Shown here one piece after another: positions 1-64,000 of a stretch of DNA of 64,000 nucleotides. The notes under the pieces are model-generated. The model made no database searches. It was given only the letters and a program-made list of their open reading frames with translations, and was not told the origin of the DNA. The stretch is from an uncultured Bacteroidia bacterium (lineage in GTDB: Bacteria; Bacteroidota; Bacteroidia; NS11-12g; UBA955), in contig CALKCM010000008.1 in NCBI GenBank assembly GCA_938086785.1, forward strand, positions 71,500 through 135,499. Reading direction: 5' to 3'. The position numbers were made by a program, and so were the translations under genes. Each line of letters starts with the position of its first letter. The first letter of the stretch is position 1.

Positions 1-56
1 GCAAAGTATTCCTGAAAATATGTAAATATGTGGCGCTTAAAAATGCTGGTACAAGC

Positions 57-371
57 TTACTGAATGAAAATTTTCTCAATGTGATTTCTTCCTAAACCAA
101 TATTAATAGCTTTTATGAGTTGCTCTCTTCTATTGAACATCTCATTTTTTACCGCAGCATTATCAAAGCGAAGGTAAATGGTATTTTTAAGAACCTTAAT
201 CCCAGTAGTACAATTAGCTACGTTGGGACCAACAATCTCGGGCCAAATCTTTTCGAGATCTATTTCAGTAAATTTAGATGCAAAAAGATATCGGCTATTT
301 ATTTTTCCCATCACATCATTAATTGTGTTGTGATGTTTTGGTTTAGACTTCTTTAGCATAACAAAAAACAA
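57..371 (-). CDS. DUF721 (DciA-like) family protein
   Basis: 104-aa ORF. The segment KIWPEIVGPNVANCT...LKNTIYLRFDNAAVKNEM...REQLIKAIN fits the DUF721 pattern as I remember it. The start could instead be the internal Met5. Confidence 0.6.
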   Translation of the reverse strand: MFFVMLKKSKPKHHNTINDVMGKINSRYLFASKFTEIDLEKIWPEIVGPNVANCTTGIKVLKNTIYLRFDNAAVKNEMFNRREQLIKAINIGLGRNHIEKIFIQ

Positions 372-410
372 AGATAAAGCAGATTTAGCATGCTTGTATT
401 TAAGATTTTT

Positions 411-2042
411 TTATTTATTCATATTCAAGGCACTTTTTCTATATCCGTAGATAAAGTAAATGATAATACCAATAACAAACCAGACAAAGAACCAAAACCA
501 ATTGCTCATCTCCATTCCCGTAAGCAGATATAAACAAGTACTCACGCCAAGCAATGGAATTAAAGACCAATCTCTGATAAAGGCAAATACGGCTAAAATT
601 ATCATAATGATCCAAAATAAAATATGCGATAATCCAAAAACACTGTTGAAATTCTCTGGTTGAACCATTTCGCTGAAGTAATCGGGTATGAAATAATGTG
701 AGGTTAGCGCAGATAGCAGCACAAGGAGGGGGTATGTATATTTGGCTTTAATATGAGGCATATGAAAGCGGCCTTTTTCTTTCTCCCTCCTTGGAAGTAA
801 AAGAATACCTCCACAAACCAGCACAAATGCAAACAGCGTTCCTATCGATGTAAAATCTAAGACAAAGTCCTTATCAGTAAATAGAATGGGTATTCCTACC
901 ACTAAGCCAGTTACGATAGTTGCAAAAGAAGGCGTTTTGTATTTCGGGTGTATGGTAGAGAATTTTTTTGGAATTAATCCATCTCTACTCATGCTAAACC
1001 ATATGCGGGGCTGGCCCATTTGAAAGACCAAGAGAACACTGGTCATGGCAATAACGGCACTTATGGAAACAATGTACTCCAACCATTTTACTCCTTTTTC
1101 AGCTAAAGCAAAAGCCAAAGGATCCGTTACATTTAATGTAGTGTAGTTTACCATGCCGGTGAGCACGAGGGAGATAAGTATATAGAGAACAGTGCAAATT
1201 AGAAGAGAATATAGCATGCCTCTAGGTAAATCTCGTTTTGGATTCTCACACTCCTCAGCCATTGTACTTAGCGCATCAAAACCAATGTACGTAAAGAATA
1301 CGGCACTTACACTGCCCATGACTCCTCCAAATCCTGTAGGCATAAACGGGACGTAATTATCAAAATCGATATAGAAAAAACCAACTATAATTACCATTAT
1401 TATGACGGCTACTTTTAGTAAAACCATAATATTACTGGCTCGTTTACTCTCGCTAATTCCTATATAGACCAATGCGGTAATGAAGATATTTATGAGGATT
1501 GCAGGTAAATCTAAAATAATTCGTAATCCACCAATGACAGGTGCTGAACTCCATGCCGCCAAGGCATGTGTATCCGTGCTTATCGATTTCTTAGCAGCTA
1601 CATAACTCATGGTCATCCATTCTGGAATATGAACATGCATATTCTCCAACAGATTAACAAAATAGCCACTCCAACTAAACGAAACATAAATATTTCCAAT
1701 CGCATATTCCATCAGTAGCGCCCAACCAATAATCCATGCGAATAACTCTCCAAAGGAAGCATAGGCATAGGTATACGCACTTCCTGATACAGGAATTCTG
1801 GTACTAAATTCAGCGTAGCACAGCGCCGCAAAACCGCAGGCAACGGCACAAATAATAAATAAATAAATGATGGCTGGTCCTCCGTTAGCACAAGCTTCTC
1901 CTACAGAGCTAAAAATTCCACCACCAATAATGGCTGCCATTCCCAAGAAAACCAGATCTCTTAAGCTTAAGACTCGCTTTAAACCGCTATTGCTCTCTTC
2001 AAAATTTGTTTTTCGTCTGCGTATGGACTCCAAAAATTTCAC
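411..2042 (-). CDS. APC-superfamily amino acid permease (cationic amino acid transporter-like)
   Basis: 543-aa polytopic membrane protein. N-terminus LKRVLSLRDLVFLGMAAIIGGGIF is typical of APC/CAT permeases, and about 12-14 hydrophobic segments are visible. Confidence 0.85.
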   Translation of the reverse strand: MKFLESIRRRKTNFEESNSGLKRVLSLRDLVFLGMAAIIGGGIFSSVGEACANGGPAIIYLFIICAVACGFAALCYAEFSTRIPVSGSAYTYAYASFGELFAWIIGWALLMEYAIGNIYVSFSWSGYFVNLLENMHVHIPEWMTMSYVAAKKSISTDTHALAAWSSAPVIGGLRIILDLPAILINIFITALVYIGISESKRASNIMVLLKVAVIIMVIIVGFFYIDFDNYVPFMPTGFGGVMGSVSAVFFTYIGFDALSTMAEECENPKRDLPRGMLYSLLICTVLYILISLVLTGMVNYTTLNVTDPLAFALAEKGVKWLEYIVSISAVIAMTSVLLVFQMGQPRIWFSMSRDGLIPKKFSTIHPKYKTPSFATIVTGLVVGIPILFTDKDFVLDFTSIGTLFAFVLVCGGILLLPRREKEKGRFHMPHIKAKYTYPLLVLLSALTSHYFIPDYFSEMVQPENFNSVFGLSHILFWIIMIILAVFAFIRDWSLIPLLGVSTCLYLLTGMEMSNWFWFFVWFVIGIIIYFIYGYRKSALNMNK

Positions 2043-2093
2043 TCCGCAATCAAGGGAGTAAATCTCATATTTGCAATAGTTTGTTTTATTTTT

Positions 2094-2101
2094 TATATTT
2101 G
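2094..2101 (+). promoter_or_regulatory. Bacteroidota sigma-A -7 box (TAtaTTTG)
   Basis: Perfect TAnnTTTG match, with its last base 5 nt before the ATG at 2107. Confidence 0.4.
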
Positions 2102-2106
2102 TACTA

Positions 2107-2484
2107 ATGAGGTTGGCTACATTACTTATGCTTTTGGTCCTAACGCTTAGCAGCGGTTTTGCCCAATTTGCAATGCATATGTGCGATGATTCTGGAGTTT
2201 TATTAGCGACAGAAAGTTGTACTGATGCAGATAAGTGCTGTGGGGATAATGCGAAAGATGGCGACGACCATTGCAGTACAGAGTATATTTATATGCTCAC
2301 TGCGAAGTATCAGAACACATGGAGTGAAGCAGATTTTAAGACAACTTTCTTTGATCGAGTTTTGACTTCATTGCGTGACAAAAAAGTTGGTTTAAGTTGG
2401 GCCAAACAATCCAAATACCTTGACAAATACACATTGCGCCAAAGCTCAACTGATTTGAGTTTTTCAGGCGTTTTTCTTATTTGA
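2107..2484 (+). CDS. Secreted small Cys/His/Asp-rich protein (putative metal-binding)
   Basis: 125 aa. Signal peptide MRLATLLMLLVLTLSSGFAQ is followed by HMCDDSG..ESCTDADKCCGDNAKDGDDHC, which has 5 Cys and 2 His in 33 residues. The gene sits directly upstream of the HMA and TonB-receptor genes. Confidence 0.6.
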   Translation: MRLATLLMLLVLTLSSGFAQFAMHMCDDSGVLLATESCTDADKCCGDNAKDGDDHCSTEYIYMLTAKYQNTWSEADFKTTFFDRVLTSLRDKKVGLSWAKQSKYLDKYTLRQSSTDLSFSGVFLI

Positions 2485-2589
2485 TAGCTGTTTTTCTTAT
2501 CGGAAAACAGATGGAAATTTATGAAGAGTTTCATTTGTTGTAATGCTTACATCTTCAATTAATAAGTACCAATAATATCAATAAAAGAA

Positions 2590-2964
2590 ATGAAAAATCA
2601 AATGAAAAATTTAGGAATAATTGCCATTTTTATGGCATGCGTTAGTTTTATGGCGCCCAATAAGCGCAAGATAGTTACCACCACAATAAAGGTGGAGGGC
2701 AGTTGCGGTATGTGCAAGGATAGAATAGAAGAGGCTTTAGATGTTAAATACATTTGCAAGGCCATTTGGGATGTGGACTCTGAGGACTTGATCGTTAAAT
2801 ATAGAGCGGATAAAATGGATGAAATTCAGATCCATAATATCGTGGCTGGAGTTGGTCATGATACAGAAAAGGTAAAAGCCACAGATAAGGTTTATGCTAA
2901 TTTGCCTGGATGTTGTAGATATAGAGAGGGAGTAAAATGCGGTCACGAAAAAGAGGACTGGTAG
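2590..2964 (+). CDS. Exported heavy-metal-associated (HMA) domain protein
   Basis: 124 aa. Hydrophobic N-terminus NLGIIAIFMACVSF. The HMA metal site GSCGMCKDRIEEAL has its CxxC at nt 2704-2715. An extra Cys-rich tail reads LPGCCRYREGVKCGH. Confidence 0.75.
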   Translation: MKNQMKNLGIIAIFMACVSFMAPNKRKIVTTTIKVEGSCGMCKDRIEEALDVKYICKAIWDVDSEDLIVKYRADKMDEIQIHNIVAGVGHDTEKVKATDKVYANLPGCCRYREGVKCGHEKEDW

Positions 2965-4979
2965 CGCTACTTATTCTCTGTTCTTCGTTCTCTCTTAAAT
3001 CTCAAATAGATACCAATCGAAAATCCATAGATACCGTTAAAATCATTCAAGAACAGGATGCCTTTAGAATTAATGGTACGGGTGGGATTAAGAGTGAAAT
3101 TTTAAATAAGGACGAGTTTAAAAAAGCGGCTTGCTGTACTTTAAGCGAGAGTTTTGAAAGTACAAACACAGTAGAAGTTGCTAGTACTGATGGCGTTTCT
3201 GGTGTTAAGAAGGTGCAAATGCTTGGATTAGCGAGTAAGTACGTACTTATTTCTAGAAATCAAATGACGCTGATACGCGGGGCGAATACCTTAGATGGGA
3301 TGACGGAAATACCTGGTCCTATGGTAGAGAATGTTTATGTTGCCAAAGGTGCAGGAAGTGTTACCAACGGATATGAGAGCATTACCGGAGGAATTGATGT
3401 TGCGCTTAAACTAGAAAAAGCGCCTCATTTATTCGTTAATGGGTATTACAATAATCAATCGAGAAATGAACAGAATATTATTTGGCGGGAGGATATTAAT
3501 AAGAACCTTATAAATGTGGCTTACGGGCATCATATGGGCATGAGAATGCCTGTAGATAATAACAAAGATGGCTTTGCAGACATGCCTTTAAATGACATGA
3601 CGCGCATCGGTGACGTTCTTAAATTTCAGGGGAACAAAGTAGAGGGTATGGTAGGTTTTACATACGTAGATAACGAGGTTCAGAGCGGTCAAATAAGTTC
3701 ATGGAGCGAGGAGTTTGCGCCAGGTAGTTCAAATTATCGTTATCTCAATAGTCATCAAAATTTGCAACTCTTTGGAAAGCTCGGAATTTTTCTGCCAAGG
3801 GGGAATAGCATAGGTAATATATTTCAATTTAACTCCAATGATCAATCCATGGATATGGTAAATAAGGCTCCTGGTATTAGAAGATCATTAACTATGAATC
3901 AGAATCATTACAGATATGTAGGTATGCTAGCCTATGGTTTGGGCAATGAATTGGAAACTAAATCAGGCATTGAATTAAATAGAGACGAAATGAAAGATGA
4001 CTACACCGAGTTAAGGACAGTTTCTAATAGGAGTCGTTTTAACCGGGTTGAAAATGTAGTTGGAATATTTACTGAATGGTCGAAGGAATGGGAGAAAACG
4101 ACCCTAGTCATTGGTGGACGTGCCGACTATAGCGATTTATATGGGTTGTTTTTCACTCCACGATTGCACCTAAGACATGAGTTAACGGAAGACCAATCGA
4201 TCCATTTTCAAGCGGGTGGGGGAAGAAGAACTCCATTCGTCTTTGCTGAAAATTTTCCCTACCTCATATCAAATAGAAGCTTACGTTTTTCGGATACAAT
4301 AGGTGGAATAAATAATAGAGCCTATGGTCAAAATCAGGAGATTGGATATAATACAGGGGTGAGTTATACTGCTAAATTTAATATGTTTGGGCATGCATCA
4401 ACTATTTCTGCGGATGTGTTTTTTACCTATTTCCAAAATCAATTAGTATTGGATAGGGATTCCGACCCTACAGAACTATTAATTAGTGCGCAAAAAGGAA
4501 CGTACAGTAATGTGGCTCAAATCGATTGGATTGTTGTGCCCAGAAGAAGAATGGAGTACCATTTTAGTTATCGCTATGCGCAGGCCATGCAAAAAACCAA
4601 TGGGCAATGGCAGCAGCAGGTATTTCAATCGCCCCATCGTTTTGTAAATGTTTTAAGTCATAAAACAAGAAGCAAATGGAGCTTTAACAGCATCTGGCAA
4701 ATAAATAGTCCATCGCGTTATCCAAATTCCGAACAATTGCCTACTAACCTTAGAAGAGCAGATAAAACACCCTGGTTGCATGTAGTTAACTTTTTAGTAC
4801 AGAAAACGATGAAATCATGGGAAATATATGGTGGCGTAGAAAATATTCTTAATGTGAGACAAGCCAATCCTATAATGGATGCAGAAAATCCAACAAGCCC
4901 ATATTTTGATGCTGCTTATGCCTGGGGGCCGGCCAATGGTATAAATGCCTTCTTAGGGTTTAGATATACGCTCAAATAA
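2937..4979 (+). CDS. TonB-dependent receptor
   Basis: 680 aa. Signal peptide MRSRKRGLVALLILCSSFSLKSQ. Plug-like segment GVSGVKKVQMLGL...VYVAKGAGSVTNGYESITGGIDV, then a long beta-rich C-terminal region. The start overlaps the HMA gene by 28 nt. Confidence 0.85.
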   Translation: MRSRKRGLVALLILCSSFSLKSQIDTNRKSIDTVKIIQEQDAFRINGTGGIKSEILNKDEFKKAACCTLSESFESTNTVEVASTDGVSGVKKVQMLGLASKYVLISRNQMTLIRGANTLDGMTEIPGPMVENVYVAKGAGSVTNGYESITGGIDVALKLEKAPHLFVNGYYNNQSRNEQNIIWREDINKNLINVAYGHHMGMRMPVDNNKDGFADMPLNDMTRIGDVLKFQGNKVEGMVGFTYVDNEVQSGQISSWSEEFAPGSSNYRYLNSHQNLQLFGKLGIFLPRGNSIGNIFQFNSNDQSMDMVNKAPGIRRSLTMNQNHYRYVGMLAYGLGNELETKSGIELNRDEMKDDYTELRTVSNRSRFNRVENVVGIFTEWSKEWEKTTLVIGGRADYSDLYGLFFTPRLHLRHELTEDQSIHFQAGGGRRTPFVFAENFPYLISNRSLRFSDTIGGINNRAYGQNQEIGYNTGVSYTAKFNMFGHASTISADVFFTYFQNQLVLDRDSDPTELLISAQKGTYSNVAQIDWIVVPRRRMEYHFSYRYAQAMQKTNGQWQQQVFQSPHRFVNVLSHKTRSKWSFNSIWQINSPSRYPNSEQLPTNLRRADKTPWLHVVNFLVQKTMKSWEIYGGVENILNVRQANPIMDAENPTSPYFDAAYAWGPANGINAFLGFRYTLK

Positions 4980-4999
4980 GAATAAATACCTTCAAATAT

Positions 5000-5046
5000 G
5001 GAGGCTTTTGCCATGCATGAGGATGTGGCAAAAGCTTCCTTTTATT
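5000..5046 (+). terminator. Rho-independent terminator after the TonB receptor gene
   Basis: 14-bp stem 5000-5013 / 5026-5039 (ggaggcttttgcca / tggcaaaagcttcc, one G.U pair) with a 12-nt loop, followed by ttttatt. Confidence 0.6.
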
Positions 5047-5116
5047 GGAGCAAAACAAAATCTTAAATCATATCAACAACCTTTTCAAAAAAATACTTTA
5101 GCGTACTTTATTTCGT

Positions 5117-5124
5117 TAATTTTG
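5117..5124 (+). promoter_or_regulatory. -7 box TAatTTTG upstream of tatC
   Basis: Perfect TAnnTTTG match, 15 nt before the ATG at 5140. Confidence 0.45.
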
Positions 5125-5139
5125 TGAACGCGTAAAGCA

Positions 5140-5973
5140 ATGGCCTTAGATCAAGAAGAGATATACCCTTACGAGAAGAACATGAGTATCTTCGATCACA
5201 TTGATGATTTAAGGAAGTACTTGTTTCGAATGGCTGTGGCTTTATTTATAGGAATAGTGATATCATTTTTCTTTGTTCAGGAGCTTTTTGATGTACTCAT
5301 TATGGCTCCATTGCGAGCGGATTTTTGGGGACATGAATTGTATTGTAATCTTGGTAAATGGATCGGAAAAGAAGATCTATTATGCTTTACTCCTCCAGAA
5401 CTTTCCCTGCAAAGCACCAAGATTCAGGGGCAATTTATTAGCGCCTTTAAGATTTCCTTTGTGATGGGATTAGTTGGTACATTTCCCTTTATGCTCATTC
5501 AATTATGGCAGTTTATTAAGCCTGCATTAAGTGCATTAGAGGTTAAAAAAGTAAATCGGTCTCTCTTTTTTGCCTCCCTTTTCTTTTTTGCTGGGGTTCT
5601 TTTTGCCTACTTTATTTTATTACCCGTAGCCACTAAATTTTTATTGGGATATCAATTGGGTCCTGATGTTAAAAATATATTCACCATAAACAGTGTAACG
5701 GGTTTTATTTGTTACATGTCATTGGCAGGTGGTTTAGTATTTGAGCTGCCCATAATCATACTAATTCTAGCCAAAATAGGTCTTATTTCATCTGAGTTTT
5801 TAATGAAATATTGGAAATATGCCGTACTTGTTATCTTTTTATTAGCAGGTTTGGCAACACCACCAGATATTTTTAGCCAAATGGTACTGGGACTTCCATT
5901 AATTGTATTGTACTTTTTGGGAGTATACTTGGCTAAGAGAGTAGAACAAGATAAACGTAAAAACGAAGCATAA
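5140..5973 (+). CDS. tatC: Twin-arginine translocase subunit TatC
   Basis: 277 aa. N-terminus MSIFDHIDDLRKYLFR and six hydrophobic segments are typical of TatC. Confidence 0.9.
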   Translation: MALDQEEIYPYEKNMSIFDHIDDLRKYLFRMAVALFIGIVISFFFVQELFDVLIMAPLRADFWGHELYCNLGKWIGKEDLLCFTPPELSLQSTKIQGQFISAFKISFVMGLVGTFPFMLIQLWQFIKPALSALEVKKVNRSLFFASLFFFAGVLFAYFILLPVATKFLLGYQLGPDVKNIFTINSVTGFICYMSLAGGLVFELPIIILILAKIGLISSEFLMKYWKYAVLVIFLLAGLATPPDIFSQMVLGLPLIVLYFLGVYLAKRVEQDKRKNEA

Positions 5974-5975
5974 CC

Positions 5976-6413
5976 ATGAGTAATAAAAGCATAGCCATAG
6001 GAAGCGATCACGCTGGATTTGAATTAAAAGGGGACATCATTGTTCACTTAATTGAAAAGGGATTTGAGATTACAGATTGCGGGCCAGACTCGGCTGATAG
6101 TGTTGATTATCCGGATTTTGCCCATGAAGTGGCTAAAAGTGTTGAAGCGAGTTCTGCAGATTTAGGAATTTTAATTTGCGGCAGTGGAAACGGAGTTTGC
6201 ATGACAGCCAATTCTCACTCAGGTATTATTGCAGGTCTTGCATGGGAGCCAGAAATTGCATCGCTTGCACGTCAGCATAATAATGCGAACATCATTTGTG
6301 TTCCGGCACGCTTTGTAAGTCCAGAAAAAGGAATTGAAATAGTAGATGCCTTTTTAGATGCAGCATTTGAAGGCGGTCGCCATGAACGACGAGTAAATAA
6401 AATAAAAGCATGA
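5976..6413 (+). CDS. rpiB: Ribose-5-phosphate isomerase B
   Basis: 145 aa. The motifs IAIGSDHAGFELK and ILICGSGNGVCMTANSH are RpiB/LacAB signatures. Confidence 0.9.
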   Translation: MSNKSIAIGSDHAGFELKGDIIVHLIEKGFEITDCGPDSADSVDYPDFAHEVAKSVEASSADLGILICGSGNGVCMTANSHSGIIAGLAWEPEIASLARQHNNANIICVPARFVSPEKGIEIVDAFLDAAFEGGRHERRVNKIKA

Positions 6414-7027
6414 ATCAGCGCGAGCAGGAGTTAGAATCGGTACGAATGCTTGGTCTTAAACTGGCCACAGATCCCAGGTGGGTAAATATTGCCGAAAAGA
6501 CCATTGAAGAAATTCTTATTGATCATGCGTTTTGCGAGCAGAAAGCTGCTACGACCTGCATTGCACTAATTGTCAAAAACCCAGAACGAGAAAAATTGGT
6601 GGAACAAGTTTCACCCATAGTAAGTGAAGAGTGGGCTCATTTTAGAGCGGTCTTGGGCGAAATGAAAAAACGGGGCATTAAGCTGGGTCCCGCCCGAAAA
6701 GATAATTATGTAGTTCAGCTCATGAACATTCAACGAAAAGGGGGAAGCAGAGAGGAGCAATTGGTTGAACGTTTGCTTACTTCAGCAATGATTGAAGCGA
6801 GAAGTTGTGAAAGATTTCGCTTGCTTAGCTTGCATTGTTCTGACGAGTACCTGCGTAACTTTTATCATGAATTTATGGTGAGTGAAGCGGGTCATTATAC
6901 CTTGTTTATTAACTTAGCTTATGAGTATGCCGATAAAGAATACGTTAAAAAAAGGTGGCAAGAGTTTTTAGAGGCTGAGGCAGAAATAATGAAGAACCTC
7001 GAGCAGAGAGGCGATCGATTTCATTAA
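6410..7027 (+). CDS. miaE: tRNA-(ms2io6A37)-hydroxylase MiaE
   Basis: 205 aa. Di-iron four-helix signature DHAFCEQKAA ... EEWAHF ... EARSCERF ... SEAGHY. The start overlaps the rpiB stop by 4 nt (ATGA). Confidence 0.8.
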   Translation: MNQREQELESVRMLGLKLATDPRWVNIAEKTIEEILIDHAFCEQKAATTCIALIVKNPEREKLVEQVSPIVSEEWAHFRAVLGEMKKRGIKLGPARKDNYVVQLMNIQRKGGSREEQLVERLLTSAMIEARSCERFRLLSLHCSDEYLRNFYHEFMVSEAGHYTLFINLAYEYADKEYVKKRWQEFLEAEAEIMKNLEQRGDRFH

Positions 7028-8259
7028 TTTACATTTATTTTTAGCTTACTATCCGGCTTTTTTTTCGCATTTTTTTCTGAGTTACTAAAAAAATGCGCGC
7101 GCTCCAAAGGGGTATCAAAATAATAGGCATAGGCCTCTGTGAAACCATTCTCAGTAAAAAAATCAGCAATCATTTCACTGGGGAATAAAGCGGATTTTAG
7201 CTTATTGCTTAATACAATAAAACAGTACTCTTTTTTGGTGTGAAAAAACAAATTGCTTTTGAACCCTTTCCACCAGCCGGTATGATACATCCAAGTGTCT
7301 TTTTCTATTATTTTTTTTCTCCATCCGCGCGCATATTGAGAACCTATTTTGGCTTCTTTTACCATGGTGGTAAACATTGTTTTTCGTTCTTTGGTATTTA
7401 AGAATTTAGGATTGTAGAGGCCTTTGTAAAAGCGGAATAGATCTGTAGTGTTACTCCATATATTTTTATCACCATAGGAGCCATTTAAATAATGATCCCC
7501 TAAATAATGCCCCAAGCCATAATGTCCTTTCACCTCCTGTTGCATTAGACTATCGGTAGCTTGAAAAACAAAAGTGCTATCCATTCCTAAGGGCATAGCG
7601 ATGTTCTCTTTAATGTACTGGGGGTAGCCCATTCCTGCAACACGCTCTATAATATTTGCCAAGAGTACAAAATTAGAATTGCAATAATCATGTTTACTTC
7701 CCGGTTTGAAATATAAAGCAGGTTTTGCTTTCTGAAATAGGAGAGTGATATCTGTATTGCTAAAATAGCCCATAGAATCCTTCCAGTAGTTATCGGCTAA
7801 ATTCATGTATTCAGGGATTCCGCTGGTATGACTTAGTAAATGGTCTATGGTGATGGCGGGGTAGGGCCACGAATCAAAAAATTGATTGATGGTATCGCTC
7901 AGTTTGAGTTTACCCTCTCGCACCAATTGCATAATACTTAGTGCCGTGAAAGGTTTACTCGTGCTGGCAATTTGGAATTGGGCATTTCGCTTTAAAACGG
8001 TTTGATTAGGAATATCTGCCCATCCAAAACTTTCTCTGTATAATTGACCTTTATTAAAAATAAGAACATTGCCATTGAAGCCTCTCTCCTGATGTAAAAA
8101 TTGAAAAAAATCATGTATTTCTTTTTCATTCTTACTGGGTTTAAATGCGGCCATATTAAGAGATTTACTCAAGCCAAGAAGTAAGGTACTCTTTTTCTCA
8201 GAAAACTGGGAACAGGATACAAGAGTTACAATGAAAATGAGTTTGAGATTGAGTTGCAT
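7024..8259 (-). CDS. Serine hydrolase / class-C beta-lactamase family lipoprotein
   Basis: SxxK motif in IASTSKPFTA. The YCNSNF segment fits the YxN motif. I moved the start to the internal Met (MQLNLKLIFIVTLVSC, a lipobox-like signal). The ORF-track start at 8358 adds 33 non-signal residues. Confidence 0.75.
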   Translation of the reverse strand: MQLNLKLIFIVTLVSCSQFSEKKSTLLLGLSKSLNMAAFKPSKNEKEIHDFFQFLHQERGFNGNVLIFNKGQLYRESFGWADIPNQTVLKRNAQFQIASTSKPFTALSIMQLVREGKLKLSDTINQFFDSWPYPAITIDHLLSHTSGIPEYMNLADNYWKDSMGYFSNTDITLLFQKAKPALYFKPGSKHDYCNSNFVLLANIIERVAGMGYPQYIKENIAMPLGMDSTFVFQATDSLMQQEVKGHYGLGHYLGDHYLNGSYGDKNIWSNTTDLFRFYKGLYNPKFLNTKERKTMFTTMVKEAKIGSQYARGWRKKIIEKDTWMYHTGWWKGFKSNLFFHTKKEYCFIVLSNKLKSALFPSEMIADFFTENGFTEAYAYYFDTPLERAHFFSNSEKNAKKKPDSKLKINVN

Positions 8260-8445
8260 TAGTTGTAATGCAAATAAGGCAGGAGACCTTGGAAGGGCAA
8301 AATCCGTTTTCCACAACATCTTTAACAAGATAAAAAAGCTGTCGTATGCCGATCCCATTTGGATAACAAGGCCTTTGTTTTTGATGTTTGTTTAAGAAAC
8401 GTATCATTTTTAATCAGCTATGAGTCTAAACCATAATCTCTTCGT

Positions 8446-8453
8446 TATTTTTG
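8446..8453 (+). promoter_or_regulatory. -7 box TAttTTTG upstream of hutU
   Basis: Perfect TAnnTTTG match lying inside the ORF-track N-terminal extension, 5 nt before the ATG at 8459. Confidence 0.45.
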
Positions 8454-8458
8454 CAGTA

Positions 8459-10105
8459 ATGGAAAGCAAAAGTAGAGTAGTTACATCGCCTACGGGTACC
8501 ACGTTAAATTGTAAAGGTTGGGTGCAAGAAGCAGCTTATCGCATGATTCAAAACAATTTAGATCCTGAAGTTGCTGAAAAACCTGAAGACCTCATTGTAT
8601 ATGGAGGTTTGGGAAAGGCTGCCAGAAATTGGCCTGCTTTTGATAAAATTTTAAAATGCTTAAAAGAACTGGAAAACGATGAGACCTTAATGGTTCAAAG
8701 TGGAAAGCCAGTTGCAGTGCTTAAAACCAATGAAGATGCACCTCGTGTGTTAATATCTAATAGTCAACTTGTGCCAAACTGGGCCAATTGGGATCATTTT
8801 CGTGAATTGGAAGCCAAGGGTTTAATGATGTATGGACAAATGACAGCGGGAAGTTGGATATATATTGGGAGCCAAGGAATTGTTCAAGGAACTTACGAAA
8901 CCTATGCAGAGGCAGCACGTCAGAAATTTAATGGTACACTAAAAGGTACCTTAAATGTAACGGCTGGATTAGGAGGTATGGGAGGAGCTCAACCTTTAGC
9001 TATAACAATGAATGGAGGAGTAGCCCTAGTTGCGGAGGTAGAAGAGTGGAGAATACGCAAACGTTTAGAAACGCGTTACTTGGATTTTATGGCTAGAGAT
9101 ATTGATCAAGGAATTGATATGGCTCTTGCTGCTAAGGAAAAAGGGGATGCCGTGTCAATAGGTGTATTGTGCAATGCTGTAGATTTATTACAAGCCTTAA
9201 TTGAACGAAAAGTTGTTCCAGATACTTTAACCGATCAAACCAGTGCTCATGACCCATTGATAGGATATTATCCTCAAGATATGGATGTAGAGGCTGCAGA
9301 TAAATTAAGAGCAGCCGATCCAGATAAATACACAAAATTAAGTTACCATACCATGCATAGGCATGTAGAGCAAATGCTGGAACTACAGAAAATGGGTAGT
9401 TTAACTTTTGATTATGGAAATAATTTGAGAGCAAGAGCTCAAGAAGATGGCTTAGCAAATGCCTTTGACTTTCCGGGTTTTGTTCCGGCCTTTATTCGTC
9501 CTTTATTTTGCCAAGGAAAAGGGCCTTTTAGGTGGGTAGCGCTTAGCGGAGATCCTGAGGATATTCGTAAAACAGATGAAAAATTATTGGAGTTATTCCC
9601 AGAGAATGAATCTTTGCATCGTTGGATCAAAATGGCACAAGAGAAAATTGAATTTCAAGGATTGCCTGCACGTATTTGTTGGATTGGTCAAGGAGAGCGG
9701 GAGAAAGCCGGATTGGCCTTTAATGAGATGGTAAAGAGTGGAGAGCTCAAGGCGCCTATTGTTATTGGGAGAGATCATTTAGATACAGGTTCTGTAGCGA
9801 GCCCTAACAGAGAAACAGAAGCCATGTTAGATGGCAGTGATGCAGTCGCTGATTGGCCTATTCTTAATGCCTTGGTAAATACAGCAGGTGGAGCCAGTTG
9901 GGTAAGCTTACACCACGGTGGTGGAGTAGGAATGGGATACAGTATTCACAGTGGAATGGTCATTGTTGCCGATGGAACAGATGAAGCTCATAAACGCTTA
10001 AGTCGAGTATTGCGTAACGATCCAGGTATGGGTGTGATTCGTCATGCAGATGCAGGTTACGATATAGCATTGAAAACAGCCCGAGAACATGGCTTAGATA
10101 TTTAA
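8459..10105 (+). CDS. hutU: Urocanate hydratase
   Basis: Motifs [30 protein letters not shown] and [11 protein letters not shown] are typical of HutU. The start is set at MESKSR because a -7 box lies inside the longer ORF. Confidence 0.93.
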
Positions 10106-10130
10106 TAGAATTGAATATACGGAGCGGATA

Positions 10131-10154
10131 CCCCTTTTGGTCTATTAAAAGGGG
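10131..10154. terminator. Possible hairpin between convergent hutU and the BNR-repeat gene
   Basis: cccctttt / aaaagggg 8-bp stem with an 8-nt loop. There is no strong T-run, and it overlaps the last codons of the minus-strand gene. Confidence 0.3.
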
Positions 10155-11131
10155 ATGTTTAGTTTCTTCAGCTTTCGTGCAGTAAAAGTGGCTTTAATTC
10201 CGTCATTTCCGACCATCCAAACGCTATTTCGAAAGACCTCGACGGTATTAAATGAAGTTTTGGAAAGGCGTTTCCAAGTTTTTCCAAAATTAGTGCTTAT
10301 ATCTACACCAGTTGTTCCTACTGCAATGAGTTGCTTGTGACTTTTAAAGAACTTTATGGAGCTTTTGTATCCATGAGGCATGCTTTGGAATAAAGTCCAA
10401 TTTTTTCCATGATTTTTACTATAGCAGGCAATGGAATCGCTCCATTCTTTTTTAGCATAGTTTCCGCCAACAACAGCATAACATCTTCCCAAACGATCCA
10501 TACTGTATGGGCCAAACGCACCTCCTGATTTTATGGGTAGCTTTATTTTTCCGCGCTTGCTAAATAGGAACATCGCAGAATCTCCACCACAAATGGCATT
10601 TAAACTTTCTCCATCAATAATAACATTAGAGGCACTTGCCGAGAAGAGCCCGGCATCTTTTGCATTGTTTCTAAAAACTCGGTTTTGTATAGGATACCAT
10701 GTTTGTCCAGAGTCTTGGCTAATAATAAAAACATGATCGTATTTATCTCCTGATGGCAGGGGATCTGCAATGGCAAATCCTCTGTGCCCATCGAAATCAA
10801 AATCATCAAAGAAAATTCCAGGTGTATTATTTTCGTATACTTTGCTCCAGTTTCTCCCAGCGTCTGTAGTTCTTAAAATGACAGCGCTATCTGCTATGCT
10901 TAAAATAAGGGCAGTGTTTTCATCATAGGCATGAATGGCTCTGAAGTCTTTGTTTGAATATCCTTTTGGGCTCACATTCTTCCAATCCTTCCCATTTATG
11001 GTTCGTTGAACCATGCCATTACTCCCACTACACCAGGCTGCCAATTCGCTGGTTACAGATAGGCCTCTGTAGGAGGTTTGAGCTGCAAGGGAAGAGCTAA
11101 GCATCCATAAGCCAATAAATATGTACTTCAT
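10145..11131 (-). CDS. BNR/Ycf48-like beta-propeller repeat protein (secreted)
   Basis: Signal peptide MKYIFIGLWMLSSSLAAQ. Four S/T-x-D-x-G-x-x-W type repeats are present (TTDAGRNWS, SQDSGQTWY, SKNHGKNWT, STNFGKTWK). The start is moved to 11131 because the longer ORF overlaps pruA and its terminator. Confidence 0.75.
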   Translation of the reverse strand: MKYIFIGLWMLSSSLAAQTSYRGLSVTSELAAWCSGSNGMVQRTINGKDWKNVSPKGYSNKDFRAIHAYDENTALILSIADSAVILRTTDAGRNWSKVYENNTPGIFFDDFDFDGHRGFAIADPLPSGDKYDHVFIISQDSGQTWYPIQNRVFRNNAKDAGLFSASASNVIIDGESLNAICGGDSAMFLFSKRGKIKLPIKSGGAFGPYSMDRLGRCYAVVGGNYAKKEWSDSIACYSKNHGKNWTLFQSMPHGYKSSIKFFKSHKQLIAVGTTGVDISTNFGKTWKRLSKTSFNTVEVFRNSVWMVGNDGIKATFTARKLKKLNIPF

Positions 11132-11185
11132 TGCCAACAAAGTAAAGGCTTGTGGGATGTTTTGGCAATGTAGATTTTTGAAAGT

Positions 11186-11212
11186 AAAAAAAAGCCGACG
11201 AATGTCGGCTTT
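11186..11212 (-). terminator. Rho-independent terminator of pruA
   Basis: 9-bp stem 11191-11199 / 11204-11212 (aaagccgac / gtcggcttt) with loop gaat. On the minus strand it is followed by a T-run (plus-strand A-run 11186-11193). It lies 21 nt past the pruA stop. Confidence 0.65.
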
Positions 11213-11232
11213 GAATCTAAAATAGTTCTTAA

Positions 11233-12855
11233 TTATTCTTCGTGAAAAGGGTATCTGTAATCTTTTGCTGGAACAAATGTTTCCTTTATCGTTCTTTGGC
11301 TTACCCATCGCAACAAGTTTACTTTAGCTCCAGCTTTATCATTAGTTCCACTACCTCTACCTCCACCAAAAGGCTGTTGGCCTACAACGGCGCCTGTTGG
11401 TTTATCGTTGATGTAAAAGTTACCTGCACTGTGTCTCAAGGCTTTGGTTGCTTGTGCCAATGCATATCTATCTTGACCAATAATAGCTCCAGTTAAGGCA
11501 TACTCACTGGTTCCATCCACAATGTCAAACATATCTTCCCAAGACTCATCATATAAAGAAATAGTTAAAACTGGGCCAAATATCTCCTCGCACATGGTTC
11601 TATACTTATGATCTGGTGCCATTAAAATGGTGGGTTCAATGAAGTATCCTTTACTTTCATCGTAACCGCCGCCACAAAGTATTTCTACACCATCTTTTTT
11701 AGCTTGGTCAATATAGCCGCTGATTTTGTCAAAGGCTTTTTTATCAATAACTGCATTTACAAAATTGGTAAAATCTTCCGTTGGACCCACTTTTAGAGTG
11801 GCCATTTCTTTTACCAATCGTTCTTTAACTGCTGGCCAAAGGTTTCTAGGAATATAAACTCGGCTAGCCGCGCTACATTTTTGTCCTTGAAATTCAAATC
11901 CACCTCGTACAATAGCGGTGACTATTACATCTATATCTGCAGACTCATGCGCAAGAATAAAATCCTTTCCACCCGTCTCGCCTACAATGCGAGGATAGCT
12001 TCTGTATTTTGCAATATTGGTACCAATCGTATTCCATATATGTCTGAAAACACCTGTACTTCCTGTAAAATGTATTCCTGCAAAGTCTTTATGATTAAAT
12101 ATTACATTGCCAGCTGATGGCCCATCTACATAAACAAGATTAATTACACCATCCGGTAGTCCAGCTTCTTTAAATACTTCCATTAAAACCTGAGCACTGT
12201 ATACTTGCGTATCTGCGGGCTTCCATACTATAACATTACCCATCATTGCTGCACTGGTTGGTAAGTTTCCTGCAATGGCAGTAAAATTAAATGGCGTTAG
12301 TGCAAATACAAAACCTTCAAGTGCTCGGTATTCCAATCGATTCCAAATACCAGGGCTATTTGCTCCGGGTTGCTCATTGTAAATTTCGCTCATGTATTGA
12401 ACATTGAAACGCAAAAAGTCGATCATTTCGCAAGAAGCGTCAATTTCCGCTTGGTATGCATTTTTACTTTGAGCTAACATGGTAGCTGAGTTAATTTTAT
12501 ATCGGTAAGGCCCCGCAAGTAAATCTGCTGCTTTTAGAAAAATAGCAGCTCTTTGCTCCCAAGGCATTGTTTCCCAGTCTTCTTTAGCTGCCAAGGCACT
12601 GTTTATTGCATCTTGCACGTGACTTGCATCTCCGCGATGAAACTGACCAATTTTGTGATGCGTGTCATGTGGAGGGAAAATATCGATCGTATTTCCTGTA
12701 CGAATCTCTTTCCCATTAATATACATGGGAATATCTCTTACTTCTGAACGTGCATCTTTTAGAGCAGCTTGAAGTGAAGTGCGTTCTGTTGAGCCTTTCG
12801 CGTAATCTTTTACGGGCTCATTTATAGCTTTTGGAATATGGAAGAATCCTGTCAT
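11233..12855 (-). CDS. pruA: L-glutamate gamma-semialdehyde (1-pyrroline-5-carboxylate) dehydrogenase
   Basis: 540 aa. Aldehyde dehydrogenase fold with ETGGKDF and FEFQGQKCSAASR (catalytic Cys). Length and N-terminus are typical of PruA/RocA. Confidence 0.88.
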   Translation of the reverse strand: MTGFFHIPKAINEPVKDYAKGSTERTSLQAALKDARSEVRDIPMYINGKEIRTGNTIDIFPPHDTHHKIGQFHRGDASHVQDAINSALAAKEDWETMPWEQRAAIFLKAADLLAGPYRYKINSATMLAQSKNAYQAEIDASCEMIDFLRFNVQYMSEIYNEQPGANSPGIWNRLEYRALEGFVFALTPFNFTAIAGNLPTSAAMMGNVIVWKPADTQVYSAQVLMEVFKEAGLPDGVINLVYVDGPSAGNVIFNHKDFAGIHFTGSTGVFRHIWNTIGTNIAKYRSYPRIVGETGGKDFILAHESADIDVIVTAIVRGGFEFQGQKCSAASRVYIPRNLWPAVKERLVKEMATLKVGPTEDFTNFVNAVIDKKAFDKISGYIDQAKKDGVEILCGGGYDESKGYFIEPTILMAPDHKYRTMCEEIFGPVLTISLYDESWEDMFDIVDGTSEYALTGAIIGQDRYALAQATKALRHSAGNFYINDKPTGAVVGQQPFGGGRGSGTNDKAGAKVNLLRWVSQRTIKETFVPAKDYRYPFHEE

Positions 12856-13009
12856 AATGAGTCACGAAATTAAAGGTTATTGCAGCCAATTGCAAAGAAG
12901 CTTATGTTTGATTCTATCTGACATAAATAAGGCAAATAAATAAATCGTATTTGATAAGAATAGTGCCCTTAAATCACATGTTTCGGACGGGTATAGGAAG
13001 ATTGAACAG

Positions 13010-13681
13010 TTATTTTTTCATTTTCTTATGTCTTAGTACTTTGGCTTCAACATAAAAGATTAAGTCTTCAGCTATATTTTTAATATGATCCCCAGTTCGT
13101 TCTATTTTTCTAATGACTGAGAACATAAATAAAGACTGTCGGACAGTTTTAGGATTGTTATTAATATATTCAGTGATTATTTTGGATGCATTAATGTTGA
13201 TCTTATTCAATTCAGAATCTTTTTGATACACTTTCCGAGCAAGTTTTACATTGTCTTCTTTTAATGCAATAGCAATATCTCCTAACATAGATATTGCAAT
13301 GTTAAACATCTCCTCGATTTTTGTTTCTTTAACTAAAGAGGGGTCTAATTTTTCCGTTAAGTCCACCACGTAGTCTGCGATTCCATCAGCATAATCTCCG
13401 ATTCGTTCTAAATCAGAGTTGATTTTTAATGCAGAGATAACAAATCTAAGGTCAGAAGCAACAGGATTTAATAGTGCAAAAATATTTTCACAATCTCTAT
13501 CAATGCTAAGTTCTATAGCATTCACCCGCTTCTCGTTATGAATAATTTCTTGAGCAAGTTCTGAATCATTAGCCAAGTAAGCGTCTTTTGCTTTTTTCAT
13601 TTGACTAATGGTTAATTCCGCCATGTCCATGATGGCTTCTTTTAGCTGCTGTACTTCTTCTTCTATATTCATTAGATTCAA
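13010..13681 (-). CDS. phoU: Phosphate signalling complex protein PhoU
   Basis: 223 aa. Two PhoU repeats (DLERIGDYADGIA and IERTGDHIKNIAE). It is the last gene of the pst cluster. Confidence 0.9.
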   Translation of the reverse strand: MNLMNIEEEVQQLKEAIMDMAELTISQMKKAKDAYLANDSELAQEIIHNEKRVNAIELSIDRDCENIFALLNPVASDLRFVISALKINSDLERIGDYADGIADYVVDLTEKLDPSLVKETKIEEMFNIAISMLGDIAIALKEDNVKLARKVYQKDSELNKININASKIITEYINNNPKTVRQSLFMFSVIRKIERTGDHIKNIAEDLIFYVEAKVLRHKKMKK

Positions 13682-13687
13682 TTATAT

Positions 13688-14464
13688 TTATCCAAATCTA
13701 CCACTAATGTAGTTTTCGGTGCGTTCGTTTTTAGGGTTCGTAAAAATTTGTTGGGTTTCGTCAAATTCAACCAAATCTCCCATGTAAAAAAAGCCTGTTT
13801 TGTCGCTAATTCTTCCAGCTTGTTGCATGTTGTGTGTAACGATAAGAATAGTGTATTGTTCTTTTAACTCCTGAATAAGTTCTTCTATTTTTGCGGTTGA
13901 TATGGGATCCAATGCAGAAGCCGGCTCATCCATTAAAATAACGGAAGGTTCTACTGCTAAGGTACGGGCAATGCATAAGCGCTGCTGTTGACCTCCAGAA
14001 AGGGCTAATGCACTTTTCTTTAAGTTATCCTTTACTTCGTCCCACAGCGCTGCTTGTCGAATTGATTTTTCGACAATCTCATCCAAAAGACTTTTCTTAT
14101 TAATTCCTTGTATTCGCAATCCGTAGGCGATGTTATCGTAAATTGATTTTGGGAAAGGATTTGGCTTTTGAAAAACCATTCCCACAGACTTACGCAATTC
14201 CTCTACATTCGTTTTCTTTCTGTAAATGTCTTTTCCATCAATGAGGATTTCACCTTTTTTATGGAATACATCAATATAATCATTCATTCGATTGAACAAA
14301 CGGAGAAAAGTAGACTTACCACAACCTGATGGCCCGATTAGTGCCGTTACCGTATTGCCTTCTATAGGCATATTTACATCTTTTAAAACTTGTTTTTCGC
14401 CATAAAAAACATCTATATTTTTGGCTTCTATTTTAAAGGATGATTCTGATTGGGATTCTGACAT
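13688..14464 (-). CDS. pstB: Phosphate ABC transporter ATP-binding protein PstB
   Basis: Walker [13 protein letters not shown] signature LSGGQQQRL, Walker [12 protein letters not shown]. Confidence 0.95.
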
Positions 14465-14513
14465 GGGTTTATTTATTCAATCGTATCTCGTATTATTATA
14501 TTCAAATGTAAGA

Positions 14514-15368
14514 CTAATGAGACTTTTTCTTGGCTTTAATTCGAATGTAAACTGCAATTCCGTTCATTACAAAAACAAAAGCAAGTAATATAATGATGGC
14601 TGCAGCAGCATTAATGGTAAAGCCATGCTGAGGTCTTGATATCCAGTTAAAGATTTGAATAGGCATGACGGTAAATTCGTCCAGGGGTGTTTTTGCTACA
14701 AATGGAACATAAGCCAATGCACCAATTACTATAAGTGGTGCAGTTTCACCAACGGCTCTAGCAAGTGCCAGAATAACTCCAGTAATTATACTGCTTAAAG
14801 ATGCAGGTAAAACTAAATTCCAGATGGTTTGCCATTTTGTTGCTCCTAAAGCGTAGGAGGCGGTTCGTGTGGTTAAAGGCACTGCTTTAAGCGCCTCTCT
14901 TGTGGCAACAATAATGACGGGCAAAATAAGTAAGGAAAGCGTAAAGCTTCCTGCCAACAAACTCCCCCCAAGACCCATCAAGCGTACAAAAATTTCCAAT
15001 CCTAAAATACCGTAAATAATACTTGGAACCCCTGCTAAATTCGTGATATTAATCTCCAGTAAGTTCGCAAACCATGATTTTTTACCATATTCTTCTAAAT
15101 ATATGGCTGCTGCAATTCCTAAGGGGATGGCAAATATCGCAGTTAATCCAAATATCCAGAGAGTACCGGTCCAAGCGGTTAGTATTCCTGCTTTTTTTGG
15201 TCGGTATGAAGGCAAGTTCGTTAAGAAATCCCAATTTATTCGAGATACTCCATCATTAATAATTCCGAAAAGAAATACGCCCAAAATAAAAATACCAAAG
15301 AAAGTACAGGTAACTCCGAAGTACTTAAAAGCTTTATCTTTTATCTTATTTCGTTGGAGGTTATTCAT
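14514..15368 (-). CDS. pstA: Phosphate ABC transporter permease PstA
   Basis: 284-aa permease with an ALGATKWQTIWNLVLP EAA-type loop. It overlaps pstC by 8 nt. Confidence 0.9.
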   Translation of the reverse strand: MNNLQRNKIKDKAFKYFGVTCTFFGIFILGVFLFGIINDGVSRINWDFLTNLPSYRPKKAGILTAWTGTLWIFGLTAIFAIPLGIAAAIYLEEYGKKSWFANLLEINITNLAGVPSIIYGILGLEIFVRLMGLGGSLLAGSFTLSLLILPVIIVATREALKAVPLTTRTASYALGATKWQTIWNLVLPASLSSIITGVILALARAVGETAPLIVIGALAYVPFVAKTPLDEFTVMPIQIFNWISRPQHGFTINAAAAIIILLAFVFVMNGIAVYIRIKAKKKSH

Positions 15369-16239
15369 ATTTCTGCTGATACCTTTTATTAATCCAGAAA
15401 CTGATGTTATTTAATAAGAACGTGAGGGCAAACAGGGTAATCCCAGCCGCAAATATGGTTTTATATTCCAAGGATCCGTGGGGAACATCACCCATACTTA
15501 CTTGTACAATATATGTGGTAATCGTTTCAACGGGTACCGTTGGATCGAAAGTTAATCGGGGTTGTTGGCCAGCGGCAATAGCCACAATCATAGTTTCTCC
15601 AATGGCTCTAGCCAAAGCTAAAATAACCGAGGCAATAATGCCTGACGAAGCCGCAGGAATAAGAACCTTGAAAGAAGTTTGCAATTTAGTTGCCCCCATT
15701 CCATAAGATGCCTCCCTTAAGGTTTTTGGAACTGCTGCCAGCGCATCTTCACTCAGGGAAGAAATAAAAGGAATAATCATGATTCCCATTACAATACCCG
15801 GAGATAAGGCGTTAAAGCCCGAAAGACCAGGTATAATACTTTGCAAGAATGGCGTTACTACTACCAGAGCAAAGAATCCATAAACAACGGTGGGTACTGC
15901 TGCAAGAATCTCAAGAATTGGTTTTACTGTTTTTCTTATTCCCTTAGGAGCATATTCATTGAGGTAAACAGCAATAGTTAAACCCATAGGAAGGGCTACA
16001 CAAATAGCTATGAAAGTAGTTAAAAGAGTACCCGTAACCAATGGCATAATACCAAAGTGTTTTTGGGAAAATAAGGGAGTCCATTCCTTATCCGTAAGAA
16101 ACTCACCTAAGCTAACCTCGCTAAAAAAAGAGTAAGATTCAGATAATAGAACCCATATAATCCCTAAGGTTGTCAGCACTGTAATGAGTGCACATGCGAA
16201 GAGTATAGACTCTATTACCTTTTCTTTTATACTTTTCAA
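15361..16239 (-). CDS. pstC: Phosphate ABC transporter permease PstC
   Basis: 292-aa permease with EASYGMGATKLQTSFKVLIPAA. It sits between pstS and pstA. Confidence 0.9.
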   Translation of the reverse strand: MKSIKEKVIESILFACALITVLTTLGIIWVLLSESYSFFSEVSLGEFLTDKEWTPLFSQKHFGIMPLVTGTLLTTFIAICVALPMGLTIAVYLNEYAPKGIRKTVKPILEILAAVPTVVYGFFALVVVTPFLQSIIPGLSGFNALSPGIVMGIMIIPFISSLSEDALAAVPKTLREASYGMGATKLQTSFKVLIPAASSGIIASVILALARAIGETMIVAIAAGQQPRLTFDPTVPVETITTYIVQVSMGDVPHGSLEYKTIFAAGITLFALTFLLNNISFWINKRYQQKYE

Positions 16240-16254
16240 GTATGGCAGATTTTA

Positions 16255-17259
16255 TTATTCACCTTCTTCGCTGGCAGACTCTTCAGCTGAATCATTTTCT
16301 TCCATTCCTTTCGAAACAGTTGCCACGAAGGTTTCAAATTTAGCCATTTGTTTGGCATATTCATCACTCGGTAATGGAATATATCCAACTTCGGTGGAAA
16401 GTTCTGAGGCATTGTTAAGATAAAAGGTAACAAATGTCTTTGCTTCCTCTCGAACTGCTGCCGTACTGTTTAGATAAATAAATAGGGGACGAGAGAGCGG
16501 AGCGTAAGATCCGTCCTTAACAGTAGCTAGCGATGGAGAAATAGCACCATTCCCGTTATCCACGCCAACAAGGGTCAGTTTATCTTTATTTTCTTCGTAA
16601 TAAGCCAAACCAAAAAATCCTAGTGCGAACTTGTCGCCAGAAATTCCTTGAACTAAAACATTATCATCTTCACTAGCTGTAAAGTCGCCTCGGCTTGCTC
16701 CACTTTCGCCAACAATAGCTTCAGTGAAATAGTCATATGTTCCAGAAGCAACGCCAGGTCCAAATAAATGAATTTCTTCATCTGGCCATTCCGCTCGGAT
16801 TTGATTCCATTTTAATATTTTACCTTGTGCAGCAGGCTCCCAAAGCTTTTTTAATTCCTCTACTGTAAAGTGATCCACCCAATCGTTTTGCGGATTAACC
16901 AATACGGCTAAACCGTCATATGCAACGGATAGCTCAACATAGCTGATGTTGTTTTCCTCACAAGCCTTAATTTCTTTATCCTTAATGGGGCGAGATGCAT
17001 CTGATATATCCGTTTCTCCTCGAGAGAATTTTTTAAATCCTCCACCTGTTCCAGAAACACCAACAGTTACTTTGACCTTAGGTTGAACCGCTCTAAATTC
17101 TTCTGCAACAGCTTCTGTTACAGGGTATACCGTAGAAGAACCATCAATTTGGATGCTTCCTTCTAATTGACCTTCTACACTAGTTTCTGTGTCGTTCCCT
17201 CCACAGCTAGAAATTAATAAAGCTGAACAAGCAGCAAAGACGTAATAAATTTTTTTCAT
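16255..17259 (-). CDS. pstS: Phosphate-binding lipoprotein PstS
   Basis: Lipobox [15 protein letters not shown] and GVSGTGGGF are PBP motifs. There is an unusual acidic C-terminal tail. Confidence 0.88.
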
Positions 17260-17282
17260 TTTATGTTAGTAATAATCGAGAG

Positions 17283-17290
17283 CAAATATA
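17283..17290 (-). promoter_or_regulatory. -7 box TAtaTTTG upstream of pstS
   Basis: Plus strand reads caaatata, the reverse complement of TATATTTG. It lies 23 nt upstream of the pstS ATG at 17259. Confidence 0.45.
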
Positions 17291-17377
17291 TGAGGCCAAT
17301 GTTACCATAATATTAAGTTTTTATTTAGAGATACACTATTTTTAAAATACAGCTTAAACGCAAATATTTCCTCAAAT

Positions 17378-18397
17378 TTATTGAATTTTTTCTGCTTTCC
17401 ACGCGCCGCTTGGTATCACAGATCCGGTAATTTTCTTATTCCAATTTTTATTGATGTGGTGGTGGTAATTTTCCAAATGAGCTTGTTCTTCTTTGCTTAA
17501 TAAGCCTAATTGGGTTAATAATTCCTGCATCACGGTATATTGAGGTCCCATGGTTCCGTCATCAATTTTTATAGAAATACCTATTTTTAGATGTGGTATC
17601 ACTGCGCTATAAACTCCGTCTGCTCCTGTTTTCCCTATGATTCTTCCCTTGGTTACCTGCATTAGCTCAGTACAATATCGCTTGTTCCCAGCAATTAAAT
17701 AGGGATTCTCTTTGATGGAATCTAGAAGAAGTTGACAAGCAGCGACTAAATGATCATCTCCTATTTGTTCTGGTGTACTTAGATTCTTAAAACCTATGGC
17801 TTGTTGTTTTACAGTTGCCGAGAATATTGGCGCGGAGCATCCATCAATGCCTACAAGCATATCATCGGGCTCACATTCATAGAAAGTAGAAACCCACTTT
17901 TTTATTTCGATATGCAAGGGATGTGTGGGTTCTAAATAGTTTTTAGTTGGCAAGCCCTCTGCCTTACAATAGGCTAAAAAACCAGCGTGCTTCCCGCTAC
18001 AATTATTGTGAAGAGCGGTGGGTTCCTCTTGATTTTTTATCAATTGGATTCGATCTGATCTTAAGTTGGGATCTTGAATTCCACATTGAAGATCTCTCAC
18101 ATGGAGGTCGATTTTGGTAAGAATAGCTTCGCTACCCTCGGCATGCACAGGTTCTCCATTGTGCGAGGCACACATCAATGCAATATCCTGTTTGGTTAGA
18201 TTTAATGGTTTAAAAGATGAACTCAGCAATAAGGGTAAATGCTGAAAGTATTTCATGGCTGATCTTGGATAGCAGCGTTGATTGATATCACCAGCAGAAT
18301 AAAGAACATCTCCAGTTTCATTCACAACACAGATAACACCGCGGTGAAAGCTCTCAAGAACTTCTCCACGCATAATATGTACTAAAACTGGATTCAT
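17378..18397 (-). CDS. Asparaginase (Asparaginase_II / thermolabile R. etli type family)
   Basis: The motifs RSAMKYFQ, MCASHNGEPVH, NNCSGKHAGFL and GADGVY fit the family as I recall it. The start is placed at MNPVLVHIMRG. The 26-residue upstream extension is not supported by what I recall of homologue N-termini. Confidence 0.7.
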   Translation of the reverse strand: MNPVLVHIMRGEVLESFHRGVICVVNETGDVLYSAGDINQRCYPRSAMKYFQHLPLLLSSSFKPLNLTKQDIALMCASHNGEPVHAEGSEAILTKIDLHVRDLQCGIQDPNLRSDRIQLIKNQEEPTALHNNCSGKHAGFLAYCKAEGLPTKNYLEPTHPLHIEIKKWVSTFYECEPDDMLVGIDGCSAPIFSATVKQQAIGFKNLSTPEQIGDDHLVAACQLLLDSIKENPYLIAGNKRYCTELMQVTKGRIIGKTGADGVYSAVIPHLKIGISIKIDDGTMGPQYTVMQELLTQLGLLSKEEQAHLENYHHHINKNWNKKITGSVIPSGAWKAEKIQ

Positions 18398-18586
18398 GAT
18401 ATACCGCTGCGAAATTGCGATTTTTGGATGAACAATCCTAAAATAATAAATGAGTTGTGAATTATATTTCTGCAAGTCTTTTAGGATCTGGATGGAATAA
18501 GAACTCTAGTATTTATTATTCCAATTCGCTTTTAGGTATTTAATCGAGTTGTGTTAATTAGACTATCGCATTAAAAATAGCCATTG

Positions 18587-18594
18587 TATCTTTG
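18587..18594 (+). promoter_or_regulatory. -7 box TAtcTTTG upstream of hisS
   Basis: Perfect TAnnTTTG match, 11 nt before the ATG at 18606. Confidence 0.45.
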
Positions 18595-18605
18595 CTTTTT
18601 TAAAA

Positions 18606-19985
18606 ATGACTGCACAAAAACCATCCCTTCCTAAAGGCGTGAGAGATTTTGGTCCTGCCGTGATGAAAAAGAGAAAATTTATCATGAACACCATTGAACA
18701 ATGTTTTGTTCAATTTGGATTTGAAGCTATCGAAACTCCAGCCGTAGAAAAACTCAGTACCTTGACAGATAAATATGGCGAGGAGGGAGATCAATTGTTG
18801 TTTAAAATATTGAATAATGGGGACTTTTTAGATGCGGCTTCTCAGGAAATATATGATGCCAAGGATAGTAAAAAACTAAGTAAAGTAATTGCAGAAAAGG
18901 GCTTGCGTTACGACTTAACGGTGCCTTTGGCACGTTATGTAAGCATGAATAGAAGTCATATTACATTTCCTTTTAAACGCTATCAAATGCAGCCTGTTTG
19001 GAGGGCCGATCGACCACAAAAAGGAAGATACAGAGAGTTTTGGCAATGCGATGCTGACATAGTTGGCTCTACTTCTACTTATGGAGATGTTGAATTACTT
19101 GATTTGTACAATGATGTTTTTTTAAATCTAAAATTACCTGTTATTATTCGTTTCAATAATCGTCAAATATTTGATTGCATACTACAGAATATCTTGAATG
19201 ATGAAGAGTCCTTCCGTTTTATGCAACTCATTGATAAATATGACAAAATTGGAGATAAAGTAAATGAATTACTGCGGACTGACATTAACCAGAAGGCGGT
19301 GGATATTTGGATGAAACTTTTGGAGGCGAATGGAAAAGAAACAAATGCTGAAAAGTTGGCGGCTTTGAATCTGCTTTTTCCAACGATTCCATTAGAATTA
19401 ATGAAGGAGTTGGAGGGCAATTTAGATTTAGTTCAAGACAAAGGTGAAAACGCTATTTCATTAGATTTTACGCTGGCTCGTGGCTTAAGTTACTATACTG
19501 GAATAATATATGAGGTGGTGCCACAGCCTGAAATGTTGCCGGATGGATTTTCTGTGGGTAGTATTGGTGGCGGAGGCAGATATGATAAACTGACGGAGAT
19601 GTTTGGTTTTGAAGGGGGGCAAGGTGTTGGAATTTCTTTTGGATTGGATCGCATTTATGATGTGATGGAAGCGACAGATTTGTTTCAAAACTATATGGAG
19701 GATAATCGAAATATCCTTTTTTGTGTGATGGATACAGAAAATATGCCAATGGCTTATCGCTTATGTAAATCTTTAAGAGATATGGGTTTAAATACCGAGT
19801 TATATCCCAAAGCCTTAAAATTGAGAAAACAATTGGATTATGCGAATGCAAAAAAAATTAGATTTGCAGCAATTATTGGCCAAAATGAAATATTAAATAA
19901 GACAGTCATGATGAAGGATTTGGAAAGTGGTGAGCAAAAACAAATGGACTGGAGTGAAATACCGATCTTTATACAAGCAGGATGA
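18606..19985 (+). CDS. hisS: Histidine--tRNA ligase
   Basis: 459 aa. Class II motifs are present: RYDLTVPLARYV, FKRYQMQPVWRADRPQKGRYREFWQCD and GGGGRYD. Confidence 0.93.
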   Translation: MTAQKPSLPKGVRDFGPAVMKKRKFIMNTIEQCFVQFGFEAIETPAVEKLSTLTDKYGEEGDQLLFKILNNGDFLDAASQEIYDAKDSKKLSKVIAEKGLRYDLTVPLARYVSMNRSHITFPFKRYQMQPVWRADRPQKGRYREFWQCDADIVGSTSTYGDVELLDLYNDVFLNLKLPVIIRFNNRQIFDCILQNILNDEESFRFMQLIDKYDKIGDKVNELLRTDINQKAVDIWMKLLEANGKETNAEKLAALNLLFPTIPLELMKELEGNLDLVQDKGENAISLDFTLARGLSYYTGIIYEVVPQPEMLPDGFSVGSIGGGGRYDKLTEMFGFEGGQGVGISFGLDRIYDVMEATDLFQNYMEDNRNILFCVMDTENMPMAYRLCKSLRDMGLNTELYPKALKLRKQLDYANAKKIRFAAIIGQNEILNKTVMMKDLESGEQKQMDWSEIPIFIQAG

Positions 19986-21427
19986 GTTTAGATACAATTA
20001 ATGATTTTAATGAGTTTTTAGTCTCAGGAGATGAACTAAAGTTAAGTTCAGCAGAATGGTCAGCTATAGACGGCGCATACGATTACTTGCACGAGCATAT
20101 TAAAGCAGCTAAGGAACCTGTTTATGGAGTTAATACTGGATTTGGTTCACTTTGCGATGTAGAAATTGAAAAAGAGGAATTAGGGAAGCTACAAGAGAAT
20201 TTACTCATTACGCATGCAGCTGGGGTAGGTCCCATGTTGAGTAAAGAATTGAGTAAGGCGATGCTTTTACTTAAGATAAAAAATATTTCAAAAGGGCATA
20301 GTGGGGTAAGCAGAAATGTGGTGCAGCGATTGATTGATTTTTATAATTTAGATATTATTCCAGCTATACATAGCCAAGGTTCACTGGGAGCCAGCGGCGA
20401 TTTGGCTCCTTTATCTGAATTATTTCTTCCATTAATTGGTTTGGGATACTTTTGGAGAGATGGGGAGCCGGCGAAGGCCCTTCCCGAACTTTCGAGAAGG
20501 AATTTACAACCTTTAACACTTCAAGCCAAAGAGGCTTTAGGGTTAATTAATGGCACTCAATTTATGCTGGCTCATGCCATGCAAGCGTCAGACCTTATTG
20601 GGGATATTCTCATGCAGTTGCCAAAACTGACGGTGGCTAGTTTAAATGCTGTAAACGCGAGACATGAACCTTTTTTGCCTCAAATTCATGCCATTAGACC
20701 TCACCAAGGACAAAATATGGTGGCGAGTCAAATTTTGGAATTATTGGAGCAAGCAGAATCGAGGGAGAAGACACATGTCCAAGATCCCTATAGCTTTAGA
20801 TGTGTTCCACAGGTGCATGGGGCAAGTTTGGATGCCTTGCAACATTGCATGTATACCTGGGATACGGAATTGAAATCTGTTACTGATAATCCGAATGTGT
20901 TTGCTGAGGATAAACTTATCCTAAGCGGAGGTAATTTTCATGGCCAACCTTTGGCCTTGACTTTAGACTATGCTGCTATGGCCATTGCTGAACTCGCAAA
21001 TATTAGTGAGCGTAGAACCTATTATTTAATGGGTGGTTTTAGAAATCTACCTGCCTATTTAAGCCCCAAACCAGGAATGGATAGTGGCTATATGATAGCC
21101 CAATATACGGCGGCTTCTTTGGTATCTCAGAACAAGCAGTTGTGCAGTCCGGCAAGTATAGACTCTATCATGAGTAGTAATGGACAAGAAGACCATGTAA
21201 GCATGGGAGCAAATGCAGCGACTAAACTTATTAAGGTACTTGAAAATGCAAAACAGGTATTTGCCATTGAGTGGCTGGTTTCCGCACAAGCTTTAAATTT
21301 TGTAAAAGCTTCCCCAGGGTCTACTATCTCAGCTATGCAAAAGAAATTTAAGTTGAAAGTAGACGCCCACCAAACAGTAAGTATGACTGCTTTGATTGAA
21401 AAGGCGTATCACTTTTTATGGAATTAG
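19982..21427 (+). CDS. hutH: Histidine ammonia-lyase (MIO-dependent aromatic amino acid lyase family)
   Basis: The MIO-forming triad lies in GSLGASGDLAPLS. LITHAAGVG and NFHGQP are also present. The start overlaps the hisS stop (ATGA). Confidence 0.85.
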   Translation: MSLDTINDFNEFLVSGDELKLSSAEWSAIDGAYDYLHEHIKAAKEPVYGVNTGFGSLCDVEIEKEELGKLQENLLITHAAGVGPMLSKELSKAMLLLKIKNISKGHSGVSRNVVQRLIDFYNLDIIPAIHSQGSLGASGDLAPLSELFLPLIGLGYFWRDGEPAKALPELSRRNLQPLTLQAKEALGLINGTQFMLAHAMQASDLIGDILMQLPKLTVASLNAVNARHEPFLPQIHAIRPHQGQNMVASQILELLEQAESREKTHVQDPYSFRCVPQVHGASLDALQHCMYTWDTELKSVTDNPNVFAEDKLILSGGNFHGQPLALTLDYAAMAIAELANISERRTYYLMGGFRNLPAYLSPKPGMDSGYMIAQYTAASLVSQNKQLCSPASIDSIMSSNGQEDHVSMGANAATKLIKVLENAKQVFAIEWLVSAQALNFVKASPGSTISAMQKKFKLKVDAHQTVSMTALIEKAYHFLWN

Positions 21428-21542
21428 GCGTCATTGCACTCTATAAAATAAGCGAAGCACAATGTTTGTTTCGGCCGCTATAGCAACTCAATCATGCTTT
21501 ACTTCTCGAAGGAAGTAGAATGAATTTGAACTTGAGACATCT

Positions 21543-22016
21543 TTATTGGCCTTTATCCGGGAGTTCTTGAATATCCACTTCACCAAGCAACTCAATAAAA
21601 TTAGTTCTATCCAACTTGCTCGTATCCACCAATGGAATAGATTTAGTTGTTATCTGTATTTTGCCAATTTTAGGCCCGCAGTTTAAGCTGTCCTTTAAGC
21701 CTATCGCATCTTTAGTGGTTTCAATCTTTCCTATGGTAGTTTGGTGTCGGTCAAGCCCATTGCAGGCCCATATAAGTGGGGCTAATAGTATTGATGTAAT
21801 GTATTTCAATTGAAACCCTTTTTTAGGTTTGTTGAATGACATGCGACCACATACATTCTTCTCTTTGATGGTTTTTATGTAGTCAATGATTTCTTCATGG
21901 CTTTTGCTAGTAAAATCAATAACTGTTTTACTGCAAGCATTGCAAAATGAGCCATTTTTATTAGGCTCTAGTTCATCCCAATTCTTATCGCAAGGTGATT
22001 TAATAATGGCTTTCAT
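21543..22016 (-). CDS. Membrane protein with N-terminal Cys-rich (zinc-ribbon-like) module
   Basis: 157 aa. CDKNWDELEPNKNGSFCNACSKTVIDFT is followed by one hydrophobic segment, YITSILLAPLIWAC. Confidence 0.55.
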   Translation of the reverse strand: MKAIIKSPCDKNWDELEPNKNGSFCNACSKTVIDFTSKSHEEIIDYIKTIKEKNVCGRMSFNKPKKGFQLKYITSILLAPLIWACNGLDRHQTTIGKIETTKDAIGLKDSLNCGPKIGKIQITTKSIPLVDTSKLDRTNFIELLGEVDIQELPDKGQ

Positions 22017-22057
22017 AGGGATTAATACCCAAAACCATAAAATAGTAAATAAGAGAT

Positions 22058-22546
22058 TTAATCGTTGAAGGAGTATAGGAATACTAAAGTGGCATCCAGA
22101 GCAGGTTTAGCATTACCCATAATTTCTAAAGTAGCTTTTACTTCTACTTTGGATATTCCTCTAAGGTTTACTAAGGAATGAAGTTTAGTTTTTACTCGAA
22201 CGTGACTGTTTACCAAAACAGGCTGATTGAATTTTAATTTTTCAATACCATAATTTACCATCATTTTAGTATTCTTTACGTCGATGATTTGACCCCATAG
22301 AAATGGAACAACACTCAAACTTAAGTAGCCATGAGCTATTGTTGACCCATATGGGCTATCCGTCTTGGCCTTTTCTTCATCTGTATGTATCCATTGATAA
22401 TCCAAGGTGGCTTCGGCGAATTTGTTTACTTGTTCTTGGGTTATTTGTAAATAATCGGAGGTTCCCAACACTTCTCCCACGTATTGCTCAAAGTCCTTAT
22501 GATTATTGATGATTATTTTCCCTGATTTATGTTCAATATTTGTCAA
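22058..22546 (-). CDS. MaoC-like (R)-specific enoyl-CoA hydratase/dehydratase
   Basis: 162 aa. Hot-dog-fold motif DYQWIHTDEEKAKTDSPYGSTIAHGYL. Confidence 0.8.
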   Translation of the reverse strand: MTNIEHKSGKIIINNHKDFEQYVGEVLGTSDYLQITQEQVNKFAEATLDYQWIHTDEEKAKTDSPYGSTIAHGYLSLSVVPFLWGQIIDVKNTKMMVNYGIEKLKFNQPVLVNSHVRVKTKLHSLVNLRGISKVEVKATLEIMGNAKPALDATLVFLYSFND

Positions 22547-22651
22547 AAGCGTGTTTTCTTAATTAGTATGTAAAAATAAGCTAATTAATGTCTCGAAACA
22601 TTATAAATCTGTAATTTAGAATTGAACCAAGAATAAACGATGATTTTTGTC

Positions 22652-23110
22652 CTATCTCCTTGGATGCTTTTGCGAAAATAGTTTTGACAGCCTGTTGCTG
22701 AGCTTTTTAAAATCTTCTTTCTGCTCGCCAGTGCAGATGTCTCTGATATCAGAGAAATGACTGTAATGGATGGCTTCTACTTTCTGATTGTATAAAGCTA
22801 TGCTTTGAATTAAGGAATCTATTTGTGATTTATTGTATGTTTGATTTAAGGTTTTATAAAGTGCGTTTCTCGTTTGAAAAATATTTTTTTTCTGCTCCCT
22901 TATGTCCCTCCTGTGCTGTTTTATAAGTAAACTATATTGGTTTTTTTGAGCTTCATTAAAATGAAGATTTTTGATAATGACATCCTTCGGATTTGCACGC
23001 CCATGGGCCGGCTTTTTCATCAACATAAACCCAATGAGAAGGAAATTAGAAATCAACAACCCAACGCAAATAACCCAGAGAAATTTATTTTTATTCATTG
23101 TATAATTCAA
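22652..23110 (-). CDS. Spy/CpxP-like periplasmic helical protein (membrane-anchored)
   Basis: 152 aa. An N-terminal TM segment is followed by a Lys/Gln-rich helical region (LHFNEAQKNQYSLLIKQHRRDIREQKK). It is the third gene of the ECF sigma operon. Confidence 0.5.
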   Translation of the reverse strand: MNYTMNKNKFLWVICVGLLISNFLLIGFMLMKKPAHGRANPKDVIIKNLHFNEAQKNQYSLLIKQHRRDIREQKKNIFQTRNALYKTLNQTYNKSQIDSLIQSIALYNQKVEAIHYSHFSDIRDICTGEQKEDFKKLSNRLSKLFSQKHPRR

Positions 23111-23336
23111 GAGTAGTTGAGGGGACTAAGCCCTCCAAGCCATTTTTTTGATCTGAACGGTAATTATTAGACAACAGATAAATATTAGTTGAGATGCATA
23201 GTATGACAATTGCAGCCGCAACTCCAGCCCAATGCAATGGGATGATGTTCGCTTTCTCACGTTTTATTTTAGACATAATAGTCTCATACATGTAATTGGG
23301 CATTTGCACGCGCTGTATTTTTTTTAAACGTTCCAT
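23091..23336 (-). CDS. Putative anti-sigma factor (single-pass membrane protein)
   Basis: 81 aa with one TM segment (WAGVAAAIVILCISTNIYLL). It lies immediately downstream of the ECF sigma gene. Confidence 0.45.
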   Translation of the reverse strand: MERLKKIQRVQMPNYMYETIMSKIKREKANIIPLHWAGVAAAIVILCISTNIYLLSNNYRSDQKNGLEGLVPSTTLELYNE

Positions 23337-23370
23337 GTGAGGTGCTTTAAATTAGACGATTTCATGGGAT

Positions 23371-23889
23371 TTAACCTTCGTTTTCTTTCAATATTTTTTT
23401 TAAGTTAAGTTTTGCTCGTTGAAAAAGGGATTCGACTGCTTTACTCGTTGTATTCATTATTTCTGCAGTCTCTGCTTGACTTTTTTGTTCGATTTTCAGT
23501 AAAATAACCGCTGTTTTTTGTTTGTCAGCGAGTTGATTTATCGCAGCAAAAATTTTTGCTATTTCTTCTTTTTCCTCCAATAGAACACCTGGATGTTCAA
23601 AATGTCCGATTGACGTGCTTACATCATCATCGATTCGCTTAGCAGTAAAAAAAAAGTTGCGTTTTTGCGTTTTCTTTGCCTTTAGAAAGTCCAAGGATTT
23701 GTTTACTGTAATGCGATATATCCATGTTTTTATATTGGATTTGTTTTGAAAGTTCTTAGCCTTTAGATGCACGGTAAGAAATACATCTTGAGCCACCTCT
23801 TCGGCATCCTCTCGATTTTGGCAAAAGTGTAAAGCTAAATTGAAGACTAAGTCTTTATGTATATTATATAACTCTTTAAAGCTTAGCAA
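23371..23889 (-). CDS. ECF-type RNA polymerase sigma-70 factor
   Basis: 172 aa. Region 2 reads EDAEEVAQDVFLTV...WIYRITVNKSLDFLK. Region 4 HTH reads QKSQAETAEIMNTTSKAVESLFQRAK. Confidence 0.85.
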   Translation of the reverse strand: MLSFKELYNIHKDLVFNLALHFCQNREDAEEVAQDVFLTVHLKAKNFQNKSNIKTWIYRITVNKSLDFLKAKKTQKRNFFFTAKRIDDDVSTSIGHFEHPGVLLEEKEEIAKIFAAINQLADKQKTAVILLKIEQKSQAETAEIMNTTSKAVESLFQRAKLNLKKILKENEG

Positions 23890-23966
23890 TTAATGCAAGT
23901 ATACGATGTATTCATTTGTTAAGTAAAAAAAGCCACTAAAAATTCCTGATAGAAATGGACTTACAC

Positions 23967-25424
23967 TTAAGGTTTGTTCAAATTTACCTGTATACATACA
24001 TTTTTAGGTTCAGTAAAGAATCGGAGTGCTTCCCATCCACCTTCGCGTCCTACACCGCTACTTTTAGTTCCTCCAAATGGCGTTCTTAAGTCACGTAAGA
24101 GCCAGCAATTAATCCACACAATTCCGGTTTGTATTTTATTTGCCATGCGATGAGCGCGTTCCAAATGATTGGTCCAAATGGTACAAGCTAAACCATAATC
24201 TGCGCCATTGGCAATGGTTAGGGCCTCTTCTTCTGTTTCAAATGGCATGATAGATACCACTGGCCCAAATATCTCTTCTAAATTGCAGCGAGCCTTAGCC
24301 TTTAGACCTTCAATAACAGTAGGAGCTATATAAAAGCCTTTCTCATGTCCTTTGGGGTGCAAGCTCATTCCTCCCGTAAGTAATTGTCCTCCTTCTTCCT
24401 TAGCCATCTCAATATATCCAAGTACTTTTTTATAATGAGGCTCGCTAACAATGGCTCCAAGAAAACTATCCTTATTTTTTGGTGGTCCAACGTTTAAGGC
24501 ATTTACTTTTTCTACAAAACGCTCTTTAAAGCGTTCATAGATTCCTTTTTGTACAAGTATTCGAGAGCCGCATAAGCAAATCTCCCCCTGATTTAAAAAG
24601 GATGATTTAACACTGGTTTCTATCGCCTTATCTAAATCGCAATCATCAAATACAATGTTTGGATTTTTTCCGCCTAATTCTAAACTTAATTTTTTAAACA
24701 TAGGAGCAGCAATGGAGGCTATGCGTTTTCCAGTCGCTGTACCACCTGTGAAACTGATGGCTTTAATATCTTCATGTGTTACCAAAGCTTCTCCAACATG
24801 TTGCCCCAAACCTTGAACAATGTTCAATACACCGGCAGGGAGTCCTGCTTTGGTGCATATTTCACCAAGAAGGTTCGCTGTGTAAGGAGTAAACTCACTG
24901 GGTTTTGCAATTACACAATTTCCTGCGGCTAAGGCAGGAGCAATTTTCCATGAAAATAAGTATAAGGGTAAATTCCATGGGCTGATGCAAGCCACAACGC
25001 CTAAAGGTTTGCGCAAGGTGTAATTGATTGTTCCTTTTTCCATGGCGTGACTCTCGCTGGCAAAATGCATCTGCCCCGTGGCAAAAAATCGGAAGTTTTG
25101 AGCCGCTCTTTTCATTTCGTTTTTTGCCAACCATACAGGTTTTCCCTGATCTAAGGATTCGGCTTCTGCAAAACGCTCATTGCTTTCGTCAATGAGTTCG
25201 GCAATGCGATTTAATATTTTAAATTTATCTTCTGCGGGGGTTGTACTCCAAGCTGGGAATGCTTTTGAAGCAGCTTTATAGGCTAATTCAACATCCTCAG
25301 ATGTACCAGAAGCAACCTGACTATAAACCTCACCTTTTGCTGGATTTACATTGTCTAAATATTGGTTTTTTAAGGGTGCTGCATAGGCACCGTCGATGTA
25401 GTGGTTTAATTTTAATTGACTCAT
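23967..25424 (-). CDS. NAD(P)-dependent aldehyde dehydrogenase family protein
   Basis: 485 aa. Catalytic Glu in LELGGKNP and catalytic Cys in GEICLCGSR. FTGGTATGK is also present. Confidence 0.85.
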   Translation of the reverse strand: MSQLKLNHYIDGAYAAPLKNQYLDNVNPAKGEVYSQVASGTSEDVELAYKAASKAFPAWSTTPAEDKFKILNRIAELIDESNERFAEAESLDQGKPVWLAKNEMKRAAQNFRFFATGQMHFASESHAMEKGTINYTLRKPLGVVACISPWNLPLYLFSWKIAPALAAGNCVIAKPSEFTPYTANLLGEICTKAGLPAGVLNIVQGLGQHVGEALVTHEDIKAISFTGGTATGKRIASIAAPMFKKLSLELGGKNPNIVFDDCDLDKAIETSVKSSFLNQGEICLCGSRILVQKGIYERFKERFVEKVNALNVGPPKNKDSFLGAIVSEPHYKKVLGYIEMAKEEGGQLLTGGMSLHPKGHEKGFYIAPTVIEGLKAKARCNLEEIFGPVVSIMPFETEEEALTIANGADYGLACTIWTNHLERAHRMANKIQTGIVWINCWLLRDLRTPFGGTKSSGVGREGGWEALRFFTEPKNVCIQVNLNKP

Positions 25425-25936
25425 TTTTTAATGAACATGGCGTTTATACTGATGATTTTTTCCTCAGCCCAAAAGTACTTTTCTCTAATATTTATTCCAA
25501 AGGCTTTTTGAGGTTGATAACTGTAAAGGCATACTCGTTTGTTCAGAAAAGTATTCTTAAAAGTATTTACTTCAATCACATTTACATGCCCTTTATTCCT
25601 AATAATACGAATGGTTTGTACCAATGCATTGCTGTCCAGATTCGTGAGGTTTTGAATGGCGATATTTCCCGAGCTATCCGTGCTTGATCGAAATGAATCA
25701 TTTGCATCCTGGTTTATACTTAGAAAGGGATTCAGTAATTCCTCCCATTCAGGATTAGAAATGAGTTTGTTCTCGACACTTTCTGCTATCTGAGTATTGT
25801 GGTCTACCTCATATTGAGTTTGTTTTAGGGAATCGATATCTTGGACTATGATTCTTTTCCAGAAGGAGAGGTCTTCTTTTAGTACTTGCTTTTTACCTTG
25901 GCAGCTAAAGACCAATAGAAACAAGGGGATAAGCAT
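25421..25936 (-). CDS. Hypothetical lipoprotein
   Basis: Start set at MLIPLFLLVFSCQG (lipobox). A perfect -7 box lies inside the longer ORF-track version. The stop overlaps the ALDH start by 4 nt. Confidence 0.55.
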   Translation of the reverse strand: MLIPLFLLVFSCQGKKQVLKEDLSFWKRIIVQDIDSLKQTQYEVDHNTQIAESVENKLISNPEWEELLNPFLSINQDANDSFRSSTDSSGNIAIQNLTNLDSNALVQTIRIIRNKGHVNVIEVNTFKNTFLNKRVCLYSYQPQKAFGINIREKYFWAEEKIISINAMFIKK

Positions 25937-25952
25937 GCATTTCTTCACTATG

Positions 25953-25960
25953 CAAATGTA
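25953..25960 (-). promoter_or_regulatory. -7 box TAcaTTTG
   Basis: Plus strand reads caaatgta. It lies 16 nt upstream of the ATG at 25936. Confidence 0.45.
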
Positions 25961-25980
25961 ATTCAAAGACCTGGAAGCAT

Positions 25981-26013
25981 AAAAAAAGCCTCTCGCATTT
26001 TGTGCAAGAGGCT
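25981..26013 (-). terminator. Rho-independent terminator of the T9SS cargo gene
   Basis: Stem 25987-25997 / 26003-26013 (agcctctcgca / tgcaagaggct, 10 of 11 paired) with loop ttttg. A minus-strand T-run follows (plus-strand a-run 25981-25987). Confidence 0.6.
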
Positions 26014-26034
26014 CTTTTATGTGTTTTTATTTTC

Positions 26035-28059
26035 TTAGTGTTTTACCACTATTTTTTGTATAGCTTGTTTTGAATTTCCCAATATTTTAACGGTGTATAC
26101 ACCATTACTTACATTACTTACATCAAAGGTGTATTCTCCATTTTGAGTGGATCCACTTGCTACAACTTGACCCATCATATTTATCAATTCAACTGAACTG
26201 TTTGTGTTAGATAAAGCTTTCACCTGAACCAACATTTGGTTTGCCGCAGGGTTAGGGAATACATTCATTTCTGTGCTAATATCCGCTGTGTTGCTATTGG
26301 CCATATCAAACATGGCTGATTGAAAGACTTCTTTGGTTACATTGTCCTGGACAAAGACAACTATAGCCAAATTTGCAAAGTTTTCAACGGTACTTGCTAT
26401 GTTTAAATTCACAGGTGATTTAGCATTTGGTGGTAAGGTGTAATATCCTTTGAAGGTGAAGGAGTATGATTTATTTACTGGATTTCCCTTGGTTAACGGT
26501 GCTAAATTATCCCCTGCATTTGAAGGCATAATTTTCTTAACTACATTCTCAAACTTGGTTTCACCATTTGTTTTCTTGTTCCATGCCGTTTCTTTTTCAA
26601 TAATCATGGCATATACTTTCATATTTGTCGAAGTATAATCCGCCTTAGGGTCTATGGTGATATCACAAGAAATTTTGCCCTTCCATTCGTTTTTAGCCGA
26701 ACCGGTAATTTCCATAAATGAAGGAACTTCAGTTTGTTCTTTAAATGCACCCGCTGTATAACTTCCTGCATTTCCTTCCCATGCAATTCCATCCACTTGC
26801 ATTTGAGGAATAGTATTTACTCCATAATATGTTCTTCGAGCAGCAAGTTCAGCAAAATAGTAAGGATCACCATCACCTGGCCAACTCATTTGATACTTAA
26901 CAGAAGTATGATGGTCTTTACCAACAATAATGGAATTTAGATTTTCGTTTCCCGGTTTACATGGTCCACAAGTACTTGAGGTAAATACCTCATGCAATAC
27001 ATTTCGTTGTACAAAGGCATCTACGATTAGAACGGATGAATTGCCAGAATTATCTGCAATAGTGCCATCCAATGTTCCGTTTACGGAATCAATCGTAACA
27101 TCAATAGAATAAGTTTGAGAGACCGTTGGATTCCATTTTGTTGTGCTGTTTACTTGGGCAATTGCACCACTTGCAATACTCAATCCTGAAATAACATCTG
27201 TTACCGCAGTACCACCATCAATGGAGTAACTCACTTGAACTTCATTTATAGTTTCACTTCCATTATTACCTATCGAATAGGTGATTTCATAGGGAGCATT
27301 TGATAATAGCTCATATTTTGCATTGTCTACAGAAACTAAAGTGGCATTCTTTGCGGGAAGGCTACCAGGGGAAAAAGTATAATGGAAGTTATCCTCATAC
27401 TCCTGACTATTTGGCGCTTTACAAGCATAAGTATTCGCATTGTTAAGTTTAAAAGCCAAACTGCTATCTAATTGAATACCAGCAACAATTTTAGTTACAT
27501 TAGCTGTACTAACTCTTTGGTCAACAAAATAAATTTTGTTCGTTGTTTCCTCTAAAACAATACTCATGTAGGTAAAGCCGGTTGAATTATTTGCTTCTGT
27601 GCAAGAGTTAAATGAAATCCAATGTTGTCTGTTTGGAGCTGTTCCAAATGTTTTTGAGAGAATATTATCATTTGGGCCTGAAGGTTTTAACCCCCAAAGA
27701 CAAATTGATTTATCCGGAATACTTGCATCTGGTATGGATGTTCCCGTTGCAGCAATTGCACCCGATGCTCCCGGCGTGAAGGTTACCACTCCATTGCCAT
27801 GAACTAAATAGGAGTTTACCACTTCGTCGTTTAGTTTAAATGCGAAGGGAACGGCCTGACTTGTAGACCATGTACCTGTATTATTGCTACCAATGATTAC
27901 AGCCCAACCTGGAGCTATATTAGAAGCAAAAATATCTTCCGAATCTTTATTTAAACCTCCAGGGTTAGAAGTTCCTGATATGGGTTCCTGATAATACCCC
28001 GTTTGGGCATAGGAAGAGAATGAGATGAATGCGAATGCAATGAGTAATTTATTTTTCAT
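26035..28059 (-). CDS. T9SS type-A-sorted secreted protein with thioredoxin-like CGPC segment
   Basis: Start set at MKNKLLIAFAFISFSSYAQ (signal peptide, with a -7 box 14 nt upstream). It contains an internal VLHEVFTSSTCGPCKPG segment and a C-terminal T9SS sorting domain. Confidence 0.8.
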   Translation of the reverse strand: MKNKLLIAFAFISFSSYAQTGYYQEPISGTSNPGGLNKDSEDIFASNIAPGWAVIIGSNNTGTWSTSQAVPFAFKLNDEVVNSYLVHGNGVVTFTPGASGAIAATGTSIPDASIPDKSICLWGLKPSGPNDNILSKTFGTAPNRQHWISFNSCTEANNSTGFTYMSIVLEETTNKIYFVDQRVSTANVTKIVAGIQLDSSLAFKLNNANTYACKAPNSQEYEDNFHYTFSPGSLPAKNATLVSVDNAKYELLSNAPYEITYSIGNNGSETINEVQVSYSIDGGTAVTDVISGLSIASGAIAQVNSTTKWNPTVSQTYSIDVTIDSVNGTLDGTIADNSGNSSVLIVDAFVQRNVLHEVFTSSTCGPCKPGNENLNSIIVGKDHHTSVKYQMSWPGDGDPYYFAELAARRTYYGVNTIPQMQVDGIAWEGNAGSYTAGAFKEQTEVPSFMEITGSAKNEWKGKISCDITIDPKADYTSTNMKVYAMIIEKETAWNKKTNGETKFENVVKKIMPSNAGDNLAPLTKGNPVNKSYSFTFKGYYTLPPNAKSPVNLNIASTVENFANLAIVVFVQDNVTKEVFQSAMFDMANSNTADISTEMNVFPNPAANQMLVQVKALSNTNSSVELINMMGQVVASGSTQNGEYTFDVSNVSNGVYTVKILGNSKQAIQKIVVKH
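26038..26268 (-). other. T9SS type-A C-terminal sorting domain
   Basis: The last 77 aa read MNVFPNPAANQMLVQV...VELINMMGQVV...DVSNVSNGVYTVKILG...QKIVVKH, which fits the Por_Secre_tail pattern. Confidence 0.8.
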
Positions 28060-28073
28060 TTTTTTTCTTTCAT

Positions 28074-28081
28074 CAAAAGTA
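28074..28081 (-). promoter_or_regulatory. -7 box TActTTTG
   Basis: Plus strand reads caaaagta. It lies 14 nt upstream of the ATG at 28059. Confidence 0.45.
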
Positions 28082-28207
28082 AGTATTTTTAGGTTTTCAA
28101 CTATAAGTAGGAGTGAAAATAAATTATGTTTCACATTAAATCCTTTAAATATAATTTTAGGATATTGTTTTAATATGCTTTTAGATCCATTGAATTGAAT
28201 GGAAGTA

Positions 28208-29734
28208 TTAAGTTATTAGACTGTTTCCAGTCATTTCTTTGGGTTGTTCTACTCCTAGCAATTGCAATAGGGTAGGTGCAACATCAGCCAATATGCCGTT
28301 TTGTATGGTCAAGGAAGTATTTAAAAGAACAACAGGAACTGGATTTGTACTATGCGCAGTATTTGGTGTTCCGTCCTCATTCAACGCGTAATCTGCATTG
28401 CCATGATCCGCAATTACAACCACATTATATCCTTTTTCTGCAAGGTGCGAACTGAGCTCTTTTAAACATTGATCAATAGTCTCTACGGCTTTAACTATAG
28501 CAGAAAAAACCCCTGTGTGGCCCACCATATCAGGGTTAGCATAGTTTAGGCATATGAATTCAGGTTCTTTCTCATTTACGTATTCCTTGGCCTTTTTAGT
28601 TAGTTCTAAGGCGCTCATTTCAGGTTGCAAATCGTAGGTAGCTACTTTTGGAGAGTTTGCCATAATTCGCCCTTCCTTTTCAAAAGGCTTTTCTCTTCCT
28701 CCATTAAAAAAGAAAGTCACATGCGGATATTTTTCTGTTTCTGCCGCTCTCATTTGACTTAATCCCGCCTGAGCAATCACTTCTCCCAAAGAGTTGTTTA
28801 TAAATTCCTTGGTATAAAGGGCGCCAGCTATATTAAAATTATCATCATATACGGTTGTAGTATAATAATTCAATGCCAGCTTCTTCATGCCATAATTACT
28901 CAAATCATTTTGGCTTAGTGCCTCTGTAATCTGTCTTCCTCTATCCGTTCTAAAATTAAAGCACAAAACCGTGTCACCTTCTTTTATACAGGCATCTGTT
29001 TTTCCACAGAAGAGCGGCTCCATAAATTCATCCGTATGTTTTAGAGTATATTCTTTCTCTATACTTTCGATAAATTGAGTTGTAACTTCTCCTTCTCCTT
29101 GAGTTAACAGGTCATAAGCCCTTTTTGTACGTTCCCATCGATGGTCCCTATCCATGGCATAGTATCGTCCAATAACCGAGGCTACCATACTTATTTTTGG
29201 GTTTATTGAATCTTGTACTATTCCAATGTATTTCGCTCCCGCTTTTGGATCTGTATCTCTGCCATCAAGAAAGGCATGAATAAAAATATTTGGAACGCCA
29301 GCATTTTCAGCCATCTGGCAAATTTTAATGAGGTGATTTACATGAGAATGAACACCTCCATCACTAACCAGTCCCATTAAATGCAATCGTCCTGTTTTTT
29401 TTGCATCTGCAATGAGTTTCTTGACACTCTCTTTTTCGCCAAAAGTAGGGCCTTCAAGATCTTTATTTATTTTTTCAAGCATCTGCCAGACTACTCTTCC
29501 AGCTCCAATATTCATGTGTCCTACCTCGCTATTTCCCATCTGTCCTTCGGGCAAGCCTACATTATTTCCATGGGTAAGGAGTTGTGCATTTGGGTAATTC
29601 GCAAGCAAATAGTCCATGTACGGAGTGCGAGCAGAGTGAATGGCATTTTGTTTATTTTCTTCTCCAATGCCCCAACCATCTAAAATAACTAATGCTGCCT
29701 TATTATTCATTGCTTGATTTTTACTTTTATCCAT
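28208..29734 (-). CDS. gpmI: 2,3-bisphosphoglycerate-independent phosphoglycerate mutase
   Basis: 508 aa with ALVILDGWG, MGNSEVGHMNIGAGR and ADHGNA. The true start is probably Met9 (MNNKAALVILDGWG, nt 29710). Confidence 0.92.
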   Translation of the reverse strand: MDKSKNQAMNNKAALVILDGWGIGEENKQNAIHSARTPYMDYLLANYPNAQLLTHGNNVGLPEGQMGNSEVGHMNIGAGRVVWQMLEKINKDLEGPTFGEKESVKKLIADAKKTGRLHLMGLVSDGGVHSHVNHLIKICQMAENAGVPNIFIHAFLDGRDTDPKAGAKYIGIVQDSINPKISMVASVIGRYYAMDRDHRWERTKRAYDLLTQGEGEVTTQFIESIEKEYTLKHTDEFMEPLFCGKTDACIKEGDTVLCFNFRTDRGRQITEALSQNDLSNYGMKKLALNYYTTTVYDDNFNIAGALYTKEFINNSLGEVIAQAGLSQMRAAETEKYPHVTFFFNGGREKPFEKEGRIMANSPKVATYDLQPEMSALELTKKAKEYVNEKEPEFICLNYANPDMVGHTGVFSAIVKAVETIDQCLKELSSHLAEKGYNVVVIADHGNADYALNEDGTPNTAHSTNPVPVVLLNTSLTIQNGILADVAPTLLQLLGVEQPKEMTGNSLIT

Positions 29735-29778
29735 TAATATTATTGCAAATTAAGAGGTTTTTAATCTTTTTTGCAGCA

Positions 29779-29786
29779 TATATTTG
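29779..29786 (+). promoter_or_regulatory. -7 box TAtaTTTG upstream of gdh
   Basis: Perfect TAnnTTTG match, 25 nt before the ATG at 29812. Confidence 0.45.
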
Positions 29787-29811
29787 CATAGGAAGCAATA
29801 AATAAGAATAG

Positions 29812-31242
29812 ATGTCCAAGCAAGTAAGTAAGTATACGTTTTTTGAATCTGTTAGCCACAATTTTGATCGTGCAGCCGTCTATACTGGTTTAAACAAGGG
29901 TGTTTTAAGTCAAATCAATTCATGCAATAGTGTGTATCGAATGAAATTTCCCGTTCGAATGGGTGAGGGATTAAATGACGTGGAAGTTTTTGAGGCATAT
30001 CGAGTGCAACATTCCAATCACAGGAGCCCTTGCAAAGGGGGTATTCGTTTTAGTATGGATGTTAATCAAGATGAAGTAATGGCACTAGCTGCACTTATGA
30101 GTTATAAGTGTGCTATTGTAAATGTACCTTTTGGTGGCGCCAAAGGGGGTATTAAGATTGATACCAACAAATACACGGAACAAGAGTTGGAAAGAGTTAC
30201 CAGGAGATATACTTCTGAGTTAGTTCGTAAGAATTTCATTGGCCCTGGTATTGACGTACCCGCTCCCGATTATGGAACAGGCGCCAGAGAAATGAGCTGG
30301 ATTGCAGATACGTACATGGCCATGAATAATGGAGAAATTGACGGTTTGGGTTGTGTAACTGGGAAGCCTGTAACTCAAGGAGGAGTGCGAGGAAGGAAAG
30401 AAGCCACAGGTTTAGGTGTGTTTTATGGAATTAAAGAGCTGTGTCGCAATAAAAAGTGGATGGATAAAGTTGGTTTATCTACAGGTGTCGAAGGGAAGAC
30501 AGTCGTCGTCCAAGGCTTGGGTAATGTGGGTTATCATAGCGCAAAATTCTTTAGAGAATCTGGAGCCAAGATCATTGCTATAGCTGAGTATAATGGATCT
30601 ATTTATAATCCAGATGGACTGAATGAAGAAGAAGTCCATCAGCACAGAATTAAGACAGGAAGTATTATTGATTTTCCAGGTGCTCAGAATCTAAGTAATA
30701 ATGATGAAGCGCTAGAAATGGAATGTGATATATTAATACCTGCGGCTTTGGAAAGTGTAATCACAGAAGAAAATGCAGGTCGAATCAAAGCAAAAATAAT
30801 TGCTGAGGCCGCAAATGGTCCTGTAACAGTTGAGGCAGATAAGATTTTAAATGATAAAGGCGTGGTTATTGTTCCAGATATATACTTAAATGCTGGGGGA
30901 GTTACTGTTTCCTATTTTGAATGGTTAAAGAATTTGAGCCATGTCCGATATGGGAGAATGGAGAAGCGCTTTATGGAAAATAGCAATAGAGGCTTATTGG
31001 ATCATATCGATAAAGTTACTGGGACTAAAGCTACTGAAGATTTAATGGACAAATTGGCTCAAGGGCCAGAAGAGGTTGATCTTGTTTACAGTGGACTTGA
31101 GGAGACCATGATATCCTCTCTAAATGATATTTTAGATACTTTGGATAAGCACGAAGATTTAACAAGCTTAAGAACAGCTGCTTTTGCATTGGCAATTAAG
31201 AAAATCGGTCTGGCTTATCTTGAACTTGGCGTGTTTCCATAG
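29812..31242 (+). CDS. gdh: Glutamate dehydrogenase (Glu/Leu/Phe/Val dehydrogenase family)
   Basis: 476 aa. PCKGGIRF and VPFGGAKGGI contain the catalytic Lys region. The Rossmann motif is VQGLGNVG. Confidence 0.88.
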   Translation: MSKQVSKYTFFESVSHNFDRAAVYTGLNKGVLSQINSCNSVYRMKFPVRMGEGLNDVEVFEAYRVQHSNHRSPCKGGIRFSMDVNQDEVMALAALMSYKCAIVNVPFGGAKGGIKIDTNKYTEQELERVTRRYTSELVRKNFIGPGIDVPAPDYGTGAREMSWIADTYMAMNNGEIDGLGCVTGKPVTQGGVRGRKEATGLGVFYGIKELCRNKKWMDKVGLSTGVEGKTVVVQGLGNVGYHSAKFFRESGAKIIAIAEYNGSIYNPDGLNEEEVHQHRIKTGSIIDFPGAQNLSNNDEALEMECDILIPAALESVITEENAGRIKAKIIAEAANGPVTVEADKILNDKGVVIVPDIYLNAGGVTVSYFEWLKNLSHVRYGRMEKRFMENSNRGLLDHIDKVTGTKATEDLMDKLAQGPEEVDLVYSGLEETMISSLNDILDTLDKHEDLTSLRTAAFALAIKKIGLAYLELGVFP

Positions 31243-31278
31243 TCTTTGGACTAATTGTTGTTAATTTGAATAAACAGA

Positions 31279-31764
31279 ATGAAATTTATTATTTTTTTTA
31301 TGGGCTTTTTATCTTCTGCCATTCAAGCGCAAGATGATACATATTCGTCAAATCAATTGCAAGACTCCTTGCTTACTGACACACTAGGAGCCATTATAAT
31401 AATGGCAGACACGAGTGTTTTGAATATGGAAGCGGCTCGAGTTTACGAGAGAAAAGTAGTTATTGATAAGGGTTTAAAAATAGATCAATTCAGAATCATG
31501 CTTGGTTTTGACCAGAGCAGATCGAGAGCGCTCAAAATACATAAAAATGGCAGCATACGATATGCTGGAATATTCACATGCCATTTAGAGTATGATGAGC
31601 CCAATTTTAAAGTCTTCATGGGTAAGTTTAAGAAGTATGAGGATGCAGCTGAAATTGCCGATAATGCGCGAAGAACTTTCCCAATGGCCCGTGTTATAAA
31701 GGAAAAAATAAAAACACCACCGGGCTATATAAACACTGAAGAGGAAGAAGAATCTTCTGAGTAA
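31279..31764 (+). CDS. SPOR-domain protein (secreted)
   Basis: 161 aa with a signal peptide ending AIQAQ. The C-terminal FRIMLGF...FKVFMGKFKKYEDAAEIADNARRTFPMARV resembles a SPOR fold, followed by an acidic tail. Confidence 0.55.
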   Translation: MKFIIFFMGFLSSAIQAQDDTYSSNQLQDSLLTDTLGAIIIMADTSVLNMEAARVYERKVVIDKGLKIDQFRIMLGFDQSRSRALKIHKNGSIRYAGIFTCHLEYDEPNFKVFMGKFKKYEDAAEIADNARRTFPMARVIKEKIKTPPGYINTEEEEESSE

Positions 31765-31874
31765 GTCTTTGTTTTACTAGATTATTTGTTCAAATATGAC
31801 GAGTATAGCTACGGTATGTTGAAAACAAGGGATTACTTTTTAATGTGTTCCTGCATTTCACCTCAGGATAGTCT

Positions 31875-31882
31875 TACTTTTG
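31875..31882 (+). promoter_or_regulatory. -7 box TActTTTG upstream of fur
   Basis: Perfect TAnnTTTG match, 17 nt before the TTG at 31900. Confidence 0.4.
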
Positions 31883-31899
31883 TATAGAATTTTAAGGAT

Positions 31900-32409
31900 T
31901 TGACTGCCAAGGACGCTAAGCTTTTAAAGGAAACAAAAATGGAAGTAAGAGCCATTTTTACCACTTATTTGGAAAAGAATAAGCAACGCCGCACACCTGA
32001 AAGATATGCTCTTCTCGATGAGATTTATAGTTACAAAGGACATTTTGATGTGGATGATTTATACATCAAAATGAAAAAACGTAATTATAGAGTGAGCAGG
32101 GCCACCGTATACAACACGCTGGATCTTCTCTTGGATTGTGGCTTGGTGAAAAAACATCAGTTTGGTGAGCAGGGAAGTCAATTTGAACAGGCCTATGGCT
32201 TTAAACAGCACGATCATTTAATTTGTGTTCAATGTAAAAAAGTCCACGAGTTTTGTGATCCTCGAATTCAACAGATTAGTAGTAAAATGGGCGAGTTATT
32301 GAAATTTAATGTAACCCATCATAGTTTGCACTTGTACGCGATGCCCAGAAAAGATGAAAATGGAGATTGTGAACAGTGTGGAATTGAAGTAAAAAACGAA
32401 GAAAATTAG
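31900..32409 (+). CDS. fur: Fur-family transcriptional regulator
   Basis: RTPERYALLDEI...RVSRATVYNTLDLLLDCGLV is the winged-helix region. The metal sites are HDHLICVQCKKV and CEQCG. It uses a TTG start; the alternative ATG is at 31939. Confidence 0.85.
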   Translation: MTAKDAKLLKETKMEVRAIFTTYLEKNKQRRTPERYALLDEIYSYKGHFDVDDLYIKMKKRNYRVSRATVYNTLDLLLDCGLVKKHQFGEQGSQFEQAYGFKQHDHLICVQCKKVHEFCDPRIQQISSKMGELLKFNVTHHSLHLYAMPRKDENGDCEQCGIEVKNEEN

Positions 32410-32412
32410 ATA

Positions 32413-33678
32413 GTGGTAGACGTAATACTAGGTTTGCAATGGGGCGATGAGGGAAAAGGCAAAATAGCTGATTACCTAACCCCGAAATATGATGTTGTAG
32501 CAAGATTTCAAGGAGGCCCAAATGCGGGACACTCTCTGGAATTCGAAGGAAAGAAATTTGTGCTCAACACAATCCCTTCTGGGATATTTCATAAAACCAC
32601 TACCAATGTTATTGGTAATGGAGTGGTTATTGATCCAGTTCGGCTTTTTCAAGAAATTGATCGGTTTATTGCCGAGGTGCCAGACTATGCGGACCGTTTA
32701 TTGGTTTCAAAAAAGGCGCATTTGATTTTACCTACGCATCGAATTGTAGATGCAGCTTTGGAGAATGCAAAGGGGGATAAAAAAATTGGAAGCACATTGC
32801 GTGGAATTGGCCCTACGTATCGTGATAAAACGGGTCGCCATGGAGTGCGGGTTGGTGATGTTTTATTGCCTGATTTTAAGGCTCGCTACGAAGAAGCTAG
32901 AGATCGACATTTAGAACAAGTTAAATGGCTGGAATACACGGATTTTGATTTGGAAAAAGAAGAGGCGGAGTTTTACGCAGCCTTAGAGCAATTAAAAAAG
33001 CTTCAGCTAATAAATAGTGAGTACTTTATTAATAAATGTATTAAGGATGGAAAGAAGATTCTAGCCGAGGGCGCTCAAGGAAGTATGCTTGATATTGATT
33101 TTGGAACCTATCCATATGTAACCAGCAGTAATACTATCACTGCAGGTGTTTGCAATGGTTTGGGGATTGCTCCAAAGCACATTGGTAAGGTATATGGCAT
33201 TTTTAAAGCGTATTGTACTCGAGTGGGTTCAGGTCCCTTCCCAACGGAGGATTTTGGCGAAGAAGGGGAATGGTTGCGAAAACAAGGGAATGAATTTGGA
33301 GCAACTACTGGAAGACCCAGAAGAACGGGTTGGTTAGATTTAGTGGCTCTCCGATACACCTGCATGTTAAATGGGGTAGACGAGTTAATCATGATGAAAA
33401 GTGATATTCTTTGTGGCAGTGATAAAATTCGTGTTTGCGAGTCCTATAAAATTGGGAATGAAACCACGGATGAGGTTCCTGCGAGCTTAGTGGAAAGCGG
33501 CGTAGAAGCTGTTTATACCAACCTTCCTGGGTGGGTTGGGCCTTTGAACTATGCAGAAGGTTTTGATAATTTAGAAGGTACATTTAAGGATTATATCCAG
33601 TACATTGAAAATGCCATAGATACGCGCATTAAGATTATATCATTGGGCCCTGAAAGGGAAAATACCATTGTGCGATGA
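32413..33678 (+). CDS. purA: Adenylosuccinate synthase
   Basis: GTG start. LGLQWGDEGKGKI is the P-loop. GPNAGH, GIGPTYRDK and GATTGRPRR are also present. Confidence 0.95.
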   Translation: MVDVILGLQWGDEGKGKIADYLTPKYDVVARFQGGPNAGHSLEFEGKKFVLNTIPSGIFHKTTTNVIGNGVVIDPVRLFQEIDRFIAEVPDYADRLLVSKKAHLILPTHRIVDAALENAKGDKKIGSTLRGIGPTYRDKTGRHGVRVGDVLLPDFKARYEEARDRHLEQVKWLEYTDFDLEKEEAEFYAALEQLKKLQLINSEYFINKCIKDGKKILAEGAQGSMLDIDFGTYPYVTSSNTITAGVCNGLGIAPKHIGKVYGIFKAYCTRVGSGPFPTEDFGEEGEWLRKQGNEFGATTGRPRRTGWLDLVALRYTCMLNGVDELIMMKSDILCGSDKIRVCESYKIGNETTDEVPASLVESGVEAVYTNLPGWVGPLNYAEGFDNLEGTFKDYIQYIENAIDTRIKIISLGPERENTIVR

Positions 33679-34280
33679 AAATCGTTTGTATAGGTAGAAA
33701 TTACGCAGATCATGCAAAAGAAATGGGAAACAAAGTTCCCGATGAACCCGTTGTTTTTATAAAACCAGACTCTGCACTTTTAAGAAACAACAACCCGTTT
33801 TATGTCCCTGCTTTTACCAATGAAGTTCATTACGAGCTTGAACTTGTCGTCCGGATTGATAAAAATGGAAAATCCATTCCAAAGCAGTTTGCCAAAGATT
33901 ATTACTCCTCTATGGCTTTGGGAATTGACTTTACGGCCAGAGATTTACAACAAAAATTGAAGGAAAAGGGATTGCCATGGGAAAAAGCGAAGGGTTTTGA
34001 CTATAGTGCTTGCATCAGTCCTTTTGTGCCTGTGGTTAAGAATATGCAAGATGTAAATTTTGAAATGCATAAAAATGGGAGCCCCGTTCAAGTAGGACAC
34101 ACGGCTGATATGATTCATGAAGTGGATGAAATTATAGCTTATGTAAGTCAATACTTTATGCTAAAAACGGGTGATTATATTTTTACCGGTACGCCTGCCG
34201 GGGTAGGCCCTGTATCGGTTGGCGACTTATTTGAGGGTTACCTGCAGGGAGAGAAACTCCTGAGCTGTGCAATTAAGTAA
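33675..34280 (+). CDS. Fumarylacetoacetate hydrolase (FAH) family protein
   Basis: 201 aa with KIVCIGRNYADHAKEMG, ELELVV and GDYIFTGTPAGVG. The start overlaps the purA stop (ATGA). Confidence 0.85.
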   Translation: MKIVCIGRNYADHAKEMGNKVPDEPVVFIKPDSALLRNNNPFYVPAFTNEVHYELELVVRIDKNGKSIPKQFAKDYYSSMALGIDFTARDLQQKLKEKGLPWEKAKGFDYSACISPFVPVVKNMQDVNFEMHKNGSPVQVGHTADMIHEVDEIIAYVSQYFMLKTGDYIFTGTPAGVGPVSVGDLFEGYLQGEKLLSCAIK

Positions 34281-34305
34281 ATCTGAAATGTATATGTGGT
34301 TGATA

Positions 34306-36453
34306 TTATAAATTTAACCAATAGACAAATTTGAAAGCGAGATTTCTATTTTTGACGTTCCAATATTGGTTGTAATTTTCTGAATACACCAAAAATAAAT
34401 CACTCATGGGTCTGTATCTCCATTGATACCTTATGTACAAGTTGGTATTGTTTGCTTGGGTATTGTATTGAAGAAAGGTATTGAGGTACATGGTCGTTGT
34501 AAAGCTAATTTCGGCTTTGGCTCCAATCAGATCATAGGTTTGATCCCCAATACTTGGCAAGGATATCTGTTCTCTTTGATAGTTAACAGAAAAAACACCC
34601 CAGGGCTGCCTTCTATAAATGGCTTTTACTGTTGTTCCGTATTTAGACCCATCATAAAACTGACCCGCCGTTGCATCAACACTTAAGTTAAAGAGTTTTC
34701 GCCGGTTGCTTTGAAAGAATACATTGAGGCTGTTCCAGTTATATTCTCCCAATAAATAATTAGAATCTGTTGAAATTGGGCTGAATGGAAGGAATAAGGT
34801 ATTTTTTTTATGAGATAAGCGAAGATTTAATTCGGCCGAATTCTGAAATGTGTTTTTAATGCGAAAGGCATTAAAGGATTCTGTGCTTTTTTGAGCGCTA
34901 TCGTAATACGAAGAGTGATAACCAATAAAAGAAGTTTTGTTGAGTAGGTTGGATTTAGGATAGATAGTATAGGCTGCTGAATTCTCAAGACGCCAAAATT
35001 CTCTGGTAACGCTCACCTTATTTTCCTGATCATAAAATCGCTGCCTCGGAACAAATCCTGTGGGCGCTCTGAACCCTTTTCCTGCGAATTCGTGATTCCA
35101 TTCTAAGCGCCATTTTGTATTCCTGAAGATGAGAAAGGATGCATGAGCAAAACTCCTATCCATGATTTTTGGTGAAATAGATTTCTGATAAAAGGCCTTT
35201 CCAACCCATTTATTGTCTTTGCTTAGCAGATTGTACTCCAATCCAGTTACCGTACTTCCAGGCATATTTCTCACTCGATCATTCACAAAAATAAACCCAA
35301 TATTACTCGATGAAAATACTTTTCGTTGAAAAGCAGCGATGGCATAATTCTTAGCCGGGGTAAGAGAGTCTAACTCTCGAGTAGCAACATCCATGATGCC
35401 TACACGCCACTTATTTCCAATTTTACCTGTGATTCGGGCTCCTGCAGTAATAGGTTCTGCCAAGCCAACTCTTCGGCTAAAAAAAGGCCGTATTCCTCTA
35501 AATCCAAAGTTGGCAAAGAGATCGCTGTTTTCTATAAAGAATTGCCTGCGCTCTGGAAAGAAGAGGTTAAACTGAGTGAGGTTTATTTGTTGAACATCCA
35601 CATCTACCTGTGCGAAGTCTGGATTGAGCGTGAGGTCTAAATTTAAAGAACTACTCAAGGAGAACTTAGCATCAATTCCTGTTTTGGGCTTTGCATTTAT
35701 TGCTTTTTGGCCGCTTATATCTTGGTTCCCCGTCGCACTTACATAAGGAACGAGCGTGAGGTTGAAATTTTGTTTGGGTGGCTTTTTTTCCCAATTCATA
35801 TCACCGGTGTAGGTGAGGGAGGAAATATTAAAGTTTCGAGGCACTCTTACCCAACAGGATTTCTCATTGTTTTTAAAATCGATTCGAGCAACATTGGTCC
35901 TCCATTTTTGATTTTGATGATTAAATCGGATGCTTTTGTATGGAATTTTAAATTCTGCAGTCCAGAACTCTTCTTGAATATTAGTTGCACTAAACCATAC
36001 TTGATCCCAAGCCGTACTCACTCCAAAATTACCTCCATTTCCAACGGAACCTTCTCTTTGTGCATTTTGCGGTGTTACGCCAAAGGAGAATCCATTTTGA
36101 CCATCCAGAAAGGGCTCTAATGTAAGAACTACAGCATCATTGCTATTTACGCTAAAGTCTCTTTGGAGCGATTGTACGGTGTATCCTTTCTTTTTGCCCG
36201 TATTATAGCATTTAAAAGCAGCGTACAAATATTCCTCATCAGAGGCCAACCAAAATTCTGTTTTGGCTAAGGCTTCACAGGTGTCATAGGGGAAATTTTG
36301 GATAAAACTCCCACTGGTATACGTTTTTTTCCAAACAGATTCGTCAAGGATTCCATCAATAGTCATGGTTTCTTGGGTGTAATTGACCGTAGTTTTTTGG
36401 CCTATGAGCGTTGATGCCAATAAAAAGCAGAGTAAAAAGTAAGCTTCTTTCAT
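34306..36453 (-). CDS. CBM9-like + DUF5916-type outer-membrane-associated protein
   Basis: 715 aa with a signal peptide. The N-terminal MTIDGILDESVWKK...YLYAAFKC is CBM9-like. The long beta-rich C-terminal part ends FKFVYWLNL. Confidence 0.65.
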   Translation of the reverse strand: MKEAYFLLCFLLASTLIGQKTTVNYTQETMTIDGILDESVWKKTYTSGSFIQNFPYDTCEALAKTEFWLASDEEYLYAAFKCYNTGKKKGYTVQSLQRDFSVNSNDAVVLTLEPFLDGQNGFSFGVTPQNAQREGSVGNGGNFGVSTAWDQVWFSATNIQEEFWTAEFKIPYKSIRFNHQNQKWRTNVARIDFKNNEKSCWVRVPRNFNISSLTYTGDMNWEKKPPKQNFNLTLVPYVSATGNQDISGQKAINAKPKTGIDAKFSLSSSLNLDLTLNPDFAQVDVDVQQINLTQFNLFFPERRQFFIENSDLFANFGFRGIRPFFSRRVGLAEPITAGARITGKIGNKWRVGIMDVATRELDSLTPAKNYAIAAFQRKVFSSSNIGFIFVNDRVRNMPGSTVTGLEYNLLSKDNKWVGKAFYQKSISPKIMDRSFAHASFLIFRNTKWRLEWNHEFAGKGFRAPTGFVPRQRFYDQENKVSVTREFWRLENSAAYTIYPKSNLLNKTSFIGYHSSYYDSAQKSTESFNAFRIKNTFQNSAELNLRLSHKKNTLFLPFSPISTDSNYLLGEYNWNSLNVFFQSNRRKLFNLSVDATAGQFYDGSKYGTTVKAIYRRQPWGVFSVNYQREQISLPSIGDQTYDLIGAKAEISFTTTMYLNTFLQYNTQANNTNLYIRYQWRYRPMSDLFLVYSENYNQYWNVKNRNLAFKFVYWLNL

Positions 36454-37799
36454 TAATCTTGCTTCGCTCGGGCAAATTTTTGAGCACGGCTCATGCGATT
36501 GATTTTCTTGTAATAATACAATCGATTTTCTGGGACTTTAATTCGCAGCCTTTGGCCAATAAATATCCCGTTTCCTCTCATATTATTCCATCGTTTGATT
36601 TCTTTAATTGTACAGTCGAAAACATCACTGAGAGTGTAAAGTGCATCTTTTCTTTTTACCGAGTAGGTGATCCATACAAGTTTATCTTGCTTTTGGACGA
36701 CTACTTTTTTTACTTTTGGACTTATAGCTGTTGTGTTACTATCTGCTCCAGAGGAATTATTATCTCTATCAATAGTTGACTTTTTATTTGTATTTTCAAT
36801 GGAAACAATAATTCGTTTGCCTTTAGAAATATCACCAAAAGGCCTTTTTACCAAATCTATGTATTCCACACTATCAATGATTTTAACCATGGTATCATAG
36901 ATAGAAAACGGATGCAATATGTATTTGGTATACGTAAAAATGGTATCTCTTGAGTTTTGATAGGATGATTTACTTGTTTTAGGTATATTAAAGTACTTGG
37001 TTCCACTTAAGGCAGGCACTGTATTTCTTAGTATGCTTGGATTTATGGCGACTAGTGTTTCAACAGCAATAGTTGTGAATTTTTCAATGGTCTTAAAAGT
37101 GGTGGGCAATTCACAACTTACGGTATCTATAAGAATTGTTTGGTAGGGTATGGGTTTGATACCAAAAGTGTCGGCATAAAATAAAACGGTCATCGCAGAA
37201 TAGAACTGATTCAGCGGTTCTTTTTCCTTATTTGACAAGTAGGGATAGAATTCATTGAAATGAACCGTCCCATTGGTTCGAATGATTTGATTTACCCGAA
37301 CAGGACCGATGCTAAATGCTAGAATTGCTTTCTGCCAGTCCTTATATATGCCATAAAGTGTTTTGAGATATTGACATGCTGCTTCGCTAGATTTAATAAA
37401 GGAGAGTCTTTCATCTTCATAGCTATTGGAGATTAAATTATATTTTTTTGCAATTTGATACTCCAGTGGCCAAATGCCTCTAGACCCATTTGCCTTCGAT
37501 TGGAAATGTACATCCATTCCAGTATTGGCTGCAGGGATGTATTTAATAAACCAAGGTAGGCCAAAATTCTTAGTTATATAATCCAAGTCTTTTTCGTATG
37601 CTTGAAATTTTCCAAGCATTTTTGAAACAACTTCATCCTCATTTTTAACCCATGAATTAATATTGGCTTCTAAATCTTTGGAGTAATAGCTAGACAAACC
37701 GGTTTGCGAAAGGTTTTTTACAAAAGGTTCATAGCTCTTCTGGGCGTTTAGTTGCAATACGGCCAGAAGTATTATACAAAAATTAATTATTTTTTTCAC
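36453..37799 (-). CDS. MltD-like (SLT-fold) protein with C-terminal LysM domain; catalytic Glu apparently missing
   Basis: 448 aa with a signal peptide. The SLT-like segment is LPWFIKYIPAANTGM...SRGIWPLEYQIAKKYNL...ILAFSIGPVRV. LysM lies near the C-terminus. Confidence 0.7.
   Translation of the reverse strand: MKKIINFCIILLAVLQLNAQKSYEPFVKNLSQTGLSSYYSKDLEANINSWVKNEDEVVSKMLGKFQAYEKDLDYITKNFGLPWFIKYIPAANTGMDVHFQSKANGSRGIWPLEYQIAKKYNLISNSYEDERLSFIKSSEAACQYLKTLYGIYKDWQKAILAFSIGPVRVNQIIRTNGTVHFNEFYPYLSNKEKEPLNQFYSAMTVLFYADTFGIKPIPYQTILIDTVSCELPTTFKTIEKFTTIAVETLVAINPSILRNTVPALSGTKYFNIPKTSKSSYQNSRDTIFTYTKYILHPFSIYDTMVKIIDSVEYIDLVKRPFGDISKGKRIIVSIENTNKKSTIDRDNNSSGADSNTTAISPKVKKVVVQKQDKLVWITYSVKRKDALYTLSDVFDCTIKEIKRWNNMRGNGIFIGQRLRIKVPENRLYYYKKINRMSRAQKFARAKQD
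36531..36668 (-). other. LysM peptidoglycan-binding domain
   Basis: YSVKRKDALYTLSDVFDCTIKEIKRWNNMRGNGIFIGQRLRIKVP fits the LysM pattern. Coordinates are approximate. Confidence 0.7.
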
Positions 37800-39217
37800 T
37801 TTATTAGGCCTTCCAGTTGATGAGCTATTGATAACAAGATTTGATCCTTATTCATTTCACCCATGATTTGAAGACCCATGGGAAGTCCTTTTTCTGATTT
37901 AGTCATAGGAATAGAGATTGCTGGATTTCCTGCAAGATTTGCATGCACCGTCAATAAGTCTGCTAAATACATAGCAATAGGGTTGGCTGCTTTTTCGCCT
38001 ATTTTAAAAGCGGGTGTTGCAGAAGTTGGAGATAGGATAGCATCGTAGCTTTCAAAAGCATTTTTAGTCCAATTTCGTATAAGTTGCCTTACCTGAAGTC
38101 CCTTTTTATAGTATGCATCATAATAATCGCTACTTAATACAAAGGTTCCAAGAATTATTCTTCGCTGAACTTCTTTTCCAAAACCCTCGCTGCGCGATAG
38201 GGTAAATGTACTCTCTAAGTCTTCGGATTTTTCACTTCTATGGCCATAGGTTAACCCACTGTATCTGCTCAAATTACTTGAAGCTTCAGCCGTGGTCAAA
38301 ATATAATAGGTTGGGACAACATAGTCCAAATAAGGGAAACTAATTTCTTCCACCTCATTTCCAGCATCTTTAATAGCCTGGATTCTTTTTTCAAATGCCT
38401 CTTTGACTTCAGCATCTAAGCCTTCGAGTTCCATGGCTTCTTTGATGATGGCATATTTCTTTTTAGAAGGAGATGTACCCAAATTTAAATTCCATTGTTT
38501 ATTTGAAACAGTGGCATCTTTTTCATCTGGCCCCGACATGATTTCTGTAAGTAATGCAGCATCCTCTGAAGAGCGTGTGATCGGTCCAATTTGATCAAAG
38601 CTACTGGCGTAAGCCAATAGTCCCCAGCGGCTAATTACACCGTAACTGGGTTTGTAACCTACCATTCCAGTAAAAGCGGCTGGTTGCCGAATACTCCCTC
38701 CGGTATCAGAACCTAGGGCTGCATGGCACATTCCAGCTTGAACAGCCACAGCACTTCCGCCACTGCTTCCTCCTGGTACATAATCTTTATTTGCTGCGTT
38801 CAAAACTGGCCCATATGCGGAGTTCTCAGAACTAGCCCCCATAGCCATTTCGTCACAATTGCAAGACCCAATAATAATGGCATCTTCATCCATTAAACGT
38901 TGAACAGCAGTTGCAGTGTAGAGCGATTCGAAATCATCCAAAATTTTACTCGATGCATTTACTCTCTTCCCCTCTAAACACATGTTTGATTTAATGGCAA
39001 TGACAACACCTGCTAACTTACCAGCAGATCCTTTGGCAATCTTAATATCAATAAGAGAAGCCCGTTCTATGGCATCTTTTTCCCATACATCAATAAAAGC
39101 ATTGAGGTTCGAATGAATCTTAATGGCATCTAAGTAACCTTGTACCATAAGGGTACAAGAAATTTTCTTGTTGGCAATGTCCGATTGTATATCGGCTATT
39201 CGAGAATAGGATTTCAA
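37796..39217 (-). CDS. gatA: Asp-tRNA(Asn)/Glu-tRNA(Gln) amidotransferase subunit A
   Basis: 473 aa. The amidase signature is [11 protein letters not shown]...[12 protein letters not shown]. Confidence 0.93.
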
Positions 39218-39423
39218 CTTTCTTTTGAATCTTCAGAACTTTCGTTCATCCCTTTCTTGATTTCGTTAGACACGCTATTTTTGGCATCATTGAATTCCCT
39301 AACGCCACGTCCTAATCCTTTCATAAGTTCCGGGATTTTCTTACCACCAAACAGAAGTAAAACTAAAAAAGCAATTAAAACTATTTCCATGGGTCCCATG
39401 CTTGATAAAAACAATAATGTCAT
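39214..39423 (-). CDS. tatA: Twin-arginine translocase TatA/E family subunit
   Basis: 69 aa. [36 protein letters not shown] is the canonical TatA TM segment plus amphipathic helix. Confidence 0.88.
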
Positions 39424-39454
39424 ACTTATTTCTCCTTAATTTTTTGTAACAATA

Positions 39455-39462
39455 CAAAGGTA
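39455..39462 (-). promoter_or_regulatory. -7 box TAccTTTG upstream of tatA
   Basis: Plus strand reads caaaggta. It lies 31 nt upstream of the ATG at 39423. Confidence 0.4.
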
Positions 39463-39537
39463 AAGGCTTAATCTATAAAATTAGACATACTTTTAAACAA
39501 ATTTGGTTACATATTCGTATAATATGGTCTTGAAGGA

Positions 39538-39545
39538 TATTTTTG
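39538..39545 (+). promoter_or_regulatory. -7 box TAttTTTG upstream of frr
   Basis: Perfect match, 15 nt before the ATG at 39561. It overlaps the TTG start used by the ORF track, which argues against that start. Confidence 0.45.
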
Positions 39546-39560
39546 TACTTTAAATACAAA

Positions 39561-40118
39561 ATGGCTACATCAGAAGTAATACAAGAATTAAAGGATCTAT
39601 TGGAGAAAAATCTTCAGCATACTCACGTGCAGTTTAATAAAATACGAGCGGGTAAAGCCACACCAAATATGTTGGATGGAGTGGTCGTGCCTTATTATGA
39701 CGTACCCACTCCCTTAAGTCAAATGGCCAATATTAATACACCTGATGCCAGAACAATAACTATACAAGCATGGGATAAAAGTGCATTAAGAGATATTGAA
39801 ACAGCTATTGTAAATAGCAATTTAGGGTTTGCTCCTCAAAACGATGGCGAGTTTATTCGAATTAATGTTCCTCCTTTAACAGAAGAACGAAGAAAAGAGT
39901 TCGTAAAAAAATCCAAAGCTGAAGCAGAAAATTCAAAAGTAGGAATTCGAAATTTGCGAAAAGAGGCTAATGAGCAAATAAGAGCCTTGGTTAAGGATGG
40001 TTTGAGCGAGGATGAAGCCAAAACAGCAGAAGCTGAAGTGCAAATTCAAATTGATCTTTACATAAAAAAGACGGATGAGGTTACCGTTAAAAAGGAAGCA
40101 GAAATTATGACGGTTTAG
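39561..40118 (+). CDS. frr: Ribosome recycling factor
   Basis: 185 aa with FNKIRAGKATPNMLDGV and PPLTEERRKEFVK. Confidence 0.93.
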   Translation: MATSEVIQELKDLLEKNLQHTHVQFNKIRAGKATPNMLDGVVVPYYDVPTPLSQMANINTPDARTITIQAWDKSALRDIETAIVNSNLGFAPQNDGEFIRINVPPLTEERRKEFVKKSKAEAENSKVGIRNLRKEANEQIRALVKDGLSEDEAKTAEAEVQIQIDLYIKKTDEVTVKKEAEIMTV

Positions 40119-40129
40119 TTATTAAACCA

Positions 40130-42229
40130 TCAAGATATTTTACTCCATACCGTTCGATTTGGGATTTTATCCATTTCGTTCCGAACGACGATGTTTTTTG
40201 GTTCAGTCAACCACTCATCTTGATCGATCAATATTTCCACATCCTTACGCGTGCTAACAATCAAGTGTTCATCTGTTTTTAAATCGGCTAATTTTAAATC
40301 TAAAATGCCACTTTGTTTGGTTCCGTCCATGTCTCCGGGGCCTCTTAATTCCATATCTACCTGGGCAATATGAAATCCGTCTGAGCTTTTTACCATCGTC
40401 TTCATGCGAGTCCTTGCACTCTTACCTAATTGATGCGTGGTAGATAGTATGCAAAAGCTTTGCTCAGTTCCACGGCCAACGCGCCCCCTTAATTGATGTA
40501 GTTGGGCCAGTCCAAAACGATCGGCATTTTCAATAATCATGATGCTGGCATTGGGAACATTTACCCCTACTTCAATAACCGTTGTAGCTATCATTATTTG
40601 GGTTTTATGTTGCTTAAATAACTGCATTTGATGCTCTTTTTCGTCGGGTTTCATTTTCCCGTGAACTATGCTGTATGTATACTCTGGCGTAGGTAAGTAC
40701 TCGGTGATCATGTCATACCCACTCATGAGACTCTGAAGATTTAATTTATCGCTATCTTCGATTAGAGGAAATACGACATACATTTGTCTGCCCAGAGCTA
40801 TTTGTTCCTTTGCGAAATCCATGACAAAAGCTCTCTGCTCTGTATATCGGTGCACTGTTTTAATTTCTTTTCTTCCGGCAGGCATCTCATCAATAATACT
40901 AACATCTAATTCGCCATAGACGGTTAATGCCAAGGTTCGCGGTATTGGGGTTGCAGTCATCACTAAAATATGAGGAACATACTCACTTCCTTTTTCCCAA
41001 AGCTTCGCCCTTTGGGCTACTCCAAATCGGTGTTGCTCATCAATAACTACGAGTCCCAGGTTGTGGTACTTTACATCATGCTCTAAAAGCGCATGCGTTC
41101 CAATAAGGACTTCTATTCTTCCGTCTGCTAATTTTTCTATTATTTCTTTACGTTCTTTCTTCCGTGTATTTCCTGTAAGAAGAACAGGGCGTATTCCCAT
41201 TCCTTTCAGAAATTCACTAAATGCTTGAAAGTGCTGCGCAGCTAATATCGCGGTTGGAGCCATAATACAGGTCTGAAAACCGTTGTCCATGGCAATTAAT
41301 GCGGCCAATGCTGCAACCATCGTTTTTCCACTCCCCACGTCTCCTTGAAGCAATCTATTCATTTGTACACCAGTTCTCATATCCTCCCTAATCTCCTTTA
41401 CTACTCTTTTTTGAGCTCCAGTAAGGTCAAACGGGATGTGATGATGAAAAAAAGTATTAAAATTATCGCCTATGGTATTAAATATGAGTCCTTTATAATT
41501 GGTTTGATTGTTTTTCTTAAGGATTAGATGCCGCAATTGAAGATAAAATATTTCTTCATACTTAAGCCTTGCCTGAGCTTTTTCCAAGTTTTCAGTCTTG
41601 GTTGGAACGTGTAACTCGCGAATGGCCTCCGATTTAGATACGAACTGATGTTTTTGAAGAATATCATAAGGCAGTGTTTCTGGCAGCATAAATTCTTGCA
41701 TATCTATAGCATTCCTGATAATATCTGCTAAAGTTTTGCTATCTATTTTTCGCTTGCGCAGTTGTTCCGTTAACGGATATATGGGGACCAATCCTGAGGC
41801 TCCCCGGGCTATATACTTTTCAGCATCTTCGAGTTCAGGATGTGCTATGGAAAATGAATTTCGATATATTTGGGCTTTCCCAAAAAGGATATATCGTCCT
41901 CCTTCTTTCACTTTTTCCTCAACCCACTTTCCGCCACTAAACCAAACCAGTTCAACCTTTCCAGTGTCATCTGTAAACCAAGCCTTTAATCGCTTGGATT
42001 TTCCTTCACCCTCCCAACCGGAGAAGCTAATATTTCCTGCAAGTTGCATGGAAATTCCATCGCTTAAGTCGGATACTTTATGAATTTTGCTTCGGTCCTC
42101 GTATCGCACAGGATAGTGGCTTAGGAGGTCAGCTATAGTCACAATCCCTAAGTGGCTCCCTAACATTTCAGCCCGAGTGGGGCCAACGCCTTTGATGAAC
42201 TTAATATGGGTTTGCAAATAGGTAGACAA
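40130..42229 (-). CDS. recG: ATP-dependent DNA helicase RecG
   Basis: 699 aa. LQGDVGSGKT is Walker A and VIDEQHRFG is the DEQH box. The C-terminal QLHQLRGRVGRG motif is present. Confidence 0.95.
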   Translation of the reverse strand: MSTYLQTHIKFIKGVGPTRAEMLGSHLGIVTIADLLSHYPVRYEDRSKIHKVSDLSDGISMQLAGNISFSGWEGEGKSKRLKAWFTDDTGKVELVWFSGGKWVEEKVKEGGRYILFGKAQIYRNSFSIAHPELEDAEKYIARGASGLVPIYPLTEQLRKRKIDSKTLADIIRNAIDMQEFMLPETLPYDILQKHQFVSKSEAIRELHVPTKTENLEKAQARLKYEEIFYLQLRHLILKKNNQTNYKGLIFNTIGDNFNTFFHHHIPFDLTGAQKRVVKEIREDMRTGVQMNRLLQGDVGSGKTMVAALAALIAMDNGFQTCIMAPTAILAAQHFQAFSEFLKGMGIRPVLLTGNTRKKERKEIIEKLADGRIEVLIGTHALLEHDVKYHNLGLVVIDEQHRFGVAQRAKLWEKGSEYVPHILVMTATPIPRTLALTVYGELDVSIIDEMPAGRKEIKTVHRYTEQRAFVMDFAKEQIALGRQMYVVFPLIEDSDKLNLQSLMSGYDMITEYLPTPEYTYSIVHGKMKPDEKEHQMQLFKQHKTQIMIATTVIEVGVNVPNASIMIIENADRFGLAQLHQLRGRVGRGTEQSFCILSTTHQLGKSARTRMKTMVKSSDGFHIAQVDMELRGPGDMDGTKQSGILDLKLADLKTDEHLIVSTRKDVEILIDQDEWLTEPKNIVVRNEMDKIPNRTVWSKIS

Positions 42230-42337
42230 GAATACAAATTTGGTGGAGGATGTTTAATGATGCAAGTAGAACTTTCCCAAGGCTTGTTTATTTTAAAATC
42301 TTTATTCCCAAATCCATTGTATATTTCGGAAAATTTA

Positions 42338-43672
42338 ATGGGAACTAAAATGAGAAAACTCAAGTTGCATTGGAAAATATTAATCGGCATGATTACAGGT
42401 GTCTTGTTTGGATTTATCATGCTTCAATTCACTGATGGTAAGAGTTTTGTTCAGGACTGGATCGAGCCCATTGGAGTCATTTTCGTTCGCATGCTTAAAC
42501 TGATTGCCATTCCTTTAATTGTGGCATCTCTTATTAAAGGAATTATAGATTTAAAGGATATCTCAAAGTTTAAGTCCATGGGTATAAAAACCATTTTCTT
42601 ATATGTGAGTACAACTATTATTGCCATTACTATTGGATTAACTATTGTAAATATTGTTAAGCCAGGTGAGGGTATTTCTGAGGAGACAATAATTCAACTT
42701 AAAGAAACCTATGCATCCAACGATAAGATTCAAGAACGAATATCTGAGGCTGGAAGTCAGCAAAGTAAGGGTCCTCTGCAGTTTGTTGTAGATATGGTGC
42801 CCGATAATGCGGTTAAGGCTATGGGTGATAATAAATCGATGTTACAAGTAATTTTCTTCAGTATTTTCTTGGGGATTTGTATGTTACTTGTTCCAACGAA
42901 ACGTGCGGAGCCCTTAAAAAACTTTTTTGATGCCTTAAATGCGGTTGTATTAAAAATGGTAGATATTATTATGCTATTTGCGCCCATTGCGGTAATGGCC
43001 TTATTAGCTACTGTGATTGTTACAGCCAACGATGCGGATGTGCTTTTGGCCCTTTTGAGGTATGCAGGCGTTGTTATTGGAGGCTTATTATTCATGGTTG
43101 TTTTCTATCTTATCGTGGTTTCCCTCTATGCTAAAAAATCTCCTTTTTGGTTTCTACAACAAATGGCTCCAGCCCAGTTACTTGCTTTTTCTACAAGCTC
43201 AAGTGCAGCAACTTTGCCGGTGACTATGGAAAGGGTAGAAGAACACATCGGAGTAGATAAAGAGGTTTCAAGTTTTGTATTGCCCGTAGGAGCTACGATT
43301 AATATGGACGGAACTAGTTTGTATCAGGCAGTTGCATCTGTTTTTATAATGCAGGTTTTATGGCCTGAGGGTCTAAATTTTACCAATCAGCTCATCATTG
43401 TTCTCACTGCATTAATGGCATCCATTGGGTCTGCCGCTGTTCCGGGCGCTGGAATGGTAATGCTAGTTATTGTCTTAGATGCCATTGGCTTTCCCAAGGA
43501 ATTACTTCCTATTGGCTTGGCCTTAATTTTTGCAGTAGATAGACCTTTAGATATGATGCGAACAACTATTAATGTAACAGGAGATGCTTGTGTAGCTATG
43601 GTTGTAGCTAAATCTGAAGGAAAGTTGGGAGAACCTGATGTGAAGAATTGGGATGACCATTTAGACCAGTAA
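42338..43672 (+). CDS. Dicarboxylate/amino acid:cation symporter (GltP/DAACS family)
   Basis: FSTSSSAATLP, NMDGT and DRPLDMMRTTINVTGD are DAACS signatures. The start is moved to 42338 (MGTKMRKLKLHWKILIG) because the longer ORF overlaps recG. Confidence 0.88.
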   Translation: MGTKMRKLKLHWKILIGMITGVLFGFIMLQFTDGKSFVQDWIEPIGVIFVRMLKLIAIPLIVASLIKGIIDLKDISKFKSMGIKTIFLYVSTTIIAITIGLTIVNIVKPGEGISEETIIQLKETYASNDKIQERISEAGSQQSKGPLQFVVDMVPDNAVKAMGDNKSMLQVIFFSIFLGICMLLVPTKRAEPLKNFFDALNAVVLKMVDIIMLFAPIAVMALLATVIVTANDADVLLALLRYAGVVIGGLLFMVVFYLIVVSLYAKKSPFWFLQQMAPAQLLAFSTSSSAATLPVTMERVEEHIGVDKEVSSFVLPVGATINMDGTSLYQAVASVFIMQVLWPEGLNFTNQLIIVLTALMASIGSAAVPGAGMVMLVIVLDAIGFPKELLPIGLALIFAVDRPLDMMRTTINVTGDACVAMVVAKSEGKLGEPDVKNWDDHLDQ

Positions 43673-43757
43673 ACATTCGTGTTCGGTTATTTTTTCAGAC
43701 TATGATTAAGAATTTTTTTTAGAACAATAGCTTAAGTATATTGTTAAAGAGGAGAGT

Positions 43758-44894
43758 ATGGGAGTTTATAAACAAGGCTTTGTGTTTGCAAAGTTTAAAA
43801 AAGAGAAACAAGATCCCTTCGATCAATTGTTTACTATTTTTAAAGAGTTGATAACGCATACTTCAGGTGACTTCGATGAAGCCATCGATTGGTTGAGAGA
43901 GTTGGATAAGGAATATCAGCTTACTAGTCCAAAATACACCATTGAAGATTTCATTGAGGATCTTAAAAAACGCGGATATATTCGAGAAGAGTTTGAGGAT
44001 GGGGCGGGTGATGGTTCGGGAGATGGATCATCAATAGTCATGGCTGCTAAGCTTGAACAGGCCTTGCGAAAGAATGCTTTGGAGCAAATCTTTGGAAAAT
44101 TGAAAAAAAGTCAAAAAGGAAATCATAGCACTACTAAGGGAGGAATAAGCGATGATGCTTCGGGAGACTTTAGAGGATATGCCTTTGGAGATGCCATAGA
44201 GCAAATATCTTTAACGGAAAGTTTAAAAAGTGCTCAAATAAATAATGGTATTGGAGATTTCAATTTACAAGAACGCGATTTAGTTGTAGAAGAAACCTAC
44301 CACAAAGCTCAAATGAGTACAGTGCTCATGATTGATATTAGCCATAGTATGATTCTTTATGGGGAAGATAGGATCACGCCTGCTAAGAAAGTAGCCATGG
44401 CATTGGCAGAACTTATTACGAGCCGATACCCAAAAGATACCTTGGATGTAATTGTTTTTGGGAATGATTCATGGCCCATTAAGATTAAGGATATTCCTTA
44501 TTTAAAAGTAGGGCCCTATCACACCAACACTGTTGCAGGTTTGCAACTGGCTATGGATATATTGCGACGGAAAAGGAATTCAAATAAGCAAATATTCATG
44601 ATAACAGATGGCAAGCCGAGCTGTGTGCGCGAACAAAATGGAGAGTATTATAAGAATAGTAACGGATTAGACCCATATATAGTAGATAAATGTTATTCCA
44701 TGGCTGGGATGGCAAGGAAGATGCAAATCCCAATCACCACTTTTATGATTGCCCAAGATTATTATTTGCAACATTTTATAGAGGAGTTTACCAAGGCTAA
44801 TAAAGGGAAAGCATTTTATACTGGGATTGAAGGATTGGGTGAAATGATTCTAAGGGATTTTGAACAAAATAGAATAAAACGACTAAAAGGATAA
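43758..44894 (+). CDS. von Willebrand factor A (VWA) domain protein
   Basis: 378 aa. The MIDAS motif D-I-S-H-S lies in TVLMIDISHSM (nt 44334-44348), with ITDGKPS downstream. A Gly/Asp-rich linker reads EDGAGDGSGDGSS. The stop abuts the ATPase start with a 0-nt gap. Confidence 0.8.
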   Translation: MGVYKQGFVFAKFKKEKQDPFDQLFTIFKELITHTSGDFDEAIDWLRELDKEYQLTSPKYTIEDFIEDLKKRGYIREEFEDGAGDGSGDGSSIVMAAKLEQALRKNALEQIFGKLKKSQKGNHSTTKGGISDDASGDFRGYAFGDAIEQISLTESLKSAQINNGIGDFNLQERDLVVEETYHKAQMSTVLMIDISHSMILYGEDRITPAKKVAMALAELITSRYPKDTLDVIVFGNDSWPIKIKDIPYLKVGPYHTNTVAGLQLAMDILRRKRNSNKQIFMITDGKPSCVREQNGEYYKNSNGLDPYIVDKCYSMAGMARKMQIPITTFMIAQDYYLQHFIEEFTKANKGKAFYTGIEGLGEMILRDFEQNRIKRLKG

Positions 44895-46361
44895 ATGATT
44901 AATATAAATACACTTGGAGCTCTTAAAGCTTCAAAATACAATTCAAAAAACATTAAAGATGAATTGAGAGATAACCTCATTTCTAAGCTGCAGAATAAAG
45001 AACCATTGTTCGCAGGAGTTATAGGGTATGATAACACCGTCATTCCACAAATCAAGAGGGCTATTTTAGCGAAGCACAATATAAACCTTTTGGGTTTAAG
45101 AGGGCAAGCCAAAACAAGGATTGCAAGATCCATGGTTCAGCTCTTGGACGAATACATTCCAGTCGTTGAAGGTTCTGAACTAAATGATGATCCTTACCAA
45201 CCTCTTTCTAGATTTGCAAAAGATCGTCTTGAGGAAATGGGGGATGAAATGCCTATTACTTGGCTGCATCGTGACGAAAGATTTTTTGAGAAGCTTGCTA
45301 CTCCCGACGTAACAGTGGCTGATTTAATAGGAGATATAGATCCTATTAAAGCAAGTAATTTAAAATTATCCTATGCTGATGACCGAGTGATCCATTTTGG
45401 GATGATTCCAAGAGCCAACCGCTGTATTTTTGTGATTAATGAATTGCCTGATTTACAAGCGCGTATCCAGGTAAGTTTATTTAATATCTTGCAAGAGGGC
45501 GATTTGCAAATACGCGGATATAAACTTCGTTTACCCTTAGACGTTCAATTTGTATTTACTGCAAATCCTGAAGATTATACCAATAGAGGTAGTATTGTTA
45601 CTCCTTTGAAAGACAGGATTGGTTCACAAATTTTAACCCATTACCCCAAGGATATTGCCACAGCCAAAATTATTACTCAGCAAGAAGCCAAATTAAGTAA
45701 TAATCAAAGAGATGCTGTTTCTGTTCCTAGCATGGCTTATGATTTAATTGAAATGATTGGCTTTGAGGCAAGAAGAAGTGAATATATTGATTCAAAAAGT
45801 GGAGTGAGTGCGAGGATGAGCATAACGGCCTTAGAAAGTGCGGTAAGTACTGCTGAATTGAGAATGCTTCAGGCCGGCCGGAAATCTACACTTTTAAGAT
45901 TAAGTGACTTTGGAGGGCTTATACCTGCAATTACGGGAAAAGTAGAGTTAGTTTACGAAGGGGAGCAGGAAGGATCGGAAGAGGTTGCCCTGTTGTTAAT
46001 TTCAGATGCAACCAAGACTCTATTCAACTCATATTTTCCGAGTATACCCAAACTGCAGAGAGCAGATGAAAATGGGCCTTATACAGCATTAATTAATTGG
46101 TTTGTCGAAGGAAATCAATTGGAACTTTTGGATACAGACAGTGAAAAAGAATATAAAACAAAATTAAATTCCCTTAGTCCCTTAAATGATCTGATACAGA
46201 AGTATTGTTCTGATCAAAAAGATACGGATGAGGCATACTTTCTAAAAGAGCTTATTTTATGGGGCCTTTCGGCCTATGATAAACTTAGTCGCAAACCATA
46301 CGATGGAGGGAATCAGTTTAAGGATATTGTGGGAAATATTTTAAATGATTTACAGAGTTAG
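44895..46361 (+). CDS. AAA+ ATPase, Mg-chelatase/ComM-like, with deviant Walker motifs
   Basis: 488 aa. The Walker A-like motif is GLRGQAKT (nt 45093-45116). The Walker B-like motif is CIFVINELPDL (nt 45423-45443). FVFTANPEDY resembles sensor 1. Confidence 0.7.
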   Translation: MININTLGALKASKYNSKNIKDELRDNLISKLQNKEPLFAGVIGYDNTVIPQIKRAILAKHNINLLGLRGQAKTRIARSMVQLLDEYIPVVEGSELNDDPYQPLSRFAKDRLEEMGDEMPITWLHRDERFFEKLATPDVTVADLIGDIDPIKASNLKLSYADDRVIHFGMIPRANRCIFVINELPDLQARIQVSLFNILQEGDLQIRGYKLRLPLDVQFVFTANPEDYTNRGSIVTPLKDRIGSQILTHYPKDIATAKIITQQEAKLSNNQRDAVSVPSMAYDLIEMIGFEARRSEYIDSKSGVSARMSITALESAVSTAELRMLQAGRKSTLLRLSDFGGLIPAITGKVELVYEGEQEGSEEVALLLISDATKTLFNSYFPSIPKLQRADENGPYTALINWFVEGNQLELLDTDSEKEYKTKLNSLSPLNDLIQKYCSDQKDTDEAYFLKELILWGLSAYDKLSRKPYDGGNQFKDIVGNILNDLQS

Positions 46362-46365
46362 AAGT

Positions 46366-46383
46366 TCAATCAAAAATGATTGA
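46366..46383. terminator. Weak AT-rich hairpin between convergent genes
   Basis: tcaatca / tgattga 7-bp stem with loop aaaa. Stability is low. Confidence 0.25.
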
Positions 46384-46389
46384 CTTTAA

Positions 46390-49300
46390 TTAATATAAAA
46401 TATAAACAACACCCACTTTCTGTCTCCAAGATTGTTTTATGGTTCTATACTTAAGTTGGTAGGTATAAACCCCCTCAGGGCAATTTTTCCCTTGAAAGGT
46501 TCCATTCCATGAGAATTTGAGGTCATCGCTTTTGAATACGATCTCACCCCAACGGTTGTATATCAGCAATTCTATTTCAGTAGGCCCATAAGTAACGATG
46601 TTAAAGGTTTCGTTCTTGTCATCCTTGTTTGGTGAGAAAACAGTAGGAGCGAATATAAGAATGGTGTCTTTATAACATATCGAACCAAAACTACTATCAA
46701 TACAACCCCCGTTATTTTCAATAACAAGTTTTATCGTATAATTACTTTTAGATCCATCATAGGTGTGTTTTGGATTATCTCCTGGTATATACGTCTCCGT
46801 ATTTCCATCGCCCCAATCCCAGGTTCCTTTGGTCCCACCAATACTTCCATCAAAAAGAAATAATTCCGGTTGAATGTTTGTTATACAAGGCAAGCTATTT
46901 GGAATATATGTAGTGAAATCAGCGCTTATGGCTTTGAATCCTGGTATATAAACATTGGTGTCCGAAGAGCATCCCGTAGCTTTATATGTTGCATTTAAAC
47001 GATAGGTATTCCCTGCATTTTCATAAATAGAATCCAGAAAACTTTTGGGGAATGTATTCCATTCAAAATTAAGTAGTGACGGATTTGGAAATTCTACTTT
47101 TGCCCATCCCTTTCTTCCAAAACAAACTGGAGCAGAGGTTTGAATATTAAAATAGGGCCTCGGATTGACTTTAATAGTCACCGTATCCTTAGCATCATTA
47201 CTGCAACCATCGCTGAGAGTTCCTGAGTACAATGTAGAAGAAAGAGGGTATACAAATGTTCCAGGGCCTGTTTGTCCGTTGCTCCATTTAACCTGATGAT
47301 CCGGAGGGTTTCCACCAGCTGTTGTAGATTTAAGCCAGACGATTTCACCCGGACAGATTTCATCAGTATCCAAGTCTATCACTATTTTAAGCGTATCCTT
47401 AACGGTTACATCTAAGTTCGCATAAGATGTACAGGTTTTCTCGATGTACTCGTATTGCAATTTGTGAGTTCCCGAACCTGCCAAATTTGGATTAAATGAA
47501 CTTCCTATAACACCAATCCCAGAAAAAGTGCCACCTATTTTTGAGGCTTCAAGGGGGAACGCCTGCGTCTTAAAACAATACTCATTTGGAGTATTGGTGA
47601 ATACAACAGATGGTTTTGCATCAACTTTTACTTTAAAGTTTGCTTCACAGCCAAAACTGTTGGTATACGTAATGGTATGGTTCCCAGCTCCTGCCGTACT
47701 TGGTCTAAATAAACCTTGCGTTTTATTTATAATTCCAGGGCCAGAAAAGCTGCCACCAGCTTCTTCCCTGTAGCAGGAGAAAACCGGAGCATTAATACAC
47801 ATAGAAGTATCAGACTGTACAATAGGCTTAGGCCTTACAAAGGCATAAAAAGTATCCGTACAGTCATTAATGTGGTAAACTAAGGCATGATATCCGTATC
47901 CCGCTGTTGAGGCCGTGAAAGTATCTTTTCCAGTAATTCCAGATCCTGTCCAAAACCCTCCACCAGTGGATGGGAATAATTTGGTGATAGCATAATTAAG
48001 AACAACCGGATTTTCTTCAAAGCAGACTTTTAACGTGTCGGTATGACTTACGCTTGTTTTTGTAACATAAACATAAGTTTGGTCCTTGCATTTTGATGAG
48101 CTTATTTCTAAAGTATCTCTATCAAAAGCATTGGTGCTATTTATATAGACGCTTGGGTCGTATTCGTTTCCAGTGGGGTTTGTAATTCCTTTTCCTTTGG
48201 TCCACGTATAGTTAGATGTTGGGATAAAACCGCTGAGTGTTTGAAGTCCTGCGCTTGGGCAGAAATAGGATACGGGTCCTGCATCAATTCCGAGAATGGT
48301 CAGGTATGTGGTGTCCTTGCATCCTCCTCCATTCCAAGTAATAAGCTTGGTTTGAGGCCCTCCCATTGCGCTGGGATTGTATCTGCCCCAATAGCTATTG
48401 GTTAGTCCAGGGAACCAAGATGGATAAATTCCTAAAGGTGAAAAAGTGAGGGTTTCACTGGTGCTATTCTCACAAGCAGTATCAAAACGAGGTACCGTTA
48501 TTTTGGTAATAACTTCAACATCTTTAGAGACGATACAACCGTTCCAATTGTAGGATAATTTATATATCCCTGCAGTGCTGTCTGGATCAAAGACTCCATT
48601 AGGAGTAGTTCTGAGTCCTGTAAAAACACCTCCTCTGGGGTAATACCACCAAAGGGCTCTGGCAGGAGTTCCTTGGCAAAACACATTGGGCAAGCTCCAT
48701 GCGCCTCTACTATTTACTTCTAAAGTATCTGCACATTTTCCTATCTGGTACCAGGCCTTTCGAACTCCTCTAAACGTTCTGGGGTTATATTCTCCTGTTG
48801 CGGGGTTCACAATTCCTGTACCACCCCAAGTTCCTCCTGGAGGACTGGCTTTAAGGAAGAAATTAGCACTGGCGTTGCAGACCATAGTATCATTTTGGGC
48901 CACGGGCGGACTTAGTACATTGACGGTAATCGTATCGGCACTTGGAATAGAAATTCCATCAGTAACTTTAAGAATATATGTTGTTTTAACATTTGGGCAT
49001 ACGGTATGGGGTCCCGCGCCTTTTATTATGGAAGGGGTCCAGGTGTAAATGTATTTTTTTGAATCTCCACCACTGACTGTTGCTATCAACTTAGTGCATG
49101 AACCTATGCAAAGCAGTGTATCGTCTAATGTCAGCTCAACGGATAGGGGACAGGTGAGTACATCAAAACGCACCAAGGAATTTCGAGTATAACTTTCACC
49201 ACAGAAATCCAACCAATTGGTGGTTAAATTAAAGGTATACCTTCCGTTTAAATTTACTGCGTTTATAAAGTTGACTGTGAAGGTTTTTGTATATCCCTTA

Positions 49301-49893
49301 ACACACCCTGTGGGAGTAATGCTAGCTATACCAAGATTCTTGGGTCCTGTTAAGCTTGCGTTTCCTAATAAAAAGGAATCACAATTAATGGCAACATTAC
49401 TGCGAATTTTAAACGATTTGTCTAAACATGCAACAGTACCTACACGAAAAAATCGTGGGGTAGGAGGTGGTATAATATCTGTACTTAAATCGGCTTCCCA
49501 ACCCGTACATGAAACACTTTTATCTGATTTGAAATGAAGGGTGATGCAACTGTCTGTACTTATAATTGTTCCTGGTCCATTTATTCCACTCCACCTTCCT
49601 AATACTGTAGAATTTGTGTCTTTCCCATCAAAAATACTAAGAATATCTTCATCTTTTTCAGTACAGAATGATGTGAATTTTAGCGTGAGATTTTTAGCTC
49701 CTGGGACGCATATAGTCATGACATGATTCTCATTATGAGCATAGTCACCTGTGGTTAATCCTTCTTCTGAATCTTTAACAGTAGCCTCACAAATTCTCAC
49801 TACTCCTGTATGCATGAGCACTTCAGGTATCTGACTTACTATTGGTTTCAGTCCAAAAACAAGTAAAAGTGATATGAGTATTTTTTTAGTCAC
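46390..49893 (-). CDS. Giant Cys-rich surface protein: CUB-like domain, repeated Ig-like modules, PKD domain, T9SS type-B (gliding motility-associated) C-terminal domain
   Basis: 1167 aa with signal peptide MTKKILISLLLVFGLKPIVSQ. Domain evidence is given in the sub-features. It is the last gene of the six-gene operon. Confidence 0.85.
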   Translation of the reverse strand: MTKKILISLLLVFGLKPIVSQIPEVLMHTGVVRICEATVKDSEEGLTTGDYAHNENHVMTICVPGAKNLTLKFTSFCTEKDEDILSIFDGKDTNSTVLGRWSGINGPGTIISTDSCITLHFKSDKSVSCTGWEADLSTDIIPPPTPRFFRVGTVACLDKSFKIRSNVAINCDSFLLGNASLTGPKNLGIASITPTGCVKGYTKTFTVNFINAVNLNGRYTFNLTTNWLDFCGESYTRNSLVRFDVLTCPLSVELTLDDTLLCIGSCTKLIATVSGGDSKKYIYTWTPSIIKGAGPHTVCPNVKTTYILKVTDGISIPSADTITVNVLSPPVAQNDTMVCNASANFFLKASPPGGTWGGTGIVNPATGEYNPRTFRGVRKAWYQIGKCADTLEVNSRGAWSLPNVFCQGTPARALWWYYPRGGVFTGLRTTPNGVFDPDSTAGIYKLSYNWNGCIVSKDVEVITKITVPRFDTACENSTSETLTFSPLGIYPSWFPGLTNSYWGRYNPSAMGGPQTKLITWNGGGCKDTTYLTILGIDAGPVSYFCPSAGLQTLSGFIPTSNYTWTKGKGITNPTGNEYDPSVYINSTNAFDRDTLEISSSKCKDQTYVYVTKTSVSHTDTLKVCFEENPVVLNYAITKLFPSTGGGFWTGSGITGKDTFTASTAGYGYHALVYHINDCTDTFYAFVRPKPIVQSDTSMCINAPVFSCYREEAGGSFSGPGIINKTQGLFRPSTAGAGNHTITYTNSFGCEANFKVKVDAKPSVVFTNTPNEYCFKTQAFPLEASKIGGTFSGIGVIGSSFNPNLAGSGTHKLQYEYIEKTCTSYANLDVTVKDTLKIVIDLDTDEICPGEIVWLKSTTAGGNPPDHQVKWSNGQTGPGTFVYPLSSTLYSGTLSDGCSNDAKDTVTIKVNPRPYFNIQTSAPVCFGRKGWAKVEFPNPSLLNFEWNTFPKSFLDSIYENAGNTYRLNATYKATGCSSDTNVYIPGFKAISADFTTYIPNSLPCITNIQPELFLFDGSIGGTKGTWDWGDGNTETYIPGDNPKHTYDGSKSNYTIKLVIENNGGCIDSSFGSICYKDTILIFAPTVFSPNKDDKNETFNIVTYGPTEIELLIYNRWGEIVFKSDDLKFSWNGTFQGKNCPEGVYTYQLKYRTIKQSWRQKVGVVYILY
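46393..46662 (-). other. T9SS type-B sorting domain (gliding motility-associated C-terminal domain)
   Basis: The last 90 aa read FAPTVFSPNKDDKNETFNIV...LLIYNRWGEIVFKS...SWNGTFQGKNCPEGVYTYQLKY. This fits the FTPNGDGxNDxF ... RWGxxVF ... WxG ... GxYxY pattern. Confidence 0.8.
46663..46929 (-). other. PKD domain
   Basis: FDGSIGGTKGTWDWGDGNTETYIPGDNPKHTYDGSKSNYTIKLVIEN fits the PKD pattern WDFGDG...H.Y...G.Y.V.L. Confidence 0.7.
49483..49806 (-). other. CUB-like domain
   Basis: Residues ~30-137: CEATV..GDYAHNENHVMTIC...LTLKFTSFCTEKDEDILSIFDG...VLGRWSG...ISTDSCITLHFKSDKSVSCTGWEA. This matches the CUB layout F..F.lE...D.l.i.DG ... l.F.SD.s....GF.a. Confidence 0.6.
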
Positions 49894-49895
49894 GT

Positions 49896-50336
49896 TTATT
49901 TTCGAATGGTAATCTCAGGAGTTCGAATACTATTGCTCCAATGACCTGCTCGATCTCTTATGCGAATATCATAGGCAGCTAATTCGGTGTTTCCTGTGCC
50001 AATAAGGAAGAGGCTTTTAAGTTCAATTTTTAACTGGCCCGAAATTTTAACATTTGCATTATCTGGGGCTAGAGGTGCTATAAAATAGTAATCGGGCTTA
50101 GGTAGCCTGCTATCTTTGATTTCCAATGATTTTTTATCTGGATCATTTTCCCCTAAATCTGCATCGCCATCGGTGTAATTAATGTAGAGATAAACGGAAT
50201 CATCAAATTCAGAAATAACTGTTTTTGTAAACCGATCAAACCCAATGCTTGGTATGGGGTCATTTGCTACTGTTTTCTTCTTACAAGAAACCGAGGATAT
50301 CATAAGTAGACAGAATATAATTCGGATCACTTTCAT
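49896..50336 (-). CDS. Small lipoprotein (hypothetical)
   Basis: 146 aa with lipobox LLMISSVSC and a possible Ca-binding-like YTDGDADLGENDPD. The gap to the upstream gene is 0 nt and to the downstream gene 2 nt. Confidence 0.6.
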   Translation of the reverse strand: MKVIRIIFCLLMISSVSCKKKTVANDPIPSIGFDRFTKTVISEFDDSVYLYINYTDGDADLGENDPDKKSLEIKDSRLPKPDYYFIAPLAPDNANVKISGQLKIELKSLFLIGTGNTELAAYDIRIRDRAGHWSNSIRTPEITIRK

Positions 50337-51269
50337 TTATTTTATCTTGATTGCAAAGTATTTTTTAAGAAAGAACATGCTATTTTCATTGGGTATATTG
50401 TAATTTAGGTTTACGCCGTCATCGCAACTCATTCTAAACCATATAACCTCTCCCGAAACATAACCAACGGTGTTAAAATTATAAGACCATTGGTGGTTAA
50501 CTGAACCCGTATATAAGCCCGGGAGGTTTTGGCCTGGGGACTTTGTTAACGGCTCAAACGTAGCTTGGCTATAATCATCAGGATTAATGGACCACATTAT
50601 TTTCATATTTGAAAGTTGGTCTTGACTTAATTTGTCGTCGGTTAAAGAGAACCACAAGGTTAGGTTGATATTTGCATCAACCAAAATAGGTTCATATTTG
50701 CCTCCTCTATTTTGCAATACTCCACCATTTCGGGCATTTACTCCCAATATTTGGGGTGGAAAATCAGCAGCGGTCCTTGTGTTTCCATCTAAGTCAGGAG
50801 CTCCTGCATTAATCCAATCTTTTATATTTTGGATATGTTTGTCCTTGTGGATGGGATAATCATTATCTGGATTAACGATCAATGGCATAATTCCAGAGTT
50901 TCCGCCTAAATCAACGGTCATTCTGTGGATTAACATGCTGGCATCAGCATTGCCTGGAACGACTCTATATTCAAAAGTTTGTAAGGGGTCTGGTTTAATA
51001 GGTGCCTGATTTATTAAGGTATTAAAACTACTTTCAGCTGTTCTGAAATCAGGTTCAAAGGTTCCATCATGGCAGCCGCTATTGGCACAGGTCTTAATAA
51101 AAATATTTTTGTGAATTCCTTCCAAGGAGGTGGCACTTGGCTCTGTTCCTCTAAAAGTATCAATGTCTCGGATAATGTTATCATAGGGGTTGTTTACCAC
51201 ACCTGTGGTTTTACTGCAAGAAATGATTGTTGTTGCAACAGCCGCAATAATAAAAAGTGCTTTTTTCAT
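50337..51269 (-). CDS. Lipoprotein with PSCyt1-like (planctomycete cytochrome c-like) segment and CX4CH motif
   Basis: 310 aa with lipobox VATTIISC. CANSGCH lies at nt 51069-51089. It is followed by RVVPGNADASMLIHRM...GIMPL...IQNIKDWINAGAPD. Confidence 0.6.
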   Translation of the reverse strand: MKKALFIIAAVATTIISCSKTTGVVNNPYDNIIRDIDTFRGTEPSATSLEGIHKNIFIKTCANSGCHDGTFEPDFRTAESSFNTLINQAPIKPDPLQTFEYRVVPGNADASMLIHRMTVDLGGNSGIMPLIVNPDNDYPIHKDKHIQNIKDWINAGAPDLDGNTRTAADFPPQILGVNARNGGVLQNRGGKYEPILVDANINLTLWFSLTDDKLSQDQLSNMKIMWSINPDDYSQATFEPLTKSPGQNLPGLYTGSVNHQWSYNFNTVGYVSGEVIWFRMSCDDGVNLNYNIPNENSMFFLKKYFAIKIK

Positions 51270-51275
51270 AATTGC

Positions 51276-52619
51276 TTAGATCCTTTCAAATAGTGATTTT
51301 CCCATGGGGTCTACGAGTCCCGCATTTTTAACATCGTCCCACACTCCAAAAATATCCGCAATAGTAGGAACAATATCAGTGAGTCTTCCAACAGGGTTGG
51401 CTTCGTTTCCAACAGACATCCCTTGCGGTACATTTTTTCCAACCATTAAGGACCAAACCCTTTGGGCGTTTCGATCGGAGTGATCAAAGGCATACCAATC
51501 ATTTTGATCTAATATTGGATTTGGATTAAGATTTCTTCCGCATTCTGGAGCAACTAACATAATTGTATTTCCAGCCATTTCTGGTATTTGAGTTTGTATA
51601 TAATTCCATAGCCAACCTGTTGCATGATCTGCGCGATGCAGATTTTTAAGGTAACCCGTGAAATTTGAATGGCAGGTGTCTACGCCGGTTAAATTAACCG
51701 TAAGAATTTTCGGTTTGAAATATTTAAGCACCTCCGCTCCATACGAAATATTAAATGCATCTCCACTTCCAACGGGAGGAGAGGCAATTTGCCCTGAACT
51801 TTGCTTGGCATATATGTATTTGATAAACTCTTTTATTCGGGTCTTATCTTCGTCTGTATTTGTAATGGTATTTATTTCATCTTGACCTAAACCAAAGGAC
51901 TTATCTAAGAAATTTTTCATGAAATACATGGGTCCTAATTCCTCTTGGCTGTATGTTTTGCTATTGCCTAAAACCTCTCTACCATAGGAACCAAATACAA
52001 CACCAGGAACAAACATATTTGCTCCATATTGCAACCCGTAATCTGGGTGATCGCTTGAATTTAGAAGGTTGTAACTATTGGTCAAAGAGCTACTAATCAT
52101 CCAACAATCTGTTGCAGAAAAGCCTGCATGTCTTCTTAAATATTCAAATATAGTAGGGTAGTTTGGTCTTACTTTTAACCCTTGTGCTGCGCTTCTATTT
52201 CCTGTCACTAAAACAGTTTGACCGGTATAATGGCCAGCACTTTGGGCAGCCACTTCTCTAAAGACTGTTCCCTGGCTTTCTAATGAGCTTCCTAAAAGTT
52301 GAGGGATCGGCACACTACCTGCGGTTCCGCCTCCAGCTGGATCCGTTCCATATACGATTTTTTTCGTTGGTGCTGGGCCGTCAAATAGATTGAACATAAC
52401 ATTTCCTGCGGCTCCAGAAACTCCTTGAGAATCCTCAAGGTATCGTTGTAGTATACTTTCTTGTTGACGAACTCCTCCAGCAAACATTACTAAAACAACG
52501 TGTTCTGCCTTGGGTACTCCTCCTCTGGCAAACAAGCTTCCTGATGGGAGTATGTAGGGCAAAGCTGCTCCTCCAGCCACCCCTAATCCTGCTTTTTGTA
52601 AAAATTCTTTTCTTCTCAT
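51276..52619 (-). CDS. DUF1501 family protein (sulfatase/alkaline phosphatase-like fold) with twin-arginine signal
   Basis: 447 aa. The Tat signal is MRRKEFLQKAGLGVAGGAALP. HVVLVMFAGGVRQQE and APECGRNLNPN...DHSDRN follow, a layout typical of DUF1501 as I recall it. Confidence 0.7.
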   Translation of the reverse strand: MRRKEFLQKAGLGVAGGAALPYILPSGSLFARGGVPKAEHVVLVMFAGGVRQQESILQRYLEDSQGVSGAAGNVMFNLFDGPAPTKKIVYGTDPAGGGTAGSVPIPQLLGSSLESQGTVFREVAAQSAGHYTGQTVLVTGNRSAAQGLKVRPNYPTIFEYLRRHAGFSATDCWMISSSLTNSYNLLNSSDHPDYGLQYGANMFVPGVVFGSYGREVLGNSKTYSQEELGPMYFMKNFLDKSFGLGQDEINTITNTDEDKTRIKEFIKYIYAKQSSGQIASPPVGSGDAFNISYGAEVLKYFKPKILTVNLTGVDTCHSNFTGYLKNLHRADHATGWLWNYIQTQIPEMAGNTIMLVAPECGRNLNPNPILDQNDWYAFDHSDRNAQRVWSLMVGKNVPQGMSVGNEANPVGRLTDIVPTIADIFGVWDDVKNAGLVDPMGKSLFERI

Positions 52620-52620
52620 C

Positions 52621-53118
52621 TTAGTAATATTGATACTCGTTACACACTGACATGGCTGTAAAAACCATTTCTACACTCACTTTGGCATTTCCTCCAATAT
52701 AATTTTTGAAAAACAACTTCTCGGCTTCATTGGGATATCTTAGAAAAAATTTCTTGTAGGAATTTTCAACAAAGGCATCTATATCATTTCGCATATCTGC
52801 ATCAGAAGGAATAATAACTTGCCCTGTATTAAAATAATTACTGAGTAACATTTCATTTGCTACAGACCTATCGCCAATACTCACCAAAACAGTTTGGGTT
52901 TTAAATAATTGATTAGGAGATATTGGTTTTTGATATAGGTTTGTATAGAGGATAGAAATGTATTCAGCCTCAGACTTATTTTTTATCTTACTTGTTCTTT
53001 CATCCTGAATTAATTGTTCAGCAACTCCAAACTCGGCGACCTTTTCTTTTTTACAGCCCAACGAAAGAGCCATAAATCCTAGAATTAAAATTTTATTTAA
53101 ATTGTGCATACTCATCAC
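52621..53118 (-). CDS. Lipoprotein with two DUF1549/DUF4214-like motif copies
   Basis: 165 aa with lipobox FMALSLGC. The motif copies are YISILYTNLYQKPISPNQL...LLSNYF and FVENSYKKFFLRYPNEAEKLF...VCNEYQYY. It overlaps the upstream gene by 26 nt. Confidence 0.6.
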   Translation of the reverse strand: MMSMHNLNKILILGFMALSLGCKKEKVAEFGVAEQLIQDERTSKIKNKSEAEYISILYTNLYQKPISPNQLFKTQTVLVSIGDRSVANEMLLSNYFNTGQVIIPSDADMRNDIDAFVENSYKKFFLRYPNEAEKLFFKNYIGGNAKVSVEMVFTAMSVCNEYQYY

Positions 53119-54010
53119 TTATACAAATTGGTAATTGTACATCCTGTAGTTGTTCACTTTGTCTGTACGTTTTATAAATATCAGCTACCTCACTCGTTCC
53201 GGCATCTCTTCTAAGAAGAATATAATACATCCAGCGAATTTGTGCTTCGTAGAACTCATTGGCTTTTGTTAGTACGGAGCAATACTCTGTTTTATTACTC
53301 GCCCAGCTATTGAAAAGTTTTGTAGGTACATTCTTGTCAATGATTTCGATGCCTTCTAAAAGCTCTGACCCACTTGGATTTCTATTTAATACGTCATCAT
53401 AGGAGGCATTTACAAAATTGAAACTATTCATATTAATCTGATCATAGATGTTATTATCGAGCATTGCTACACACATTGCACTATAATCAATTACACCTGT
53501 CCTAAGCCTATATTTACTCAAAGTAACTTTTCTAATTTTATTGATGGCATCAAGAGACTGAAAAACGCGGACGGAGTCTCCTTCAAGACGAGCTATTTTA
53601 AGAGAGAACGATAAGTTCCCTACAATTCTATTAAACTCGCCATCATCTGCACCATCTACAAAGCGTGCTTTACTTAAATTATAAATTCGCTCGTGCCAAG
53701 CATGCATATAGCTACTATCGCCCTCTCGATATTCAGTACTGTATTGCAGCGTTTTAATTAGATTTTTTCGAGTATTTGTATCTAAATCGTTATTGATTAG
53801 GGAATCTGTAAAAAGATTGCGTTCAACATTGGTAGCCTCCCTTCCCAGGAGGTCTATGTAAAGTCTATTTACATAATTCTCAACAATAATAGTTGGCACT
53901 CCGCTGTAATCAGGGGGAATGTTTCCATCTACTTTTACTTGATCTTGCTTTGTACAACTGGCAGCAGTTATTGCTGTCAGCAGTGTGATTCCAAAATAGA
54001 GTTTATTCAT
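53093..54010 (-). CDS. Lipoprotein with three DUF1549/DUF4214-like motif copies
   Basis: 305 aa with lipobox LTAITAASC. The motif copies are YVNRLYIDLLGREATNVERNLF...LQYSTEY, FVNASYDDVLNRNPSGSELL...ANEFYEA and WMYYILLRRDAGTSEVADIY...ISDEYAQF. Confidence 0.6.
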   Translation of the reverse strand: MNKLYFGITLLTAITAASCTKQDQVKVDGNIPPDYSGVPTIIVENYVNRLYIDLLGREATNVERNLFTDSLINNDLDTNTRKNLIKTLQYSTEYREGDSSYMHAWHERIYNLSKARFVDGADDGEFNRIVGNLSFSLKIARLEGDSVRVFQSLDAINKIRKVTLSKYRLRTGVIDYSAMCVAMLDNNIYDQINMNSFNFVNASYDDVLNRNPSGSELLEGIEIIDKNVPTKLFNSWASNKTEYCSVLTKANEFYEAQIRWMYYILLRRDAGTSEVADIYKTYRQSEQLQDVQLPICISDEYAQFK

Positions 54011-54227
54011 TCAGTTTTAACAATGGTGTTGATACCTACGTACAAAAGGTGTTCCTTTTAACCTATATCTAAGGTTTAAAGTTACAATAAAATACTTAAA
54101 ATATCAACTTTTATATACTCCTTCAAGTTTAAAATACTGTATATTAATACTTTGTGTTGTTATCTTTCGTTTAGATAAATGTTGATTTTTTTTGTCAAAT
54201 TATGTTGATTACCCGTTCTATATACAC

Positions 54228-54264
54228 AAAAAAAGGCGCCTTTTGGGAAAAGGCACCTTTTTGT
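54228..54264 (-). terminator. Rho-independent terminator after the tandem OMP genes
   Basis: 14-bp stem 54231-54244 / 54248-54261 (aaaaggcgcctttt / aaaaggcacctttt, one mismatch) with loop ggg. A/T runs lie on both sides. It is 19 nt past the stop at 54283. Confidence 0.65.
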
Positions 54265-54282
54265 ATTAAGTGAAACTTCTTT

Positions 54283-54870
54283 TTAAAACTTAAAGGAAAG
54301 ACCTCCTTGTACAATTGATTTTGCAAAGCCTATTTCAGCATATAGCCCAATGTTCTCGCTGAAAAAGTAGCGAGCTCCCAAAGTAGATTCTAGTCCAATT
54401 GGAATTGGGTTTGAAAAGGATACATTTGAATCGTCTGGATCATTGGTAGTCCATTTGCTTGTAGATGTTCCATATCCTACTCCAACTCCCCAGAAAGCAT
54501 CAAATGTTTCCGAACTGAAAAAGTGAATATTTACTCTTGCATTAAACTTAGTGCTACTGAATTTTAACTTGTAATCATAGTTATAAAAATCCTTATAACT
54601 AATGCTGGATGCAACATGATTAATGCTTAACCCTAAGCCAATTCGATCTGATACAGCATGTTCATATTTTAAATGAATGGGACCATAGCCTTTAAGAGCA
54701 TAGTCGTTTTCATCTTCATAGACTTTAAAGAGTGTCTTATTAAGGTTAGGAGCGCCATAGCCGGCCGAAATAATGTTACTTCCAGTCTCAAATGCTTGAG
54801 CTTTAAGGGATGATTTTTGTGTTAGTGCGAAAGCAAATAACACAGCTGATGGTATAATATATTTTTTCAT
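54283..54870 (-). CDS. Outer-membrane beta-barrel protein (OmpW/OMP_b-brl-like), paralogue 2
   Basis: 195 aa with a signal peptide ending KAQA, alternating beta-strand pattern and C-terminal GGLSFKF. It is clearly paralogous to the upstream gene. Confidence 0.75.
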   Translation of the reverse strand: MKKYIIPSAVLFAFALTQKSSLKAQAFETGSNIISAGYGAPNLNKTLFKVYEDENDYALKGYGPIHLKYEHAVSDRIGLGLSINHVASSISYKDFYNYDYKLKFSSTKFNARVNIHFFSSETFDAFWGVGVGYGTSTSKWTTNDPDDSNVSFSNPIPIGLESTLGARYFFSENIGLYAEIGFAKSIVQGGLSFKF

Positions 54871-54896
54871 AAGTTTAATAGTTTAATAGTTTAATT

Positions 54897-55487
54897 CTAG
54901 TACAACTGAAATACAATTCCTGCTTGAGCTAAGGATTGTGCAAAACCCACTTCACCGTAGATTCCAACGTGTTGCGAAAAATAGTACCTGGCACCAAGCG
55001 TAAACTCAGCGCCTATTGGAATAAACCCACTTACTTTGGTTTCTATAAAATTAGTATCAGTAGAGGACCATGTCGCAGAGGTTGAGTTATATCCCAGTCC
55101 TATTCCAACATAAGGGTCAAATTTAGTAGAGTTTCCAAAGTGTAAATTCACTCTGGCATTAATATCTAAACTGGTATAGTTAAGACTGTTTACATCTGTA
55201 ACGTCCCAAATGCTTTGATTGTATGACATTACATTGTTAGACAGGTTCGCGTTTATTCCAATTTCAATATTGTCACTGGCTGCAAAACCGTATTTAGCAT
55301 GGTAAGCTCCAAAGCCTGTAACCTTATAATTATCAAAATTTTTGTAGATTGAAAAGGCTAAAGAATTTAAAGTTGGGGCTCCGTAACCGAAGGAAAAGTT
55401 GTGGTCTCCTTTTTCGTAGGACTGCGATTTTACGGATACGAATGGAAGCAATAGTAGGTTTAGTACCATTAGGTATTTAATTTTCAT
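54897..55487 (-). CDS. Outer-membrane beta-barrel protein (OmpW/OMP_b-brl-like), paralogue 1
   Basis: 196 aa with a signal peptide ending VKSQ and C-terminal AGIVFQLY. Blocks shared with the paralogue include GYGAP.LN, NARVN.HF, G.G.GY..S and PIG.E.TLGARY.FS...G.Y.E.GFA. Confidence 0.75.
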   Translation of the reverse strand: MKIKYLMVLNLLLLPFVSVKSQSYEKGDHNFSFGYGAPTLNSLAFSIYKNFDNYKVTGFGAYHAKYGFAASDNIEIGINANLSNNVMSYNQSIWDVTDVNSLNYTSLDINARVNLHFGNSTKFDPYVGIGLGYNSTSATWSSTDTNFIETKVSGFIPIGAEFTLGARYYFSQHVGIYGEVGFAQSLAQAGIVFQLY

Positions 55488-55596
55488 AAGAATAGATTGT
55501 TCGCAGCAATAATACCTTATAATATTTTAAAAAAAAATAATAAGTGTATTTATTTTAAATATTATTTTTTAAATAGAATGCAAAGGGCTTGGCAAA

Positions 55597-57339
55597 TTAA
55601 ATAATCAATCGAACTCCACCGAGTTCGGCTACTTGGTATGGGAAACGATCTGAAGGCGCTCCAATGAACATGAAGTTTGTTGGAATTTTCCAATCCTGCG
55701 ATAGTTTTTGGATGATCTTAGGTCCAAATTTTCCATTGATTTCAATAAATTCAATATCTATTTCGGGATAAGCTCTGTCCAAAACCTCTAAATCAACCTG
55801 TAGTTTTGGGCTTCTCGCATTGGTGTCATTGATTATATTTACAATTTTTAGTGTTCTGGATTCTTCATTATCACTTACATAACGGAGAACCTTGTTTAAA
55901 ACAGCTACGTTGTCTCCTTTTGTGAAGAATACAAACTCCTGTGAATCAATATTATTAATCATGGTATTAATCCATTGATTAAACTTATATACGGTGTTTT
56001 TAATAGGTTTATAAAAATATTGAGTTATGCTAAGCAAGAGTAGAAGAAGCTGAGTTCTATTGAGCATAACAAGAACTACTAGTGCAGTAGGAACAAAATA
56101 TTGCACGAAAACCTTTACATAAGCAGGAGAAGTTTGGATTGTTGTATACAGAGCAATGATTACCGCTGTAACAGCAATGATCACTGATATAACACTCGCT
56201 TTTACCGGTCTAGGTAAACGACCCCTTCTATATTTTAGGAGTAAATTACCAATTCCAAATAAGGCCATAACCGCAAGAAAAGCGATGGTATACAAACCTG
56301 CTAGAGCCTTTATTTCGCCCTCTGTTACCAATAATATAGAGGCACAAAGAATAAAGAATCCAATCATAATTCGGTAACTCACTTGCCTTTTACTTTTCTT
56401 TAAGAAAAACTGTGGCATAATTCGATCCAAGGCCATTCGCTCCACAAGTCCGCTAACACCCACGTAGGAGGTTAACACGGCTCCACTTAGAACCATGACC
56501 GCGTCTATGCTAATAACGACTCCAAGCCAATTGCCACCCGTTTGTACTCCTAAATGCGAGAGGAGTGCTGTTGAGTTATCTGCGACTTCTTGAATAGGAA
56601 GGATTGCTAGGACGAGTAATGCGATAAGTGGATTGAAGAAGGTTACAATGGCCCACATGTTCTTTAGTGTTTTCGGAAAAACACCCGTATCCTGTTCTTC
56701 TACAAAGTTTGCACTCGATTCAAATCCTGATATGCCTAACATTGCTGCAGCAAAACCCAGCATTAAAGCGGTGCTCCAACTCACGTCCCGTGCGTTGGTT
56801 GCCGCTTGATTAAGGGAAAATACATCTACTCCATTTTGAAGCAAGTACACAGCGCTTACGGTCACCAACAGAAATAGTGAGGCAATATGAAAAACGAATA
56901 TAACAACCGCCACAATAGCACTTTCTCCAATTCCATATATGGTTAAGGCCATAAAGATAAGAAGCAATACTATTGTAGATATAATGACTGGCAAGGATTC
57001 GATAAGATGTTGCAAGTAGTGCATTGCTTCTGATGCAGAAATTACAGCTGTTGCCATGTAAGAGAGCAGGGTTAAACAAGCAGCTAAACTTGCGATAAAC
57101 TTACTGGTTGTATTAAGCAGTGCATTGTATGCTCCTCCATTAAGAGGCAGGGCTCCAACCACTTCGCCATATATTTTTCTAAAAAGAAATAGAACCGCGC
57201 CAACAATAAGCAAAGCTATCCATGCATACGAACCTGCAGCTATGATGCTTAAGGCTGATACATATAAACAGCTCGACGAAATATCATTCCCACAAATAGC
57301 GGTGGCTTGAAGTTCGTTTAACTTAACTTTTGAACTCAT
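55597..57339 (-). CDS. APC-family permease with ~150-aa C-terminal soluble extension
   Basis: 580 aa. About 12 TM segments are followed by the non-membrane tail FNQWINTMINNIDSQEFVFFTKGDN...AELGGVRLII. Confidence 0.75.
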   Translation of the reverse strand: MSSKVKLNELQATAICGNDISSSCLYVSALSIIAAGSYAWIALLIVGAVLFLFRKIYGEVVGALPLNGGAYNALLNTTSKFIASLAACLTLLSYMATAVISASEAMHYLQHLIESLPVIISTIVLLLIFMALTIYGIGESAIVAVVIFVFHIASLFLLVTVSAVYLLQNGVDVFSLNQAATNARDVSWSTALMLGFAAAMLGISGFESSANFVEEQDTGVFPKTLKNMWAIVTFFNPLIALLVLAILPIQEVADNSTALLSHLGVQTGGNWLGVVISIDAVMVLSGAVLTSYVGVSGLVERMALDRIMPQFFLKKSKRQVSYRIMIGFFILCASILLVTEGEIKALAGLYTIAFLAVMALFGIGNLLLKYRRGRLPRPVKASVISVIIAVTAVIIALYTTIQTSPAYVKVFVQYFVPTALVVLVMLNRTQLLLLLLSITQYFYKPIKNTVYKFNQWINTMINNIDSQEFVFFTKGDNVAVLNKVLRYVSDNEESRTLKIVNIINDTNARSPKLQVDLEVLDRAYPEIDIEFIEINGKFGPKIIQKLSQDWKIPTNFMFIGAPSDRFPYQVAELGGVRLII

Positions 57340-57346
57340 TGAAGTA

Positions 57347-57354
57347 CAAAAGTA
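57347..57354 (-). promoter_or_regulatory. -7 box TActTTTG upstream of the APC permease
   Basis: Plus strand reads caaaagta. It lies 7 nt upstream of the ATG at 57339. Confidence 0.4.
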
Positions 57355-57425
57355 CGTTAATTGGATTTTCTACCTATAAAAATTATTAAGAAAAAGAGAA
57401 GTGGATTACAAAAGCTGAAATGACT

Positions 57426-57433
57426 TATTTTTG
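57426..57433 (+). promoter_or_regulatory. -7 box TAttTTTG upstream of the carboxyltransferase gene
   Basis: Perfect match overlapping the TTG start used by the ORF track, 9 nt before the ATG at 57443. Confidence 0.45.
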
Positions 57434-57442
57434 CTGCTAAGT

Positions 57443-58987
57443 ATGGATAAAACTCCACAACAAATTTTAAAAGAAAAGAGAGAAGAGAGCCTTTTAGGCG
57501 GTGGTATCAAACGAATAGAGGCACAGCATTCCAAAGGAAAGTTGACTGCTCGAGAACGTTTAGATATTCTCTTAGACGAGGGTACTTTTCAGGAGATTGG
57601 AGCTTTTGTTACGCACAGAAGCAAAGATTTTGGAATGGAAAAGCAACAAATTCTTGGAGATGGTGTTGTTACAGGGTATGGAATGATACATGGTCGCTTG
57701 GTGTATGTTTTTTCACAAGATTTTACGGTTTTTGGTGGTTCTCTGAGTGAAACGCATGCAGAAAAGGTGTGTAAAATAATGGATCTTGCTCTCGAAAATG
57801 GAGCCCCTTTAATTGGGTTGAATGATAGTGGGGGAGCTCGAATACAAGAAGGAGTGGTTAGTTTGGGCGGATATGCCGATATATTTTACCGAAATGTGAA
57901 AAGTAGCGGAGTGATTCCTCAAATTTCAGCAATAATGGGACCTTGTGCAGGTGGAGCTGTTTATTCACCAGCTTTAACCGATTTTATTTTAATGACGGAA
58001 AATTCATCGTATATGTTTGTTACAGGTCCAAATGTGGTTAAAACAGTAACAAATGAAGATGTAAGTAGTGAGGATTTAGGTGGCGCAAGCGTTCATAGTT
58101 CGAAATCAGGCGTTGCTCATTTCTCATGTGCCAATGAAGTGGTTTGTCTCCAAAACATCAAAGATATGTTGGCGTATATGCCGCAAAATTGCGAGGATGA
58201 TGCCCCCGCTAAAGAATACACGGCAGGCAATGAAACACGGGATGTCTTAAATTCTATAGTTCCAGAAAGTGCAAATCAACCCTATGATATGAGAGAAGTC
58301 ATAGAGGGATTGGTGGATACGAACTCTTTTATGGAGGTTCATAAAAATTTTGCGGAGAATATTTTGGTTGGCTTTGCTCATCTGGCGGGTAAAAGTATTG
58401 GGGTTATTGCAAATCAACCGGCCCATTTAGCTGGAGTGTTAGATGTATCTAGCAGTCAAAAAGGGGCTCGTTTTGTTCGGTTTTGCGATGCTTTTAATAT
58501 TCCATTACTGGTTTTGGAAGACGTTCCAGGCTTCTTGCCGGGTACAGACCAAGAATGGAATGCTATTATTACGAATGGTGCTAAATTGCTCTATGCTTTT
58601 AGTGAAGCTACGGTCCCAAGAATAACTGTAATTACAAGAAAGGCTTATGGTGGGGCTTATGATGTTATGAATAGTAAGCACATTGGTGCGGATATGAATT
58701 TTGCCTGGCCCCAAGCAGAGATAGCTGTGATGGGAGCAAAAGGAGCGGCTGAAATCATTTTTAAGAATGATATCAAGTCAGCAGATAATAAAGAAGAGGC
58801 GTGGAAGGAAAAAGAGGCTGAATATGCTGATAAATTTGCAAATCCATACAGAGCTGCAGCCAGAGGGTTTGTTGATGAAGTCATCGAACCGTCTGAAACA
58901 AGAGATAAATGTATTCGCGCCTTTGATATGCTCAAGAATAAGGTTCGAACGATGCCAAAAAAGAAGCACGGAAATATTCCTCTTTAA
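57443..58987 (+). CDS. Acyl-CoA carboxylase beta subunit (propionyl-/methylmalonyl-CoA carboxyltransferase)
   Basis: [33 protein letters not shown] and [13 protein letters not shown] are carboxyltransferase signatures. The start is set at MDKTPQQ. Confidence 0.9.
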
Positions 58988-59029
58988 AAAGTATTTTTTC
59001 TTCTGTCTTTTTATCAGTTTAAGAAGCGC

Positions 59030-62000
59030 TTAGAATAAATACCTTACCTCAGCGCGACCAATATGAACCCACTTGCTGGTTTGGCTTTTTCGGGCTTCAT
59101 AGCCACTTATAACTTGGATGTTTTTGCTTGGGTTAAACCTTAGGTTAAATTGACTTCTAAAATTGTTCCCAACTGAAAAGCCTTGCAGTATATCAAAAGC
59201 TAATGGAGTATTAGGAGTTTGATTATATTCATTTTTTATATAGCTAAATTGAATATCAGCTAGTCCTCCTTTGCCAATACTTTTGGCTGTGATAATTTTC
59301 CCTTCAATTTGTTTCCCATAATTGTTTCCCGCATTTTGAAAAGTGGTGTAGAGCAATTCACTTTTAATTCTAAACTGTATACCGGGTTGCCAAGATATCG
59401 AAGGAGCCAGTGTAATGGAGTTGTATTGGTATGAATTATTTGGAATGAATTCACTGCTATACTCAGATTGTCTAAATCGGGTACTCTGTACTATTTGCCA
59501 TTGGGCATTTGGCGCTATGCGAATAATGGTTTGGGTTTCACGATTACTTCTGCTATCGAAACCATTAGTTAAGAAAACCTTACTCTGTCTCAATAGCCCT
59601 GTTTGTTGAATAAATAGCACGCTGTTTTTGGATTCAAACTCGGTTTGATTTCGTATAAAATATTGCCCGTTGATGGTGTTGGTGTCTTTTAAAGTGTTTA
59701 GATACGGCATGATCTTTTCGAGAAAATCAGTGGAAATAGTTTTGGCTTTTAAATTAAAAGTAAATGTATTTTTTACTTTAAATGCGTTCTTTTTTTCTGG
59801 CTTCTGAATGGAGAAATTTCCATTGAGTTCGCTGGCTTGGGAAGTAATATACTGGCCAGTGGGAATAAGAAGTCGCACAAATTTGGCTTGGTCTTGAAAG
59901 GGGCTTTGTTCAAATTCATTGATTTCTCGTATTCCATTTCCATTGTAATCTTGCCAAGAGTAAAAGCCTTGGCCTGCAGGAACTTCAAAATAGGCAAATT
60001 GCCTCTGTTGCTCCCGGCCACTGATGGTTTGATAGTAGGTATTAAATCGAACAAAGCTCTTCTTTGGAAAAAAATTGTATTCAACCCTCGAGGATAAATG
60101 ACTTTCAGAGGAAAATTGATTGCTGAACTGAGAGTCTAGCAGTTTTGATTCACGAAATGAAAAATTCCAAAATAAACTCGATGTTTTTTTATTTCTGCGC
60201 ATGTAAGCCGAGTAATTATTAGCCGCATTTGCTCGAATAAATGATTCCCCTTGAGGGATATAGCTTAAACGGTTTTGATACGTTCCTCCGACCTGTGTTT
60301 TGCCAAAAAGCATGGAACTATTTAATTCTAGAGCATCAAAGCCATAACTGCCCAAAGAATACATTTGTGTAGGAGTCTTCGTTTTACTTCTTTCTTCTTT
60401 GAGTACAAAGGAGTGGTCTTGAGTTTTATTTTTGAAGCCCAAGGTATTTTGCCTTAAGGAAAATGTTCTTTTTTGTGCTTTGCTTTCATTTTTTTGTATT
60501 GATGGTTCTATGTAGAATGACCGCAATGAATAGCGAAGGTTTCCCTTGAAATCAATAATTTGATCGTTGTTTATATTAAATAGAGCTGCTGTACTACTCA
60601 TTTTAAGCTTTTCTTTCTTTTCTAAGGTAGTACTATAAATAGAGGAGTATACAGGATTGTTTACCAGTGTTGAGCTTTCGTTGTTTAACGTTTTGTTCCA
60701 ATTTCGACTCACCTCTAAATCTCTAAATCGCTCTATGCTTTTAAAATGTTGTGAGCTATAATCAGCCACAAGTTGATGATTCCAACTCCAAGGGTTCGTC
60801 GTATCTCTGCCTAATTGGTGTCTATGGTTCAGTGTTATTTTTCCTGCCCATCCCGTATTGTCATTATCATTTAGAGCGCTAAAAGTATTTAAGTCTTGAC
60901 GGCTTCCAGATAGTTGAGCATGAACGCTAGAATTAGTCCTAAAATTGTATTTTAGACCTGTTTCTGTCATCTGTATTGCATTTGGTGCAAATATTTGAAC
61001 AATGGGCTCGTAGCTCCCAGATGGATTCCCACCTATGGGTGCTACGTATTTATAAACTTTTCCGTTTGCACTGGTTCCGTCTAAAATATAATTTCCTTTA
61101 CCAGGTCCTAGGTAATTGAATATCACATTGTAGAAATCGGTATAATTTCCAGGAATATCTACATATAAATAGATCAATTTTCCCAATGAATCAGCCAATA
61201 CATAGTTTGGTGCATTTGAACTAAACCCCTCCAAAAGGGTTGCTCCATTTAGTCCAGCTGTTTGAAAATTATCGCCTGACTGCGCTAAGATTTCCTTCGC
61301 AGTTAACATTTGAGTCGAATCAAATAGGTCTAAACTTTGTTGTATCGGTTGATTTTTCAAGTCATTTTCTGAGTATAGGCCTATATAAGTAACAAGTTTA
61401 TTTGTTTGATAACTATAGTTTCCACTAGCTATTGTTCTAGCAAAAAAGCGATCAGAGTATTGGAACTCAACGATAATTCGGCTGAAAGTATTAATTAAAT
61501 TTTTAGGCGTAAAAGTCACTTCACCCAAATTGTAATCAATAGTGTAATCCGCTTGCAATCCTCTTTGCATTTTCTTACCATCTAAATATACATTTTCTGT
61601 TCCTGATATGACAATTATGAATTGTTCATTTCTGGTGCCTGTAAGTTTATAAGGCCCCTGCAAACCTTCCGTTCCAGTTATTTCATTTCGGGAGAATCGA
61701 CCTCTTGCCAAGGCTGCGTCAATTTCTGCACGATGTGTGCCATGTTCCTTTTCTGAGGTCATCCTCCATTGCAATCCGCGATTCTTTTTAGTGTATTTCA
61801 TGAACGCAAAGTGCTTTGGATTTTGAAATGCATGATCTCCTAAAATAATCTCACTCTTGGGTAAATAGAATTTCAAATAAATGCGATCAAAATCTTGTAA
61901 TGTGGATGTCGTTCCTTCCGGTTGAAATGGAAATTCTTGATCTGTAATTGCTCCCTCAATCGATATTTTATCACTTACTTTACCATTTAGCCTCAGGTTT

Positions 62001-62449
62001 AGGGCAGAATTGAGAACCAAATCCTGTGAATTGCCAAAACTAATCCCACGACTAAGTATACCTACAGATTGGATATTGGATGCTTGGCTATTGTAGCTGT
62101 TTGATTGATTATAAAGGGGAGCATTGGACTGACCCGAGACAAAAAGAATGTTATTTGATCGAGTTTCAAAGGCCATGGGATTGAAACGCCTGTACTTTAT
62201 GGAAGCTATTTGGGTCAAATAACTCGAATCAAACCTAAGAGTGGTATTGCCATCTATTAAAAAATAATCTATGTTTGGTGTAAGGACTTGAGAATCAATT
62301 TGAATTTCCAAGCTAAGCGCATCAATGGAGAAACTATCTAAGGGCAGAATAGTCCTGGAAATGAGGATTTTTTTTCGCTGATTTAATTGGGCATGAACAC
62401 TTCCTAAGATGCATAAAGAGAGAATACATGCGATCCAATATCTGATCAT
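59030..62449 (-). CDS. Large predicted outer-membrane protein (1139 aa, beta-barrel-like C-terminal region)
   Basis: Signal peptide MIRYWIACILSLCILGSVHAQ. The sequence is Asn/Ser/Tyr/Gln-rich with an alternating pattern and ends in the beta-signal-like RAEVRYLF. It starts 2 nt after the histidine kinase stop. Confidence 0.6.
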   Translation of the reverse strand: MIRYWIACILSLCILGSVHAQLNQRKKILISRTILPLDSFSIDALSLEIQIDSQVLTPNIDYFLIDGNTTLRFDSSYLTQIASIKYRRFNPMAFETRSNNILFVSGQSNAPLYNQSNSYNSQASNIQSVGILSRGISFGNSQDLVLNSALNLRLNGKVSDKISIEGAITDQEFPFQPEGTTSTLQDFDRIYLKFYLPKSEIILGDHAFQNPKHFAFMKYTKKNRGLQWRMTSEKEHGTHRAEIDAALARGRFSRNEITGTEGLQGPYKLTGTRNEQFIIVISGTENVYLDGKKMQRGLQADYTIDYNLGEVTFTPKNLINTFSRIIVEFQYSDRFFARTIASGNYSYQTNKLVTYIGLYSENDLKNQPIQQSLDLFDSTQMLTAKEILAQSGDNFQTAGLNGATLLEGFSSNAPNYVLADSLGKLIYLYVDIPGNYTDFYNVIFNYLGPGKGNYILDGTSANGKVYKYVAPIGGNPSGSYEPIVQIFAPNAIQMTETGLKYNFRTNSSVHAQLSGSRQDLNTFSALNDNDNTGWAGKITLNHRHQLGRDTTNPWSWNHQLVADYSSQHFKSIERFRDLEVSRNWNKTLNNESSTLVNNPVYSSIYSTTLEKKEKLKMSSTAALFNINNDQIIDFKGNLRYSLRSFYIEPSIQKNESKAQKRTFSLRQNTLGFKNKTQDHSFVLKEERSKTKTPTQMYSLGSYGFDALELNSSMLFGKTQVGGTYQNRLSYIPQGESFIRANAANNYSAYMRRNKKTSSLFWNFSFRESKLLDSQFSNQFSSESHLSSRVEYNFFPKKSFVRFNTYYQTISGREQQRQFAYFEVPAGQGFYSWQDYNGNGIREINEFEQSPFQDQAKFVRLLIPTGQYITSQASELNGNFSIQKPEKKNAFKVKNTFTFNLKAKTISTDFLEKIMPYLNTLKDTNTINGQYFIRNQTEFESKNSVLFIQQTGLLRQSKVFLTNGFDSRSNRETQTIIRIAPNAQWQIVQSTRFRQSEYSSEFIPNNSYQYNSITLAPSISWQPGIQFRIKSELLYTTFQNAGNNYGKQIEGKIITAKSIGKGGLADIQFSYIKNEYNQTPNTPLAFDILQGFSVGNNFRSQFNLRFNPSKNIQVISGYEARKSQTSKWVHIGRAEVRYLF

Positions 62450-62451
62450 AT

Positions 62452-64000
62452 CTATTTAGTGTTAAGAGGCAATTCGATGAAAAAGATGGTTCCATGATCT
62501 TTTTCACTTTCAAAACGTATGCTTCCATTAAATTGTTCTATGATTTTTTTACTGATGGCTAAACCCAAGCCCATTCCACTATTTTTAGTACTGAAATTGG
62601 GGCTAAATATTTTAGAATATAACTCAGGTGATATCCCTTTTCCGTTATCCTTGATCGCAATAAATATCGTATGCCCCTCCGATTTTATACTTGCTTCAAT
62701 AAGGCCTTCTTTTTCCTTGGGTATAGACTGAATGGCATTCTTAATAATATTGTTAAAAACACGACCTATTTGCTGGGAATCAATATCTGCTATTAATGCT
62801 TTTTCTGGTATTGATTTTTTGACGGAAATACCTTCTCTTCCACTAAATAAATCGCATACTTTATTGAGCTCTTCGCCAACATCTACACTCGCTTTTTTCG
62901 CTTCAGGCATTTTCGCAAACGAACTAAATTCTTCTGCCATTTTTGATAAGGATTCTATCTGATCGATCAGTAATTGAGATGTACGAGTTACTTTTTCATC
63001 CAATTTTTCATCCTTTCTTTGAATGGCTAGTTGCAGGTGCTGTAAGGAGAGTTTCATCGGTGTGAGCGGATTCTTTATCTCATGTGCTACCTGTTTAGCC
63101 ATCTCACGCCATGCTCCTTGTCTTTCACTTTCAGCCAATTTATTGGAACTAATTTCTAATTCCGTTAGCATCTTGTTGTACTCTGAAATTAGAAGCCCAA
63201 TCTCATCGTTATTCTTATACTTTAATGGAGTATACTCTTTGCCAAGTTTGACTAGGCTTAATTCTTTTCGTATGGTATCCAATGGCTTAATGATTTGTTG
63301 ACCAATCAGGTAGGCGAGTATGGCTGCTAAAGCAAAAATTAGAACGAATAAGTTGATTAAGGTTGCCGAATAATTACTTATTTCTCGTATGAGATCTTGT
63401 TCATTCGTGAAATAGGGTAAGTTTATATATCCTTTTAGATTTAGGTCATTGTCAAAAATACTTAAGTATGAGGCTATATAATTTAAAGAGCCTAACTTTT
63501 CATTATTCACGACTCCTGATTTTTTAGCAAATTTAAGTTCTCTATATACCTCTGGTTTCATTAATCGACCAATCAGACCTTGATCAAAAATTTTACTGTT
63601 TGAGCTAAACTGCAATTTTCCATCCGGATCAAAAAGATTTATATCCGTGTTATAATAATTGCTAAGATCATATAAAATATTGTTCTCATTTCTTTTAAAT
63701 ATAGCCTGTAAATTGGCACGTGTGCTTATGGTATTTGCAATTTCAGTTGACTTATCCCACAAATGCTTTATTTGCCGCGTTTGGTTAGAATTATTGAAAT
63801 ACCTTACTGTAACAAATAGAATGACACAAAAAGTTATAAATACAACTCCCACAACATAAAGCTGCAGTTTATTGCTTAAATACAGTTTATTCCAAAAAGG
63901 TATTTTGTAATTCTGTTTTAAGAACTCAGCAAAATTGTGCTTTTTCTTTTCACCTGTAATTTTGGTTTGAATAAATTGCTTACTTATTAGGATGAAGTGA
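62452..64000 (-). CDS. NtrY-like sensor histidine kinase (5' end runs off the window)
   Basis: H-box AWREMAKQVAHEIKNPLTPMKLSLQHL, N-box NNIIKNAIQS, G-boxes DNGKGI and GMGLGLA. I translated the frame upstream of the GTG at 63852 by hand and it stays open to nt 64000, so the gene is probably truncated by the window edge. Confidence 0.85.
   Translation of the reverse strand, partial: HFILISKQFIQTKITGEKKKHNFAEFLKQNYKIPFWNKLYLSNKLQLYVVGVVFITFCVILFVTVRYFNNSNQTRQIKHLWDKSTEIANTISTRANLQAIFKRNENNILYDLSNYYNTDINLFDPDGKLQFSSNSKIFDQGLIGRLMKPEVYRELKFAKKSGVVNNEKLGSLNYIASYLSIFDNDLNLKGYINLPYFTNEQDLIREISNYSATLINLFVLIFALAAILAYLIGQQIIKPLDTIRKELSLVKLGKEYTPLKYKNNDEIGLLISEYNKMLTELEISSNKLAESERQGAWREMAKQVAHEIKNPLTPMKLSLQHLQLAIQRKDEKLDEKVTRTSQLLIDQIESLSKMAEEFSSFAKMPEAKKASVDVGEELNKVCDLFSGREGISVKKSIPEKALIADIDSQQIGRVFNNIIKNAIQSIPKEKEGLIEASIKSEGHTIFIAIKDNGKGISPELYSKIFSPNFSTKNSGMGLGLAISKKIIEQFNGSIRFESEKDHGTIFFIELPLNTK

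Follow-up and report, generated by a model that had tools for sequence, protein, structure and literature searches.

A conserved six-gene locus of uncultured Bacteroidia linking a putative remote DUF1501 relative and four predicted lipoproteins to a T9SS type-B surface protein

We identified a tightly packed array of six genes, g1 to g6, in a 64-kb window (the whole stretch of DNA analyzed) and found the array conserved across uncultured Bacteroidia. On balance, and by a small measure, we favor the view that it is a self-contained, co-transcribed envelope module of uncultured aquatic Bacteroidia, with g3 as core, g1, g2, g4 and g5 as lipoproteins and g6 as a type IX secretion system (T9SS) cargo. 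As a working model, its design may parallel by analogy the DUF1501 plus PSCyt1/PSCyt2/PSD1 modules, with the large partner replaced by small lipoproteins. No earlier description of the six-gene arrangement was found in the literature searched, in line with the initial annotation, which likewise knew of none.

Operon structure and synteny

The open reading frame listing placed six minus-strand genes at 46390-54010 (Table 1). From g1 to g6, the junctions measured -26, +1, +6, 0 and +2 nt, reproducing the values first given. The first overlap becomes -23 nt if g2 starts at ATG 53115, which yields 164 aa (Cys21) instead of the 165 aa read from GTG 53118 (Cys22) and is the likelier start because orthologues begin 'MNMHN'. 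Upstream, a terminator-like hairpin comes after the OMP gene at 54283-54870; it probably ends the upstream OMP genes and marks the upstream limit of the unit. The AT-rich leader is the presumed promoter region, in which no sigma-70 or Bacteroidetes-type promoter was confidently callable (23 sites versus 27.7 expected). Downstream, a convergent plus-strand gene (44895-46361) stops 28 nt short of the g6 stop. Both boundaries agree with those originally described. TonB, SusCD uptake and Pho-type genes were absent around the operon.

Table 1 Features of the six-gene locus (positions in the 64-kb window)
Feature	Position	Strand	Description or evidence
Intrinsic-terminator-like hairpin and T-run	54230-54262	-	15 pairs, 5 G-C pairs
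AT-rich non-coding leader	54011-54282	-	272 bp, ~32% GC
g1, predicted lipoprotein (Cys19), 305 aa	53093-54010	-	At least three DUF4214/PBS-linker-like helical motifs
g2, predicted lipoprotein, ~164 aa	52621-53118	-	DUF4214-like motifs at residues ~51-78 and 113-146; start overlaps g1 end
g3, predicted alkaline-phosphatase-superfamily protein, 447 aa	51276-52619	-	Fold model, Foldseek, profile comparisons
g3 residues 1-32, Tat-like leader	52524-52619	-	n-region R-R-K-E-F-L-Q-K, Gly/Ala-rich h-region; orthologue conservation
g4, predicted lipoprotein (Cys18), 310 aa	50337-51269	-	PSCyt1-like helical domain and Ig-like C-domain
g4 residues 45-165, cytochrome-c-like/PSCyt1-like domain	50775-51137	-	Invariant columns, hhalign
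g5, predicted lipoprotein (Cys18), 146 aa, unannotated family	49896-50336	-	Conserved acidic motif 'Y-x-D-G-D-G-D-L-G'
g6, predicted secreted protein with Sec signal, 1167 aa	46390-49893	-	CUB, repeats, PKD-like, T9SS type-B C-terminal domain
g6 CUB domain	49492-49749	-	40.2 bits (cut-off 21.4)
g6 PKD-like domain	46693-46833	-	Profile search
g6 T9SS type-B C-terminal domain	46399-46650	-	TIGR04131 48.2 bits (cut-off 35); CHU_C 64.3 bits

We compared 80 GTDB species-representative loci, each judged as far as its contig reaches. Gene order and strand were identical in 80/80 fetched loci within these limits, as the proposed neighborhood check had anticipated; only L032 departs from this, with a truncated g4, no detected g5 and a partial match to g6. 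Median junctions across loci were -20, 9, -1, -1 and 2 nt, and overlapping or abutting junctions here and in ~60-80 other species point to the single transcription unit initially suggested. A relative of g3 occurs in 509 GTDB species. The g3 protein itself is 57-70% identical between species. The carriers are uncultured planktonic Bacteroidia metagenome-assembled genomes from freshwater and marine sources. In a divergent variant (L097, 42% g3 identity), g2, g3, the g4 N-domain and g5 are retained; g4 consists of the cytochrome-like domain alone, and the contig ends before any g6 could appear.

That the genes are merely adjacent and lack a joint function, their DUF1501 and PSCyt1 likeness being superfamily-level noise, is very unlikely: all g3 and g4 family assignments are sub-threshold in curated libraries, as this reading expects, but order, strand and translationally coupled junctions persist in 80 species despite flanking genes that vary from locus to locus, the g3 and g4 families match in size and share contigs, and the core of L097 survives such divergence.

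A predicted alkaline-phosphatase fold in g3

The g3 product had initially been read as having a DUF1501 layout. It matched no Pfam or NCBIfam model even at E ≤ 1 and, judged by these models, cannot be placed in PF07394 (DUF1501); what stands of that reading comes from fold, signature motifs and profile comparison. With an AF2 model (pLDDT 75, pTM 0.81), Foldseek returned sulfatases, LtaS and AP at E ~1e-7 but with TM-scores of just 0.35-0.45, LtaS-type transferases being among the best matches. The g3 profile also matched NPP (1.3e-8) and sulfatase (2.5e-8) in the PDB, and g3 is predicted to have an alkaline-phosphatase-superfamily fold. In a local hhalign comparison, a wider g3-family profile aligned over the C-terminal third with nine real DUF1501 proteins at a probability of 97.9% (E 6e-13), with the signature residues in matching positions, the reference profiles in this and the following hhalign comparisons being thin (nine DUF1501 and three PSCyt sequences) and used without a negative-control family. 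In the global hhalign alignment, g3 H130 falls on the conserved DUF1501 His, and in the profile alignment with PDB entries it takes the NPP nucleophile position. By HMMER bit scores, DUF1501 (10-37) is no nearer to the g3 family than NPP/sulfatases (~37). Among distant relatives, hits to Phosphodiest and Sulfatase outnumber those to DUF1501, and plasmid-borne relatives bear sulfatase-like or alkaline phosphatase family annotations. Profile evidence supports kinship of g3 with DUF1501 at the remote-homology level.

The DUF1501-like signature of g3 comprises G48-G49-x-R51-x-x-E54, H130, D314-x-x-H317, E359-C360-G-R-N and D379-H380. Over 60 distant representatives, G48, G49, R51, E/D54, H130, D314, H317, E/D359, G361, R362 and H380 are conserved. 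Gly replaces the canonical first metal Asp in 54/60 relatives, and His occupies the nucleophile position in 53/60, so the classical covalent mechanism is probably unavailable to g3.

A twin-arginine signal had also been proposed, and the Tat assignment is ambiguous. The N terminus in the window reads MRRKEFLQK..., which in orthologue register gives R3-K4; R3 is invariant, whereas position 4 is Arg in 44/87 and Lys in 43/87 sequences. AF2 confidence is low over residues 1-32, which include a segment, 'PYILPSGRLFA', conserved to an unusual degree.

Four predicted lipoproteins

The lipobox-like Cys of g1, g2, g4 and g5 is invariant or nearly so across orthologues (in g1, Cys19 is invariant), which bears out the initial count of four lipoproteins. 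An acidic lipoprotein-export signal behind the lipidated Cys is absent in all four, and these proteins are therefore probably periplasm-facing.

Repeated DUF4214-type motifs had been noticed throughout g1 and g2, and both Pfam matches and internal repeats detected within the two proteins agree. In g1, motif copies lie at residues ~44-94, 198-229 and 255-294, and the DUF4214 score is 29.8 bits (cut-off 23.2). Among 75 g1 orthologues, 49 matched DUF4214, 31 PBS_linker_poly and, below threshold, 27 PSCyt2 and 13 PSD1. The g2 match to DUF4214 (3e-4, 21.2 bits) is under the cut-off, but 36/55 orthologues match. The further reading of g1 and g2 as DUF1549-like holds for one motif of ~50 aa, to which the likeness to DUF1549/DUF1553 is confined. 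Matches cover just HMM positions 20-71 of 209 for PSCyt2 and 218-238 of 244 for PSD1, and hhalign probabilities against both are <10%.

For g4, initially described as carrying a PSCyt1-like segment, no Pfam or NCBIfam match was found even at E ≤ 1, PSCyt1 matched 0/78 orthologues, and at sequence level the protein cannot be placed in PF07635 (PSCyt1). Of the profile hits expected by the initial annotation, DUF4214 on g1 and g2 (sub-threshold on g2) and the g6 domains were recovered, but neither DUF1501 on g3 nor PSCyt1 on g4. The PSCyt1-like reading of g4 is kept alive by hhalign, in which its N-domain and real PSCyt1 domains aligned with a probability of 83-89% (E 2e-6 to 9e-6, on a thin, three-sequence reference). 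The invariant g4 motif, however, is C61-x4-C66-H67 (CX4CH, encoded at 51069-51089), whereas PSCyt1 has CXXCH, and the two are out of register in that alignment. Additional N-domain motifs are 'VVPGNAxxSML', 'NSGIMP' with invariant M-P and a C-terminal 'WINxGA' helix. We found a weak match to the TIGR03806 dihaem cytochrome model (0.005); PDB sequence and fold searches with g4 returned no cytochrome. Residues ~170-310 form the predicted Ig-like beta-sandwich.

The fourth lipoprotein, g5, had no Pfam, NCBIfam (E ≤ 1) or PDB match and is presumably a small beta-rich domain. Within contig limits, it was found in all compared loci except L032.

The T9SS type-B protein g6

Profiles TIGR04131, CHU_C and CUB all matched g6 above threshold, confirming the earlier description of a CUB/PKD T9SS type-B cargo. 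Its middle consists of ~900 aa of strong, Cys-framed internal repeats. Most of the 36 Cys are ≥95% conserved, and the best-conserved parts include the CUB domain and residues 281-360. Across loci, g6 is the last gene throughout and its orthologues measure 1135-1181 aa. Genes around the operon include none for a PorP/SprF-like partner of the type-B C-terminal domain.

SprB/RemA-class proteins with a type-B C-terminal domain (TIGR04131, CHU_C) share with g6 the C-terminal sorting domain, a Sec signal and a large, repeat-rich Ig/PKD-like body. What sets g6 apart is a CUB domain at its N terminus, strictly conserved length and Cys residues, the lack of an adjoining PorP/SprF-like gene and obligate linkage to five periplasmic-protein genes.

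Relation to known systems

Modules of DUF1501 (PF07394) with PSCyt1/PSCyt2/PSD1 (PF07635/PF07583/PF07587) are known from Planctomycetota, Verrucomicrobiota and Lentisphaerota (Kamneva et al. 2012, PMC3542564; He et al. 2017, PMC5615132). There is precedent for Ig, PPC or CBM accessory domains (PMC3542564, PMC5615132) and for multi-gene variants, including a four-gene cluster (PMC3542564). The Bacteroidia operon resembles these modules in the predicted alkaline-phosphatase fold and Tat-type leader of g3, in the adjacency of g3 to a gene with a PSCyt1-type domain (g4) and in accessory Ig, PPC or CBM-like beta domains. Motifs common to g3 and DUF1501 are GG-x-x-x-x-acidic, His, D-x(1,2)-H, E-x-G-R and D-H, and an 'LxR.Pt..E' helical motif is common to PSCyt2, PSD1 and DUF4214. 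In contrast to the modules, neither g3 nor g4 passes the Pfam models, a PSCyt2/PSD1 body is missing and separate lipoproteins stand in place of one 800-1000-aa partner polypeptide. Furthermore, g3 has Cys316 and Cys360 beside metal-ligand positions, with E-C-G-R for the DUF1501 E-F-G-R. PVC genomes carry many DUF1501-type clusters, whereas this window holds one copy, in a Bacteroidota host and linked to a T9SS type-B surface protein. The initial idea of a big PVC partner split into lipoproteins is reasonable as an evolutionary analogy rather than as demonstrated orthology.

DUF1800 plus DUF1501 pairs, for example on a Chondrinema litorale plasmid and in Sphingomonas, Thermus and Acidisarcina, likewise place a Tat-leader DUF1501-type enzyme directly 3' of a helical partner gene, and their DUF1501 block 'TTL-TGFDTH' closely resembles 'VNL-TGVDTCH' of g3. 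However, hhalign detects no relation of g1 and g2 to DUF1800 (probability ≤1%), and the pairs come without a cytochrome-like protein, small lipoproteins or T9SS cargo. With NPP, S1 sulfatases and LtaS/EptA, g3 appears to share the core alpha/beta fold and the D-x-x-H and C-terminal His metal-ligand positions; it departs from classical superfamily enzymes in Gly for the first metal Asp, His for Thr/Ser/formylglycine and 'E-C-G-R' for 'D-H-G'.

Possible functions

For the envelope module, the following model of how the proteins are placed, assemble into a complex, bind haem or metal and act chemically is inferential. The core would be g3, a periplasmic metalloenzyme and the nearest Bacteroidia counterpart of DUF1501. 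The lipoproteins would tether and organize it at the membrane face, where the g4 domain might transfer electrons to or from the altered g3 metal center or simply dock g3. Outward-facing g6, a dedicated and disulfide-rich surface protein, would act as a ligand- or substrate-binding partner.

Alternatively, the role of g1-g5 might be to process, modify or anchor g6 within the periplasm, either ahead of type IX export or in its course, with g3 a transferase like the superfamily members LtaS, EptA or OpgB and no catabolic or redox module involved. The invariable last place, conserved length and 36-Cys framework of g6, its missing PorP/SprF-like partner and the rank of LtaS-type transferases among g3 fold matches speak for this reading. 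We consider it unlikely, as LtaS/EptA transferases use a Thr nucleophile where g3 has His130, g3 lacks a membrane-anchor domain and PVC DUF1501 modules occur without any T9SS.

Nutrient scavenging seems still less probable. Here, g3 would hydrolyze organic esters in oligotrophic water as a periplasmic phosphatase, phosphodiesterase or sulfatase, with lipoproteins and g6 binding substrate and no redox role. The predicted fold, the NPP/sulfatase profile matches, the annotations of plasmid-borne relatives and the planktonic origin of the carriers would fit, but the Gly and His substitutions argue against a classical covalent mechanism, TonB, SusCD and Pho-type neighbors are absent amid variable flanks, and the interspecies identity of g3 points to tighter constraint than is usual among scavenging enzymes.

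Organization and genomic neighborhood of the operon

The genes g1–g6 form one operon on the minus strand, encoding four probable lipoproteins, an alkaline phosphatase superfamily protein (g3) and a large T9SS cargo (g6). The ORF listing of the window gave junctions of -26, +1, +6, 0 and +2 nt, identical to those of the initial annotation. Since g2 orthologs open with 'MNMHN', an ATG at 53115 is the likelier g2 start, which changes the first overlap to -23 nt. A 272-bp spacer with ~32% GC separates g1 from the upstream outer-membrane protein (OMP) gene and starts directly after a 15-pair hairpin with a T-run, in agreement with the AT-rich stretch previously placed just past the terminator of the OMP genes. 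At the other end, a convergent AAA/VWA gene pair stops 28 nt past the g6 stop. Predicted sigma-70 promoters were no more numerous than chance would give (23 sites versus 27.7 expected), the operon leader, read by eye, lacked an exact Bacteroidetes TAnnTTTG box, and Rfam and tRNA scans of the whole window identified no family and no tRNA.

Genes flanking the operon in the window (permeases, small OMP barrels and a carboxyltransferase) are unrelated to it. In the convergent pair, the VWA-domain gene has a 0-nt gap to an AAA_5/Mg-chelatase-like ATPase gene, and the two represent a typical VWA-MoxR-type pair. Directly upstream of the operon lie tandem paralogous OMP_b-brl genes with a strong terminator at their end. 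This pair does not adjoin the operon in the inspected flanks of three homologous loci in other genomes (L001, L002 and L005) and is, therefore, probably unrelated. Elsewhere in the window, a large ORF with no Pfam match at E<=0.001 is directly adjoined by a second one.

Coordinates of the operon genes and of neighboring features in the window
Feature	Position	Strand	Length	Description
g1	53093-54010	minus	305 aa	probable lipoprotein
g2	52621-53118	minus	165 aa	probable lipoprotein
g3	51276-52619	minus	447 aa	alkaline phosphatase superfamily protein
g4	50337-51269	minus	310 aa	probable lipoprotein
g5	49896-50336	minus	146 aa	probable lipoprotein
g6	46390-49893	minus	1167 aa	T9SS cargo
VWA and AAA_5 genes	43758-46361	plus		convergent with g6
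Hairpin and T-run	54262-54230			upstream of the spacer
OMP_b-brl gene	54283-54870	minus	195 aa	tandem paralog
OMP_b-brl gene	54897-55487	minus	196 aa	tandem paralog
Large ORF	59030-62449	minus	1139 aa	
Adjoining ORF	62452-63852	minus	466 aa	

Conservation across uncultured Bacteroidia

At the cluster level, g3 has >1297 homologs with 57-99% identity, all unnamed and all from Bacteroidota MAGs, and g4 has ~1189. In a scan using one genome per GTDB species, 509 species encoded a g3 relative; the best 80 of these 509 were without exception MAGs of uncultured Bacteroidia, sampled in lakes, rivers and seas, with no cultured carrier among those seen here. Many of the MAGs derive from the Lake Mendota series. 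We searched the six window proteins by tblastn against the best 80 loci. The g1-to-g6 order and strand were kept in every locus up to the contig ends, except for L032, where g4 was cut short, g5 undetected and g6 matched only partly. The proposed conservation of the six-gene order is, thus, well founded, and the possibility that no related genome shares it is clearly excluded. Median junctions across loci were -20, 9, -1, -1 and 2 nt, and the operon flanks varied from locus to locus. Cross-species identity dropped from g3 (57-70%) to g6 (34-53%) with lengths retained, and the operon is a strongly constrained unit.

Two loci showed irregularities. At L032 2763-4182, the truncated g4 match leads straight into the g6 fragment with g5 missing, apparently owing to a deletion inside the operon or misassembly. 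In L001 (GCA_038141325.1), gene calls divide the g4 ortholog at 11598-12274 into 89+136 aa and the g6 ortholog at 12803-16191 into 362+767 aa, suggesting frameshifts, assembly errors or pseudogenization.

A more distant cluster at L097 2187-5472 contains a g3 relative at 42% identity, surrounded by g2-like, g4-like (172 aa) and g5-like genes. Its g4-like gene encodes nothing but the cytochrome-like domain, in which CANAGCH is retained, and its g3-like protein reads PEHGRD where g3 has PECGRN. No g1 lies upstream, and the contig stops short of where g6 could show. The core thus comprises a DUF4214 lipoprotein, the enzyme, a cytochrome-like lipoprotein and a small lipoprotein. Still more distant g3 relatives stand alone in other gene contexts.

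A DUF1501-like protein with an altered active site

By direct hmmscan, g3 matched no Pfam or NCBIfam model at E<=1, and alone it had no PDB sequence match (phmmer/hmmsearch). An AF2 model built from a 22-sequence alignment (pLDDT 75, pTM 0.81) matched sulfatases, LtaS, alkaline phosphatase and phosphonate monoester hydrolases in the PDB (Foldseek; E down to 9e-8, TM 0.35-0.45). In an exhaustive profile search, 833 representatives were recovered. Among 60 full-length relatives, Pfam matches were to Phosphodiest (18/60), Sulfatase (16/60), Metalloenzyme (9/60) and DUF1501 (8/60, best E 1.1e-6); among the matches listed, these were sub-threshold, most with 12-22 bits versus DUF1501. A profile of the same 60 sequences matched NPP (1.3e-8) and sulfatases (2.5e-8) among PDB sequences. 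On the basis of these fold and profile matches, g3 belongs securely to the alkaline phosphatase superfamily as a family of its own, and it shares the alkaline phosphatase/sulfatase-clan fold of DUF1501.

For comparison to DUF1501, we used genes with PGAP or Pfam annotation that were recovered by tblastn, a 43-aa motif peptide serving as bait only; their sources are Singulisphaera, Chondrinema, Sphingomonas, Acidisarcina and Thermus plasmids, Anatilimnocola and a metagenome. Aligning the single g3 sequence to one DUF1501 protein with hhalign was unsuccessful; the match required alignments, with the broad g3 family and nine DUF1501 proteins giving 97.9% (E 6e-13) over the C-terminal third. The DUF1501 signature motifs, as drawn from the nine fetched sequences rather than from Pfam curators, recur in the g3 family, with the window protein reading GG-V-R-Q-Q-E at the first. 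In a global alignment, H130 falls on a conserved DUF1501 His. HMMER placed DUF1501 no closer to the g3 family (10-37 bits) than NPP/sulfatases (~37 bits), and g3 did not reach the PF07394 gathering threshold of 27 bits. Judged from sequence, the motif pattern would favor DUF1501 over other clan families, and we regard g3 as DUF1501-like but not as a PF07394 member; the initial annotation as a DUF1501 protein, thus, holds for fold, motifs and the hhalign comparison but not for family membership. Searching plasmids by tblastn with g3 and a relative yielded no more than genes annotated generically as 'sulfatase-like / alkaline phosphatase family', whose contexts were uninformative.

Motifs compared between the g3 family and DUF1501 proteins
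g3 family	DUF1501
G-G-x-R-x-x-E	G-G-x-S/D-x-x-D/N, after strand 1
G-H-Y (H130)	N-x-H / R-S-H
L-T-G-V-D-T-C-H	L-T-G-F-D-T-H; members more generally (W/F)-D-x-H
P-E-C-G-R-N ... F-D-H	E-F-G-R ... G-x-D-H

When g3 is aligned to NPP, G48 takes the place of the first metal Asp, the nucleophile Thr90 corresponds to H130, and Asp257-His258 are replaced by E359-C360. The active-site constellation of this exported alkaline phosphatase-fold protein is altered yet highly conserved, and a metal center formed by E54, H130, D314, H317, E359, C360 and H380 is plausible.

The g3 family shares the N-terminal consensus M-[NK]-R-[RK]-[DEQ]-F-[FIV]-x-K, with R3 invariant and position 4 divided between R (44/87 sequences) and K (43/87). 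In the wider family, position 4 is mostly R (R 40, K 10), whereas the window protein has R-K in register with an extra R just before. Pfam TAT_signal matched 4/60 relatives but not g3 itself. A Tat signal peptide is expected to show S/T-R-R-x-F-L-K ahead of an h-region of low hydrophobicity. The family probably inherited a Tat-type leader, but the twin-arginine signal claimed for g3 fits only loosely, and the window protein is no more than a candidate for Tat export. Residues 21-31 (PYILPSGRLFA) show unusually high conservation for a signal peptide. Several public gene calls of near-identical g3 begin 13 codons later (434 aa), without the Tat-like leader; we favor the 447-aa start because the M-x-R-[RK]-x-F N-terminus is conserved across orthologs.

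A PSCyt1-like lipoprotein with a CX4CH motif

Neither g4 nor any of its 78 orthologs matched Pfam at E<=1, PSCyt1 (PF07635) included, and direct hmmscan of g4 gave no NCBIfam match. The protein contains an invariant C61-A-N-S-G-C66-H67 (CX4CH) within 'TCANSGCHDGxFEPDFRT' and an invariant M128-P129 ('NSGIMP') followed by a 'WINxGA' helix. In its AF2 model (pLDDT 80), a small N-domain is helical and the C-terminal part forms a beta-sandwich; when the whole model was compared to the PDB with Foldseek, the beta-sandwich alone was matched, weakly, at best 4e-3. Single-sequence and profile searches (phmmer/hmmsearch) returned no PDB sequence, and no cytochrome appeared among the sequence or fold search matches.

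Profile-level homology to bona fide PSCyt1 was detected with hhalign, albeit on thin templates of 1-3 sequences: domains from PSCyt1-PSCyt2-PSD1 proteins of Singulisphaera, Anatilimnocola and a metagenome gave 86.6% (E 4.5e-6), 83.2% (8.8e-6) and 88.9% (2.4e-6). The PSCyt1-defining CXXCH is lacking, and CX4CH aligns out of register with the PSCyt1 CYQCH. With 83-89% over the PSCyt1 domain and Cys-His motifs out of register, we infer that the N-domain is PSCyt1-like with a CX4CH motif, which retains the relationship suggested earlier but not membership in the Pfam family. The CX4CH motif, the downstream M128-P129 and the helical topology suggest that g4 may bind heme. A comparison to P. aeruginosa cytochrome c551 (hhalign) was not significant and is uninformative, as real PSCyt1 also gave no significant match to c551.

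DUF4214-type and small lipoproteins

While g1 exceeds the DUF4214 (PF13946) cut-off (29.8 versus 23.2 bits), g2 lies just under it (21.2 versus 23.2 bits). DUF4214 matched 49/75 g1 and 36/55 g2 orthologs; g1 orthologs also matched PBS_linker_poly (31/75), PSCyt2 (PF07583, DUF1549; 27/75) and PSD1 (PF07587, DUF1553; 13/75). The PSCyt2 and PSD1 matches were sub-threshold (best E 9e-4) and limited to HMM positions 20-71/209 and 218-238/244, respectively, regions that represent the same ~50-aa helical motif; no g1 ortholog gave a full-length above-threshold match to either model. As all four models match this short g1 motif, they perhaps describe one shared motif or repeat. Internal-repeat analysis and reading by eye located at least three copies in g1 and ~2 in g2, compatible with the five DUF1549/DUF4214-like copies initially counted over both proteins. 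Of that assignment, DUF4214 stands for g1 and narrowly misses for g2, while DUF1549 is reduced to sub-threshold similarity over ~50 aa. Against a whole partner protein from the PVC group, which includes Planctomycetota and Verrucomicrobiota, g1 and g2 gave <10% (hhalign). DUF1800 (PF08811) was ruled out as a counterpart, with hhalign <=1% for g1, g2 and g4 against real DUF1800 proteins.

For g5, hmmscan identified no Pfam or NCBIfam match, its profile matched no PDB sequence, and comparison to the g4 C-domain and to g6 revealed no significant relation. It represents a lipoprotein family without annotation that carries a conserved Y-x-D-G-D-G-D-L-G motif.

The lipobox Cys is invariant or >=90% conserved in g1, g2, g4 and g5, and a lipobox-like pattern occurs in 52-67 of about 75-82 orthologs, in line with the four signals recognized by eye; all four are probably lipoproteins. 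The export signal of Bacteroidota lipoproteins is an acidic stretch after the Cys. This stretch is absent in all four, where positions +2 to +4 are mostly K, T and S, and the proteins are, therefore, predicted to face the periplasm.

A T9SS surface protein

The extreme C-terminus of g6 is a T9SS type-B sorting domain (CHU_C, PF13585, 64.3 bits versus 27, residues 1082-1165 of 1167; TIGR04131, 48.2 bits versus 35) and its N-terminus a Sec signal, identifying a T9SS surface protein. The CUB domain read initially was recovered and is among the most conserved parts, whereas PKD_4 remained sub-threshold. The protein has strong internal repeats, and its 36 Cys form a conserved framework. No PorP/SprF-like outer-membrane partner was present near g6 in the window or in the flanks of L001, L002 and L005.

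Relation to DUF1501/PSCyt modules and possible function

DUF1501 genes with PSCyt1/PSCyt2/PSD1 partners were described by Kamneva et al. (PMC3542564), including four-gene clusters with Big_2, WD40 and PPC-like proteins. These clusters carry Tat motifs, were suspected of a role in electron transfer and were regarded as chiefly a PVC trait, DUF1501 being present in just a few Bacteroidetes (PMC3542564). He et al. stated that nothing is known of their function (PMC5615132); Planctomycetota and Verrucomicrobiota are rich in such modules, to which no function has been assigned from their first description onward (PMC3542564, PMC5615132).

The present operon resembles this design but differs in several respects. 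Its products fail the family models, separate lipoprotein modules take the place of the single large fusion partner (800-1000 aa), g4 has CX4CH instead of CXXCH, g3 carries Cys beside ligand positions, and the operon is linked to a T9SS cargo. Moreover, the 64-kb window contains one copy, in contrast to the many clusters of PVC genomes. We found no published description of the six-gene operon, as the initial annotation had presumed. Its observations were confirmed as a whole and its interpretation in part: we regard the operon as a variant of already known DUF1501/PSCyt-type systems, themselves uncharacterized.

In the most likely mechanism, the lipoproteins and g3 would assemble in the periplasm, the g4 domain would bind heme or at least dock on g3, and g6 would provide the extracellular face. 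A more far-reaching reading, which we consider unlikely, is that g3 is a redox or otherwise non-hydrolytic metalloenzyme on an alkaline phosphatase scaffold, with His for the nucleophile and Cys316 and Cys360 flanking the ligand positions, served by a dedicated CX4CH lipoprotein cytochrome and wired to a T9SS surface receptor. Less likely rivals of the main mechanism are a cargo-maturation system for g6, a plain ester-scavenging hydrolase and mere adjacency of the genes. The hydrolase would suit the fold, but Gly replaces the first metal Asp of g3 and His its nucleophile, which makes a classical phosphatase or sulfatase unlikely. Mere adjacency of the genes is the least tenable, as the six-gene arrangement is strongly indicated to be more than chance.

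If the redox-metalloenzyme reading were true, the compact copy would represent the whole DUF1501/PSCyt superfamily in its simplest natural form and could reveal the role of genes that are numerous in Planctomycetota and Verrucomicrobiota. The operon itself is an envelope system with clear limits, wide conservation and no annotation as a whole, and its T9SS component is surface-exposed. It exposes a cryptic DUF1501/PSCyt relative that was missed by Pfam and NCBIfam and has become fixed in uncultured aquatic Bacteroidia, across hundreds of species. Of the six families, three (g3, g4 and g5) lack any annotation, with g3 and g4 each having >1000 cluster-level members. Its separate small proteins are easier to express and dissect than the PVC fusions and offer specific, testable residues as mutation targets: H130, D314/H317 and E359/C360 in g3, and C61/C66/H67/M128 in g4.

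Follow-up and report, generated by a model that had tools for sequence, protein, structure and literature searches.

A PSCyt1-like domain with an invariant CX4CH motif, a putative haem c site, in a lipoprotein family from a syntenic six-gene cassette of Bacteroidota

Results and discussion

Organization of the six-gene locus

The window, by which we mean the whole 64-kb stretch of DNA that was analysed, carries on its minus strand a series of six genes, here designated A to F, which overlap or lie no more than 6 nt apart. Upstream, the unit is bounded by the terminator of the preceding gene, which encodes an outer-membrane protein; this terminator is a strong hairpin (54230..54262, minus strand) with a stem of 15 bp and a run of T behind it. 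Gene A (53093..54010, minus) encodes a 305-aa lipoprotein (lipobox AAS-C19) that bears a DUF4214-type motif and is weakly similar to PSCyt2 (DUF1549) and PSD1 (DUF1553); the gene overlaps by 26 nt with gene B (52621..53118, minus), whose 165-aa product is likewise a lipoprotein (lipobox SLG-C22) with a DUF4214-type motif. The 447-aa product of gene C (51276..52619, minus) has a Tat-like N-terminus and, going by weak Pfam matches and hhalign comparisons, is probably a DUF1501-like member of the alkaline phosphatase superfamily. Gene D (50337..51269, minus) is an ORF for a 310-aa lipoprotein combining a PSCyt1-like cytochrome c domain with a C-terminal Ig-like β-sandwich. At the base next to its stop codon starts gene E (49896..50336, minus), an ORF for a 146-aa lipoprotein with a YxDGDGDLG motif that is conserved in the alignment and with no match in Pfam or NCBIfam. 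Finally, gene F (46390..49893, minus) encodes a secreted protein of 1167 aa with CUB and PKD domains and a C-terminal CHU_C sorting domain for type IX secretion (Pfam E-values of 1.1e-17 for CHU_C and 4.7e-10 for CUB). The first-pass annotation of this DNA did not include the six-gene context of gene D in its account.

Related loci were compared over stretches of up to 17 kb, with 8 kb flanks on either side, and the order A-B-C-D-E-F was kept in 84 loci wherever the contig extends far enough. Gene C, at 49–70% identity the best conserved of the six, is present in 82 of the 84 loci and lies directly upstream of gene D in all 82 whose contig includes it, while gene E is syntenic in 81 and gene F in 77, the gene F orthologues having the same Pfam domains. 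The strict synteny and tight spacing of genes C and D argue for a common function. The hosts of the cassette are abundant freshwater Bacteroidota.

Domain layout and predicted structure of the gene D product

The gene D product begins with a signal peptide and lipobox read from the sequence (MKKALFIIAAVATTIISC; residues 1–18, ending in IIS-C18; 51216..51269, minus), in which Cys18 is the lipidated residue. This cysteine is invariant in 118 aligned sequences and kept in 98% of a set of 291, and a lipobox with such a conserved cysteine is compatible with haem attachment in the periplasm. The cytochrome c-like domain, delimited here as residues 42–168 (50766..51146, minus), is supported by hhalign comparison with PSCyt1, hmmsearch and AF2 modelling. 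Within it, the minus-strand codons tgt gcc aat agc ggc tgc cat (51089->51069) read C61-A-N-S-G-C66-H67, a putative haem c site of the CX4CH type (51069..51089, minus) supported by conservation and alignments, where C61 and C66 are the predicted thioether cysteines and H67 the predicted proximal histidine. Downstream follow, in this order, RVVPG..S.L..R (within RVVPGNADASMLIHRM, residues 102–117), GIMPL (residues 126–130) and WINAGA (within IQNIKDWINAGAPD, residues 146–159). The M128-P129 'MP' motif in GIMPL (50883..50888, minus) provides, from its conservation and its alignment with PSCyt1, a putative distal axial methionine ligand. The ORF translation thus bears out the earlier reading of a CX4CH motif followed by VPG-type, GIMPL and WI..GA segments, and the span originally given for it (50790–51107, residues 55–160) nearly equals the domain delimited here. 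Throughout the family there is one C-x(n)-C-H motif per protein, and the haem-type domain shares its polypeptide with the Ig-like domain and not with DUF1549 or DUF1553.

The full-length AF2 model of the gene D product had a mean pLDDT of 84. Residues 170–310 (50340..50762, minus) were modelled as an all-β domain with a pLDDT of 88–97, which dominated the Foldseek search with the full-length model. Its matches there were generic Ig-like ones alone (E about 1e-3), to the C-terminal domain of sulfite oxidase, the Ig-like domain of PPAD, the Wzt CBD, RhoGDI and NPC2. Modelled alone, residues 42–168 gave a helical domain (pLDDT 83, pTM 0.82) that includes N- and C-terminal helices, with helices at model positions 8–14, 37–44, 71–77 and 97–113, corresponding to residues 49–55, 78–85, 112–118 and 138–154 of the protein. 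This domain-only model had no significant Foldseek match, the sole match being FoxE at E=1.1. In both the full-length and the domain model, the pLDDT dropped around the Cys motif and the Met loop.

Conservation and spread of the gene D family

Searches with gene D yielded 1189 homologues at E<=1e-3, all of them labelled 'hypothetical' and all lacking Pfam domains, and an exhaustive hmmsearch with the domain profile retrieved 767 representative proteins at the same threshold. Relatives are encoded in at least 545 species-level genomes, and the best 80 all come from uncultured Bacteroidota MAGs. In a set of 291 distinct family members (non-identical homologues with identities down to about 35%), no more than 21 of the 310 positions reach 97% conservation, and C61, C66, H67, M128 and P129 stand at 100%. 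The spacing between the two cysteines is four residues in 289 of the 291, one member having CX5CH, so that both the invariance of the Cys/His residues and the constancy of their spacing, on which the first reading of the motif had hinged, are borne out among orthologues. CXXCH is absent from all 120 closest homologues, anywhere in the sequence.

The motif of gene D is the only C-x4-C-H in the 64-kb window (open stretches of at least 90 codons, six frames), and the window holds no other protein with CXXCH. A CSGCH at nt 22103 (minus strand), apparently a second haem motif, was rejected, as it lies upstream of the ORF start codon and inside another, out-of-frame gene. None of the ORFs scanned between 40 and 64 kb of the window matched a cytochrome c maturation family in Pfam, and no CcsA-type WGxxWxWD occurs in any frame, consistent with the earlier remark that the window contains no cytochrome c maturation genes.

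Relationship to PSCyt1 and other cytochrome c domains

PSCyt1 (PF07635) is the N-terminal haem domain of the PSCyt1-PSCyt2(DUF1549)-PSD1(DUF1553) proteins of Planctomycetes and Verrucomicrobia. Neither its Pfam model nor other cytochrome models matched any of 31 gene D family members at E<=10, the gene D protein itself had no match to a cytochrome family in Pfam at E<=1, and PDB sequence searches with the full-length or the domain profile gave nothing meaningful. The only trace in NCBIfam was a sub-threshold match to the dihaem cytochrome family TIGR03806 (E=0.005), in which just the half following the CH aligns; at 16 bits against a cut-off of 313, the score is far too low for gene D to be a member of that family. 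Distant gene D family members likewise gave weak, sub-threshold matches to the second haem domain of TIGR03806 (SO2930 family; E=1.6e-4 to 2.8e-4).

Profile-profile comparison was more sensitive to the relationship that the first-pass annotation had suspected. The reference sets for PSCyt1 and DUF1501 were gathered with consensus-like query sequences, and the comparisons used solely real database proteins bearing the precomputed Pfam label. Against genuine PF07635 proteins, the gene D domain alignment reached a probability of 94% and E=1.2e-7 in hhalign, the segment thus being PSCyt1-like as proposed, even though the Pfam PSCyt1 model itself found no match. The significant part covers the C-terminal half, i.e. 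RVVPG..S.L..R..MP..WI..GA of gene D. At a relaxed setting the match spans the whole domain collinearly, and only here does the Cys motif join, with C61 aligned to the first cysteine and C66-H67 to the CH, a 2-residue insertion being the sole difference in the motif; M128 falls on the invariant M-P-P of PSCyt1.

Further support came from intermediate proteins retrieved with the gene D profile in the exhaustive search, P0312 (E=2e-34) and P0380 (E=1e-25). P0312 consists of five tandem repeats reading CATAGCH, CAGCH, CVSSGCH, CATSGCH and CAISGCH, whereas P0380 has CNGCH four times and CAICH once. P0312 scores above the Pfam threshold both for Cytochrome_CBB3 (51.6 bits, best stretch 46–139, which includes the first, CX4CH-bearing repeat) and for PSCyt1 (45.7 bits, best stretch 400–458, inside the fourth repeat, also CX4CH), and has a sub-threshold match to the second haem domain of TIGR03806 at 1.4e-8; P0380 exceeds the PSCyt1 threshold with 40 bits. 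A mixed profile, built from the gene D family and the repeats of P0312 and P0380, matched both haem domains of FoxE in the PDB (5mab, E=4.1e-11), as well as hydrazine synthase alpha (1.7e-4) and, weakly, cytochromes c6, and FoxE is also matched by the PSCyt1 profile (2.3e-6). The motif of gene D aligns with the CXXCH of PSCyt1, FoxE and the sister repeats with a 2-residue gap. Judged from these profile comparisons, residues 42–168 of gene D are a distant homologue of PSCyt1-type cytochrome c domains.

The likeness to PSCyt1 extends to the N-terminal helix (I..iF in PSCyt1, IRPIL in gene D) and to the order Cys-x(n)-Cys-His, VPG..S.L..R, M-P and WI..GA, and the two are plausibly alike, too, in being accompanied by a DUF1501-like gene in the genome. 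In contrast to the CXXCH of PSCyt1, however, the gene D family has CX4CH throughout, and the stretch from CH to VPG is longer. Moreover, PSCyt1 is fused to DUF1549/DUF1553 and found in PVC bacteria, whereas the gene D domain is joined to a lipid anchor and an Ig-like domain, and its hosts are Bacteroidota. The closest solved structure is FoxE, a dihaem c-type cytochrome of Rhodobacter ferrooxidans SW2, whose haems have His/Met ligation with the distal Met ligands swapped between its two domains (PMC10654088). FoxE is a soluble two-domain protein with canonical CXXCH motifs encoded in the foxEYZ operon, while gene D encodes a single domain with CX4CH and a lipid anchor and belongs to another operon.

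At the CX4CH sites of multihaem proteins, ligation is usually bis-His. Cytochrome c3 and hydrazine dehydrogenase carry CX4CH as a single site within an unrelated multihaem fold, whereas in gene D it is the sole putative site of a predicted class-I-like domain of the His/Met type, and this is the rule across the family. As a haem c motif CX4CH is rare, functional and documented, for instance in tetrahaem cytochrome c3 (10.1101/2024.01.05.574438), and haem 3 of anammox hydrazine dehydrogenase is bound covalently through it (PMC6469936), in bacteria where cytochromes c are matured by System II (PMC4222556). Our literature search returned no publication that deals with CX4CH in proteins of the PSCyt1 type or of Bacteroidota, with the action of CcsBA on CX4CH or with the A–F cassette.

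Likenesses of the neighbouring genes to PSCyt/DUF1501 modules

DUF1501 (PF07394) genes have DUF1549/DUF1553 genes as their partners; in other bacteria the partner is DUF1800. In the PVC-type reference contigs, a PSCyt2+PSD1 gene was found directly upstream of the DUF1501 gene in six out of six cases. Among 22 gene A orthologues, Pfam detected DUF4214 in 16, PSCyt2 in five (best E 0.0082) and PSD1 in two (best E 0.0034), the PSCyt2 and PSD1 matches all being below the Pfam threshold; hhalign against PSCyt2-PSD1 proteins gave a weak match (40%, P=2.9e-4) over 45 columns at the motif that opens DUF1549. For gene B, DUF4214 was matched in 17 of 24 orthologues, and the hhalign comparison with the PSD1 C-terminus was not significant (P=0.059).

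The Tat-like motif of gene C reads RRxF in 45 and RKxF in 30 of 76 orthologues, the gene C of the window having RK. Weak Pfam matches among 27 members were to Sulfatase (3/27), TAT_signal (4/27) and Phosphodiest (1/27); the DUF1501 model matched neither gene C nor its orthologues in this set of 27, and no PDB sequence match was obtained with the single sequence or the profile. The hhalign comparison with DUF1501 was weak, with P=0.0013 and a probability of only 18%, but collinear over 364 columns, aligning VDxCHsNF with GWDTHxxNF and PECGRN with GEFGRT, and larger alignments of gene C and DUF1501 did not improve it (P=0.0027). A DUF1501 HMM scored the gene C of the window at E=3.6e-4 among the 76 orthologues. 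The two families are alike in their Tat-like N-terminus, in a length of about 445 aa, in their place beside a PSCyt-like gene and in the collinear motifs N-terminal GG, D-x-H...NF, E-x-G-R...N and D-H, with the N-terminal GGPSxxDxxDPKP of DUF1501 replaced by GGVRQQES in gene C.

Proposed role of gene D and its cassette

We consider it about 65% probable that gene D encodes a periplasmic, lipid-anchored monohaem c-type cytochrome with a CX4CH site and His/Met ligation, working within the six-gene unit. The product would be exported by Sec and lipid-anchored facing the periplasm, where residues 42–168 would form a divergent PSCyt1-type (class-I-like) domain with haem bound covalently to Cys61 and Cys66 of C-A-x-x-G-C-H. 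His67 would act as proximal and Met128 of M-P as distal axial ligand, although the haem bound by Met128 might lie in the same chain or else, as FoxE shows, in a partner domain. The CX4CH would thereby be an ordinary haem site with two residues inserted between the cysteines, and the Ig-like domain (170–310) probably docks the cytochrome onto partners. As the gene order suggests, gene D could exchange single electrons, in either direction, with protein C or a complex containing it.

The first-pass annotation had left two choices: a haem c site of non-canonical type, or a relic of the domain that carries no haem. A relic would be derived from a cytochrome, with C61 and C66 either paired as a disulfide or coordinating a metal (Zn, Cu or Fe) together with His67 and Met128, and would serve as a structural or binding module. 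Such a reading could draw on the non-canonical spacing, on the failure of curated cytochrome models to recognise gene D, on the absence of maturation genes from the 64-kb window and on AF2 confidence being lowest at the Cys motif and the Met loop; besides, metal ions are readily bound by Cys, His and Met. A relic would, however, be expected to have lost at least one residue or to vary in spacing, whereas all four residues are retained in the 291 sequences with the spacing fixed. In addition, sister repeats within one protein alternate between CXXCH and CX4CH with His and Met kept, as expected if both forms bind haem, and haem-binding CX4CH sites are known elsewhere (PMC6469936). As far as sequence can tell, the invariant Cys, His and Met (M128 included) and the fixed 4-residue spacing favour a working, if unusual, haem site, and we regard the relic as improbable.

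An equally improbable alternative is that gene D does bind haem without being a carrier for the neighbouring enzyme, acting instead as a sensor (redox or gas), in haem or iron handling, or as a catalytic centre with peroxidase-like or FoxE-like Fe(II)-oxidising activity, in a cassette unrelated to the PVC systems. FoxE, its closest solved relative, is a proposed Fe(II) oxidase (PMC10654088), PSCyt proteins have no known function in any organism (PMC5615132), and the links of gene A to DUF1549/DUF1553 and of gene C to DUF1501 are weak. Against this stand the strict synteny and tight spacing of genes C and D, and the convergence of three independent weak likenesses (D to PSCyt1, A to PSCyt2/PSD1, C to DUF1501) on one known gene pair. 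Hexacoordinate His/Met domains of the class-I type are, moreover, typically electron carriers. A coincidental C-x4-C-H with a few short motifs in an unrelated lipoprotein, conceivable since the single motifs are short and gene D has no Pfam match, is refuted by the profile-profile E of about 1e-7, the FoxE match of the mixed profile (E=4e-11) and the fact that the motif is both unique in the window and invariant in 291 non-identical homologues, which leaves chance a vanishingly small probability.

For the cassette as a whole, the lipid-anchored cytochrome proposed for gene D would operate alongside two DUF4214-type lipoproteins (A and B), a Tat-like DUF1501-like metallo-enzyme candidate (C), a small lipoprotein (E) and a large CUB-domain surface protein delivered by type IX secretion (F). 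This assembly may be a split Bacteroidota counterpart of the PSCyt-DUF1549-DUF1553/DUF1501 pairs of Planctomycetes and Verrucomicrobia. There the haem domain is fused in one polypeptide with DUF1549/DUF1553, whereas in the cassette the A-like part and the B-like part each have a gene of their own. The PVC modules occur in large numbers in Planctomycetes and Verrucomicrobia, and the proposed Bacteroidota version would be single-copy. More tentatively, and with odds that we place below even, the cassette could combine such a single-copy split module with a type-IX CUB protein, and gene D could represent the first class-I monohaem family with an obligatory CX4CH, matured by System II.

Conclusions

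Counts of c-type cytochromes that rely on CXXCH or on Pfam models overlook the whole gene D family, with its 767 representative clusters and at least 545 species-level genomes, all labelled 'hypothetical'. If haem is attached, CX4CH would not be limited to multihaem proteins and could serve a simple His/Met domain as its only, fixed site, with consequences for the rules by which the System II cytochrome c synthase selects its substrates; gene D would then be a natural substrate for studying how CcsBA handles non-CXXCH spacing. PVC bacteria of fresh and marine waters have PSCyt/DUF1501-type pairs in abundance, with no known function (PMC5615132). The cassette is a compact system in which the function of such gene pairs could be studied and, if the proposed relationship is true, would be a tractable model for them.

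Gene D and its invariant CX4CH motif

Gene D, the cytochrome-like member of a six-gene cassette, occupies nt 50337–51269 of the minus strand and encodes a 310-residue product with a signal peptide and lipobox at its N-terminus (MKKALFIIAAVATTIISC). Residues 61–67 read C-A-N-S-G-C-H (codons tgt gcc aat agc ggc tgc cat, 51089->51069), i.e. CX4CH compared with the canonical haem c motif CXXCH, and are followed by RVVPGNADASMLIHRM (residues 102–117), GIMPL (126–130) and IQNIKDWINAGAPD (146–159). Translation of the ORF thus bore out the motif and the segments described in the first-pass annotation. A six-frame scan of open stretches of at least 90 codons found C-x4-C-H nowhere else in the window. 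CSGCH at 22103 on the minus strand was rejected as a cytochrome motif, since it precedes the start codon of a 157-residue ORF (21543–22016) and also falls within a 162-residue ORF in another frame (22058–22546). Neither cytochrome c maturation genes nor further cytochromes were found in the window; the lack of maturation genes had been noted before, and agrees with the absence of a CcsA-type WWD motif across the entire window.

Homologues of the protein numbered 1189 at E ≤ 1e-3 in a large protein collection, all of them annotated as hypothetical and none with Pfam domains. An exhaustive hmmsearch of 1.84 billion representative proteins with a profile of the D domain (residues 42–168) returned 767 proteins at E ≤ 1e-3, 300 at ≤ 1e-10 and 89 at ≤ 1e-30. 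Positions invariant in an alignment of 118 sequences included C18, C61, N63, S64, G65, C66, H67, D68, G69, F71–R76, R102, V103, S111, R116, S125, G126, M128, P129, W152 and G156. When conservation was assessed over 291 non-identical full-length members, with identities down to approximately 35%, just 21 of the 310 positions were conserved at ≥ 97%, while C61, C66, H67, M128 and P129 each reached 100%. The motif consensus was C-[A/S]-x-x-[G/A]-C-H, with a cysteine spacing of four residues in 289 of the 291 members and five in one, the pattern search finding no motif in the remaining one.

Relatives of D were detected in at least 545 genomes (one genome per species), and the best 80 of these were all uncultured Bacteroidota MAGs, many of them lake-derived, labelled Flavobacteriales, Saprospiraceae, Chitinophagales or 'Bacteroidia'. 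The closest relative (97% identity) comes from a 'Bacteroidia bacterium' MAG. Some cassette-bearing MAGs (L029, L034, L042, L043 and others) are titled Rhizobium sp., Bifidobacterium sp., Sphingomonadales or Chitinophaga pinensis, names that seem to stem from mislabelling by submitters or from errors of binning, because their gene content, with type IX secretion domains, is of Bacteroidota type.

Relationship to PSCyt1 and FoxE

Curated models gave little: 31 family members had no Pfam match at E ≤ 10, NCBIfam yielded a single sub-threshold match (TIGR03806, a dihaem cytochrome family, E = 0.005) and PDB sequence searches with D returned nothing relevant. When the D domain profile was compared by hhalign with an alignment built from genuine PSCyt1 (PF07635) proteins, a match of 94% probability (E = 1.2e-7) was obtained, supporting the initial view of the segment as PSCyt1-like. 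The aligned elements comprised RVVPG..S.L..R...MP...WI..GA, with M128 placed on the invariant methionine of PSCyt1. At a relaxed threshold the alignment covered the whole domain, C61 corresponding to the first cysteine and C66-H67 to the CH, so that the motifs differed there only by a two-residue gap.

Two multi-repeat proteins retrieved with the D profile, P0312 (589 residues; E = 2e-34) and P0380 (960 residues; E = 1e-25), consist of tandem repeats of the D-type domain, preceded in P0380 by three CHRD domains, and are natural intermediates linking the D family to PSCyt1. The five repeats of P0312 carry CATAGCH, CAGCH, CVSSGCH, CATSGCH and CAISGCH, and those of P0380 carry CNGCH (four) and CAICH (one); repeats that are clearly homologous, with the histidine and methionine kept, thus bear CX4CH in some cases and CXXCH in others. 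Both proteins exceeded the Pfam threshold for PSCyt1, P0312 with its best stretch (400–458) inside the fourth, CX4CH-bearing repeat; P0312 also exceeded that for Cytochrome_CBB3 (best stretch 46–139, spanning the first repeat, likewise CX4CH).

A mixed profile of D-family and repeat sequences matched FoxE (5mab), a dihaem cytochrome, in both of its haem domains (E = 4.1e-11), the CXXCH of FoxE aligning with the CX4CH of the D family through a two-residue gap. Further matches of this profile were hydrazine synthase alpha, in its C-terminal haem domain (5c2v_A; E = 1.7e-4), and, weakly, cytochromes c6. Since the PSCyt1 profile alone also matched FoxE (E = 2.3e-6), FoxE seems to provide a solved structure for this domain type. 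Together, the profile-profile match, the intermediate proteins and the solved-structure match establish, at the level of sequence profiles, that the D domain is homologous to cytochrome c domains.

The full-length AF2 model of D (mean pLDDT 84) comprised a helical N-terminal domain (helices 49–55, 61–64, 78–85, 112–118 and 138–154) and an all-beta C-terminal domain (170–310; pLDDT 88–97), for which Foldseek returned only generic Ig-like matches (E about 1e-3). With a domain-only model (pLDDT 83, pTM 0.82), FoxE was the sole Foldseek match, at a non-significant E of 1.1. Model confidence dropped at residues 61–70 and 121–130, the predicted haem-contacting regions.

Predicted haem attachment

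The motif could be a haem-free relic, and we counted both the missing matches to curated models and the window's lack of other cytochromes and of maturation genes against a live site. On the other side, both cysteines, the histidine, the Met-Pro pair and the spacing are completely conserved throughout a family that is large and old, and CXXCH and CX4CH interchange between sister repeats. These two observations, together with the export of D as a lipoprotein and the existence of precedents, favour a predicted live haem c site. System II is the typical cytochrome c maturation system of Bacteroidota. Anammox bacteria likewise use System II (PMC4222556), haem 3 of their hydrazine dehydrogenase is bound via CX4CH (PMC6469936), and CX4CH has been listed as a rare haem c motif (10.1101/2024.01.05.574438). 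By analogy with FoxE, whose distal methionines are exchanged between its two domains (PMC10654088), the haem ligated by Met128 might belong to the same polypeptide or to a partner chain.

The gene cassette

All six genes lie in a tight minus-strand run (46390–54010) downstream of a strong terminator (54262–54230). Four of the products are lipoproteins, one has a Tat-like N-terminus and one is a CUB-domain protein secreted by the type IX system. The order A-B-C-D-E-F was preserved in all 84 related Bacteroidota loci, as far as the contigs reach. Genes A (53093–54010; 305 residues) and B (52621–53118; 165 residues), both lipoproteins, overlap by 26 nt (53093–53118), and the recurrence of a similar overlap in most orthologous loci suggests translational coupling. 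Gene E (49896–50336) encodes a 146-residue lipoprotein without a match in Pfam or NCBIfam, whose conserved Y-x-D-G-D-G-D-L-G motif looks calcium-binding. The product of gene F (46390–49893; 1167 residues) carries CUB, PKD and CHU_C type IX secretion domains. The terminator separates the cassette from two adjacent paralogous minus-strand genes for small OMP_b-brl outer-membrane beta-barrels (54283–54870 and 54897–55487), situated immediately upstream. Convergent with gene F are, on the plus strand (43758–46361), a VWA-domain gene and, after it, a gene for an AAA_5 (MoxR-like) ATPase.

Gene C (51276–52619; 447 residues) was the most conserved member (49–70% identity across loci), with invariant D314, H317, H328, D331, H332, E359, G361, R362, N363, D379 and H380. 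Its Tat-like motif was RRxF in 45 and RKxF in 30 of 76 orthologues, the window copy being RKxF (MRRKEFLQK). A few orthologues matched Sulfatase, Phosphodiest or TAT_signal weakly in Pfam, and among the 76 orthologues the DUF1501 HMM gave E = 3.6e-4 on the window copy. Against real DUF1501 proteins, hhalign gave 364 collinear columns with the motifs aligned (P = 0.0013, 18% probability), a score that larger alignments did not raise. Gene A orthologues matched DUF4214 (16/22) and, weakly, PSCyt2/DUF1549 (5/22) and PSD1/DUF1553 (2/22), and hhalign with PSCyt2-PSD1 proteins gave 40% (P = 2.9e-4) at the motif opening DUF1549; the same comparison for gene B showed no significant similarity. In six of six look-ups on PVC-type contigs, a PSCyt2+PSD1 gene directly preceded a DUF1501 gene, which fits the remark that PSCyt genes are paired with families of unknown function (PMC5615132). 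One known module is thus indicated by three independent resemblances, each of weak or moderate strength, which link D with PSCyt1, A with DUF1549/1553 and C with DUF1501, and it is plausible, at even odds or somewhat less, that the cassette is its split Bacteroidota counterpart.

Proposed role

Homology, conservation, export signals and synteny are what the analysis shows; beyond them, we infer a mechanism in which D would leave the cytoplasm through Sec, receive its lipid at Cys18 and mature in the periplasm, with haem attached to C61 and C66 and H67 and M128 as axial ligands. Its Ig-like domain may dock to partners, D serving as a one-electron donor or acceptor for the C enzyme or a C complex, and the gene F product would be displayed on the cell surface via the type IX secretion system. 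Both the observation and the interpretation of the first-pass annotation hold, and the D family, widespread and still without annotation, would represent PSCyt1-like cytochromes c in which CX4CH is obligatory, set within a conserved operon. The finding would gain in significance if haem attachment and the PSCyt/DUF1501 link prove true.
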